A stretch of DNA of 62,476 nt, taken from contig JAVBOV010000040.1 of the NCBI GenBank assembly GCA_031550205.1, positions 1-62,476 of the forward strand. Direction: 5' to 3'. Source of the stretch: Alphaproteobacteria bacterium. Lineage in GTDB: Bacteria > Pseudomonadota > Alphaproteobacteria > RF32 > CAG-239. Positions 1-62,476 of this stretch are shown piece after piece (positions within the stretch are counted from its first letter, which is position 1; the number at the start of each line of letters is the position of its first letter). The notes under the pieces were generated by a model. It was not told where the DNA came from. It worked only from the letters and a program-made list of their open reading frames with translations, and ran no database searches. The position numbers were made by a program, and so were the translations under genes.

Positions 1-9328: not shown

Positions 9329-9361
9329 GATGAGATTGCCGCGCTGCGCTCGCAATGACGA
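9329..9361. repeat. 33-nt palindromic element GATGAGATTGCCGCGCTGCGCTCGCAATGACGA, copy 1
   Basis: Identical 33-mer at 52229..52261. Imperfect hairpin ATTGCCGCGC/GCGCTCGCAAT. Confidence 0.7.
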
Positions 9362-9632
9362 TACTTACTCTATCATTCTTAGGTAGTTGGGGTAAGCAAG
9401 AAATATTTAAAATAGTCATATCGAGCTTGTCGAGAAATCCAGAGAAATAATATGGCAAATTTATACTGGATCCCACGCACATTTTATAATTTTCTGATCT
9501 GTGCTCCCTGCGGTCGACACAGGAAAATTATAAAATATGCTCTGGATGACAATTGGCGGCCTTTGTTAACCTGATGTTTACGAGATTGTGGGTAAAATAC
9601 GTATCGTGAATTAATCTCTTTAGAGTGATGAA

Positions 9633-11282
9633 GTGGCTGAAAGCGTTACAAAAACATCTGATTTGAAGAAAATCTTTGCAAAACACGGGATTTCGGAAGA
9701 GCCGAACAACCTGCTGCAACGCTATTTGAATATTTTCCGCCAGCGCCACGTTTTTGACACCGTTCGCCAAGATGAATTTGACAGAATGATTTTGGAGCTG
9801 CCCGATGAAATCCGCGGCATGTTTGTGATGCTGCCGGGCGGCGCTTTGATGCAGGAATATATTAACGATTTGGAAGAGAAAAACGGCAAAAGCCGCTCTA
9901 AAACCTCTATAATCAACGATATTGACGAGAGCCCCGAGGCAATGATTGCGGCCGCCACCAGCGATGTGCCGCCACCCAAAGCCGCCGCACCGGTTGCTGC
10001 CAATGTGAACATTGCTCCGGGCGAGTTTAAGATGGTGGCAGATGAAAACTTTGCCAAAGATTTGGCCAAGGCTTTTGCTTTTTATACCAAAACCAACGGA
10101 GATAAAAGCAACGCCATGGTGGTGGACATTATTAAGGCGCAGTCGCAGTTGTTTTCAAACATGGCCAGCACCCAAACCAAAGAGATTTCAGCAATTATCA
10201 CATTGGCCTTAAAAGAAAGCCAGCAGCTTTCAACCAAGACGATTATTGATGCGATTACGGCTTTTCAGAAAGAAAACTTGAAAATTTTTGAATTAAGAGC
10301 CGGAAACAGCAACAAAGCTGCTGCAGAAGAAAACATTCAGCCCGAGCCTCAACCTCAGAAATCAAGATTTACAATTAAGAATCCGCTGTTTGGCCCTATT
10401 ACCAAGGTTTTCAGCGGTCCGGAGATTGACGAACCGGTTGCTCTAAAACCTGAGCCTGAGCAAAAGGTTTTTAAAACCGAAGAACAGCCGAAATCTGAAA
10501 ATGTTTCTAAAAAGAATAAGAAAAACAAGCAAAAAGATAAAGACAGAGAACGCCAACAGCCAAAACCGGTTTCGGTTTTTGAAGATATTTCTTTGGACGA
10601 TATCAGCATTGAGCCAAAAGCGCATGAAAAAAGCTTAACCGACTTAGATTCCGCTTTGTTTGATGACGAGGGATTTTTTAATCCTCATCGGCCGGCTGAG
10701 CCAAAGGTTCAGATACCGGAGATTAAGGAGATGAAACCGGCAACGCCGCCGGTGGTGGTACAGACCTCCGAGTTTGAGCCATTGGCAGAAAATTTGGCGC
10801 CCAGAGCGGAAGAAAAAGAGCTTAAGGAAGAAAAATGGGAATGGCAGGAAGTTAAGCAGCAGCCTTTGGAACCGGGCATGATTGACTTGGATGCCGTTGA
10901 CCATGGACCAAGCTTGGTTGAAGATGAAGAAAGCCTGCTTAAAAACAGCCCCGGAACCGATTTTGTGTTTGATGAAAAGCAGGAAGCCAAGTCCGCATCC
11001 GAGCACGATGAAGACTGGGAATGGGAATATGAAGAGGATAAAGAGCCCGAAGCCTCTGCCGGAGAGCAGGATTGGGAATGGGAATATGAGGAAGAAGGCG
11101 GAGAAGACACCGCAAAAACCGTCTCCGGTGAGGGCGAAGACTGGGAATGGGAATATGAAGAGGAAGAAGGCAACGATGAAAAGCCCGCTGCTGCCTCACC
11201 TTCAGGCAACGATGAAGAGTGGGAATGGGATTATGATATTGTTGAAGACGACGGCTCGGAAACCACTACCAATCCTGTGTAA
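9633..11282 (+). CDS. Highly acidic low-complexity protein with W-E-W-E-Y-E-E repeats (function unknown)
   Basis: 549 aa; the GTG start is uncertain. No TM or signal peptide seen. The C-terminal third has five W-x-W units, four of them D/E-W-E-W-(E/D)-Y-(E/D). TGGGAATGG occurs at 10835, 11016, 11073, 11142 and 11220. Confidence 0.55.
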   Translation: MAESVTKTSDLKKIFAKHGISEEPNNLLQRYLNIFRQRHVFDTVRQDEFDRMILELPDEIRGMFVMLPGGALMQEYINDLEEKNGKSRSKTSIINDIDESPEAMIAAATSDVPPPKAAAPVAANVNIAPGEFKMVADENFAKDLAKAFAFYTKTNGDKSNAMVVDIIKAQSQLFSNMASTQTKEISAIITLALKESQQLSTKTIIDAITAFQKENLKIFELRAGNSNKAAAEENIQPEPQPQKSRFTIKNPLFGPITKVFSGPEIDEPVALKPEPEQKVFKTEEQPKSENVSKKNKKNKQKDKDRERQQPKPVSVFEDISLDDISIEPKAHEKSLTDLDSALFDDEGFFNPHRPAEPKVQIPEIKEMKPATPPVVVQTSEFEPLAENLAPRAEEKELKEEKWEWQEVKQQPLEPGMIDLDAVDHGPSLVEDEESLLKNSPGTDFVFDEKQEAKSASEHDEDWEWEYEEDKEPEASAGEQDWEWEYEEEGGEDTAKTVSGEGEDWEWEYEEEEGNDEKPAAASPSGNDEEWEWDYDIVEDDGSETTTNPV

Positions 11283-11361
11283 AAGCATATTCAAACTAAT
11301 TTACAAAAAACAATTGCTAAACTAAACTGTATGCAAGTCTTTGTATATGGAGAAAATTCAG

Positions 11362-11859
11362 ATGGCAGATAATCTTGACCAAAAAACGGCGGCACCCAAA
11401 GATCTATGGTATATAGACAACTATGTGCTGCTTAGAGATTATTATGACCGCACGATTTCAAGAATTGCCGCCAGGTGTGTGAGAGCCGGCAATATTGCCA
11501 TGGAAGAATATCCGTTTTACGGCTATATTCTTGACGTTTTGGAAGAGATTAGCGAGACCGGCGATTATATTATTAAACACAAAGAGCTGCACCCGGCGCT
11601 TGAGAAAAAGATTAAGGGCGGAATTGAGGCTTTGAAAAAAAATTTAAGAGAATATCAATTGGAGCTTAGAAATAACTCTTCACCGGAGATGATTAAGGAA
11701 GATGCTTTGGAAGTTGAAAAAATGAGAAAAGCATTGGGCGCAATCGATAAATCAGTTGACCCGACCGTCGGAGCCGGAATGAACATGGAAGAGCTGATGA
11801 ACAAGCTGATGAACCAAAAGGGAATTCCCGAAGTTGAAGACGCGGAGGATGAAGAGTAA
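11362..11859 (+). CDS. Small acidic cytoplasmic protein, unknown function
   Basis: The listed ORF starts at TTG 11341. ATG 11362 (MADNLDQ...) follows GGAG. No TM. Acidic tail EVEDAEDEE. Stops 2 nt before the next gene. Confidence 0.5.
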   Translation: MADNLDQKTAAPKDLWYIDNYVLLRDYYDRTISRIAARCVRAGNIAMEEYPFYGYILDVLEEISETGDYIIKHKELHPALEKKIKGGIEALKKNLREYQLELRNNSSPEMIKEDALEVEKMRKALGAIDKSVDPTVGAGMNMEELMNKLMNQKGIPEVEDAEDEE

Positions 11860-11861
11860 AC

Positions 11862-13109
11862 ATGAAAAAATATCTTGCCATATTTTTGGTCCTGCTGCTG
11901 AGCGCTTGTCCGCTGCGTCCCAGAGAAGAACCGGTTCTGCCCCCTGCTCCAATGCCTATTAATGCCGACATTGTGGTTCCCAGCGACCCGAGTATGATTA
12001 AGACTTCTAAGGGAGCTCAATCTTTGGATTTGGAGAATCCGCTGCGCTGCTCAGTCAACTGGCACACCCAGGAAATGATTACGAGCATTCCGTATAACGT
12101 GAAAACTTTTAATTTGGTGAAAAACGGCAGGAACGACATTTTGCCGCGTTTTGAAGTGACCGGTTTTTCTTTTGAAACCATGCCGGCGGAAAAAGCCCTG
12201 GTTAAACTCACCAAAGAGGCCGGAATTAAACTGATTGCCAAAGATCCGCCATATGCCAGCATTTCTGCCGAAAATTTGCGCGGAGAGTTTTCAGAAGTAA
12301 TCAACATGATTACGGATGCGGCGGAAATTTATTATACCTATGATGCTAAGAAAAAGGTTCTGCGCATTTCCCGCAAGGCCAACTTTACGCTTTATGTGCC
12401 GAAATCAAGGCCGATTACGCTCGGTCTTTTAGACGTGCTGAGAGGCGCCGGCATTACCGATATTACAACCGACTGGAGCGACTATTCCATTACCTTTGAT
12501 GCAGATTTTGAACTGCGCAACAAGGTTTTGGATTTGGTTAACTATTTTGAAGAGAATCCGGTTTTGGTGGCCTTTGATGTAAGCGTGTTTAGAATTTATC
12601 CGTATGACAAGAAAACCGACATTAACTGGCAGGACTTGTTAAAAGCCTTTGATTATGGTACAATCAAGACCGCAAAGACCGGCGTTATCGGCCGCGTGCT
12701 TACCACTTCCGACGATTTGAACGTGGGCGCTTTGCGCAGCTTTTTGGGAGGACAGGCGGTGGTGGTGCCGGTGGCAGAAGGAAAATTTGTGGTGCCGAAT
12801 TTATGGATGTCGCGTTTTGATGTGGGTAAGTGCGGAAAGCGCAGCGACCCTGAAGCAGATTTATCAGTTTTGGCCAAAGCATCATTGGAGCAAAACAACA
12901 AGATATTCTCAAACATCACCTTGGAAAGCACCAACGGCCAGATTACCAACTTTAATATTCGCTCACGCTTGGGAGAAAACTTCTTAATTATCGGTCTGCC
13001 GAATGAGATATTCGGGGTTAAGGCGCCAAAGTCTGAAACAATTGTGTTTATGGTGCCGCGCATTATCAGAACCGCAAAAACGTCTAAACATTTGCAAAAC
13101 AATCTATAA
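11862..13109 (+). CDS. Short secretin-family-like outer-membrane lipoprotein
   Basis: 415 aa. Lipoprotein signal FLVLLLSAC. N0-like module FSFETMPAEKALVKLTKEAGIKLIAKD...VLRISR. Secretin-like beginning VLVAFDVSVFRIYPYDKKTDINWQ and end ETIVFMVPRIIR. Short for a secretin; the call rests on pattern only. Confidence 0.4.
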   Translation: MKKYLAIFLVLLLSACPLRPREEPVLPPAPMPINADIVVPSDPSMIKTSKGAQSLDLENPLRCSVNWHTQEMITSIPYNVKTFNLVKNGRNDILPRFEVTGFSFETMPAEKALVKLTKEAGIKLIAKDPPYASISAENLRGEFSEVINMITDAAEIYYTYDAKKKVLRISRKANFTLYVPKSRPITLGLLDVLRGAGITDITTDWSDYSITFDADFELRNKVLDLVNYFEENPVLVAFDVSVFRIYPYDKKTDINWQDLLKAFDYGTIKTAKTGVIGRVLTTSDDLNVGALRSFLGGQAVVVPVAEGKFVVPNLWMSRFDVGKCGKRSDPEADLSVLAKASLEQNNKIFSNITLESTNGQITNFNIRSRLGENFLIIGLPNEIFGVKAPKSETIVFMVPRIIRTAKTSKHLQNNL

Positions 13110-13121
13110 GGATTTTTGATT

Positions 13122-13739
13122 ATGGATGAAGAATTTAAAAACGCTGAGCAATCGGCTCAGGAACCCAGAAAAAAGCTGAAGAAAGTCAAGCGCCCCAAGC
13201 GCCCTGGCGGAATGCCTTATAATGACCCATTGTCTTCTTCAGGAGTGGATGCTTTTAATTTGGACACTTTTCTTGATGAGAGCAATCTGCCGGCAAAAAC
13301 CGCTTTTGATAAAAAGTCCGAACATCAGTTTTTAAACGAGCTGGAAGCGGAAGAAGACCGAGAGCTTGACGCACAGCCGACGGTTAACCGCAAGGTTGCG
13401 GCTTTGGCCTTGGTCTGCACTTTTTTTGCGGGCTTTTTGATGGCAAAAATTTTCTTCACGCAATCTACCATTGTGACCGATGGTCTGCAAGGCGTGGTGG
13501 TTAACCCCGAGGTTCCGCGCGGCAGAGCCAGATGCGGTTTGGCAGAAAAAATTCAGGGCTGCGTTTTATATATTATGAACCCGCAGCGTCAAGAGCTTAG
13601 CGCGCGAGACTTTTATGATTTGGCAGCGCAATTGACCGGACGCCAGAGATTTGTGATTGAGACCGGAAATATGCGCTACTCAAATTATAAGATTAAGCCG
13701 GGAAGCATTGCGCAACTTAATATTCCGCCGCTGCAATGA
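13122..13739 (+). CDS. Bitopic membrane protein, unknown function
   Basis: ATG 13122 follows an AAGGA RBS (the listed start is TTG 13116). Basic and acidic N-terminal region, one TM (VAALALVCTFFAGFLMAKIFF), and a C-terminal domain of about 100 aa. The stop overlaps the next start (ATGATGA). Confidence 0.5.
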   Translation: MDEEFKNAEQSAQEPRKKLKKVKRPKRPGGMPYNDPLSSSGVDAFNLDTFLDESNLPAKTAFDKKSEHQFLNELEAEEDRELDAQPTVNRKVAALALVCTFFAGFLMAKIFFTQSTIVTDGLQGVVVNPEVPRGRARCGLAEKIQGCVLYIMNPQRQELSARDFYDLAAQLTGRQRFVIETGNMRYSNYKIKPGSIAQLNIPPLQ

Positions 13740-15121
13740 TGAAACACGTACACTTCATAGGCATTTGCGGAAGCGGTGCAGCCGGTGCGGCAGGAGTTGC
13801 AGCCTCTAAGGGCTTTAAGGTTTCAGGATGCGATAAAAAAGAAAGCTCGCAATATACCTGCGCGTTTGGCAATTTAGATATTAAAGTTTATGAAGGGCAA
13901 GACGTTTCTCATTTAGAAGGCGTTGATATTGTCGCCACTTCTCCGGCGTTTTTATATAAAGACAAATTTAAAGAAATTCCGGAAATGCTGGAAGCTCACA
14001 ACAAGGGAATCCTGATTAAGTGGCAGGAGTTTTTGGGCAGATATGTTTTTAACGGCAGGCAAACCATTGCAGTTTGCGGAACACACGGCAAAACCACAAC
14101 CACAACTCTTTTGGGTTTGGCTCTGGAACAAGCGGGAATCGACCCAACGGTCTTGGTGGGCGGAATTGTGCCGAACTGGGGGCAGACTTTCAGGAACGGA
14201 AACTCTGATTATTATGTGATTGAGGCTGACGAATATGACAACAACTTCATTCACTATAATCCTAAATATGTTCTGCTTAATAATTTGGAAATGGAACACC
14301 CGGAGGTTTTTGATTCTTTTGAAGAATATAAAAAAGTGTTTACCGATTTTTTGAAAACAATGCAGACAAACGGTGCGGTTATTGCCAATTTGGACAGTAA
14401 GAATGTTTGCTCGGCGTTAAAAGAGCTGCGCGCAGAGTTTGAGACAAAGAATATAAAAATTATCGGCTATACCATTTATGGTTCAGAGTTTGAGTGCGAC
14501 AGAGTTTATAAAGTGAGAAATGTGGCACTGGGCGAGGTTATCAGCTTTGAGGTTGACGGTAAATATTTGCAGGCCAACGTTATTGGTCTGCACAATGTTT
14601 ACAACATTTCATCGGTATATGCGCTTTGCCAGACCATTGGCGCAGACAGGTTAAACTTACAAAAGGTTTTGGAGGCTTTTTCCGGTGCGGGCAGACGTTT
14701 GGAAACAGTTTTGGATAATCGGCAAATTCGTTTGTATAATGACTATGCGCACCATCACAGCCAAATTAAGGTTAATTTGGAGGCTTTGAAAGCGGCGTTT
14801 CCGAAGAATAAGATTGTGGCGGTTTTGGAGCCGCACCAGATTTCAAGACTTGCTCAAAACTGGCAAGAATATATGGAAGCTTTATCTTTGGCAGATAGGT
14901 TTTTTGTTGCAAAGATTTTTGAAGGCCGCGAAAAAGGAAAAGCCCTGCCGGATGTGAAAGCAATGCTCAGATATTTTCCAAAGGGAGAGTATTTGCCTGA
15001 CAGCGATGAACTGATTAAGGCGGTGATTAAAGAGATTGAACCAAAGACAATTGTGATTGTGATGGGCGCCGGCGAATCGTATATTATTGCCGATGAGTTA
15101 AGAGAGAAGTTTGATGGATAA
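13736..15121 (+). CDS. mpl: Mur ligase family, most like UDP-N-acetylmuramate:L-Ala-D-Glu-meso-DAP ligase (Mpl) or MurC
   Basis: 461 aa. HVHFIGICGSGAAGAAG Rossmann start, P-loop AVCGTHGKTTTT, EADEYD (Mpl-type rather than the MurC EADESD), NDYAHHH. Confidence 0.6.
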   Translation: MMKHVHFIGICGSGAAGAAGVAASKGFKVSGCDKKESSQYTCAFGNLDIKVYEGQDVSHLEGVDIVATSPAFLYKDKFKEIPEMLEAHNKGILIKWQEFLGRYVFNGRQTIAVCGTHGKTTTTTLLGLALEQAGIDPTVLVGGIVPNWGQTFRNGNSDYYVIEADEYDNNFIHYNPKYVLLNNLEMEHPEVFDSFEEYKKVFTDFLKTMQTNGAVIANLDSKNVCSALKELRAEFETKNIKIIGYTIYGSEFECDRVYKVRNVALGEVISFEVDGKYLQANVIGLHNVYNISSVYALCQTIGADRLNLQKVLEAFSGAGRRLETVLDNRQIRLYNDYAHHHSQIKVNLEALKAAFPKNKIVAVLEPHQISRLAQNWQEYMEALSLADRFFVAKIFEGREKGKALPDVKAMLRYFPKGEYLPDSDELIKAVIKEIEPKTIVIVMGAGESYIIADELREKFDG

Positions 15122-15728
15122 AAGTAGAATTATATCTTTATACAACGAGATATCTGACGATTATAATAATACTTTTTCCAATCCTTCTGAACATATTGAT
15201 GAATTTTTAAAAAAACTTCCTGTAAAATCCAACATATTAGATGCTGGCTGCGGGACAGGAATAGATTCTGTTTATATGGCATCTTTGGGACACATTATAA
15301 CCGGCATTGATTTATCCGAAAAAATGCTGGATATTGCGAGAAAGAAAAACAGCAAAATAAATTTTATAAAAAAAGATATAACAGCCTTAGATTTTAAAGA
15401 ATCTTTGTTTGACGGCATTATTGCATCATATTCTTTAATACATATTTCTAAATCAGAAGTCAAAAGCTGCTTGTTAAATTTTAATAGAATGCTTAAGAAA
15501 AGTGGCTTATTAAACATCGGCCTTCAAGAAGGTGAATCTGGAGAGATATCCATTCCTGAGCCATTTGCTCCAAAGTTAACGCTGGATATTAACATTATGT
15601 CTTTAGAGGAAGTCAAAAAACTGCTTATTGACACAGGCTTCAGTATTATTGATGTGTTCTTGGACTCTGCAAAAAACAAAGAAGAAGTAAGCTTTAATAA
15701 ACTATGTGTGATAGCTCGGAGAGATTAA
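15114..15728 (+). CDS. Class I SAM-dependent methyltransferase
   Basis: Motif I ILDAGCGTGIDS. ATG 15114 overlaps the upstream stop (15119..15121). Visibly AT-richer than neighbouring genes. Confidence 0.65.
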   Translation: MDKSRIISLYNEISDDYNNTFSNPSEHIDEFLKKLPVKSNILDAGCGTGIDSVYMASLGHIITGIDLSEKMLDIARKKNSKINFIKKDITALDFKESLFDGIIASYSLIHISKSEVKSCLLNFNRMLKKSGLLNIGLQEGESGEISIPEPFAPKLTLDINIMSLEEVKKLLIDTGFSIIDVFLDSAKNKEEVSFNKLCVIARRD

Positions 15729-15838
15729 ATCATCTAAAGCCCGCATAATGAACTTACATGAACAATGCTTTTGTTATCACTCATTTTGTTTTCCTTTGAT
15801 TTTTTAAGACTGAAATTGATAGAATAGAACTTAGCTAA

Positions 15839-15860
15839 GGTCGAGGGTCGACCCTCGACC
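15839..15860. repeat. Perfect 22-bp palindrome GGTCGAGGGTCGACCCTCGACC
   Basis: Read directly from the sequence. Lies in the convergent gap between the methyltransferase gene and virB11. No flanking T-run. Confidence 0.7.
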
Positions 15861-15897
15861 CTACAGGCTTTTACAATTAAATAGAACAACCATTGTT

Positions 15898-15981
15898 ATG
15901 CTGAGTAAGACGCGGAGATCTTATTGAAACAAGTTCTATCTTTACCTTTCCAAAAGATGCTTCGGCAAGCTCAGCATGACA
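15898..15981. repeat. MITE-like element of about 84 bp bounded by inverted ATGCTGAG / CTCAGCAT
   Basis: ATGCTGAGTAAGACGCGG...GCTTCGGCAAGCTCAGCATGACA. It ends in the same ...GCATGACA-type terminus as other elements in the window. Confidence 0.4.
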
Positions 15982-16088
15982 ATCAGGTGTTTAAAATACA
16001 AAAACAGGCGTGGTGCTTATAGATACACTTCACCTGTTGTGTGAATTATATGTAGCACAATTTTATTAAACTGTCAAGGAATATATTC

Positions 16089-17057
16089 CTATGTCACCTC
16101 GGTTACGGCTCTTAGGTTGCCGTCGCGGTTGATTTGGACTACTTTTAATTTGCGGCGCATTTCCTCAATGGTCTTTTTTCTATCTATGGTGGGATATGAG
16201 TGCAGAATGCGGTTGAAAAAGGCTTCATAAGCCGCTTCAGAGCTTTCGGCGTGGATGGTGGCCAGGCAGTTGTCGTGGCCGGAGCCCATCAACTCCCAAA
16301 TGGCGCCGGCGTTGCCGGTGGAGATTTCGCCGCCGATGATGGCATCAGGAGTGAAGCGCACCACCAAATCGATTATTTTGCTGTAACTTAACTGATTGGT
16401 TTGCTCGGTACGAGAAAGCACAATGTGCACGCGGTTTTTGTGCGGCACAATTAACTCGCGGGTGTCTTCAATGGTTAAAATTCTTTTGTTGATGTCTAAA
16501 ATCTTCAGCAGGTTGTTCAAAAACGTGGTCTTGCCGGTCGAGGTGGCGCCGGAAACCAAGATGTGGTCGCCGCGTTTAATGCTCAACAGCAGTCTCTCAT
16601 ATGGGTCGGTGGGGTCTTTGATGTCTTTTAGGGGGTTGATGCTGTGCAGTTTATCACCTTGTTTTAAGCCATAATCGCCAAGGCCGAAGGCAACATCGTC
16701 GGCGTGGACACGGATGGTTAAGGCCACGCCGCCGGTTAAGTCTTCCTGGTCATACATTACGTTTTTTCCGGCAATGGCTGAAAAACGGTGTTCTCCGGGG
16801 ATGGTGGCATATACTACCGGTGTTCCGGCTACCGGGTCAAAAGGAAGTTCATAGGTGTTGGCGATGATATATAGCAAATCTACCAGATATTCTTTGGTGA
16901 GTTTTTCATCCTTATACATGACCCAAGGGTAAGCGCGCTTGCCTCTTAAGCGCAGCCAGATTTGGCCGGCGCGGTTGATGGCAACCTCTTCAATGTTGTC
17001 TTGGTTGTACCAATAAGACAAGGGTCTTAAAACTGATTCCAGAACATTAAAATTCAT
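16089..17057 (-). CDS. virB11: VirB11-family T4SS ATPase
   Basis: 322 aa. Walker A GATSTGKTT, Asp box LTIEDTRE, Walker B-like AIIGGEISTG, His box LATIHAES. Last gene of the virB string. Confidence 0.9.
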   Translation of the reverse strand: MNFNVLESVLRPLSYWYNQDNIEEVAINRAGQIWLRLRGKRAYPWVMYKDEKLTKEYLVDLLYIIANTYELPFDPVAGTPVVYATIPGEHRFSAIAGKNVMYDQEDLTGGVALTIRVHADDVAFGLGDYGLKQGDKLHSINPLKDIKDPTDPYERLLLSIKRGDHILVSGATSTGKTTFLNNLLKILDINKRILTIEDTRELIVPHKNRVHIVLSRTEQTNQLSYSKIIDLVVRFTPDAIIGGEISTGNAGAIWELMGSGHDNCLATIHAESSEAAYEAFFNRILHSYPTIDRKKTIEEMRRKLKVVQINRDGNLRAVTEVT

Positions 17058-17073
17058 TTTTTAACCCCCTTTC

Positions 17074-20000
17074 TTAAAACAATTGAGGAACGCTGCCAGA
17101 TGAACCGGAAGAACCGCCAGAGGTGCCGGCTGAAGGAGCCGGACCCGAAGGAACAGTGCCTGAACTTGACGGCGCAACAGAGAACGACGGAGGAGGCGGA
17201 GGAGGCGTGCCGCCGGCACCTGACCGCTGCTGAGCTCTTTGCTGGGCGCGCTGCTGGTTCATTTGGTTGTCATCAATCAGTTGGTTGGTTCTGACCGGGT
17301 TGATGTTAGGGTCTTCAGATTCATATACAACTGATGAACCGGAATCTACGCCGCCAGAACCGCCGCCGCCGGAGTTTTCTCTTTTTCTCTTGTTGCGCAG
17401 AGCGTCGGTTTCAGAGGCAACTTCCTTGTCATCTATCAAAATATTGCGCTTTCTCATGTCTGCATCGCCGGCTTCTTTATCACGCTCAAAGTTTCTGAGC
17501 CACAAATCGACATTGGGATAAACAATGATGCGGGTGCCGGCCGGAACGTAAGTCAGCGGCTTGATGTTGGTTTTATCTTGCAGAATTTGCTCAAACACCT
17601 GGTTCATTTCATTTAAGAAATTTTGACGGGCGTCGTTGGCGGCCTGTTGTTTCGGAGATTCAATTTCCGTGCCGGAATCATCTTTCGGCGCCATCATATA
17701 TGAGGTGTAACTGGTTAAGGCTGTGGTCATAATCGGCAGAGTATATTTTTTGAACAACTGCTGGTCCAGATATCCAAGGGCGCCGCCGCGGCCCTGAGCG
17801 TCGCCGGTAATGCCCTGAAAGACAAACAACGAGCCGTCAGGACGAATTAAGCGCTCCCAAGAAATCTGCACTTTGGCAGAGTGAGAAGTGGCCTCGGTGG
17901 AAGCGGTTAAGCCGCCCAAAGTTCCAATTAAACGGCTGCCGGCCGGAATGAGAATATTGCGACCCTCTTCGGCATAAACGTTTCTCTCAACAAAAGCGGT
18001 TATCGGCGTCGGGTTGTTGCTGTCGATTGAACGGGCGATTACGGCCGGAATCGGCTTATCGGCAAAAATCATCTCGCTCATGTCAACACGCCAGGAGGAT
18101 ATGACCTTGGTAATGCCCTGTTCAGCCCAGTCTTTCTGCATGCCGTCAAAACTTTCTTTTCTGACATTGCTGCTGAGTTTGCCGACGGAAATGTTTTTGC
18201 GACGCTCTTCCTGAGCGGCAGCAAGAGCTTCGGCGCGCTGGGAATCGTATCTTTCGCCAGGGCCGAAACCACCGCCAGGGCCAAGGTTGCCGCCGGGACC
18301 GGTGCCGGTGCCATAAGCGCCGCCGCGGCCGAATGTTCCGGCAGGAATAAACATATCTCCGCCGCCGGATTTTTGACTCTCTTCAATGCCGATTAAGGCG
18401 CCGTCATCGTTCATTATTAAACCATCGGGCATTTTTTTGCCAAGATATTGTCCAGACTTATCAAAGACGCGGCCGTCTTCAAAGATATCTCCGAGATATT
18501 CTCCATCAGGAGTTAAGGCTATGCCGAAAGATTTTCCGGCTTTTTCTTTTATATCTTTGTCAACCACGCCGACTTCGGGAAGTTTTTTGTCTCTGGCTTT
18601 GGGCGCTTCAACCTTTTCATACCAGTCCACGCCTATGCCGCCGATGATGTCGCCGTTGGCAGAAACCACTGTGCCGTCGGCCTGCAGAAGGCCTATAATC
18701 TCTCCGTCTTCGTTAACAACCGAATTGTTGGCGCCGACATAGCCTATGACATCGCCCTTTTCATCATAAACTTTTTGGCGGTCTAAAGTTAAATTGTAAT
18801 ATTGCAAAGGTTTGGCCGCCGCCACAACATTGCCGTTGGCGTCGCTGATAATGCCCTCTTTATCAACTTCGCCAAGGGGCTGATTATCAAGGTTTAAGAG
18901 AACTCCGTTTAAGCCGAGCTCACCAACGATGATGCCGGCATCATCGCGAATATAATAATCGCGATTGCCGCGGCCGAGCAGCGCAAAACTTTTATCCACC
19001 AAGAAACCGCGGTCAAGCCTGCCCATGTTTTTGCCGTCAAAACTCAGAATGCTGCCGTCTTTGGCTATGTAAGCAATTGCATCTCCACCTTGGTTGTAAA
19101 TGTAAAAGTCATATAAGGCGTAGCCGATTTTTTGATTATCAGAGACAATATAACCATCAAAGCGAAGACTGCCGACGTCTTCTCCCTTATCATTAAGCAC
19201 GCGGCCTTCTTCGGTGACGCGGCCCAGATATGCATTGTTATTATCAAAAGCAACGCCGTATTGAAGCGCTGCGCCCAAAGGCATGCCGGTTTTGGAGTTG
19301 ACACCCAAACCGGGCTGGAGATAGCCGATGGATTCATTGTCTTCATCAACAACCGAACCGTCGGATAAAATTTTGCCGATGATTTCTCCGTTAAAATTTA
19401 TTACCGGAGATTGTCTGACCGCAGCGCCAATGACAACCCCGGAAGAGTTTACAAGCTGCTCGCGCTTGTTGAGACAGCCCAGATCTTCTCCGCTATAGTT
19501 GATGATTTTGCCGACGGCATTGGCCGCGCCTAAAACATTGCCGTTATAATCAACCACATTGGCATATGAAACTCCGTAGCCGACGATTGTGCCTAAGTCA
19601 GAGACTGCCTGATTATTTTGCAACGGTCTGCCTTGAGAAACGTTTTTATAATTTCTGATGCTGCCGTCCGGGCTTAAGACGCCCAAAAATTCGCAGCCGC
19701 CGTTTAGAAAAACTTTTTTCTCCGCAAGCCTGCCAATAAGCTCATTGTTGTTGCTTAAAACCTGATTTTTATCTGCAATTTTGCCGACTAAAGACTGGTT
19801 GGCATCAATGATGGAAGCGTCAGAATCTTCAGTCCCGACAAAGTTGCCGAGAACATTTATGGCTAGCGAAGGAAAATGCGCAATATCTAAGGTGCCGAGA
19901 AGGCGGTTTCTTTCATCTAAAACCGCACCAGACTGGGTTATTTTGCCTGGCAGTGCAACGCCTTCTTTGTTCAGCAAAGCGCCATTGGGAGAGAGATAGG

Positions 20001-21336
20001 CGACTTCCGCTCCGGCAGAATTGCGCACCGCACCCAGAGGCAAAAGAGCGCCGGAAAGACTGCCGTCGGCAGAAAAAGCATAATCCAGCGGAGAGGCGCT
20101 GATATCTTCAAACGAGGCATTAATGCCGATTATGCCTAAAATGTTATCGGCATTGTTAACAACCAATTGATTATCAGACATTGAAGAACCGATAATGCGA
20201 CCTTTGCTGTAGGCAACGTTTCTTTTCATATATCCCGAAATCGGGCCGTCTAACAAAACCACACCGCCGCTTTTGAGGGCGTGAGCGAACAATTTTCCCC
20301 TGTAATCAAAGACCGGTCCGGAGTTTATGATTTGGCCGATTATTTTTCCGGAGGCGTCAACTATGTTTCCGTTAACCCCCAAGCGGCCGACAATATCTCT
20401 GGCTTTGGCGATCTCACCGTTGGGCATGATGCGGCCCAAATATTTGCCGTCGATGTCCGTTGCCGCGGCGGAGATGTCCACCGAATATCCGATGAAATTT
20501 CCGTTCAGGTCAGATATTCTGCCGTCGGGACGAATGCGTCCGATAATTTTATTTTTATCGACAACCTCTCCGTTATAGGTGACAAAACCGAGATATTTTC
20601 CCTGGTAATCAAAAGCATAACCGGAACTGACAATTTTGCCGATGATGGAGCCGGCTTCATTATAAGCGTAGCCGTTGGCCTTGATAAAGCCTATGCGCTC
20701 CGCATTAAAGTCCGTTACATTGCCGCCGGGAGAAACGCTGCCGATAAAATCTCCCTGCAGCGATACAACCATTTTGGAGGAGATTAAGCGGCCGTCTAAA
20801 ACATATTCAGAGCCGATTTTGCGATAAGCGTAACCATCCATGGAAATGAAACCGATTTTTTGCCCGGCAAGATTGGTGTAGCTGCCGTCGCCGGTTAAGC
20901 GGCCCACGGTTTTTCCTTCATCGGAATAAACCAAGCCGGGAAACAAAACCGAGCCGATAACGTTAAAATAATCGTCAACCACAAGACCATTCGGCAGAAC
21001 CCGGCCGGCAACCTTGCCGGAAGCCAAACGAACAGAACCGTCGTTACTGACTTTGCCAATGAAGGCGTTATCGGTGCCGACGACCACACCCTGAGGGATT
21101 ACTCCGCCAAGAAGCTCCCCTTTAGAGCCAATGATTAAGCTGTCGGCGGTAACATTGCCAACCAATTGATTGTCGAAACTGACAACTTTACCGTCCGGAA
21201 TTACCTTGCCCAAAAGGTCTCCGTTAAAATCAACCGCCGTAATTTCCTCCGCCAAAGCCGGAGCCGGGGCAACAAAGCAAAGCAAAGCCAAACTCAGGGC
21301 TTTGATAAGGAAACTATGTGCTTTATAAAAATTCAA
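17074..21336 (-). CDS. virB10: Repeat-expanded VirB10/TrbI-family T4SS core protein (1420 aa)
   Basis: N-terminal hydrophobic segment ALSLALLCFVAPAPALA. From about aa 30 to 1000, degenerate 17-18-aa repeats (KVIPDGKVVSFDNQLVGN, RVLPNGLVVDDYFNVIGS, IRPDGRISDLNGNFIGY). Gly-rich hinge. TrbI/VirB10 core at about 17500..18100 (MIFADKPIPAVIARSID, ILIPAGSRLIG, ISWERLIRPDG, YVPAGTRIIVYPNVDL). G/S/Q/P-rich tail of about 130 aa. Confidence 0.85.
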   Translation of the reverse strand: MNFYKAHSFLIKALSLALLCFVAPAPALAEEITAVDFNGDLLGKVIPDGKVVSFDNQLVGNVTADSLIIGSKGELLGGVIPQGVVVGTDNAFIGKVSNDGSVRLASGKVAGRVLPNGLVVDDYFNVIGSVLFPGLVYSDEGKTVGRLTGDGSYTNLAGQKIGFISMDGYAYRKIGSEYVLDGRLISSKMVVSLQGDFIGSVSPGGNVTDFNAERIGFIKANGYAYNEAGSIIGKIVSSGYAFDYQGKYLGFVTYNGEVVDKNKIIGRIRPDGRISDLNGNFIGYSVDISAAATDIDGKYLGRIMPNGEIAKARDIVGRLGVNGNIVDASGKIIGQIINSGPVFDYRGKLFAHALKSGGVVLLDGPISGYMKRNVAYSKGRIIGSSMSDNQLVVNNADNILGIIGINASFEDISASPLDYAFSADGSLSGALLPLGAVRNSAGAEVAYLSPNGALLNKEGVALPGKITQSGAVLDERNRLLGTLDIAHFPSLAINVLGNFVGTEDSDASIIDANQSLVGKIADKNQVLSNNNELIGRLAEKKVFLNGGCEFLGVLSPDGSIRNYKNVSQGRPLQNNQAVSDLGTIVGYGVSYANVVDYNGNVLGAANAVGKIINYSGEDLGCLNKREQLVNSSGVVIGAAVRQSPVINFNGEIIGKILSDGSVVDEDNESIGYLQPGLGVNSKTGMPLGAALQYGVAFDNNNAYLGRVTEEGRVLNDKGEDVGSLRFDGYIVSDNQKIGYALYDFYIYNQGGDAIAYIAKDGSILSFDGKNMGRLDRGFLVDKSFALLGRGNRDYYIRDDAGIIVGELGLNGVLLNLDNQPLGEVDKEGIISDANGNVVAAAKPLQYYNLTLDRQKVYDEKGDVIGYVGANNSVVNEDGEIIGLLQADGTVVSANGDIIGGIGVDWYEKVEAPKARDKKLPEVGVVDKDIKEKAGKSFGIALTPDGEYLGDIFEDGRVFDKSGQYLGKKMPDGLIMNDDGALIGIEESQKSGGGDMFIPAGTFGRGGAYGTGTGPGGNLGPGGGFGPGERYDSQRAEALAAAQEERRKNISVGKLSSNVRKESFDGMQKDWAEQGITKVISSWRVDMSEMIFADKPIPAVIARSIDSNNPTPITAFVERNVYAEEGRNILIPAGSRLIGTLGGLTASTEATSHSAKVQISWERLIRPDGSLFVFQGITGDAQGRGGALGYLDQQLFKKYTLPIMTTALTSYTSYMMAPKDDSGTEIESPKQQAANDARQNFLNEMNQVFEQILQDKTNIKPLTYVPAGTRIIVYPNVDLWLRNFERDKEAGDADMRKRNILIDDKEVASETDALRNKRKRENSGGGGSGGVDSGSSVVYESEDPNINPVRTNQLIDDNQMNQQRAQQRAQQRSGAGGTPPPPPPSFSVAPSSSGTVPSGPAPSAGTSGGSSGSSGSVPQLF

Positions 21337-21339
21337 AAT

Positions 21340-24300
21340 TTAGTTCCTTCTGTTTTTTGCCACTTCCTGCAAAGCATAGCCCGCAACTTTTTTATCTAAG
21401 TTAATGAACGAGCCGTTGCTTTTGATGTACCCGATATCTTGGCCGGAAGGGCTGATGACCCTGGCGGCGTGGTTTAATCTGCCGATGTATTGACCTTCGC
21501 TGCCCAAAACCGCAGTGCCGATTTTATAAACACGACCCAAGATATTTTCAGCATCGTCCACAGCCAAATCTCCGGTAAGGACGCGGCCGAAGACATCTTT
21601 ATCTTTGCCAGAGATTTTACCACCAAAATCAACGTAGCCTACAACTTTGTCAGAGTTATCAATAACTATATCTCCGCTTAAAACTTCACCCATAAGTTTG
21701 CCGGCAGTGCTTAAAACATTGCCGTCGGACAGAACTTTTCCGACAACAATATTGCCGGCATCTATCACCTGGCCGCCGGGTTTTACAGCAGCAACAACAT
21801 TGCCGGAATAATCAACCACTGCACCGCGCTTCAAAAGGCTTAAGTTCTTGTCGGTGGAGCCGCCGGGCAAAATTGCCGAAATACTGTCGTTTTTGAGGTC
21901 TAAAATATCTCCCAGTGCGTTCATGCGGGCTTTATAATTGCCCAAGATGTCCACCAAAATTCCTTCTTTTATAATCTCACCAATGACATTGCCGCGGTTA
22001 TCCAAGACTTTGCCGTCGGATGTTGTTTTGCCCTGCTGTTTGCCGTCCAAATCTATTACTCTGCCGTCAAAAAGACTATGACCGAGATATGAGCCGTCAT
22101 AACCGATGGCAACGCCTTTAGGAGCTATGGCGCCGCGATATTCTCCACGGTTGTCGATGAACATTCCCTTGGAATCTATTTGGCCGAAGACCTCTCCAAA
22201 GCGACTGATGACCGAAGAACCGTAAGAAACCCTGCCGATGCTGCTGCCGAAGAAATCCACAACTTCTCCTTTTTGAGAAGGAATGCCTAAGATGCCGCCA
22301 TAAAAGTTCAGACCATCTCCGGATATTTTGCCGATTGACAAGCCTTTGTCATTATAAACTTCTCCGTCGGGAAACAGGCGCCCCATTATATTGCCGGCAG
22401 CGTTGACAATTGTCGTTGCAGGATTTAATACCACGCCGATGATATTATTGTTATCATCCGCCACCAGATTGTTGGCAAACAATTTGGCATCTTTTTGGCC
22501 AGATATGGAAACTTTGCCGTTTTCTCCGACCACATTTAAGAAGTTGCCGTCCATATCATAGGCATATATTGCCTCCTGGTAATGCCCAAGATATCCGCCG
22601 CTGCGGTCAAAGACATCGCCGTAAATGCCGACGCAGCCGACCGGCAGCATGGCTCCGGAAATTACCAAGTTATCTTCGCTGATTTTGCCCAGATAATCTC
22701 CGTCGTAAGAAACCGCAACGCCTTTTTTGGCAACAGCGCCGATGATATTGCCTTTTTCATCTAAAACCGAGCCGTCGGGGTTTAAACAGCCGAGATAGTT
22801 GTTGGCGGTGCCTCTGACCACGCCGTCGGTGCCGGCTTCGCCCAGATAACGGCAGCTGTCGTCAAAAACCTTGCCGGTCTTAACCACTTCACCAACATAG
22901 GTGCTGGTGTTGTCAAGGACTGTGCCGTCGGGCATAATTTTTAAGTTTGTATCGGCGTTGGCTTTTCTGATTTTGCCGTCTGTTTCAAGATAGCCCAGGT
23001 TTTTACAGCCATATCCAACCACCAGGCCGCCAGGCTGCAAACGAGCAATTACTTTTGAACCTGAAACATCCTTGACCAAACCGGAGGAAAGAATGCGGCC
23101 AATCACCTGCTTTTCCGAATTTTCGATGCTGCCGTTGTTAGCTATGACGCCAAGCACTTCTCCCTTAGGAGTGATGGGGATTAAGGTGGTGTCAACCAGC
23201 GAGCCTATTTTTTTGCGGATATTGCTGATGACATTGCCATCCTTGTCCACAAAGCCGATCTGTACGCCGTCGGCGTTAAACACTTTACCGGAAGCATCGG
23301 CATAACCGATTAATCTGCCGTCTTTATCGTAAACCAAGCTAACCAGTTCTCCGGCCTTGCCGATGATGTTGCCATTGGCGTCCACCAAAGTTCCATCTTC
23401 AAGCATGCGGCCGATAATGTTGCCGTTGAAGTCAACCACGTTGCCGTTTTCATCAATATAACCGATGACGTTGCCGTCTTTATCATATGCCAGGCGGCGT
23501 TCCGCGCCCGGAGCACCTAAAACTTCATCAACCACAACGTTGCCGTCTTCGTTAACAAAACCGACGGTTTTGCCGTTAGAGTCAACCACCGCTCCGTTGG
23601 GCATTACAACTCCAAGCATATTGCCGTTGTCGTCTATGGCCACGCGGCCCGGCTTGGTAACAGAACCGATGGGGTTGCCCTTTAAGTCCACCACCGTGCC
23701 GTCGGAGAGCATGCGTCCGATGATATTGCCGTTGGCATCAACCACAGTGCCGTCGGGCAGAACGCGGCCAATGATGCTGCCGTCTTTGTCATAAACATAA
23801 CCGGCATCAACAGCGCGGCCGATGACATTGCCGCCATTATCTACTACCGTGCCGTCAGGCAAAACACGGCCGATGATATTGCCGTCCTTATCAACCACCG
23901 TGCCGTCGGGGTTGACATAACCTATAACATTGCCAAATTCATCATAAACCAAACGGCGATTGTCGGCCACACCGATGATGTTGCCCTTGTCGTCCACCAC
24001 CATATCCGAGGCATTAACTCTGCCGATTAAGTTTCCGCCGGGGTCTTTGACATAGCCCTCTTCATCGGCCAGACCGATGACTCCTCCGTCGGGGCCGACG
24101 GCTCTTCTCAAGCTTTGAGTGTCTTTGGGCTCAGCACCGACCGGAGCTGAGGCTTCACAATAGTTGCAGTCTTCACGGCGGATGGCGTTGCCTTCAACCG
24201 GAATTTTTTCAGATTTGGCATTGGCTTTGGTGAGGTTGGACTCATGCCAAGAGACAATGAAGTTATTTTGAACATTGCCGGCAATAACCGGAGCCCAAGA

Positions 24301-24756
24301 CATGGTAATGTGGCAGGTTTGCTCTCCTCTCAGTTCTTTGCCGGTGCAGCTGTCTTCAAAAACAAAGCCGTCGGCCGGAGGGTCTGCCAGTTCAACCGAA
24401 ACAACCCGAATGGTCTTTTTGCCGTTGGTGCCGACGGTTAAAACATTTTTGGCATCGGTGCCTAAGACCACCTGCCCCATGGGAACGGGGTTCGGAGTTG
24501 TGGTAATCGGTTTTTCAGCTTCTTCAACGGTTGTAAATTCAACGTTATCCGTAAGCGCGTTTTGGCGGCCGATGTTTAAAGCGTCATCATTATCGGTAAA
24601 AACCGGCTCTTGATAATCATCGGTATTGCCGCCGCTGGAAATCAACAGATAAAGGCCCAAAAGAAAGATTATAAGAGAAGTAATACCAACCGCCAAGATA
24701 ATGCGGTTGGTTTTCTTCACATAGGTTTCGGAATGTGTTAAGTTTTCTTTGCTCAT
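21340..24756 (-). CDS. Bitopic 1138-aa protein made mostly of the same 17-residue repeat as VirB10; no canonical VirB counterpart
   Basis: One TM (IILAVGITSLIIFLLGLYLLI). Possible Ig/ASH-like module (VVLGTDAKNVLTVGTNGKKTIRVVSVELADPPADGFVFEDSCTGKELRGEQTCHITMSWAPV). Then about 900 aa of repeats such as VLPDGTVVDNGGNVIGR, VLPDGTVVDANGNIIGR and MLEDGTLVDANGNIIGK. Its start overlaps the virB9 stop by 4 nt and its stop lies 4 nt before virB10. Confidence 0.75.
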   Translation of the reverse strand: MSKENLTHSETYVKKTNRIILAVGITSLIIFLLGLYLLISSGGNTDDYQEPVFTDNDDALNIGRQNALTDNVEFTTVEEAEKPITTTPNPVPMGQVVLGTDAKNVLTVGTNGKKTIRVVSVELADPPADGFVFEDSCTGKELRGEQTCHITMSWAPVIAGNVQNNFIVSWHESNLTKANAKSEKIPVEGNAIRREDCNYCEASAPVGAEPKDTQSLRRAVGPDGGVIGLADEEGYVKDPGGNLIGRVNASDMVVDDKGNIIGVADNRRLVYDEFGNVIGYVNPDGTVVDKDGNIIGRVLPDGTVVDNGGNVIGRAVDAGYVYDKDGSIIGRVLPDGTVVDANGNIIGRMLSDGTVVDLKGNPIGSVTKPGRVAIDDNGNMLGVVMPNGAVVDSNGKTVGFVNEDGNVVVDEVLGAPGAERRLAYDKDGNVIGYIDENGNVVDFNGNIIGRMLEDGTLVDANGNIIGKAGELVSLVYDKDGRLIGYADASGKVFNADGVQIGFVDKDGNVISNIRKKIGSLVDTTLIPITPKGEVLGVIANNGSIENSEKQVIGRILSSGLVKDVSGSKVIARLQPGGLVVGYGCKNLGYLETDGKIRKANADTNLKIMPDGTVLDNTSTYVGEVVKTGKVFDDSCRYLGEAGTDGVVRGTANNYLGCLNPDGSVLDEKGNIIGAVAKKGVAVSYDGDYLGKISEDNLVISGAMLPVGCVGIYGDVFDRSGGYLGHYQEAIYAYDMDGNFLNVVGENGKVSISGQKDAKLFANNLVADDNNNIIGVVLNPATTIVNAAGNIMGRLFPDGEVYNDKGLSIGKISGDGLNFYGGILGIPSQKGEVVDFFGSSIGRVSYGSSVISRFGEVFGQIDSKGMFIDNRGEYRGAIAPKGVAIGYDGSYLGHSLFDGRVIDLDGKQQGKTTSDGKVLDNRGNVIGEIIKEGILVDILGNYKARMNALGDILDLKNDSISAILPGGSTDKNLSLLKRGAVVDYSGNVVAAVKPGGQVIDAGNIVVGKVLSDGNVLSTAGKLMGEVLSGDIVIDNSDKVVGYVDFGGKISGKDKDVFGRVLTGDLAVDDAENILGRVYKIGTAVLGSEGQYIGRLNHAARVISPSGQDIGYIKSNGSFINLDKKVAGYALQEVAKNRRN

Positions 24757-26378
24757 TGCGTCCTAACTACACTACAAAAAATTCCGTTGCGGCCCAAGCG
24801 AGAGCAGATGTTGTCTCCGGTTTCAAGGCTGTCTACCGGACCAACTCTTAAGTGGAACAGTTCTTTGCCCTGACCGTCGGCCGGAGTATCCACCGAGAAG
24901 AAAGGATCATATACATTCAGTTCCTGATATTTTCCGGAAAGATTATCCCAAAGAGATTCCAATTTTTCAACATCGGCATCCGTGCCGAGTTCTATGGATA
25001 TATTGGCCGATCCGCCTTCAGTAAACCCGGAGCCGTAGCCATAACCGTTTAACGCCCTTTGAGCATCAGGATTATATCTGTTGGTGTTTTTGATGTTGGT
25101 CATTTTGGAATAGTCAAAACCCGCATCAGTGCCGGAGTGTCCGGAGACATAACCGCCGGGAGCGGCAGTGCCGGAACCGGTTGAAACCTTGGCCGGAGGA
25201 ATATGACTTACGCCGCCCTGCTCATAGCCCGCCGATAAATCTCGGCCGGCGCCACGGTCGGCTCTATCAAAGCCGGAACCTTCGCGGTAACCCTGATTGT
25301 AAGGGACATCGCCGTTGGGAAGAGGCGGAGGCACATCCCATGACGGAGACATGGTTTTGCCGGCATAAGAGATGTTTTCAAGACCGACATCATCCGAGCG
25401 GCGCATTTTAAGACAAATAATGCGCTTGCCGTTTTTCATTACCATATCACCGACGCCCTCAACAATAATCAGACGATTATTGGGACCCTTGGTGCGGAAA
25501 CCGACCGGAACTTCAATTCTTTCAACAATCAATGTAACAATCGGACGCTGAGTCATGTTTAAGGCTTTTTCACCCAAATCGATATAGGTGAAAATATCAT
25601 CTCTCCAGACACGTTCCGGAGCAATAATTACGTCGTCGGGGTTTGGAATGTAAACCTCTATATCAAACCTGAATTTGGTCGGATCCATGGGAATGGTTTT
25701 CAGCCAGTCGTTTTTTTGGAAGCGTCTGGTGTAAGTGGAATCTACCGATTTAGGAGAATTAAAATTTTGCGGAGAGCCGCCTCCGGCACGGCTTGCTCTG
25801 CCGCTGCCGCCGGAAGCTTTGTCTTCATCCTGCGGAGCATCTATGACCTCAATATCGATAATTGAATTGGTCAGTCTTTCAGTGTTAACGCCTTCGCTTT
25901 TGGCATAAAAAACATAACGGTTGCCGGAGCGTCCGAAAACGATGATGTTGGTGTCAACGCCGACATTGGAGCCTTTGCGGGGATATAACAAAAGAGTGTT
26001 GGGACCTGAAATCTGACCGTCAAAAGTTGCGTTATCACCGATAAAGATATCTTCAATGAGCTCCCAGTCGGGAAAATTGATTAAGGTTATCATGCCTTCA
26101 CGCAGACGAACCGGCAGAACCAAATCCGGAGACCAATAATATTTGGAATATGCCGGCTTGGTTTGACCTTCTCCCAAATTTTGCAGCGGGTCAAGCCAGG
26201 CGCTTTGAACCATGCCCAGAGAATTGAACCCGGCGTAGCCCAAATTCATCGGCGTATATTGACCTTGGGTTTGATCGGCATTTTGATCAAGGCTGCCCAT
26301 GGTTGCCTGAGAATATGCTCTGGAGCTTATTACCAAAAGCAGAAGAAGAGAAAATATTTTTAACAACCTTAAAGTCAT
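24753..26378 (-). CDS. virB9: VirB9/CagX-family T4SS outer-membrane core protein with a C-terminal SPOR-like domain
   Basis: 541 aa. Signal peptide LLLLLVISSRAYS. VirB9-like N-domain (LPVRLREGMITLINFPDWELIEDIFIGDNATFDG..TNIIVFGRSGNRYVFYAKS). G/S-rich linker. Last ~85 aa (about 24756..25010) read ISIELGTDADVEKLESLWDNLSGKYQEL..KELFHLRVGPVDSLETGDNICSRLGRNGIFCSVV, a SPOR pattern. Confidence 0.8.
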   Translation of the reverse strand: MTLRLLKIFSLLLLLVISSRAYSQATMGSLDQNADQTQGQYTPMNLGYAGFNSLGMVQSAWLDPLQNLGEGQTKPAYSKYYWSPDLVLPVRLREGMITLINFPDWELIEDIFIGDNATFDGQISGPNTLLLYPRKGSNVGVDTNIIVFGRSGNRYVFYAKSEGVNTERLTNSIIDIEVIDAPQDEDKASGGSGRASRAGGGSPQNFNSPKSVDSTYTRRFQKNDWLKTIPMDPTKFRFDIEVYIPNPDDVIIAPERVWRDDIFTYIDLGEKALNMTQRPIVTLIVERIEVPVGFRTKGPNNRLIIVEGVGDMVMKNGKRIICLKMRRSDDVGLENISYAGKTMSPSWDVPPPLPNGDVPYNQGYREGSGFDRADRGAGRDLSAGYEQGGVSHIPPAKVSTGSGTAAPGGYVSGHSGTDAGFDYSKMTNIKNTNRYNPDAQRALNGYGYGSGFTEGGSANISIELGTDADVEKLESLWDNLSGKYQELNVYDPFFSVDTPADGQGKELFHLRVGPVDSLETGDNICSRLGRNGIFCSVVRTQ

Positions 26379-26391
26379 AATCTAATGCACC

Positions 26392-27111
26392 TTATTTTAT
26401 CTTGTTATGAGTTAAAGAATATTGAGCTACGGTAAAACCTATGGGGTTTTTCAGCCTTTCGCCGTATTTTACGGTTTTAGACTGGTAAGCAATGCGCATG
26501 GAAGCGGTCCAATAATTGACCTCGGGAGCAGTGGAGGAGGGAAACATGTCCTGAGTTTCATATTCAACCTGCCACAAGCCGCGGCCAAGCTCATTAACCG
26601 TGAGGATACGGACGTTTCTGACCAGACTTCTGGCTCTGATTATGTCTAAAGCCTTGTAAGCGGTTCTATCCAAAAACTCTTGATAAACCGAGCTTGAAGA
26701 CATTTCCTGAATGGGGCCGCCGGGCATCCAGCGGGCCTGCATCTCTGAGATGTCCTGATCAAAAGAGCTTCTGAGCAAAACATATTCTCTGACAAAAACC
26801 TCGGTAATGGCTTTTTCATCAATGATATTGCCGCGAACCGGCTTAATGGAATATACCTGCTCCTGCTTGTTTTGAAAGGTGAGCAGAAACGGCTCTAAGC
26901 GGTATAGCGGAACAACCTGAGTAATGGCAAGCAGCAAAACCACGTTGCAGCAAAGACTGATGGCGGTGATAATGGCGAATGCTCTGGCTGTCCAAAGATA
27001 TCTTTTTTCAGCAAGATTGGCCACAAAAGCATCTGACGCACTCCGAGAAGCGGCACTGCTGCCGGTAAGAAGCTTTTGCCCGATATTTGCCTGTCTGATT
27101 TGTTTTGCCAT
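26392..27111 (-). CDS. virB8: VirB8-family T4SS protein, copy 1
   Basis: 239 aa. N-terminal TM (FAIITAISLCCNVVLLLAI), a periplasmic domain, and the conserved C-terminal NPxG motif (RLKNPIGFTVAQYS). Confidence 0.85.
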   Translation of the reverse strand: MAKQIRQANIGQKLLTGSSAASRSASDAFVANLAEKRYLWTARAFAIITAISLCCNVVLLLAITQVVPLYRLEPFLLTFQNKQEQVYSIKPVRGNIIDEKAITEVFVREYVLLRSSFDQDISEMQARWMPGGPIQEMSSSSVYQEFLDRTAYKALDIIRARSLVRNVRILTVNELGRGLWQVEYETQDMFPSSTAPEVNYWTASMRIAYQSKTVKYGERLKNPIGFTVAQYSLTHNKIK

Positions 27112-27127
27112 TCAACCCACTTTCCAA

Positions 27128-27322
27128 CTAAATTGCCGCAACAAACCAATCGGGCAGATTCTTGGGCAAATCCAAGTGCATGCAGGCGCAAGGAGAAAGC
27201 TTTAATTCGTCCACACCCTTGCCAACGCCTACGGGTTCAGCCTCGTAATAAGAGCCGAACACGCCGCAACCGGCCAAAAACAACAAAAACAGAAATAAAA
27301 CAAACTTTTTATCCATATCCAA
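27128..27322 (-). CDS. virB7: Small lipoprotein, VirB7-like by position
   Basis: 64 aa. Lipobox FLLFLAGC. Lies between two virB8 genes as described for rvhB7. DLPKNLPDW loosely resembles the VirB7 P-[ILV]-N-K motif. Confidence 0.45.
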   Translation of the reverse strand: MDMDKKFVLFLFLLFLAGCGVFGSYYEAEPVGVGKGVDELKLSPCACMHLDLPKNLPDWFVAAI

Positions 27323-27454
27323 TTTCCTCTGCGCACAATAAGTCTAATTAAAATTAAACGTTTTTAATTAAAAAGTCTAATTTTAGAGCAGAGAAATGCA
27401 CAGAAAACTCAAAAGTGAAAAGTGAATGGTGAGAAGTGAAGAGTTATTGCTATT

Positions 27455-28228
27455 TTATCTTAGTTCTACTTCGGTTTGAGAGTAGCGGACAACGGTGAAG
27501 CCCAGAGGGTTGATTAAGCGAAGGCCGACAAAGCTTCTTTCCGGAATGAAGTAAGCGGTTATGGAAGCGGTCCAATAACGGGTTTTCAAGACCAGAGCCT
27601 TGGTTCTTTGGTTGCGGGCGGCTTCCGACAAATCATAGGTTTTAAAATCAACCTTCCAGATGGCGCTTTTTTCACCGCCCACTCTGCCGGCGGAAATGAT
27701 TTCCACCTCCCTGACCAGCTTGGCGTCAAACATGGCTTGCCAAGTGCTTTTGCGGGTAGAGTCAAATTGCGAGAAAACATCGGGCGCGGATAAAAAATTT
27801 ACCATGCCGCCGGGATACCAGCGCGTGCGCATTTCTATCTGGTCGTTAACAATGGTGTTCCTTATAATTACATATTGTTTGATGAACGTTTCCATCATCT
27901 GGTTCATTGAGGCCTGATTTTCAAGCAGAACATTATAAGATATCGGGTCGTAGCGGACAATGCCGTCAGAAGAGTCCTGGCTGATGATTAAAAACGGTTC
28001 AACGCTGACCTTGGGAGCAAGCTTGAACAGCATTAATGAAAAAGATAAAAAGGCAGATAAAGAGACAACCGCCAGAAAGATGAAAAATCTGGAAAGCCAA
28101 ACATAATAGTGCAGCTTGGAGCTTTCAATCTCACGCTCTTTTTCATCAATAAAATCAATTTTCTTGCCGCTGCCATAGGTCAGCGACAACATTTTGATTC
28201 CGGCCAATATTTTATCTTTAGAGCTCAT
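27455..28228 (-). CDS. virB8: VirB8-family T4SS protein, copy 2
   Basis: 257 aa. TM (FFIFLAVVSLSAFLSFSLMLF). NPxG motif RLINPLGFTVVRYS. Clearly a paralog of 26392..27111. Confidence 0.85.
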   Translation of the reverse strand: MSSKDKILAGIKMLSLTYGSGKKIDFIDEKEREIESSKLHYYVWLSRFFIFLAVVSLSAFLSFSLMLFKLAPKVSVEPFLIISQDSSDGIVRYDPISYNVLLENQASMNQMMETFIKQYVIIRNTIVNDQIEMRTRWYPGGMVNFLSAPDVFSQFDSTRKSTWQAMFDAKLVREVEIISAGRVGGEKSAIWKVDFKTYDLSEAARNQRTKALVLKTRYWTASITAYFIPERSFVGLRLINPLGFTVVRYSQTEVELR

Positions 28229-28242
28229 TAAATTTTATTTTC

Positions 28243-31200
28243 CTAGTAGGCTGCACAGTAAGGTTTTTCAAACTTTTTAATTTGCTTTTCAAGTTCCTCT
28301 TCCGCTTTCTTGCGCTGAGCACCGGCAACTTCGCGGTTGACTCTTTCAGAAACAATTTCTTCATCAAGTTCGGAGCCGGAAGAGACGTTGGTACTTAAGG
28401 TTATAAGTTCGTCCTTGTCTTTTTGCAGGGCAAGAAAAATATTCTGCAGCAGGGCAACTCTTTCCAAAACCAGCTCTCCGCCGCCGTCTCCGGCTTCCTT
28501 AAGCACAGACGAGGCCAGAGATACTTTTTCGTTTTTCTTGCTTTCAAGCTGTTTTTTTATCTTGTCATAATCTTCAGCCTTGGCAAGGTCAAAATTACGG
28601 TCGATAGTAACACCCACATTGGCCAGAGCCTCTACCAGAGTATCTTTAATGTCTTCAATATTAATGGCAAGTTCGTCGCGAGCCTGTTTCAAATCTCGCT
28701 CGCGGTCAACAAAGTTTAAGAAATTGCCGATTTGATTGCGGTCAAACTTGGAGCGGCGGAGAAGAGCGTCTTCCGTTGTTTTCTTATATGAAGTTTCCTG
28801 CTTGGAAAGTTCTCCCGCAACATATTCAAGACGGGCAAAAATATCAACCACGTTCTTTCTCAGCTTTATGCCATTGATGCCATAGTCTAAAAATACGCCA
28901 AGCTCGCTGGTGTTGGCGGCCAAATCTCCGCCCTTATATTCTGAATTTTTGAACAATATTTTATAATCTATGCCTGCGGACGCGTCTGCGCGGCCGGATG
29001 TTTCGTCTTCAGGGTCAAAAACATTATAATTGTGCGTTTGCTGAATTTTGCCGTTTACAACTACCGGCGCAATAAACGGTTCACCGACCACAATGTTTTG
29101 ACAATCAGTATAGGCGTTGGAAACAACCGAGTTGGTCACCAGATAATTTTTGGTTAAAGGATTGGCGATAACCGTATGTTTGTTGTTGTTGCAAGGATAG
29201 GTGCCGCCGTCTAAGAAGCTCATTTCCTCACCGCCCAGGGTCAGAAGTTTTTTGAGGTCAACCTCTTGCTCAACAAAAGCGTCTTTGGCCAGAACTCTCT
29301 TCCAGATTTCAGGCATTTTGCCGCCGATATCCAAGAAATATTCCGAAATGGTATAACCGTCTTCAAAACCATATTTAGCTTGAATGATGTTGCCGTAATC
29401 ATTTTCATCAAAGTGGAAGACCTCTCTTAACGGAGGGAGATAATCTGACGGGGCTGATTTCGGCGCTTTAAGGTCTCTGGCCTTGCCGCCGTAGCCGATG
29501 TAATATTCAAAATCTGCCTCCAAGCAGGCGTCTTTGGCGCAGGCAACGGAAGTTAAGAACTGCTGATATACCAAAGAAACAGACTGAACAACAGCCGGAG
29601 CCGCCGACAAACCGCTTAAGCCTTTAATGCCGGTAAGCGGCAGATTTTGCAAATCAGTCATCAGTTTTTGATGTCTTTGCAGCACTTTGGCGTGCCCGCT
29701 TGAAACATAGATATCGTCTCCCATGGCAAGGATATCCGCTTTTGTCTGTTCAATAAGCTCCTGAGCTCTTTTCTGAGCCTCGGTGGTGAGCATTTCAGCT
29801 TCCGAAATGTAAGAGGTTATTTGGCTGCTTATGCCGGCAAATGAGCCTAAGTCAAGGTTGGCCATGGCCAGCATTTTCTCATTTCCTTTTTGTGTAACGG
29901 CAGAAGAAGCGGATAATAATCCCTGATATTTTTCAACTTCCTGTTCATAAACTTTTTTGGCGGCGGCAAGGCCCTGCTCGTAGTCTTTAATGAGAGGCAG
30001 GCGGTCTTTAACGGTGCGGCTTAACAGGTCTTTGGCATATCCTCTTGCTCTTAACATCTGCTCGGCATATGAAGCCTCAACTTCCTTATGGCTTTTAATA
30101 TATTCTTTTTTAACGGCCTCAATATCCTTCTCGGTCTTTTGAATGGCCTCTTCAATGAGCTTTACTTTGGCTTTTTCAGCAGCAACCAATTCTCTGATTT
30201 GAGCAACGTTTTTGCCGGCAAAAGCCGCCACGGCAAGGCTGATTTCTTTTTGCAGCTTGGATTCCGTTAAGAAAGCGCTTTCTTCAGGGGTGATAAACTC
30301 ACGGGAATATTCTTCGGTTTGATAAGTGGTAACAACGGTCTCTTCTTCTTTTTGAGGAGCATCTTTTTGTATTTCCTGAGTTTGATATTCCACAATCGTC
30401 GGCTGCGCAGGGGCGGTTTTTATCGGTGCTTCAACCGCTATTTCCACGATTTTTTCTTCAGTAACGGTGAGTTCAGAGGGGCCTTTTTCTTCGGTGGTAA
30501 TCTCAAAAACCTTATCGGCCGGAACCCCTTGGGCAAAGGCCAATGTTTCAAGATAAGAATGTTTTTCAGGCTCCGCATTTTCAGGCTGCTGAATCGGGGT
30601 CAGACTATCCGGCTGTTCTTCAATGAAATCTTCAAGGCTTTGAACCGGCGCAGCATTTTCAATAACCAGTTCCTCCGTGCTGATTTTAATGTCTCCGGGG
30701 GTAAGTTCCTGTTTAATTTCAGTGGTGGTGGTTTGGTAAATTTTCGGTTTTTCAGGGGCTGTTTCCGCCGGAGCAATAACCTCACGATGAGTGGTGGTAA
30801 CAACGGTTTCAGCGCCATCTATTTTTGTTTCAACAACAGTTTCTTTTTCAAAATCCACAACGTTTTTAACAATCACCGCTCTGTCTTCAACTTCGCCCTG
30901 ATATTCATTAATATCCTTGATTTGAGACGCCATGTCCTGAGCTTCAAGAGTTGATTCCTGAATGCGGCCTTCAAGTTCGTTAATTTTTATGTTGTATTCA
31001 TTTATAAGCTTGGCGATGCCGTCTAACTGCTGATTTAGGTTTTTCTTGCGGGCATTAAGCGGGGTGAGCTTATTGTTCATGGCAGATTTTGCCTGCGCAA
31101 AGGCCTGGTCTCTTGAGCCTTTGCCAAGATTAAAGCTGCCTTCGGCATCGGCCAAGTCTTTGGCGGCGGCATCCTGTTCGACTTTGAGGGTTTTCTGCAA

Positions 31201-33021
31201 ATTATCATCAAAACGTCTCAACTCGTCTTGGCCGATTTTTTCCTGCATTTCCGCTTCATAAATTTCTTTTAAGCGCTTTTCTGCGGCCAGAGATTCCTGA
31301 TATGCTTTTTCATTTTTATTCTTCTTGTATTGGGCGGTTTTTTGAACCTGGTCATAATATTTATCAAATAATATTTCTTTTTGTTTGGCATATTCGGCAG
31401 GAGCCAGATTAGCCAAAGATTTGGAACGGTCTTCCGAACCAAGGCCCAAACTTTCGCGTTTTTCGGCAATAAAGGCATCGGCCATAGATGCAACGATTTT
31501 AATTGCGCCGGCTTTTAAATCAGCCCTTGCAATATAGTCTTTAATATTTTCATATTTGCCTTCAATATATTGATTATAAAAACTTTTCTGGTCGTTCCAG
31601 ATGGGATATTTTTTCTTCAAGCCGCCCCACTGAGGCGAATTTGAATATTGGTCTTGAGCCAGAAAGCTGAAGGCTTCGGCGCCGATTTCCCAAGAAAGTA
31701 AGTTAGTTTGGCGGTCTATTTGGCCAATCTCATCTTCCGAGCTGGGGCTCAGCAAACCGCCGGTGTCTATTTTGACATTGGAATTGGCGGCATATTCGTT
31801 GCCGGTGTCGGCTTTGATAATTCCGGTATAATCAACCTCGGCCAGGTCTTGTGCGGAAACAGAGTTGGAAAGTTCGGCTTTGGCCGTATCATAAGCCTTA
31901 ATTGCCCAGCCGGAGATGCCGCCGCGCAGCTGGTGGGCGCTTACCTGAGCGTTTAAATCTCTGCCGGCCCAGACCTTGTTCGGGTCGGAATAATATTGTC
32001 CAAGATGGCGGATGGCGCACCCGCTTGAAAGCTGCAGGGCTTTAATGGAGGTTTCATGCATTCTGACATAGCGGTCATATGAAACAAAGGAATCTTGAAA
32101 AGAAGGCATGGACTGGAGCAGATTATGAATTTCTATGGCTTCCATGGCCTGATTATAAACGGGGTCAAGCTTGGCCAGCCTTTCAAGCTCATCGCGGTTG
32201 GCGGCATATGGAGAATCAAGACCGGAATCCGGAGCCTCAACAAATTCTACAATTCTTTTGGCAAAGGCAACGGTTTCCGACGAGCGGTAACTGCCGGTCT
32301 TTTGGGCGGATGGAGCCTCTTCGGGAAGAATATTCATCATCGCTTTGGCTGCTTCATATTGGGCTTTCAAAGCTTCAAATTCTTCATAAACCTTGAGCAG
32401 CTGTTCATATGAGACCTCGGCATTATATGCGTTGGTCCAGACGCCGTTGACGTTGTCTCCCTGCTCAGCGCCCTGCTCCGTGTCTCTAAAGCCGTCATTT
32501 AACTTGTTTTCAATTCCTTTGAGCCGTTCTTCAAGTTTTCGGGAAGAAACATAAACCTCCATTAAGGTATCTTGATAAAACTCACGACGCTTGGCGGCAT
32601 ATGCGGCCTGCTCTTCGGCCGTGGAGCCTGGATATTGCATGAAGAGTTCATATATGCCGTTTTTAACCGAATTATAATCTTGATTATCTATGTCTTTGCA
32701 TTCCTCTATGGTACGGGTGCCGGGTACCGGTTTTTCAAGCTCTTGGCCTAAGGCAGACTGCTCGGAAAATTCCGGAAGATAGCCTTCTTTCAAGGCTTTT
32801 TGAGCACTTAAGGCATCTTGTTTTATCTCGTTGACTTTGGATTGAACTTTGCGTTTTTTGGCAGTTACATCGTTTATTTTTTTCAAAACGTTATTCGGAA
32901 TATCCGTGGTGATATCAAACGGCATTGGCGGAAACATCAGGGTTTGAGCGCTTTGCGGAGCAAGCACTGAAAACAGAGCGGCAGCCGAGAGAGATAAAAA
33001 TATGGATTTAAGTTTTCTCAT
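28243..33021 (-). CDS. Giant secreted coiled-coil protein (1592 aa), unknown function, inside the T4SS operon
   Basis: Signal peptide SLSAAALFSVLAPQSAQT. Long heptad-like K/E/A/Q-rich stretches. A central E/T/V/P-rich region. A Cys-containing globular region near the C-terminus. Shares the ETLAFAQGVPA motif with 34798..36018. 4-nt overlap with the upstream gene. Confidence 0.6.
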   Translation of the reverse strand: MRKLKSIFLSLSAAALFSVLAPQSAQTLMFPPMPFDITTDIPNNVLKKINDVTAKKRKVQSKVNEIKQDALSAQKALKEGYLPEFSEQSALGQELEKPVPGTRTIEECKDIDNQDYNSVKNGIYELFMQYPGSTAEEQAAYAAKRREFYQDTLMEVYVSSRKLEERLKGIENKLNDGFRDTEQGAEQGDNVNGVWTNAYNAEVSYEQLLKVYEEFEALKAQYEAAKAMMNILPEEAPSAQKTGSYRSSETVAFAKRIVEFVEAPDSGLDSPYAANRDELERLAKLDPVYNQAMEAIEIHNLLQSMPSFQDSFVSYDRYVRMHETSIKALQLSSGCAIRHLGQYYSDPNKVWAGRDLNAQVSAHQLRGGISGWAIKAYDTAKAELSNSVSAQDLAEVDYTGIIKADTGNEYAANSNVKIDTGGLLSPSSEDEIGQIDRQTNLLSWEIGAEAFSFLAQDQYSNSPQWGGLKKKYPIWNDQKSFYNQYIEGKYENIKDYIARADLKAGAIKIVASMADAFIAEKRESLGLGSEDRSKSLANLAPAEYAKQKEILFDKYYDQVQKTAQYKKNKNEKAYQESLAAEKRLKEIYEAEMQEKIGQDELRRFDDNLQKTLKVEQDAAAKDLADAEGSFNLGKGSRDQAFAQAKSAMNNKLTPLNARKKNLNQQLDGIAKLINEYNIKINELEGRIQESTLEAQDMASQIKDINEYQGEVEDRAVIVKNVVDFEKETVVETKIDGAETVVTTTHREVIAPAETAPEKPKIYQTTTTEIKQELTPGDIKISTEELVIENAAPVQSLEDFIEEQPDSLTPIQQPENAEPEKHSYLETLAFAQGVPADKVFEITTEEKGPSELTVTEEKIVEIAVEAPIKTAPAQPTIVEYQTQEIQKDAPQKEEETVVTTYQTEEYSREFITPEESAFLTESKLQKEISLAVAAFAGKNVAQIRELVAAEKAKVKLIEEAIQKTEKDIEAVKKEYIKSHKEVEASYAEQMLRARGYAKDLLSRTVKDRLPLIKDYEQGLAAAKKVYEQEVEKYQGLLSASSAVTQKGNEKMLAMANLDLGSFAGISSQITSYISEAEMLTTEAQKRAQELIEQTKADILAMGDDIYVSSGHAKVLQRHQKLMTDLQNLPLTGIKGLSGLSAAPAVVQSVSLVYQQFLTSVACAKDACLEADFEYYIGYGGKARDLKAPKSAPSDYLPPLREVFHFDENDYGNIIQAKYGFEDGYTISEYFLDIGGKMPEIWKRVLAKDAFVEQEVDLKKLLTLGGEEMSFLDGGTYPCNNNKHTVIANPLTKNYLVTNSVVSNAYTDCQNIVVGEPFIAPVVVNGKIQQTHNYNVFDPEDETSGRADASAGIDYKILFKNSEYKGGDLAANTSELGVFLDYGINGIKLRKNVVDIFARLEYVAGELSKQETSYKKTTEDALLRRSKFDRNQIGNFLNFVDRERDLKQARDELAINIEDIKDTLVEALANVGVTIDRNFDLAKAEDYDKIKKQLESKKNEKVSLASSVLKEAGDGGGELVLERVALLQNIFLALQKDKDELITLSTNVSSGSELDEEIVSERVNREVAGAQRKKAEEELEKQIKKFEKPYCAAY

Positions 33022-34130
33022 TTTCCTGCTCCGGTTTTGTCTTTTTTCAATTTATATTTGCATAGATTTAAGACCGACATATTAGATTTCAAATCTTGAA
33101 ACTGAGGGTTTTCATCAATGGAGAGTTCAAAAGAAGTATCGGCTTTAAGGTCTGCAATTTTAAGTTTGAGAAGATTTATGATCATGTGCATTTCTTCAGC
33201 GGTAAGGTCAGAGGTCAGACTGACTGCGTCCATGGTGCCTTCCTGCACGGACACGCCTTCGGCAATTTTTTCGGCTTTTTCCAAAGCGGGGTCAAGCCCC
33301 AAGGGGGTTTTGGCGGCAAGGGCCAAGGCATTGAGGTTGTCTTCAAAGGCCACCGAATTTCTGGCAACGCGGACGCGGGCTTTGGTGGCAGAGGTATCGG
33401 CCTCGCCTTCTTTAAGATACATTTCTTTAACCACCGCCTCAGAGTTGGGGACGCTGTCGGGGTTGGCGTCAAAAATACTTGAGGCCTTAGCTGCCAAACC
33501 GGTGGCGGCGTTTTCAAGGGCCTGCGATTTGAGCTCTTTTAATTTTTTTTCAATTTCCGTAACCTTGGCGTTTTTTTCTTCGGTCAGGGTTTGGGTGTTC
33601 ACCGCCAATTCTTCGGCCAGAATTTTTTTGCTGCCGGCATTTTGCGCGATTGATATTTCAATATTGGCTTTTTCTTGGGCGTCTTTAGCCAACGCCAGCT
33701 GCTGAGACAAAATGGCGGTGTTGTCATCAGCGGCTTTGGTTTGCGCCTCTATTCTGGTTTGCAAGGCTCTTATGCTTTGTTCATAGCCGGCTTCAACTTG
33801 CTTTTTTTCACCTTCAAGTGCTTTAATTTCTTTGGCAACAGCCGTTTTCTTTTGAGCGGCGGCGGCCTTGGCCTGAGCTTGCTCAATCTGCTCTTTGCTG
33901 TTGTTCACCTTTTCTCCAAGATATTTAACGGCGGCTTCATCACCGGTACCGATGGTAAACTCCTGCTTAATGCCGGCGGCTTCATCAAGTTTTTCCAGCG
34001 CTGTTCCTCCAACTTCCTTAATAGTCTCAAGAGCGGATTTGACGGTATTGGCAATATCAAATTTTATCTTGGCTTCGGCCGAAGCGGAAAGCAGGCATGC
34101 TGATAAGGCAAGGGCGATTATTTTTTTCAT
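33018..34130 (-). CDS. Secreted (possibly lipidated) Ala/Lys/Glu-rich coiled-coil protein
   Basis: 370 aa. N-terminus MKKIIALALSACLLSASAEA|KIKFDI, so either SPI cleavage or the LSAC lipobox could apply. 4-nt overlaps on both sides. Confidence 0.55.
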   Translation of the reverse strand: MKKIIALALSACLLSASAEAKIKFDIANTVKSALETIKEVGGTALEKLDEAAGIKQEFTIGTGDEAAVKYLGEKVNNSKEQIEQAQAKAAAAQKKTAVAKEIKALEGEKKQVEAGYEQSIRALQTRIEAQTKAADDNTAILSQQLALAKDAQEKANIEISIAQNAGSKKILAEELAVNTQTLTEEKNAKVTEIEKKLKELKSQALENAATGLAAKASSIFDANPDSVPNSEAVVKEMYLKEGEADTSATKARVRVARNSVAFEDNLNALALAAKTPLGLDPALEKAEKIAEGVSVQEGTMDAVSLTSDLTAEEMHMIINLLKLKIADLKADTSFELSIDENPQFQDLKSNMSVLNLCKYKLKKDKTGAGK

Positions 34131-34786
34131 TGCGCACCTCCTGCGGTTTTTCCTTCCGTTTCAGGACGGTTGGTTAAGGTACGCATGCGTTTGTTCATTC
34201 TCAGTTGATATGATGCAGCCTGCAAGGCGCTTATTCTGGAAAGCCTTTTGGAAGCTTCTAAGTCTTCTTTGGCTGCATCTTGGATAATGTCTCTGGTGTC
34301 TTCTTTTTCAGAAGCTTTTTCTTTTTTCTCATTGTTCAGATTAACCCTGGTAATGTAGGCAACAGCGTAAAGACGGACGGCGTTTTCACGGTCCGTTTCG
34401 GTTAATTTTTGCTCATTTTCAAGATATGCGGCAACGTCTTCTCCCTGCCCGCGAACGGAGACGAAGTTTTGTTTGATGTTTTCAATGGTTTTATCATGGT
34501 CATTGACGTTTTCAATTGAGGAAGGCAGGTTGATGCCGCCGATTTTGGGCTTTAAGCCGGCAATCTCCTCAACCTTAAGATTGTCCTTCATGCCTTTGAC
34601 GCCGGCAACCTGCTCGTTAAGCTGGCGATATTCTGAAGAAATGTCCTTGATGACGGTGCTGGCTTTTTTGGTGACGTTTTTAATTTTGCCGATGATTTTT
34701 TGAAAAAGCTCAAAGTCTGCCCTGGCCTCGGAGACCGGAAGCATCATCAATAAAACACAAAAGATGAAAGCGGCAAGCTTTTTCAT
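34127..34786 (-). CDS. Secreted protein, unknown function
   Basis: 219 aa. Signal peptide FIFCVLLMMLPVSEARA|DFELF. Predicted helical, charged. Confidence 0.5.
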   Translation of the reverse strand: MKKLAAFIFCVLLMMLPVSEARADFELFQKIIGKIKNVTKKASTVIKDISSEYRQLNEQVAGVKGMKDNLKVEEIAGLKPKIGGINLPSSIENVNDHDKTIENIKQNFVSVRGQGEDVAAYLENEQKLTETDRENAVRLYAVAYITRVNLNNEKKEKASEKEDTRDIIQDAAKEDLEASKRLSRISALQAASYQLRMNKRMRTLTNRPETEGKTAGGAQ

Positions 34787-34797
34787 TAGTTTAACCC

Positions 34798-36018
34798 TTA
34801 TTCAATCCCTATAGTTTTTTTATCAAAGCCCGACATTCTTTCCAGAGCCTTTAAACGCATTTCAGAAGCCAGCATTTCCATTTGAGCTTTAATAAGCTCC
34901 ATCTGCTGAACCTTAACCTGCGCCAAATTGTTAATATCATCGCGTTCGGTTGAGGCGTTTTCCATGTCTTTTTGGGTTTTTTCAACCACATCTTCTTCAA
35001 ACTTGGACATTTTGTTGCTGAGGTCTAAAGCCGAGGCCAGGTTTTCGGTAGTGGCTTCATAAACCATGGCCGCATGTTTTTGCTGGCATTCAGGGGCAAC
35101 CTGCGTGTCCCCGTGCTGCATGCAGGCAACAAGTCTTTTCATGCAGTCATTAATCACGTTTTCATCGCTTAGGGCATTTTTATCGGTTATTTCGCAATAA
35201 AACGCCATTTCCTGAGGCATTATGCCGGTGAAATCAGTGGCGGGAACGCCTTGGGCAAAAGCCAGCGTTTCAGCAAAAATCAGAGAACGGCTTTGCGGAG
35301 AGAGGGTCTGCATATCTATTTTTTCAAGCTCCATTTTGCGAACGGGTCTTTTTCTGAAGCTTTGAGGTTGTTCAGGCGCCAAAACAGGCGCGACGGCCGG
35401 TGCCGGTTCTTCGGTTAAGGCTTCTTCAGCGGGCAGAGCAGGCTGCAAAGCCGGCTCCGGTGTTTTTTCTTCATAGGTCTTTTTAATTGAGCTTGGCTCA
35501 ACAAGCACTGAACTTTCTGTGGCTGTTGTGGCGGTTGAAGGCTGAGGAATGTCAACAGCTGCTGCAGTTGGGGTTTCGCTGCCGGAAATATCCTGATAAA
35601 CTTCTTTGGCGTCATTATAAGTGTCTTTGTATTCATTATATTCTTTTTTGGCATCGGCTATTCTGGCTCTGGCCTCTTCTTTTTGAGCATTGAGTTCGTC
35701 AAGTTTTTGCTTTCTTTCCTCATAAGCTTTGCGCAGCTTTTCAAGACGGGCTTGTTCTTTTTTAACTTTTTCGGCTTTTTCCTTGGCCTTTTCCACTTTG
35801 TCTCCGGCCAGTTTGGACATTGAAGACTTGGCATCGCCGAGGGCTGATGTCATCTTGTTGGCAGAAGTGGTGCCGGAAACAATGGTCTTGGACTGCTTAA
35901 CAGATTCCATGTTGCCGGAAATGGCTTCCTTAATTGCGCCAAGGTCAAGGGTCGGCCATTGGGCTTTGGCTTCAGAGCTAAAGACAACCATCATTAATAA
36001 AAGAACTAAGAATCTCAT
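34798..36018 (-). CDS. Secreted coiled-coil protein, candidate VirB5/TrbJ analogue by position and N-terminal pattern
   Basis: 406 aa, the first gene after virB4. Signal peptide MMVVFSSEAKA|QWPTLDLGAIKEAI. The mature start (aromatic-x-x-x-D) loosely resembles the TrbJ/VirB5 N-terminus. Coiled coil, Pro/Ala-rich linker, ETLAFAQGVPA motif, Cys-containing helical C-domain. Confidence 0.35.
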   Translation of the reverse strand: MRFLVLLLMMVVFSSEAKAQWPTLDLGAIKEAISGNMESVKQSKTIVSGTTSANKMTSALGDAKSSMSKLAGDKVEKAKEKAEKVKKEQARLEKLRKAYEERKQKLDELNAQKEEARARIADAKKEYNEYKDTYNDAKEVYQDISGSETPTAAAVDIPQPSTATTATESSVLVEPSSIKKTYEEKTPEPALQPALPAEEALTEEPAPAVAPVLAPEQPQSFRKRPVRKMELEKIDMQTLSPQSRSLIFAETLAFAQGVPATDFTGIMPQEMAFYCEITDKNALSDENVINDCMKRLVACMQHGDTQVAPECQQKHAAMVYEATTENLASALDLSNKMSKFEEDVVEKTQKDMENASTERDDINNLAQVKVQQMELIKAQMEMLASEMRLKALERMSGFDKKTIGIE

Positions 36019-36079
36019 CTGTCATATCTCCTGTACATACTTTAATAATAGCAAAAATTTGGTTACAAGTATGTTAAAT

Positions 36080-62476: not shown

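Follow-up and report, generated by a model that had tools for sequence, protein, structure and literature searches.

The gene pair and its parts

In the window, as we call the whole 62,476-nucleotide stretch of DNA that was analyzed, two adjacent genes of a T4SS operon on the minus strand carry long arrays of one 17-residue repeat. We refer to them as X (21340-24756; 1138 aa) and B10 (17074-21336; 1420 aa; TTG start; 100% match to P0001), and we read them as the N-terminal and C-terminal halves of a VirB10. On one side lie a VirB9/CagX homolog with a weak SPOR match at its C-terminus (24753-26378) and two VirB8 paralogs in the same order as in relatives (26392-27111 and 27455-28228), and on the other a VirB11-type ATPase (16089-17057), all on the minus strand; the window shows neither a VirD4 coupling protein nor a substrate. 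The gene order VirB8, 62-aa ORF, VirB8, VirB9, X, VirB10, VirB11 is kept in relatives.

X starts with a cytoplasmic tail and a TM helix (24637-24756; aa 1-40) bearing the motif S.(E/D).Y.KK(T/S)NR, which is conserved in unsplit giant relatives; AlphaFold2 predicts a helix at aa 9-40, and the Kyte-Doolittle maximum of 2.66 falls at aa 19-37. An ASH/PapD/MSP-like Ig domain follows (24241-24486; ~aa 91-172), for which the profile matches to Pfam ASH (E 4.7e-4) and NCBIfam choice_anch_D (E 3.7e-5) are both below threshold and Foldseek matches domains of HYDIN, MOSPD2, and CEP192 with probability 0.94-0.99. The rest is an array of ~50 17-residue beta-hairpins (21373-24108; aa 217-1128; Bflower_2 E 4.1e-65, DUF3659 E 5.1e-26). 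B10 consists of a predicted Sec signal peptide (21250-21336), an array of ~52 such hairpin units (18382-21246; aa 31-985; Bflower_2 E 2.7e-53), a Gly-rich linker with nearly invariant columns and pLDDT <50 (18217-18381; aa 986-1040; GMF.PAGTFG.GGAYGTG.G.GGNLGPGGGFGPGERYD), a TrbI/VirB10 beta-barrel domain (17491-18081; aa 1086-1282; PF03743 E 1.9e-34), and a Pro/Ser-rich low-complexity tail (17077-17490). This tail contains PPPPPP and ends in SVPQLF, and its terminal ..[LMI]F is conserved, unsplit giants included. The two arrays agree with the span of 18340-24110 across two genes given in the original prediction.

At the junction (21334-21357), a Shine-Dalgarno sequence is embedded in the codons that close X, AAC AGA AGG AAC TAA, and B10 begins at a TTG 8 nt farther on; X and B10 share one frame here, separated by a single TAA stop codon. 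The signal peptide, (M)NFYKAHSFLIKALSLALLCFVAPAPALA followed by EE, was judged by eye and by hydrophobicity. An equivalent hydrophobic N-terminus and then AxA are present in B10 orthologs, and among 184 B10 proteins of the split type, the first 50 aa include a hydrophobic run in 179. Read from sequence, B10 has a predicted Sec signal peptide and is translationally coupled to X.

Of the T4SS subunits, VirB10 alone is regarded as spanning both membranes and as passing ATP-driven conformational changes on to the outer-membrane pore. That B10 belongs to this family, as had been proposed along with a separate 1138-aa gene, follows from its match to PF03743 (119.6 bits, cutoff 35; profile positions 2-188 of 188) and to the NCBIfam ComB10/VirB10 models (E 1e-30 and 1e-27, under the models' own curated cut-offs), and its TrbI domain matches ComB10 (PDB 2bhv, E 8.7e-19) as well as VirB10 (6gyb) and TrwE (7o3j). 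Its location between virB9 and virB11 is that of the family. The cytoplasmic tail and TM anchor expected on the polypeptide of the barrel are absent from B10, whose start is signal-peptide-like; they sit on X, and in unsplit relatives on the same chain as the barrel. A proline-rich periplasmic linker is likewise absent from B10, which has the hairpin array instead, its sole Pro-rich run following the barrel.

The 17-residue repeat and its predicted fold

Thirty clean units gave the consensus [RK]-[VI]-L-P-D-G-x-V-V-D-x-[DN]-G-N-[IL]-I-G, in agreement with the unit first proposed, with the glycines G6 and G17 present in all 30. Autocorrelation with BLOSUM62 scores has its maximum at lag 17 (X, z = 21.9; B10, z = 14.2; both against shuffles), with harmonics at 34 and 51; in the same autocorrelation, the signal is absent from X aa 1-218 and from the VirB10 C-terminus. 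An iterated HMM recognized 39 and 33 units in the two genes. The AlphaFold2 models contain 99 strands in X and 103 in B10 at a spacing of 9/8 residues, or ~50 and ~52 hairpins, so the earlier estimate of about fifty units per gene was right.

These models show regular pairs of 5- and 3-4-residue strands all along, with pLDDT 86.0 and pTM 0.76 for B10 (981 residues) and pLDDT 79.2 and pTM 0.68 for X, in keeping with the beta-hairpin nature that had been suspected. The high pTM over ~1,000 residues suggests that each array is one rigid body; closed flowers in a stack, a cocoon, or a continuous spiral of sheet are all conceivable shapes for it as a whole. Orthologs from dozens of independent assemblies line up with the arrays in register, and the glycines are invariant.

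The repeat itself is not new: by profile comparison, it already belongs, well above threshold, to the Pfam beta-flower families (PF21785/PF21784) and to DUF3659, the latter having been named as a lead. The bit scores in the two proteins are 179 and 217 for Bflower_2 (cutoff 38) and 66.8 and 71.3 for Bflower (cutoff 25). The beta-flower [DNEQ]xxG hairpin-tip motif recurs in our consensus as D10-x-[DN]-G13 and D5-G6, between the predicted strands, and NCBI names the homologs "5-fold beta-flower protein" or "TrbI/VirB10 family protein." The family was described by Durairaj et al. 2023 (PMC10584680). While the repeat is a defined Pfam family, no description of the giant or split hairpin-repeat VirB10 architecture was found in the literature. 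The suggested resemblance to YD/Rhs repeats also has a basis. X scores above the cutoffs of RHS_repeat (44.4 bits, cutoff 22) and TIGR01643 (45.9, cutoff 15.8), scores in which no single stretch is significant by itself and which are not reported for B10. The best Foldseek PDB matches of the B10 array are all Rhs/YD shells (E 4.6e-22 to 1e-12), but a global fold match to a closed shell was not found (TM 0.06-0.11, rmsd ~30 Å).

By analogy with CagY and DotG, the arrays most likely serve as a rigid periplasmic collar or spacer that replaces the proline-rich linker. A different function would follow if they were strings of closed 4/5-fold beta-flower barrels acting as ligand-binding modules for lipid or cell wall, in which case the T4SS would be tethered to the membrane or peptidoglycan and there would be no structural collar. 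Pfam places the repeat in Bflower_2/Bflower within clan CL0395, together with Tubby, and the weak SPOR match of VirB9 would fit such a tether. Against this, the array sequence has no super-period of 68, 85, or 102 residues, none of the modules encloses a C-terminal hydrophobic helix, and independent motion of separate beads is hard to square with pTM values of 0.68-0.76 across ~1,000 residues; we consider such modules unlikely.

Single-chain relatives and the history of the pair

Over its first 215 aa, X matches the beginning of single-chain proteins with a TrbI domain at the other end. Some of these are short (P0168, 1507 aa, and P0173; 1,498-1,507 aa), and others are giants, mostly of 1,930-2,609 aa (P0285, P0287, P0290, P0327, P0352, P0353, P0374, and others), which come from related gut MAGs and whose genes lie between virB9 and virB11. 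The search for other repeat-bearing VirB10 proteins that had been called for thus yielded both unsplit giants and split pairs in related gut genomes. On each giant, X aligns to aa 1-~1100 and B10 to ~aa 900 through the end, and the summed length of X and B10, ~2,530 aa, is within the range of the giants. Because X tiles the first half of the giants and B10 the second, the pair is, judging from these alignments, a giant VirB10 split mid-array. The 1138-aa protein had been taken as a separate entity; since its tail, TM helix, and Ig domain head single VirB10 proteins, X is instead the VirB10 N-terminal half and not an independent protein. Of the related loci, 79 extend far enough upstream to judge, and every one of them has the split, with the two genes in the same frame in 13 and in different frames in most; the split form with the same gene order occurs in at least 70 species-level genomes. 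The carriers are all uncultured gut Alphaproteobacteria from human, mouse, ruminant, and bird hosts, a widespread group.

In a rough TrbI tree, the short unsplit P0168 clusters with the split clade, and the history of the split may therefore include re-fusion or duplication-plus-loss. Carried further, a whole repeat-rich VirB10 could have been duplicated in tandem, followed by complementary domain loss, which would make X a paralog, maybe with an accessory role of its own such as an inner-membrane scaffold independent of B10. Besides the position of P0168 in the tree, it would account for the match of the two arrays to each other and for X length varying far more than B10 length between species. 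P0168 is also collinear both with X (aa 11-1083) and with B10 (aa 273-1505), but repeat arrays always cross-align, so this match is weak evidence. Along the giants of ~2,150-2,360 aa, in contrast, X and then B10 follow one another a single time and hardly overlap, and their summed length is of the same order as that of the giants. A duplication origin seems to us improbable.

The original prediction further held that the DNA of neighboring units would permit recombination and length variation. In CagY, the repeats are maintained as direct repeats of DNA and recombine in vivo, and a similar variable domain, in which in-frame recombination of units alters length and thereby tunes the T4SS or evades host immunity, could be envisaged here. 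The longest exact DNA direct repeat in the window, however, is 16 nt, no more than in codon-shuffled controls (12-17), and the units are 60-77% identical in DNA, which is too little conservation for homologous recombination. Within each of four 90%-identity clusters, dozens of assemblies agree exactly on one X length, odd lengths being truncations or alternative starts, and the apparent 17-aa length classes of B10 homologs reflect alternative start calls only. X does range from 1,104 to 1,842 aa between species. In the species of P0040, the copy number of a 58-aa module is 2 or 3 depending on the strain, and toward the end of the B10 array, one contig carries a duplication of 141 aa whose DNA copies are identical. 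Long near-identical DNA repeats and strain length polymorphism of the CagY type were nevertheless not found in our test, in which the sole length variation was one small module in one relative. With the arrays conserved position by position, a recombining domain is very improbable, and we infer that the array is a conserved structural element and not a recombination-driven variable one.

The suspicion of an artefact or pseudogene, mis-assembled repeats or a giant VirB10 broken by a nonsense mutation, could draw on the shared frame and single stop in the window, but it is effectively refuted by the conservation data: the split is kept in 79 loci, mostly in different frames, with a signal peptide, Shine-Dalgarno sequence, and start codon conserved after the stop, and the arrays are real because their DNA units are too diverged to mislead an assembler and orthologs from independent assemblies align in register.

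Proposed arrangement and comparison with known systems

In this lineage of gut Alphaproteobacteria, ~100 beta-flower/DUF3659-type 17-residue hairpins stand in place of the flexible proline-rich VirB10 linker, and in the sub-clade to which the pair belongs, the gene has also been cut mid-array. X has kept the cytoplasmic tail, TM anchor, Ig-like domain, and ~50 hairpins; B10 has gained a predicted Sec signal peptide and kept ~52 hairpins, the Gly-rich hinge, and the outer-membrane TrbI barrel. For the arrangement of the proteins, we propose the following scheme. Each array may fold into a rigid periplasmic beta-sheet body, the inner-membrane-anchored X and the outer-membrane-anchored B10 may associate non-covalently, and a 13-14-mer ring of such halves could build a collar or spacer around the secretion channel. 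That X and B10 form one functional VirB10 whose arrays make a large periplasmic collar or spacer is, in our view, the probable explanation. More tentatively, and somewhat short of probable, the pair may be a natural split VirB10, an energy-sensing subunit across the envelope in which the two polypeptides are joined only by two rigid ~50-hairpin arrays forming a new collar or tube.

If the split VirB10 is true, covalent continuity from the inner to the outer membrane would be dispensable for T4SS function, and the beta-flower hairpin would be a unit from which rigid periplasmic structures of great length can be built. The occurrence of one-chain and two-chain VirB10 in related bacteria offers a natural experiment on covalent continuity. 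The hairpin-repeat VirB10, a conserved trait of widespread uncultured gut Alphaproteobacteria, would also give a first functional context to the beta-flower/DUF3659 repeat, so far without known function.

Canonical VirB10, TrwE, TraF, and ComB10 have the C-terminal TrbI barrel in common with our proteins, as well as a gene placed between virB9 and virB11; their cytoplasmic tail and single TM helix recur at the N-terminus of X and of the unsplit relatives. Canonical VirB10, however, has ~380-450 aa and a proline-rich linker and spans both membranes as one polypeptide, whereas in our proteins ~1,900 aa of hairpins take the place of the linker and the chain is in two parts. Beta-flower and DUF3659 proteins (PF21784, PF21785, PF12396) likewise show [DNEQ]xxG at their hairpin tips and antiparallel strands in short pairs. 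In the published beta-flowers, 4-6 hairpins form one closed barrel of ~96 residues (Durairaj et al. 2023), in contrast to ~50 hairpins per protein (~100 per VirB10 equivalent) fused to a secretion-system subunit, with a predicted body rigid over ~1,000 residues. The Rhs/YD shells of T6SS Rhs effectors, TcB-TcC, and teneurins are also long beta-hairpin arrays that form one sheet, and the RHS_repeat and YD_repeat_2x models are above their cutoffs for X; their period, however, is ~20-21 aa and not 17, the DPxG[LWIV] motif is found in neither X nor B10, and our proteins lack the DPxGL autoproteolysis motif, plug, and toxin domain.

Among VirB10 homologs, CagY and DotG show that the middle region can be expanded. 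Helicobacter pylori CagY, of ~2,000 aa, likewise has a repeat-rich region N-terminal to its TrbI domain, but its repeats are of a different sequence family, as the original prediction had noted for both proteins, and here the units have diverged in DNA (at most 16 nt of identity), the array is stable inside a species, and the gene is divided in two. Legionella DotG combines VirB10 C-terminal homology with a repeat-rich middle domain of variable unit number; its unit is of 10 aa, [KR]xAG[FY][STND]xxx[LI], and the domain is proposed to form a collar and reach the inner membrane (bioRxiv 10.1101/2023.03.22.533729). With a period of 17 and another consensus, our arrays do not contain this repeat, and whereas the DotG structure is predicted with low confidence, the 17-aa hairpin has pLDDT 80-95. 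The repeat domains of CagY and DotG have been proposed as a periplasmic collar that is absent from conjugative VirB10 systems (bioRxiv 10.1101/2023.03.22.533729). Both domains are poorly predicted and unresolved in structures. Beside them, the hairpin-repeat VirB10 would be a third, independent expansion, one that AlphaFold2 predicts with high confidence.

The X and VirB10 genes in the secretion operon

The chromosomal T4SS operon lies on the minus strand of the window and encodes a VirB2-like pilin (41087-41617), VirB4 (36080-38512), two VirB8 paralogues, a 541-aa VirB9/CagX homologue (24753-26378), the 1138-aa protein X (21340-24756), the 1420-aa protein B10 (17074-21336) and VirB11 (16089-17057). 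The 1420-aa ORF is identified as VirB10 by its full-length TrbI domain (aa 1086-1282; PF03743, 119.6 bits), and among solved structures it is closest to H. pylori ComB10 (2bhv, E 8.7e-19), Xanthomonas VirB10 and R388 TrwE. Behind the barrel follows a low-complexity tail of 138 aa (17077-17490, minus strand) with QQRAQQRAQQR, PPPPPP and Ser/Gly-rich stretches, ending in SVPQLF; since PPPPPP lies here, the Pro-rich segment of B10 is C-terminal, not N-terminal, to the barrel. The VirB9 homologue has a borderline C-terminal SPOR (peptidoglycan-binding) match (aa 464-539; 21.2 bits, cutoff 21). Among several unassigned ORFs of the operon, two large ones, at 28243-33021 (1592 aa) and 38910-41063 (717 aa), both on the minus strand, have no Pfam or NCBIfam match; relatives carry ORFs of 1309-1417 aa at the equivalent position. 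A VirB6/TrbL-like protein is encoded by a separate ORF (125-1966, plus strand), and no VirD4 coupling protein was found within the window. Adjoining the T4SS is a type IVb pilus-like cluster (43803-56022, plus strand) with a TcpQ-like protein, a secretin, a PilO-like protein, a T2SSE ATPase, a T2SSF platform protein, a bundlin-like pilin and a second ATPase; downstream of it, the ORF at 58297-59751 (plus strand) contains a eukaryotic-type Ser/Thr protein kinase domain (Pkinase, E 3.3e-10). Scanning the window for tRNAs and Rfam families gave no hits.

X starts with a short cytoplasmic tail and one transmembrane helix (aa 9-40 in the AlphaFold2 model; Kyte-Doolittle maximum at aa 19-37), which is the N-terminal topology of a canonical VirB10, whereas B10 itself starts with a signal-peptide-like sequence (…LALLCFVAPAPALA|EE). 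A hydrophobic run within the first 50 residues is found in 179 of 184 split-type VirB10 proteins. When X aa 1-215 was searched by phmmer against 1.84 billion representative proteins, the same module was found at the head of very long proteins: P0285 (2201 aa), P0287 (2152), P0290 (2350), P0327 (2363), P0352 (1930), P0353 (2287), P0374 (2266) and P0173 (1498). In these proteins it is followed by 1,500-1,800 aa of the same hairpins, then the TrbI domain and lastly a tail that terminates in …[LMI]F; this terminal motif is kept even in distant unsplit giants, the single-ORF VirB10 proteins of related gut MAGs. A search with P0327 returned at least 120 clusters, nearly all of 2,060-2,609 aa with a TrbI domain; those listed all come from uncultured Alphaproteobacteria MAGs, under the NCBI names "TrbI/VirB10 family protein" or "DUF3659 domain-containing protein." In pairwise BLAST on each giant, X covers aa 1 to ~1100 and B10 covers ~aa 900 to the end, and the unsplit genes are flanked by virB9 and virB11 (relatives' loci L087, with the protein P0168, and L088). 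Taken together, the shared N-termini, the BLAST tiling and the position between virB9 and virB11 lead us to conclude from sequence that X and B10 are one giant VirB10 divided mid-array. A less likely alternative, against which this tiling speaks, is that X is a duplicated paralogue having its own role. In L088, an apparent 276-aa X-like gene followed by a 1906-aa VirB10 is not a split, as the break is a 10-N scaffold gap and the ungapped P0285 is one 2201-aa ORF.

The 17-residue hairpin arrays

A 17-residue repeat with the consensus [RK]-[VI]-L-P-D-G-x-V-V-D-x-[DN]-G-N-[IL]-I-G makes up most of both proteins. Its arrays run from 18382 to 21246 in B10 and from 21373 to 24108 in X (minus strand), bearing out the coordinates that the original prediction had given for a repeat spanning these genes. 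BLOSUM autocorrelation peaks at lag 17 in X aa 219-1092 (z = 21.9) and in B10 aa 33-983 (z = 14.2), with harmonics at 34 and 51 and no comparable signal outside the arrays; an iterated HMM recognised 39 and 33 units. Bflower_2 (PF21785) scores 179 and 217 bits on the two arrays (cutoff 38), the thresholds of Bflower (PF21784) and DUF3659 (PF12396) are also passed, and in X RHS_repeat and TIGR01643 YD_repeat exceed theirs, but as summed weak matches. By its profile matches, the repeat is an already known sequence family. The beta-flower fold, defined in 2023 from AlphaFold models, consists of 4-6 hairpin "petals" that form a shallow barrel and carry a [DNEQ]xxG motif at their tips; it has neither a solved structure nor a known function (PMC10584680). 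A sequence search with X against the PDB found nothing.

AlphaFold2 was run on both arrays with alignments of 31 and 36 homologues, giving a mean pLDDT of 79.2 and a pTM of 0.68 for full-length X (repeat region 80-91), and 86.0 and 0.76 for B10 aa 30-1010. In the predicted secondary structure, strands of 5 and of 3-4 residues alternate monotonously at a spacing of 9/8 residues, and the 99 and 103 strands correspond to ~50 and ~52 hairpins. A pTM of 0.7 over ~1,000 residues means that the models predict one fixed overall arrangement rather than a string of separate beads. The top Foldseek matches of the B10 array in the PDB are all Rhs/YD shells (8qjd_B, E 4.6e-22; Tse15; 7pq5; teneurins; TcB-TcC); since the TM-scores are 0.06-0.11, the likeness lies in the local hairpin sheet and not in the global shape, and the Rhs autoprotease motif is absent from both X and B10. 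X matched the PDB only via a small ASH/PapD/MSP-like Ig domain (~aa 91-172), and B10 matched only tail fibres, at low probability, among viral models. In another, less likely explanation, the arrays would be closed flowers binding a ligand (lipid or peptidoglycan); a super-period of 4, 5 or 6 units, which would indicate closed flowers, is not visible in the array sequence.

The CagY-like recombination of repeats that had also been proposed was not borne out: DNA identity between units in the window is only 60-77%, the longest exact direct repeat across 7.7 kb is 16 nt (12-17 in codon-shuffled controls), and TRF reported one array (51 bp x 2.3, 75% identity). Orthologous arrays stay in register, with invariant glycines, among proteins 40-60% identical. 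Within species, we compared X orthologues in four clusters at 90% identity (27-186 members each, at most 40 examined per cluster); the complete members listed are equal in length within 3 aa per cluster (1266, 1581, 1370 and 1266-1269 aa), odd lengths being terminal truncations or alternative starts. With lengths this constant, the alternative of a surface-variable domain is unlikely. From species to species, X varies between 1,104 and 1,842 aa, plus one of 2,451 aa, and VirB10 only between ~1,314 and 1,600 aa; thus the array grows and shrinks on evolutionary, not strain, time-scales. An apparent one-unit (17-aa) polymorphism between VirB10 homologue classes of 1552/1553 and 1569/1570 aa was rejected, as it reflects alternative start-codon calls.

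The exception is the species of P0040, a relative's protein, in which most assemblies have two copies of a 58-aa module near the end of the VirB10 array and others have three, and one contig carries a DNA-identical duplication of 141 aa. A 45-aa stretch (2.6 units) is also present in 2-3 copies, the number depending on the strain (L001:12848-13195, P0040 aa 950-1065; also L085 and L086). Its copies are identical at 43-45 of 45 residues and only 73-87% identical in DNA, and two protein-identical modules have 13 of 44 codons in common against 20.1 +/- 3.2 expected from codon usage, a pattern suggestive of either very strong purifying selection or selection against identity at the DNA level. As a general property, recoding of codons to avoid recombination was rejected because codon sharing between the window's units is above expectation.

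Conservation and origin of the split

The order VirB8, 62-aa ORF, VirB8, VirB9, X, VirB10, VirB11 recurs in relatives. Scanning one genome per GTDB species, we found a relative encoded in 343 genomes; all of the top 80 are MAGs from gut or rumen (human, mouse, deer, cattle, chicken), many labelled Alphaproteobacteria or, wrongly, Azospirillum. Of the loci, 79 extend far enough upstream to be judged, and in every one X and VirB10 are separate ORFs. In 13 of these, as in the window, both ORFs are in one frame, a single stop codon apart; in the remainder their frames differ. The codons of the conserved X end, …AKNRRN, hold a Shine-Dalgarno sequence for the VirB10 gene, whose start codon is 5-8 nt past the X stop; this arrangement implies that the two genes are translationally coupled. 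At the window's junction (21334-21357, minus strand), the NRRN codons double as the Shine-Dalgarno sequence. Because X and B10 share a frame with a single TAA here, read-through at a low level would yield a fused giant VirB10 again. A pseudogene or read-through as the general mechanism was rejected: most relatives' frames differ, and the Shine-Dalgarno sequence, start codon and signal peptide are present in all.

A rough NJ tree built on the TrbI domain places all 13 dereplicated genuine split forms in one bipartition, which also contains the short unsplit P0168. One split event together with one re-fusion would fit this grouping, as would an error in the tree. P0168 (L087:10001-14524) and P0173, both unsplit at ~1,500 aa, consist of an X-type N-terminus, one array of ~50 hairpins and TrbI, and their loci have a single VirB8 and no X gene. 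Such short forms may have arisen by re-fusion through deletion between the two arrays.

Proposed role and relation to known systems

Neither the repeat family nor the VirB10 family is new, nor is the notion of a VirB10 expanded by repeats, and databases contain hundreds of such VirB10 proteins under automatic names. Searching 8 million full-text papers, we found no description of a VirB10 with a linker of ~100 beta-flower-type hairpins, of its conservation across a whole clade of gut Alphaproteobacteria, or of a natural split of VirB10 into two translationally coupled genes. The split hairpin VirB10 is of real interest for T4SS structural biology, though this is limited in that its carriers are all uncultured, its global fold is predicted by modelling, and the association of X with VirB10 is proposed by analogy.

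In canonical VirB10, a flexible proline-rich linker spans the periplasm. In the proteins described here, ~1,900 aa of beta-hairpin sheet, predicted to be rigid, take the place of this linker. In the proposed arrangement, the inner membrane would anchor X, the outer-membrane core would anchor VirB10, and their arrays would associate non-covalently. The repeat-rich middle domains of CagY and DotG have been proposed to form a periplasmic "collar", a structure missing from conjugative systems (bioRxiv 10.1101/2023.03.22.533729). In an analogous way, 13-14 copies each of X and VirB10 could build a large periplasmic collar or spacer.

Follow-up and report, generated by a model that had tools for sequence, protein, structure and literature searches.

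In textbooks, VirB10 is the envelope-spanning "energy sensor" of type IV secretion, the one subunit thought to relay ATP-driven conformational signals along a continuous chain, from motors in the inner membrane to the gate in the outer membrane. The canonical members of the VirB10/TrbI family (A. tumefaciens VirB10, pKM101 TraF, R388 TrwE and H. pylori ComB10; PF03743) share one plan, which consists of a short cytoplasmic N-terminal tail, a single transmembrane (TM) helix, a periplasmic spacer and a C-terminal TrbI barrel. The helical repeats of CagY, from the H. pylori Cag type IV secretion system (T4SS), recombine at the DNA level, and DotG, from Legionella Dot/Icm, carries pentapeptide repeats. 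In both of these single-chain proteins, the VirB10 C-terminal domain follows a very large, length-variable repeat region (PMC6761968). A different class of repeat, the beta-flower, is defined by closed 4-, 5- or 6-fold rings of beta-hairpins (clan CL0395). The beta-flower families PF21784 and PF21785 and their [DNEQ]xxG hairpin-tip motif were described by Durairaj et al. 2023, and the examples in print, ~96 aa in length, are small proteins or domains without known function (PMC10584680).

Here we describe a VirB10 locus in a 62,476-nucleotide stretch of alphaproteobacterial DNA (hereafter, the window). The slot between virB9 and virB11, which is the one expected of a VirB10/TrbI family member and the one occupied in outgroup plasmids with the order virB9-virB10-virB11, is filled by two genes, ORF X and a downstream TrbI-containing gene. 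Taken together, these two genes reproduce the canonical plan. Relative to canonical VirB10, the plan is divided between two polypeptides, of which the barrel half carries a signal peptide of its own, and the Pro-rich spacer is replaced by ~110 beta-hairpin repeats and an ASH domain, for a total of ~2500 aa as against ~380-590 aa in three canonical outgroups. As in CagY and DotG, the repeats are length-variable (X ranges from 1088 to 3151 aa among species), but the protein is split here, and it carries beta-flower hairpins that share almost no identity at the DNA level. We conclude that X is very probably the N-terminal half of a split giant VirB10 and the downstream gene its remainder, encoded by two coupled genes; the VirB10 half is predicted to be exported by Sec, and the halves would then re-associate. 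Our search of the literature on VirB10 gene fission, DUF3659 and RF32 T4SSs found no description of X. Genes of this kind are currently annotated merely as "DUF3659 domain-containing protein". The features of the locus are as follows.

24753..26378, minus strand: virB9, CagX domain and C-terminal SPOR-like domain, with an ATGA overlap between its stop and the start of X
21340..24756, minus strand: ORF X, very probably the inner-membrane-anchored N-terminal half of a split giant VirB10
24712..24756, minus strand: X cytoplasmic tail, aa 1-15, conserved motif (S/T)xSExY(V/I)KK(T/S)NR
24628..24711, minus strand: single TM helix of X, aa 16-43, from hydropathy and AlphaFold2
24178..24510, minus strand: periplasmic ASH/PapD-like beta-sandwich of X, aa 83-193, from AlphaFold2 and Foldseek
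21364..24108, minus strand: X repeat array, aa 217-1131, ~54 beta-hairpins with a 17-aa period, beta-flower/DUF3659 type
21345..21350, minus strand: Shine-Dalgarno (SD) sequence GAAGGA for virB10, within the last X codons (R1136-R1137-N1138), read from the sequence
17074..21336, minus strand: virB10 C-terminal half, 1420 aa, with signal peptide, ~57 hairpin repeats, Gly-rich linker, TrbI barrel and low-complexity tail ending LF
21250..21336, minus strand: predicted Sec signal peptide of the VirB10 half, aa 1-29, MNFYKAHSFLIKALSLALLCFVAPAPALA followed by EEITAVDFNG
16089..17057, minus strand: virB11 ATPase, T2SSE E 3.4e-21, final gene of the operon

Anatomy of X and of the downstream VirB10 half

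X is a 1138-aa ORF with an ATG start. An earlier note on this DNA had placed it between virB9 and virB10 with a 4-nt overlap with virB9, and the sequence agrees: virB9, whose product matches CagX (E 5e-11) and, weakly, SPOR in a profile search, ends in ACG CAA TGA, and X begins at the ATG of this ATGA, an overlap retained in most relatives. The distance of 4 nt given there from the end of X to virB10 holds as a coordinate difference, but the real gap is 3 nt; after the X terminus AGA AGG AAC TAA, only ATT precedes the TTG with which the TrbI-containing ORF begins.

The short cytoplasmic N-terminus, single TM helix, two-Cys Ig/ASH-type sandwich and repeats that the earlier note had proposed are borne out by hydropathy, AlphaFold2, Foldseek and Pfam. 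Hydropathy and the AlphaFold2 helix indicate the same bitopic layout (short cytoplasmic tail, one TM helix, remainder periplasmic) as in the three canonical VirB10 outgroups. In the tail, Y12 and K15 are invariant and T7, E10 and T16 are at least 90% conserved across 66 sequences. The TM helix (maximum of 2.66 in a 19-aa Kyte-Doolittle window; residues 9-39 of the AlphaFold2 model) is found in 65 of 65 orthologues. Residues 84-192, predicted with pLDDT >90, form the beta-sandwich, whose top PDB fold match in Foldseek is the PapD-like domain of HYDIN (2e6j, E 9e-7, TM 0.69 on target), together with the ASH domain of CEP192 (6fvi, E 1.2e-6); the probability is 1.00 for both, with TM scores of 0.62-0.69 on target. 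The sandwich scores below the cut-offs of Pfam ASH (PF15780; E 4.7e-4, 20.7 bits against 27) and of NCBIfam choice-of-anchor D (E 3.7e-5, 24.2 bits against 45). Its two cysteines, C137 and C148 of FVFEDSCTGKELRGEQTCHITMSWAP, are invariant in the 66 sequences. Domains of this ASH type are widespread elsewhere, as tandem copies in giant proteins.

The remainder of X is a repeat array that strongly matches the published beta-flower models, namely Bflower_2 (PF21785; E 4e-65, seven stretches, 217 bits against a cut-off of 38) and Bflower (PF21784; E 1e-19, 71 bits against 25), as well as DUF3659 (E 5e-26). A spacing of 17 aa is the dominant period, and the array carries the [DNEQ]xxG hairpin-tip motif. 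In contrast to the published beta-flowers, ~54 hairpins in X and ~57 in the VirB10 half are strung within a secretion-system subunit. The full-length AlphaFold2 model (mean pLDDT 81.6, pTM 0.71) shows short strand pairs throughout the array. No solved structure matched the array by sequence search, and when the full model was searched by fold, matches were confined to the ASH domain, hits to the array having TM ≤0.1. We also considered an RHS/YD repeat protein (whole-protein E 2e-11 for RHS_repeat and 4.6e-12 for YD_repeat_2x, with no single stretch above threshold) and set this identity aside because the beta-flower match is stronger.

X alone does not match TrbI (PF03743) in Pfam, in line with the earlier description of a VirB10-like topology that lacks the barrel. 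The TrbI domain sits in the downstream ORF (aa 1090-1280, E 1.9e-34), which also matches Bflower_2 (E 2.7e-53) and the ComB10/VirB10 domain models of NCBIfam. By sequence rules, a short Sec-type signal peptide with an AxA site begins all 60 split VirB10 halves: basic residues precede a hydrophobic stretch of ~12-14 aa, position -1 is Ala in 58/60 orthologues and position -3 is Ala or Val in 53/60, and the predicted cleavage site immediately precedes the conserved mature end xEITAIDFNG. The fused and canonical VirB10s have an N-terminal hydrophobic anchor, and only two fused proteins have one extra short, weak hydrophobic stretch. Sequence features predict that the VirB10 half has lost the canonical membrane anchor and carries instead a cleavable-looking signal peptide, which is probably removed. 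By eye, this signal peptide and the X TM helix share K-x-N-x-I-I-L-like starts, which may point to homology but span a short, hydrophobic stretch.

Single-gene relatives and the origin of the split

At least 18 more distant relatives encode the X tail, TM helix, ASH domain, repeats, TrbI barrel and C-terminal tail in a single gene of 1930-2411 aa. These fused proteins comprise the protein of locus L067, seven further representatives of 50%-identity clusters and ten further database proteins, and both PF03743 and Bflower are present in 12/12 of those checked (the ten database proteins, the L067 protein and P0058). The operon slot was seen for three of the 18 and is the X/virB10 slot in all three: L067 has one 2274-aa ORF with the X N-terminal module, repeats and TrbI, and P0158 (locus L074) and P0058 (locus L075) lie between virB9 and virB11. 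The fused proteins begin with SSSEQYxKKSNR, the same motif as the X tail. The giant VirB10s of sister gut Alphaproteobacteria (for example L067/P0001, P0058, P0062 and P0158) share with the split pair the cytoplasmic motif, TM helix, ASH domain, hairpin array, TrbI barrel and LF-ending tail, but these are encoded in one ORF without an internal signal peptide or stop. We assign X to the VirB10/TrbI family solely as a fragment of the ancestral gene, because the single-gene relatives show it to be one.

The order virB8-virB9-X-virB10-virB11, with an intact X, recurs in 65 loci from gut Alphaproteobacteria MAGs representing more than 60 species, and virB11 is 65-91% identical across related loci. 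The earlier note had named loss or pseudogenization of X in relatives, or a misassembly, as grounds for doubt; X is intact in all relatives of the split clade, and there is no sign of misassembly. The arrangement recurs in 60+ independently assembled MAGs, and the near absence of DNA-level identity between the X and virB10 repeats likewise speaks against an assembly artefact. In a TrbI tree of 60 split, 18 fused and three canonical VirB10s, rooted on the canonical forms, the split forms make up one clade (SH-aLRT 100) and the fused forms are basal, a pattern that one change accounts for. The ingroup starts from a polytomy, so the case for fission rather than fusion depends on outgroup parsimony. 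What had been taken for an extra gene wedged into the operon is very probably the missing N-terminal half of VirB10, both parts of which are encoded as one protein in the outgroups.

We weighed the possibility that X is instead an accessory subunit, a paralogue born by partial duplication of virB10 that sits, like a DotF-like partner, beside a self-sufficient VirB10 with an uncleaved signal anchor. The arrays of X and the VirB10 half are indeed homologous (26% identity over ~1000 aa, E 2e-51), and in hhalign the first 230 aa of the VirB10 half slightly favour residues 363-583 of the fused proteins, a region also covered by the collinear X alignment (1-1126), which would fit duplication. The two scores differ little (259 against 229), and collinearity is lacking for other segments. 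In addition, the cytoplasmic motif, long TM helix and ASH domain of the single-gene VirB10s are found in X only and never in the VirB10 half, whose short h-region and AxA site, present in 60/60, are typical of cleaved signal peptides. We consider an accessory paralogue unlikely.

The point within the fused proteins that corresponds to the split has no unique position in HMMs of the X C-terminal and VirB10-half N-terminal ends, in sliding 120-aa BLAST windows or in hhalign profiles of whole sequences and segments, because the array is too self-similar. Whole-profile hhalign places X on fused residues 1-1126 and the VirB10 half on 363-2246, diagonals that the segment tests did not reproduce. A Cys spacing of 51/22/51 aligns X 584-708 with fused 519-643 and fits N-anchored collinearity of X only. 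At the DNA level, blastn finds a single match between the X and virB10 repeats (107 nt, 69% identity), which rules out a recent duplication or gene conversion. The split could have arisen either by clean fission or by duplication with reciprocal loss, so the partial duplication suggested earlier survives as one of two possible routes, though not as a recent event.

A third reading would make X a repeat protein of the adhesin-like or cell-wall-binding kind, merely co-located with the T4SS operon, and it draws on the fact that ASH/choice-of-anchor-D-type domains are common in giant surface proteins. We regard it as highly improbable: X has a membrane anchor at its N-terminus in place of a signal peptide for release, its operon position and coupling are invariant in 60+ species, and its entire N-terminal module lies physically within VirB10 in the outgroups.

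Possible docking of the two halves

If X and the downstream gene are two halves of one VirB10, their history may be outlined as follows. In this T4SS lineage, VirB10 would have gained ~100 periplasmic beta-hairpin repeats between its inner-membrane anchor and its TrbI barrel, and the one virB10 gene would have become two in the ancestor of the clade to which the window belongs. X would have kept the cytoplasmic tail, TM helix, ASH-type sandwich and first part of the array, and the downstream gene would have retained the remaining repeats and the barrel, its product being exported independently by means of a new Sec signal peptide. We infer that non-covalent contacts between the hairpin arrays rejoin the halves in the periplasm, with the conserved ends left by the split as the most likely site, and such re-association would restore the bridge between inner and outer membrane for which canonical VirB10 uses a single chain. 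Sequence identity is 74% in the last 38 aa of X and 64-74% over the first 200 aa of the mature VirB10 half, as against 26-48% for the interior of the VirB10-half array. The idea of a partner that co-assembles with VirB10, raised in the earlier note, is right in that the halves must cooperate, but X would be a part of VirB10 itself and not an additional gene.

More tentatively, and with somewhat less than even confidence, we propose that VirB10 works here as two non-covalently docked proteins, with the X arrays reaching up from the inner membrane and those of the VirB10 half down from the outer-membrane cap, locked at the split ends into a new periplasmic beta-flower superstructure. If this were so, covalent continuity of VirB10 would be dispensable, and beta-flower repeats would have their first cellular role. 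A stable split in at least 60 species, with single-gene sister lineages as built-in controls, offers a natural experiment on the covalent link and on docking. The analysis further gives the beta-flower, a fold named only recently, a place within a defined machine and supplies correct names for "DUF3659 domain-containing protein" genes in widespread, uncultured gut Alphaproteobacteria.

Translational coupling at the X/virB10 junction

Judged from the junction sequence, X and virB10 are translationally coupled, with the last codons of X forming the predicted ribosome-binding site for a weak TTG/GTG start. X ends in NRR(N/D), nearly always encoded by CGG AGG AAY plus a stop, in 59/60 related loci, and the TTG, GTG or ATG start of virB10 lies within ~4 nt of the X stop in nearly all 60. 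Such coupling should yield matched amounts of X and the VirB10 half. Metatranscriptome contigs match X, virB10, virB9, virB8 and virB11 without mismatch (in X at 21755-22104, 22419-22688 and 23139-23476), matches to which DNA carry-over may contribute.

Least credible of the alternatives, to the point of being nearly negligible, is that X and VirB10 are made as one polypeptide by read-through, by frameshift or across a stop that is a sequencing error: in the window both ORFs do share a frame with only TAA ATT between them, but the frames differ in 52/60 loci, which excludes read-through, and all three stop codons are used; a signal peptide follows the junction directly in every species, which read-through would turn into an internal hydrophobic segment that inverts the topology; and the SD sequence and start codon at the junction are conserved. 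Consistent with two separately translated halves of VirB10, a Logan DNA contig, probably from the same sample, crosses the X/virB10 junction with 0 mismatches and confirms the stop.

A probable two-gene virB10 in the T4SS operon

The T4SS operon lies on the minus strand of the window and runs virB2, a 717-aa ORF, virB4, four exported ORFs, two virB8 genes, virB9, ORF X, virB10 and virB11. The four exported ORFs between virB4 and the virB8 pair have no Pfam match.

T4SS genes of the window (coordinates, strand, description)
41087–41617, minus, virB2
38910–41063, minus, 717-aa ORF between virB2 and virB4, without a Pfam match at E 0.001
36080–38512, minus, virB4
28243–33021, minus, 1592-aa gene ahead of virB8, without a Pfam match at E 0.001
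24753–26378, minus, virB9
21340–24756, minus, ORF X
17074–21336, minus, virB10
16089–17057, minus, virB11

X starts at the ATG of an ATGA that shares bases with the virB9 stop, and its 3′ end reads AGA AGG AAC TAA; after an ATT comes the TTG with which virB10 starts. X has the coordinates and coupling that the earlier note had assigned to it. The note's interpretation is partly supported: single-gene relatives indicate that X is not an extra gene but very probably the N-terminal half of a VirB10 encoded by two genes.

Hydropathy places one TM segment in X, at residues 16–43. An AlphaFold2 model of the first 220 residues, built from a 66-sequence alignment, contains a helix (8–41), a disordered linker and a β-sandwich (84–192) with pLDDT above 90, whose top Foldseek matches in the PDB are PapD-like/ASH domains (HYDIN 2e6j, E 9e-7; CEP192 6fvi, E 1.2e-6). 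The ASH and choice-of-anchor D sequence models match X below their cut-offs. C137, C148, W154, P156 and the GNVQNNF motif show complete or near-complete conservation. Residues 217–1131 form a hairpin array of 17-aa period that matches Pfam Bflower_2 (E 4e-65, 7 stretches), DUF3659 and Bflower; Bflower and Bflower_2 are the β-flower families of Durairaj et al. 2023, whose function is not known (PMC10584680). The full-length AlphaFold2 model (27-sequence alignment; mean pLDDT 81.6, pTM 0.71) has only short strand pairs beyond the sandwich, and no PDB entry resembles the array by sequence or by fold.

Both modules of X also occur elsewhere. The X N-module profile matches 3980 proteins, the majority through the ASH-like sandwich alone (window 24178–24510, minus), which is repeated in tandem up to 35 times in giant proteins, the longest of 6901 aa (P0002–P0004, P0015 and others). 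Weak matches to the hairpin array (25–27% identity) in Clostridia, Lachnospiraceae, Roseburia and Lysobacter genomes (L069–L073) show that β-flower/DUF3659 repeats are widespread outside T4SS contexts.

In the downstream VirB10 (1420 aa), ~57 hairpins of the kind found in X precede a TrbI barrel at residues 1090–1280 (Pfam, E 1.9e-34). Its N-terminus, MNFYKAHSFLIKALSLALLCFVAPAPALA followed by EEITAVDFNG, has no VirB10-like cytoplasmic tail or long TM helix. Relative to the conserved xEITAIDFNG, residue −1 is Ala in 58/60 orthologues and residue −3 is Ala or Val in 53/60; among these 60 proteins, basic residues and then a ~12-aa hydrophobic core lie upstream of the −3/−1 site. Such a layout is typical of cleaved Sec signal peptides, and from it we infer cleavage.

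Split and fused VirB10 among relatives

With one genome scanned for each species, 68 loci turned up in MAGs that bear the label uncultured Alphaproteobacteria or, in some cases, a mislabel such as "Azospirillum", "Rhodospirillales" or "Rickettsiales"; these MAGs are from the guts of humans, ruminants, chickens, rabbits and others. The X N-module is present at 65 loci, in the order virB8–virB9–X–virB10–virB11 wherever flanks are present. Loss or decay of the gene in relatives, which the earlier note had named as a refuting observation, is not what we found: X is an intact ORF at all 65, usually with the ATGA overlap with virB9, and its orthologues are named "DUF3659 domain-containing protein" at NCBI. 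Its length varies threefold among species (1088–3151 aa), whereas the B10 half stays mostly near 1400–1580 aa; the array has expanded chiefly in the inner-membrane half (loci L041–L064 versus L001–L040).

At L067, the most distant of the loci, X does not exist as a gene of its own: a single 2274-aa ORF carries an X-like tail, TM segment and ASH module, then the repeats, the TrbI barrel and a C-terminal tail with ...SRLF at its end. Among 1.84 billion representative proteins searched with the X N-module profile, all whole-module matches of at least 1930 aa were such single chains (P0058, P0062, P0079, P0093, P0101, P0107 and P0121), and full-module matches below 1930 aa were fragments or orthologues of X. 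With the L067 N-module as query, a word-indexed search returned 12 proteins of 2112–2411 aa, 12/12 with precomputed PF03743 and Bflower assignments; the contig context of two of them is virB8, a 59-aa gene, virB8, virB9 (SPOR), giant virB10 and virB11. The fused proteins have an N-terminal TM segment and no internal signal peptide, with one extra short, weak hydrophobic stretch in only two.

At the split junction, X ends in ...EVA(K/Q)NRR(N/D) in 59/60 loci. The last codons are nearly always CGG AGG AAY, a strong Shine–Dalgarno sequence (AGA AGG AAC in the window), and in nearly all split loci a TTG, GTG or ATG start lies no more than about 4 nt from the stop. Weak start codons beside a strong Shine–Dalgarno that is itself part of the X gene suggest that translation of X and B10 is coupled and their dosage matched. 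Read-through or sequencing error as the cause of the split is ruled out, because the two genes are out of frame with each other in 52/60 loci and all three stop codons are used.

Canonical VirB10, by contrast, is a single chain (377–590 aa in three outgroups). CagY and DotG are known repeat-expanded homologues with length-variable middles (PMC6761968), but they are unsplit and their repeats are unrelated to the hairpins described here. In the literature we found no description of a split VirB10, a β-flower VirB10 or the T4SS of this clade.

Possible origin of the split

The TrbI regions of 60 split, 18 fused and, as outgroup, 3 canonical VirB10s (Microvirga plasmid, Sinorhizobium pSymB and IncN plasmid) were placed in a maximum-likelihood tree. 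The split forms make up one clade (SH-aLRT 100), the fused forms are three basal lineages, and one change explains the distribution. Because the outgroup proteins are single-chain and N-terminally anchored, the parsimonious reading of this one-domain tree, which has a basal polytomy, is that VirB10 was split once, in the ancestor of the clade to which the window belongs. The SPOR-like domain at the VirB9 C-terminus (window 24753–25010, minus; Pfam E 3.7e-4, graded weak in relatives) also occurs in the single-gene lineages at L074 (8182–9909) and L075 (8190–9917) and is therefore older than the split.

The earlier note had also suggested a partial duplication of virB10. The X and B10 arrays are homologous in protein (26% identity over about 1000 aa), but their DNA-level identity is negligible, so any duplication is ancient rather than recent. 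The split may have come about by a clean cut or by duplication followed by reciprocal loss. In a whole-family profile alignment, X maps to fused positions 1–1126 and B10 to 363–2246 with large gaps; part of the array would then be kept in both halves, which fits duplication with reciprocal loss. Segment-wise tests give no unique placements, with best and second-best scores differing by only ~10–15%. A landmark in Cys spacing (51/22/51) aligns X 584–708 with fused 519–643. A clean cut would have required the distal half to gain a means of export simultaneously, which makes a duplication route attractive as an argument rather than as evidence.

Several B10 signal peptides (L041, L051, L053 and L054) begin K-x-N/K-x-(I/L)-I-L, like the KKTNRIIL at the start of the X TM segment (compared in the window at 21250–21336 and 24628–24720, minus); the likeness covers a very short and hydrophobic stretch and might reflect a duplicated 5′ end.

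Proposed working of a two-piece VirB10

The conserved cytoplasmic motif, membrane anchor and ASH module exist only in X, and the barrel only in B10; each of the two genes is conserved, coupled to the other and transcribed. In an invertebrate-gut study, metatranscriptome contigs, which may include DNA carry-over, match X, virB10, virB9, virB8 and virB11 with no mismatch. In the two-gene arrangement, the exported B10 half would be cleaved and then join VirB9 in the outer-membrane core, while X would remain an inner-membrane protein whose hairpin array would dock with that of B10. Identity is high at the new ends (74% over the last 38 aa of X; 64–74%, the level of the barrel, over the first ~200 aa of mature B10) compared with 26–48% in the B10 array interior, which supports docking there, with conservation of the X C-terminus partly due to the embedded Shine–Dalgarno. 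We tentatively propose that this docking is non-covalent and runs through the arrays, at a little short of an even chance.

The RNA contigs cover only parts of virB8, virB9, X, virB10 and virB11. Window 16000–27200 matches one DNA run and one metatranscriptome run labelled invertebrate gut metagenome. Most relatives come from vertebrate guts.

A ~140-aa low-complexity tail follows the VirB10 barrel (window 17074–17496, minus). We compared VirB10 C-termini including those of L067, P0058, P0062, P0079 and P0153–P0162. The tail ends in Leu-Phe in the window (...VPQLF) and in 15/18 single-gene relatives (...SRLF, ...GRLF or ...PELF); of the remaining three, two have ...RMF or ...GQIF at the C-terminus and the third is truncated. 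The C-terminal aromatic residue recalls outer-membrane protein signals.

Follow-up and report, generated by a model that had tools for sequence, protein, structure and literature searches.

Four genes lie between virB4 and virB8 in the Alphaproteobacteria contig analyzed here (62,476 nucleotides, hereafter the window). They are best explained as a lineage-specific, Sec-exported accessory module of an rvh-like type IV secretion system (T4SS), which would act as tip or adhesin and in which ORF1 would be the VirB5 equivalent. We put the probability of this reading at roughly 45%. A search of the literature on the T4SS of this clade returned nothing.

The block consists of four tightly packed, unannotated ORFs on the minus strand: ORF1 (p406; 34798..36018, 406 aa), ORF2 (p219; 34127..34786, 219 aa), ORF3 (p370; 33018..34130, 370 aa) and ORF4 (p1592; 28243..33021, 1592 aa). 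It is flanked upstream by virB4 (36080..38512, minus strand; PF03135) and downstream by virB8a (27455..28228, minus strand; PF04335). These coordinates and flanks agree with the initial annotation, which placed four exported-type ORFs in the slot past virB4. The spacings along virB4, ORF1, ORF2, ORF3, ORF4 and virB8a are 61, 11, -4, -4 and 14 nt. The 4-nt overlaps initially described for the whole block are thus found for p219/p370 and p370/p1592, whereas p406 and p219 are separated by an 11-nt gap. Each gene is preceded by a Shine-Dalgarno-like sequence. Promoter- or terminator-like sites are not enriched in the block, and there are no tandem repeats of note. ORF1-4 are genuine genes inside the virB2-to-virB11 operon and are packed translationally.

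All four N-termini resemble signal peptides, as had been proposed: a basic n-region is followed by a hydrophobic stretch of 10 to 15 residues and a small-x-small site. The candidate cleavage sites (marked by a slash) are AKA/Q for ORF1, ARA/D for ORF2, AEA/K for ORF3 and AQT/L for ORF4. Past the signal peptide, Kyte-Doolittle analysis predicts zero additional membrane segments. The composition is charged and alanine-rich (D+E 15-16%, K+R 12-17%, Ala 10-17%).

The ordered four-gene block is present in 64 of the 64 related gut-metagenome loci with both flanking genes readable, and also in a more distant locus (L093); a check for its absence from syntenic T4SS loci of relatives therefore found it in every readable case. 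Orthologues measure about 500-700 aa for ORF1, 220 aa for ORF2 and 400-480 aa for ORF3, while ORF4 measures about 1250-1650 aa in these loci and, taken over all species, varies as a whole protein from about 1050 to 1855 aa. Nearly all orthologues in the block carry a signal peptide. Sequence identity amounts to 77-87% for VirB4 (80 related loci), 50-75% for VirB8 and 18-48% for ORF1-4. Based on three close pairs, dN/dS is 0.06-0.16 for ORF1-4 against 0.01-0.02 for VirB4. ORF1-4 are under purifying selection and diverge several-fold faster than the core machine. Because dN/dS is far below 1, there is no sign of gene-wide diversifying selection. The acidic residue near the mature N-terminus, which the initial annotation had pointed out, is kept across orthologues in all four families.

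Of the four proteins, ORF1 looks like the best VirB5 candidate, albeit a very diverged one. Its gene starts 61 nt past the virB4 stop, and this virB4-adjacent slot is the same in all related loci. The signal peptide (residues 1-19, judged from the N-terminal pattern) precedes a mature N-terminus QWPTLD (35944-35961) in exact register with that of VirB5/TrwJ: AKA/QWPTLD in p406, ARA/QFVVSD in Agrobacterium VirB5 and VMA/QGIPVFD in R388 TrwJ. The motif reads Q-[WIL]-P-T-phi-D (phi, hydrophobic); across 39 orthologues D25 is invariant, and P22 and T23 are at least 90% conserved or invariant. Long helices follow (roughly residues 26-145), then a Pro/Thr-rich linker (roughly residues 146-235, 35314-35583) and a helical C-terminal domain (residues 262-406) with invariant C275 and C292.

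Like VirB5, TrwJ, TraC and TrbJ, ORF1 is encoded directly past virB4 and has a Sec signal peptide cleaved ahead of Q. It also has in common with VirB5/TrwJ a mature N-terminus of the form phi-P/V-x-phi-D followed by an amphipathic helix, and it is mostly helical and fast-evolving. The fold of VirB5-type proteins (TraC 1R8I, CagL, TrwJ) is a three-helix bundle with a globular appendage. ORF1, on the other hand, is about twice as long as canonical VirB5, contains the Pro/Thr spacer and the extra Cys-containing helical domain, and has no HMM-level match. VirB5/TrbJ HMMs from Pfam (including PF07996) and NCBIfam do not match p406 at E<=1, nor do VirB5-family HMMs match any of 48 ORF1 orthologues (the 39 plus 9 short or split variants) even at that threshold. 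In hhalign, ORF1 against VirB5 reaches a probability of 87.8% with signal peptides included, but a weak 10-31% without them (reversed-profile controls, <=1.4%). The latter alignment pairs mature residues 1-29 with 1-29 in register, and nothing aligns beyond these. DUF4141 gives weak N-terminal matches in 8 of the 39 orthologues. An AF2 model of p406 (10-sequence alignment) is unreliable at pLDDT 45.5. Foldseek of this poor model against PDB yields zero matches at E<=0.001; its nearest neighbours, ClyA/HlyE, AhlC and CagL, are non-significant (E 0.17-1.9; CagL E=1.9). CagL and Hemolysin E have themselves been superposed on TrwJ (PMC9259494).

The VirB5-like nature initially suggested for all four proteins thus fits ORF1, by position, signal peptide and N-terminal register, and is not supported for ORF2-4. 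For these, VirB5 HMMs at E<=1 and hhalign detect nothing beyond the N-terminal acidic residue. Looser forms of the VirB5-type N-terminal motif are seen in ORF3 and ORF4, and ORF2 shows only A-D-phi-E. ORF2 has a mature N-terminus A-D-F/I-E (D24 at least 90% conserved), a helical body and a conserved C-terminal module 'RENxAxLYAxAxxxR', with R147 and R181 invariant. ORF3 is an Ala-rich helical protein with mature N-terminus K-I-K-F-D (K23/D25 at least 90% conserved) and invariant N137 and Y359. We also considered, and rejected, p370 as a lipoprotein; its 'LSAC' is too near the N-terminus and not conserved. Weak hhalign signals of about 56% connect the C-terminal part of ORF1 with ORF2, and ORF2 with ORF3. 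Since a coiled-coil control (ORF3 against reversed ORF4) reached an equal 56%, we treat paralogy among the four families as unproven.

Scanned against Pfam and NCBIfam, the four proteins return coiled-coil noise only, and PDB profile searches with the family alignments of ORF1-4 find only non-specific coiled-coil proteins (SMC, spike HR1, apolipoproteins, SipB/BipD). The four thus have no recognisable VirB counterpart in these searches, as initially stated. ORF2, ORF3 and ORF4 represent three protein families without relatives in Pfam, NCBIfam and PDB.

ORF4 combines conserved ends with a variable middle. The N-terminal part (residues 1-520, 31462..33021) contains the signal peptide, a 'PPMPFD' motif (P37/D40 in the numbering of the compact orthologue P0065, at least 90% conserved) and a helical hairpin. 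Its residues 273-516 form a Trp-rich helical domain in which H299, C335, W351, W372, W465 and W475 are invariant. A hypervariable, indel-rich coiled-coil spacer follows (residues 521-1080, 29782..31461), and profiles of the central region match SMC-type antiparallel coiled coils. In the conserved C-terminal part (residues 1081-1592, 28243..29781), a globular alpha/beta domain spans about residues 1128-1388 and includes the conserved C1277 and C1307; this part also has a helical C-terminal region and ends in a conserved P-Y-C-A-A-Y (C1589). C335, C1277, C1307 and C1589 are all invariant or nearly so.

The AF2 model of P0065 (pLDDT 75, pTM 0.65) shows helical hairpins and an alpha/beta domain, the latter in line with the Cys-bearing globular C-terminal region already noticed in p1592. 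Foldseek of this model against PDB and BFVD finds nothing at E<=0.001. The top PDB match, the enterococcal PrgA (6z9l_A), is non-significant (E=0.4, probability 0.04, TM 0.06-0.08). PrgA and SMC-like stalk proteins share with ORF4 the combination of long helical hairpins and globular domains, but there is no structural match and the globular domains of ORF4 are without PDB counterpart. A lysozyme domain was rejected, since the top BFVD matches (phage tape-measure and lysozyme proteins) have TM-scores of just 0.06-0.10. As the domains are modelled confidently and lack a structural match, the ORF4 family is a candidate new fold family. Of 1.84 billion representatives searched, about 195 clusters belong to it, and its C-terminal domain family is found solely with this architecture.

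ORF1 and ORF4 are linked by an identical peptide, ETLAFAQGVPA. The match had been noticed before and is real, though the earlier p1592 coordinates were one base off. In ORF1 (residues 250-260, 35239-35271) it lies in the linker just ahead of the Cys-containing C-terminal domain; in ORF4 (residues 825-835, 30517-30549) it lies inside the coiled-coil spacer. A third, weaker copy in ORF4, ETVAFA, is found at residues 249-254 (32260-32277). The two identical copies differ at 5 of 33 nucleotides, all synonymous, and the longest peptide common to different proteins measures 11 residues against a maximum of 7 in 300 residue shuffles; both results uphold the earlier suggestion of selection on the peptide. 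'ETLxF[AG]' is kept at the linker position across ORF1 orthologues, and a motif regex matches 23 times where 4.8 would be expected, exclusively within the ORF1 and ORF4 families. ETLAFAQGVPA is genuine and part of an "ETLxFAQ" linker motif common to both.

The motif marks the module boundary at which the gene is divided into two in other species. Where ORF4 is split, the second part has a mature N-terminus formed by a motif-like 'AETYSPF'; where ORF1 is split, the motif is either missing or closes the first part. One idea is that it represents a degenerate signal peptide, given its A-F-A/Q form and the fact that the downstream parts of split genes have their own signal peptide.

The rest of the locus suggests in which kind of machine the block resides. 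Four polytopic membrane proteins of 613, 443, 624 and 954 aa, with 7-9 predicted membrane segments and VirB6-like in character, are encoded on the plus strand at 125..8001. TrbL/VirB6 signals are found in three of them (the first at 30.2 bits, above cut-off; the second at E 0.0019; the fourth at E 0.0088), and the last (954 aa) is fused to an M23 peptidase. Judging from these profile signals, the VirB6 function of the system is encoded at 125-8001, so VirB6 is not missing. The initial placement in a virB5/virB6 slot hence holds for the position past virB4, but the block does not replace VirB6. Two PF04335 genes (virB8a and virB8b) lie ahead of virB9-virB10-virB11. Between them is encoded a VirB7-like lipoprotein of 64 aa (27128..27322, minus strand) with lipobox LAGC and a 'KLSPC' motif; L093 has a 59-aa gene in the corresponding place. 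VirB9 carries a SPOR domain, VirB10 measures 1420 aa with beta-flower repeats, and an additional beta-flower protein of 1138 aa is encoded between virB9 and virB10. The window further contains two VirB2-like genes, a single virB4 and a single virB9. VirD4 was not found within the window; in one relative it is encoded adjoining the operon.

From its gene content and arrangement, the T4SS looks like a chromosomal, rvh-like P-type system. The virB8-virB7-virB8 layout is as described for rvh (PMC2653234), and the rvh systems of Rickettsiales also share the lipoprotein 'K-x-S-P-C' motif, a tandem array of VirB6-like paralogues and the chromosomal location. There are differences as well. In rvh, five VirB6 paralogues are located directly past virB4, whereas here four exported non-membrane proteins take this place and the VirB6-like array is detached. 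The rvh genes are scattered in islets and include duplicated virB4 and virB9, while here virB2 to virB11 form one operon and the window holds no duplicates of either. Finally, rvh systems are without VirB5, as correctly stated in the initial annotation (PMC2653234), whereas a VirB5-like candidate is present at this locus.

Such an enlarged locus might also suggest that ORF1-4 form a periplasmic structural scaffold that expands the machine, rather than a tip or adhesin. We regard this as possible, though somewhat doubtful. In Cag and Dot/Icm, lineage-specific subunits are added around VirB7/9/10, and the present locus is clearly an expanded T4SS in view of the SPOR domain of VirB9, the 1420-aa VirB10 and the additional beta-flower protein. 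ORF1-4 are exported, helical and Cys-bearing, their low dN/dS is as expected for structural parts, and a weak PDB profile match to DotF occurs amid the coiled-coil noise. Nonetheless, their divergence far outpaces that of the other structural parts, the periplasmic VirB8 among them. The length of ORF4 differs by hundreds of residues between species, which is hard to square with a fixed ring geometry, and the N-terminus of ORF1 resembles VirB5 specifically.

It seems improbable that the four proteins are cargo, exported to the periplasm by Sec and then released by the T4SS, in the way that pertussis toxin subunits are released by the Ptl system. Signal peptides on all four are atypical of cytoplasmic VirD4-dependent effectors, and fast evolution and the lack of VirD4 in the window would fit as well; the Ptl system is also without VirB5 (PMC2653234). 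Against this, the genes belong to the operon of the machine itself, in the place of VirB5/B6, rather than forming a toxin operon of their own. The set of four and its order are kept strictly, searches (Pfam, NCBIfam, PDB profile, Foldseek) reveal no domain of an enzyme or toxin, and the relative mentioned above does have VirD4 next to the operon. The view that the four ORFs are spurious, or encode unrelated surface proteins of coiled-coil type, and merely happen to lie between T4SS genes draws on the lack of any family assignment and on the low-complexity, coiled-coil type of composition, but is effectively refuted by synteny across at least 64 species-level loci, purifying selection on all four and the confinement of the ORF4 C-terminal domain family to this architecture; tight coupling within the operon and conserved residues and cysteines also speak against it.

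In the preferred reading, an accessory tip or adhesin module, cleavage of the ORF1 signal peptide would expose Q-W-P-T-L-D followed by long helices, as in VirB5/TrwJ, and ORF1 would further carry the Pro/Thr-rich spacer and a helical C-terminal domain stabilised by disulfide bonding. In R388, VirB5 is a pentamer on the base of the VirB6 stalk that ends up at the pilus tip. ORF2-4 would be partners of ORF1 in this distal, extracytoplasmic portion of the machine. The ORF4 chain probably doubles back, which would bring its conserved N- and C-terminal domains side by side, with the hypervariable central coiled coil as a stalk-like hairpin whose length differs from species to species. In both ORF1 and ORF4 the 'ETLxFAQ' motif probably serves the same purpose, docking or processing. 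Most likely the module would make contact with the surface of a target cell or host, which would account for its rapid divergence and for indel-rich spacers within an otherwise conserved scaffold.

Two other systems offer a comparison. The consecutive genes CagH-CagI-CagL of Helicobacter pylori encode exported, largely helical proteins that share a short peptide motif (a C-terminal hexapeptide) and act at the pilus or surface, and CagL is regarded as a VirB5 analogue. The likeness is by analogy: the sequences are not similar, the proteins differ in size and the genes in number, and the Cag motif is C-terminal whereas that of ORF1 and ORF4 is internal, at a linker. In the Trw T4SS of Bartonella the surface parts trwL/trwJ exist in multiple, diversified copies alongside a conserved core. 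Those copies are recognisable VirB5/VirB2 paralogues, however, whereas ORF2-4 are not recognisable paralogues of ORF1 and have at best a weakly shared module.

A more far-reaching and rather unlikely proposal is an extracellular T4SS appendage of a new type. Here a VirB5-derived ORF1 would form the base, and a giant fold-back ORF4 fibre of species-specific length would display new globular domains towards the surface of a host or prey, with ORF2 and ORF3 as adaptors and ETLxFAQ as the joining docking or processing element. The rvh-like system would then have kept and elaborated a VirB5 function that intracellular Rickettsiales lost.

The source bacteria belong to uncultured Alphaproteobacteria that are widespread in the guts of humans, mice, chickens, rabbits and ruminants. 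Their conserved chromosomal T4SS is rvh-like in appearance and yet has a VirB5-like gene and three families without relatives in Pfam, NCBIfam and PDB. If the module is indeed the contact end of the machine, it would be the site at which to seek host or target specificity, and it would provide an extracellular comparison point for the long-standing question why the rvh systems of Rickettsiales are without VirB5.

The window holds a single long minus-strand operon for a type IV secretion system (T4SS), running from a VirB2-like pilin through virB11. A normal-sized VirB2/TrbC-like pilin gene (41087-41617) comes first, followed by a gene whose 717-aa product has a membrane hairpin like that of VirB2 (38910-41063), then virB3 and virB4 (36080-38512). 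Directly after virB4 lie four genes for exported proteins: ORF1 (p406, 406 aa; 34798-36018), ORF2 (p219, 219 aa; 34127-34786), ORF3 (p370, 370 aa; 33018-34130) and ORF4 (p1592, 1592 aa; 28243-33021). The operon continues with two copies of virB8 (27455-28228 and 26392-27111), virB9, whose product has a SPOR domain at its C-terminus, a gene for a 1138-aa protein with beta-flower repeats, virB10 (1420 aa, likewise with beta-flower repeats) and, finally, virB11. From virB4 through ORF1, ORF2, ORF3 and ORF4 to virB8 the genes are spaced by 61, 11, -4, -4 and 14 nt. The 4-nt overlaps that the initial annotation placed between all four genes are thus found at two of the three internal junctions, but not at the third. 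Every one of the four ORF starts has a Shine-Dalgarno-like sequence, and promoter- or terminator-like sites across the block show no excess over shuffled sequence.

A VirB4 search with one genome per species returned 191 relatives, of which the 80 closest (77-87% identity) were retrieved together with their flanks. Every one of these comes from a metagenome-assembled alphaproteobacterium of the gut (human, mouse, chicken, rabbit or ruminant) with a label such as 'uncultured Azospirillum' or Candidatus Scatocola; the clade is presumably the GTDB order RF32. In all 64 loci with both genes readable, the virB4-virB8 interval measures 7.0-9.4 kb and contains the same ordered set of four proteins (approximately 500-700, 220, 400-480 and 1250-1650 aa), nearly all with signal-peptide-like starts. 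The block is therefore not missing from syntenic T4SS loci, which the initial annotation had named as an observation that would refute its reading. A more distant locus, L093, has genes of 586, 228, 424 and 1367 aa in the block position and, between its virB8 pair, a gene of 59 aa. It also encodes the coupling protein VirD4 just upstream of virB2 (L093:2028-4241); the window itself contains no VirD4. ORF1, ORF4 or both are divided into two genes at their linker in some subclades. One subclade (L019, L022, L024, L026, L035, L041, L050 and L057) has both split, and the downstream parts that were inspected each bring a signal peptide of their own. The resulting six-gene block shows that the block proteins are modular.

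All four proteins start with a signal-peptide-like sequence as first described, in which a basic n-region and hydrophobic core lead up to a small-x-small site; the candidate cleavage sites (slash) are AKA/Q for ORF1, ARA/D for ORF2, AEA/K for ORF3 and AQT/L for ORF4. None of the four has a second hydrophobic segment beyond this core, and all are rich in charged residues, as claimed, and in alanine. Within each of the ORF2-4 families an acidic residue is kept a few positions into the mature protein, in the patterns A-D-phi-E (ORF2), phi-K-phi-D (ORF3) and P-T-x-D (ORF4), where phi is a hydrophobic residue. The proposed aromatic/hydrophobic-x-x-D pattern is accordingly conserved within families, but it is too short to prove a common origin of the four.

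Related loci are 77-87% identical to the window in VirB4 and 50-75% in VirB8, against 21-48% in ORF1, 23-35% in ORF2, 18-28% in ORF3 and 25-37% in ORF4. The four ORFs have dN/dS values of 0.06-0.16 in three close pairs of loci, compared with 0.01-0.02 for VirB4 and 0.02-0.09 for VirB8; with only these three pairs usable, no gene-wide positive selection was found on the four ORFs. They are real genes under constraint, evolving several-fold faster than the core.

The suggestion that the block proteins are diverged VirB5-like proteins is plausible for ORF1, given its position and N-terminus, whereas the ORF2, ORF3 and ORF4 families show no VirB5 similarity. ORF1 occupies the VirB5 position, and its mature N-terminus, beginning at Q20, reads Q-W-P-T-L-D, with P, T and D at least 90% conserved or invariant among 39 orthologues (variants include IPTVD, LPTFD and GIPAID). 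This start resembles the phi-P/V-V-x-D start of a 12-member VirB5 alignment; the references fetched begin A/QFVVSD (Agrobacterium VirB5) and A/QGIPVFD (R388 TrwJ). Aligning the ORF1 family to the 12 members with hhalign gave 87.8% with signal peptides included, most of the score coming from these. When they were removed, the best alignment paired exactly mature residues 1-29 with 1-29 at 10-31% probability, against at most 1.4% for reversed-profile controls. DUF4141 gave weak N-terminal matches in eight of the 39 orthologues (best E 1.3e-4), and the Pfam and NCBIfam VirB5/TrbJ models left p406 and all 48 orthologues scanned without a match, even with a cut-off of E<=1. The AF2 model of p406 is of low confidence (pLDDT 45.5), and Foldseek searches with it returned nothing significant. 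Its weak neighbours include ClyA/HlyE, AhlC and CagL, which we note as an observation, not as evidence; CagL and Hemolysin E have been superposed on TrwJ (PMC9259494). Beyond the N-terminal helices follow a Pro/Thr-rich spacer (residues 146-235 approximately) and a helical domain in which C275 and C292 are invariant. We conclude that ORF1, as a candidate functional equivalent, would work like VirB5 and probably descends from it; its membership of the VirB5 family is putative.

ORFs 2-4 are new families. In hhalign the C-terminal domain of ORF1, the C-terminal half of ORF2 ('RENxAxLYAxA') and the middle of ORF3 each reach about 56%, which hints at a common helical module of some 110 residues; since one coiled-coil control scored equally high, this is a lead only. 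ORF4 is conserved over residues 1-520 and 1081-1592, the latter ending in a conserved P-Y-C-A-A-Y, and hypervariable and indel-rich over 521-1080. Four of its cysteines (C335, C1277, C1307 and C1589) show complete or almost complete conservation, as would suit an oxidising compartment; the predicted disulfide pairs are C335-C1589 and C1277-C1307. For P0065, a compact orthologue of 1053 aa, a model built with 45 homologues reached pLDDT 75 and pTM 0.65, with helical hairpins, a helical Trp-rich domain, an alpha/beta globular domain (p1592 residues 1128-1388) and an otherwise helical C-terminus. Foldseek of this model against PDB and BFVD gave no match at E<=0.001; the top non-significant neighbours were PrgA and the hairpins of SMC, MukB and JetC, and the central ORF4 profile matches SMC coiled coils. 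When the C-terminal 512 residues were searched exhaustively with HMMER against 1.84 billion representatives, only 195 proteins were found, and in all the full-length matches listed (the best 150) the domain lies at the C-terminus of a 1050-1855-aa protein. The family is thus small, clade-restricted and fixed in architecture. From the conservation map, the P0065 model and the searches we infer that ORF4 probably folds back, bringing its conserved ends together, so that the variable coiled coil would be a stalk of species-specific length.

ETLAFAQGVPA indeed occurs in the first and last proteins, at p406 residues 250-260 (35239-35271) and p1592 residues 825-835 (30517-30549), and the copies differ at 5 of 33 nt, all synonymous. 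In 300 shuffles the longest peptide common to different proteins did not exceed seven residues. Among block proteins of related loci the regex [ED][TS]phi-x-F-[AGS] occurs 23 times against 4.8 expected, and every occurrence is in a member of the ORF1 or ORF4 family. Its position in ORF1 is the linker preceding the Cys domain and in ORF4 about residues 250-300, the latter corresponding to the 'ETVAFA' copy of p1592 (249-254); the exact copy at residue 825 is within a lineage-specific spacer. The motif, which marks the boundary where other species split the two genes, is under selection as a peptide, and a docking site and a processing site are both possible.

Elsewhere in the window, 125-8001 (+) encodes four consecutive proteins (613, 443, 624 and 954 aa) for each of which 7-9 membrane segments are predicted. 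Of these, the first exceeds the TrbL/VirB6 Pfam threshold (30.2 bits), and the second and fourth match TrbL weakly, the fourth being fused to an M23 peptidase domain. Judging from these signals in three of the four sequences, VirB6 is not missing from the system, and the array looks like the VirB6 paralogue array of the Rickettsiales vir homolog (rvh) T4SS, but lying apart from the virB operon. A small ORF of 64 aa separates the two virB8 genes (27128-27322, -); its lipobox LAGC is accompanied by a 'KLSPC' motif resembling the '[KI]KSP'-Cys feature of Rickettsia VirB7 (PMC2653234), and it probably encodes VirB7. Hallmarks of rvh are an array of VirB6 paralogues and the order virB8-virB7-virB8, and VirB5 is the sole component that rvh lacks (PMC2653234). 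The window shares the VirB6-like array and virB8-virB7-like-virB8. In contrast to rvh, however, its genes form one operon, virB4 and virB9 have no duplicates within the window, and exported non-membrane proteins take the place of VirB6 paralogues in the slot following virB4.

Several further features of the region were observed. The 717-aa protein combines a signal peptide with a two-helix membrane hairpin of the VirB2/TrbC kind at residues 183-234, carries a tail some 480 residues long, and may be a second, extended pilin beside the VirB2-like gene. Within 17074-26378 (-) the SPOR domain of VirB9 is peptidoglycan-binding and the 1138-aa protein between virB9 and virB10 has beta-flower/RHS-like repeats; together with the 1420-aa VirB10, the outer part of the T4SS is unusually enlarged. 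A divergent type IVb pilus cluster (42188-56022, +), including TcpQ, a secretin, PilO, two T2SSE ATPases, T2SSF and two bundlin/PilS-like pilins, adjoins the operon. AT skew is strongly negative across the block (-0.19 to -0.23 over 30001-36000), which we attribute to the A-rich Lys, Glu and Ala codons of the minus-strand genes; if so, the block's long plus-strand ORFs, 30319-30954 and 33118-33705 among them, would be shadows of the genes on the minus strand.

Overall, the initial observation stands and its interpretation holds in part: ORF1 is plausibly a diverged VirB5, and ORFs 2-4 are new families. For the block as a whole, the main rival explanation is a role as periplasmic scaffold, which seems somewhat less likely than the leading one. 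Our leading reading, to which we assign a probability of roughly 45%, is that the block is a clade-specific, exported and fast-evolving distal module of an rvh-like T4SS, serving most likely in contact or adhesion.
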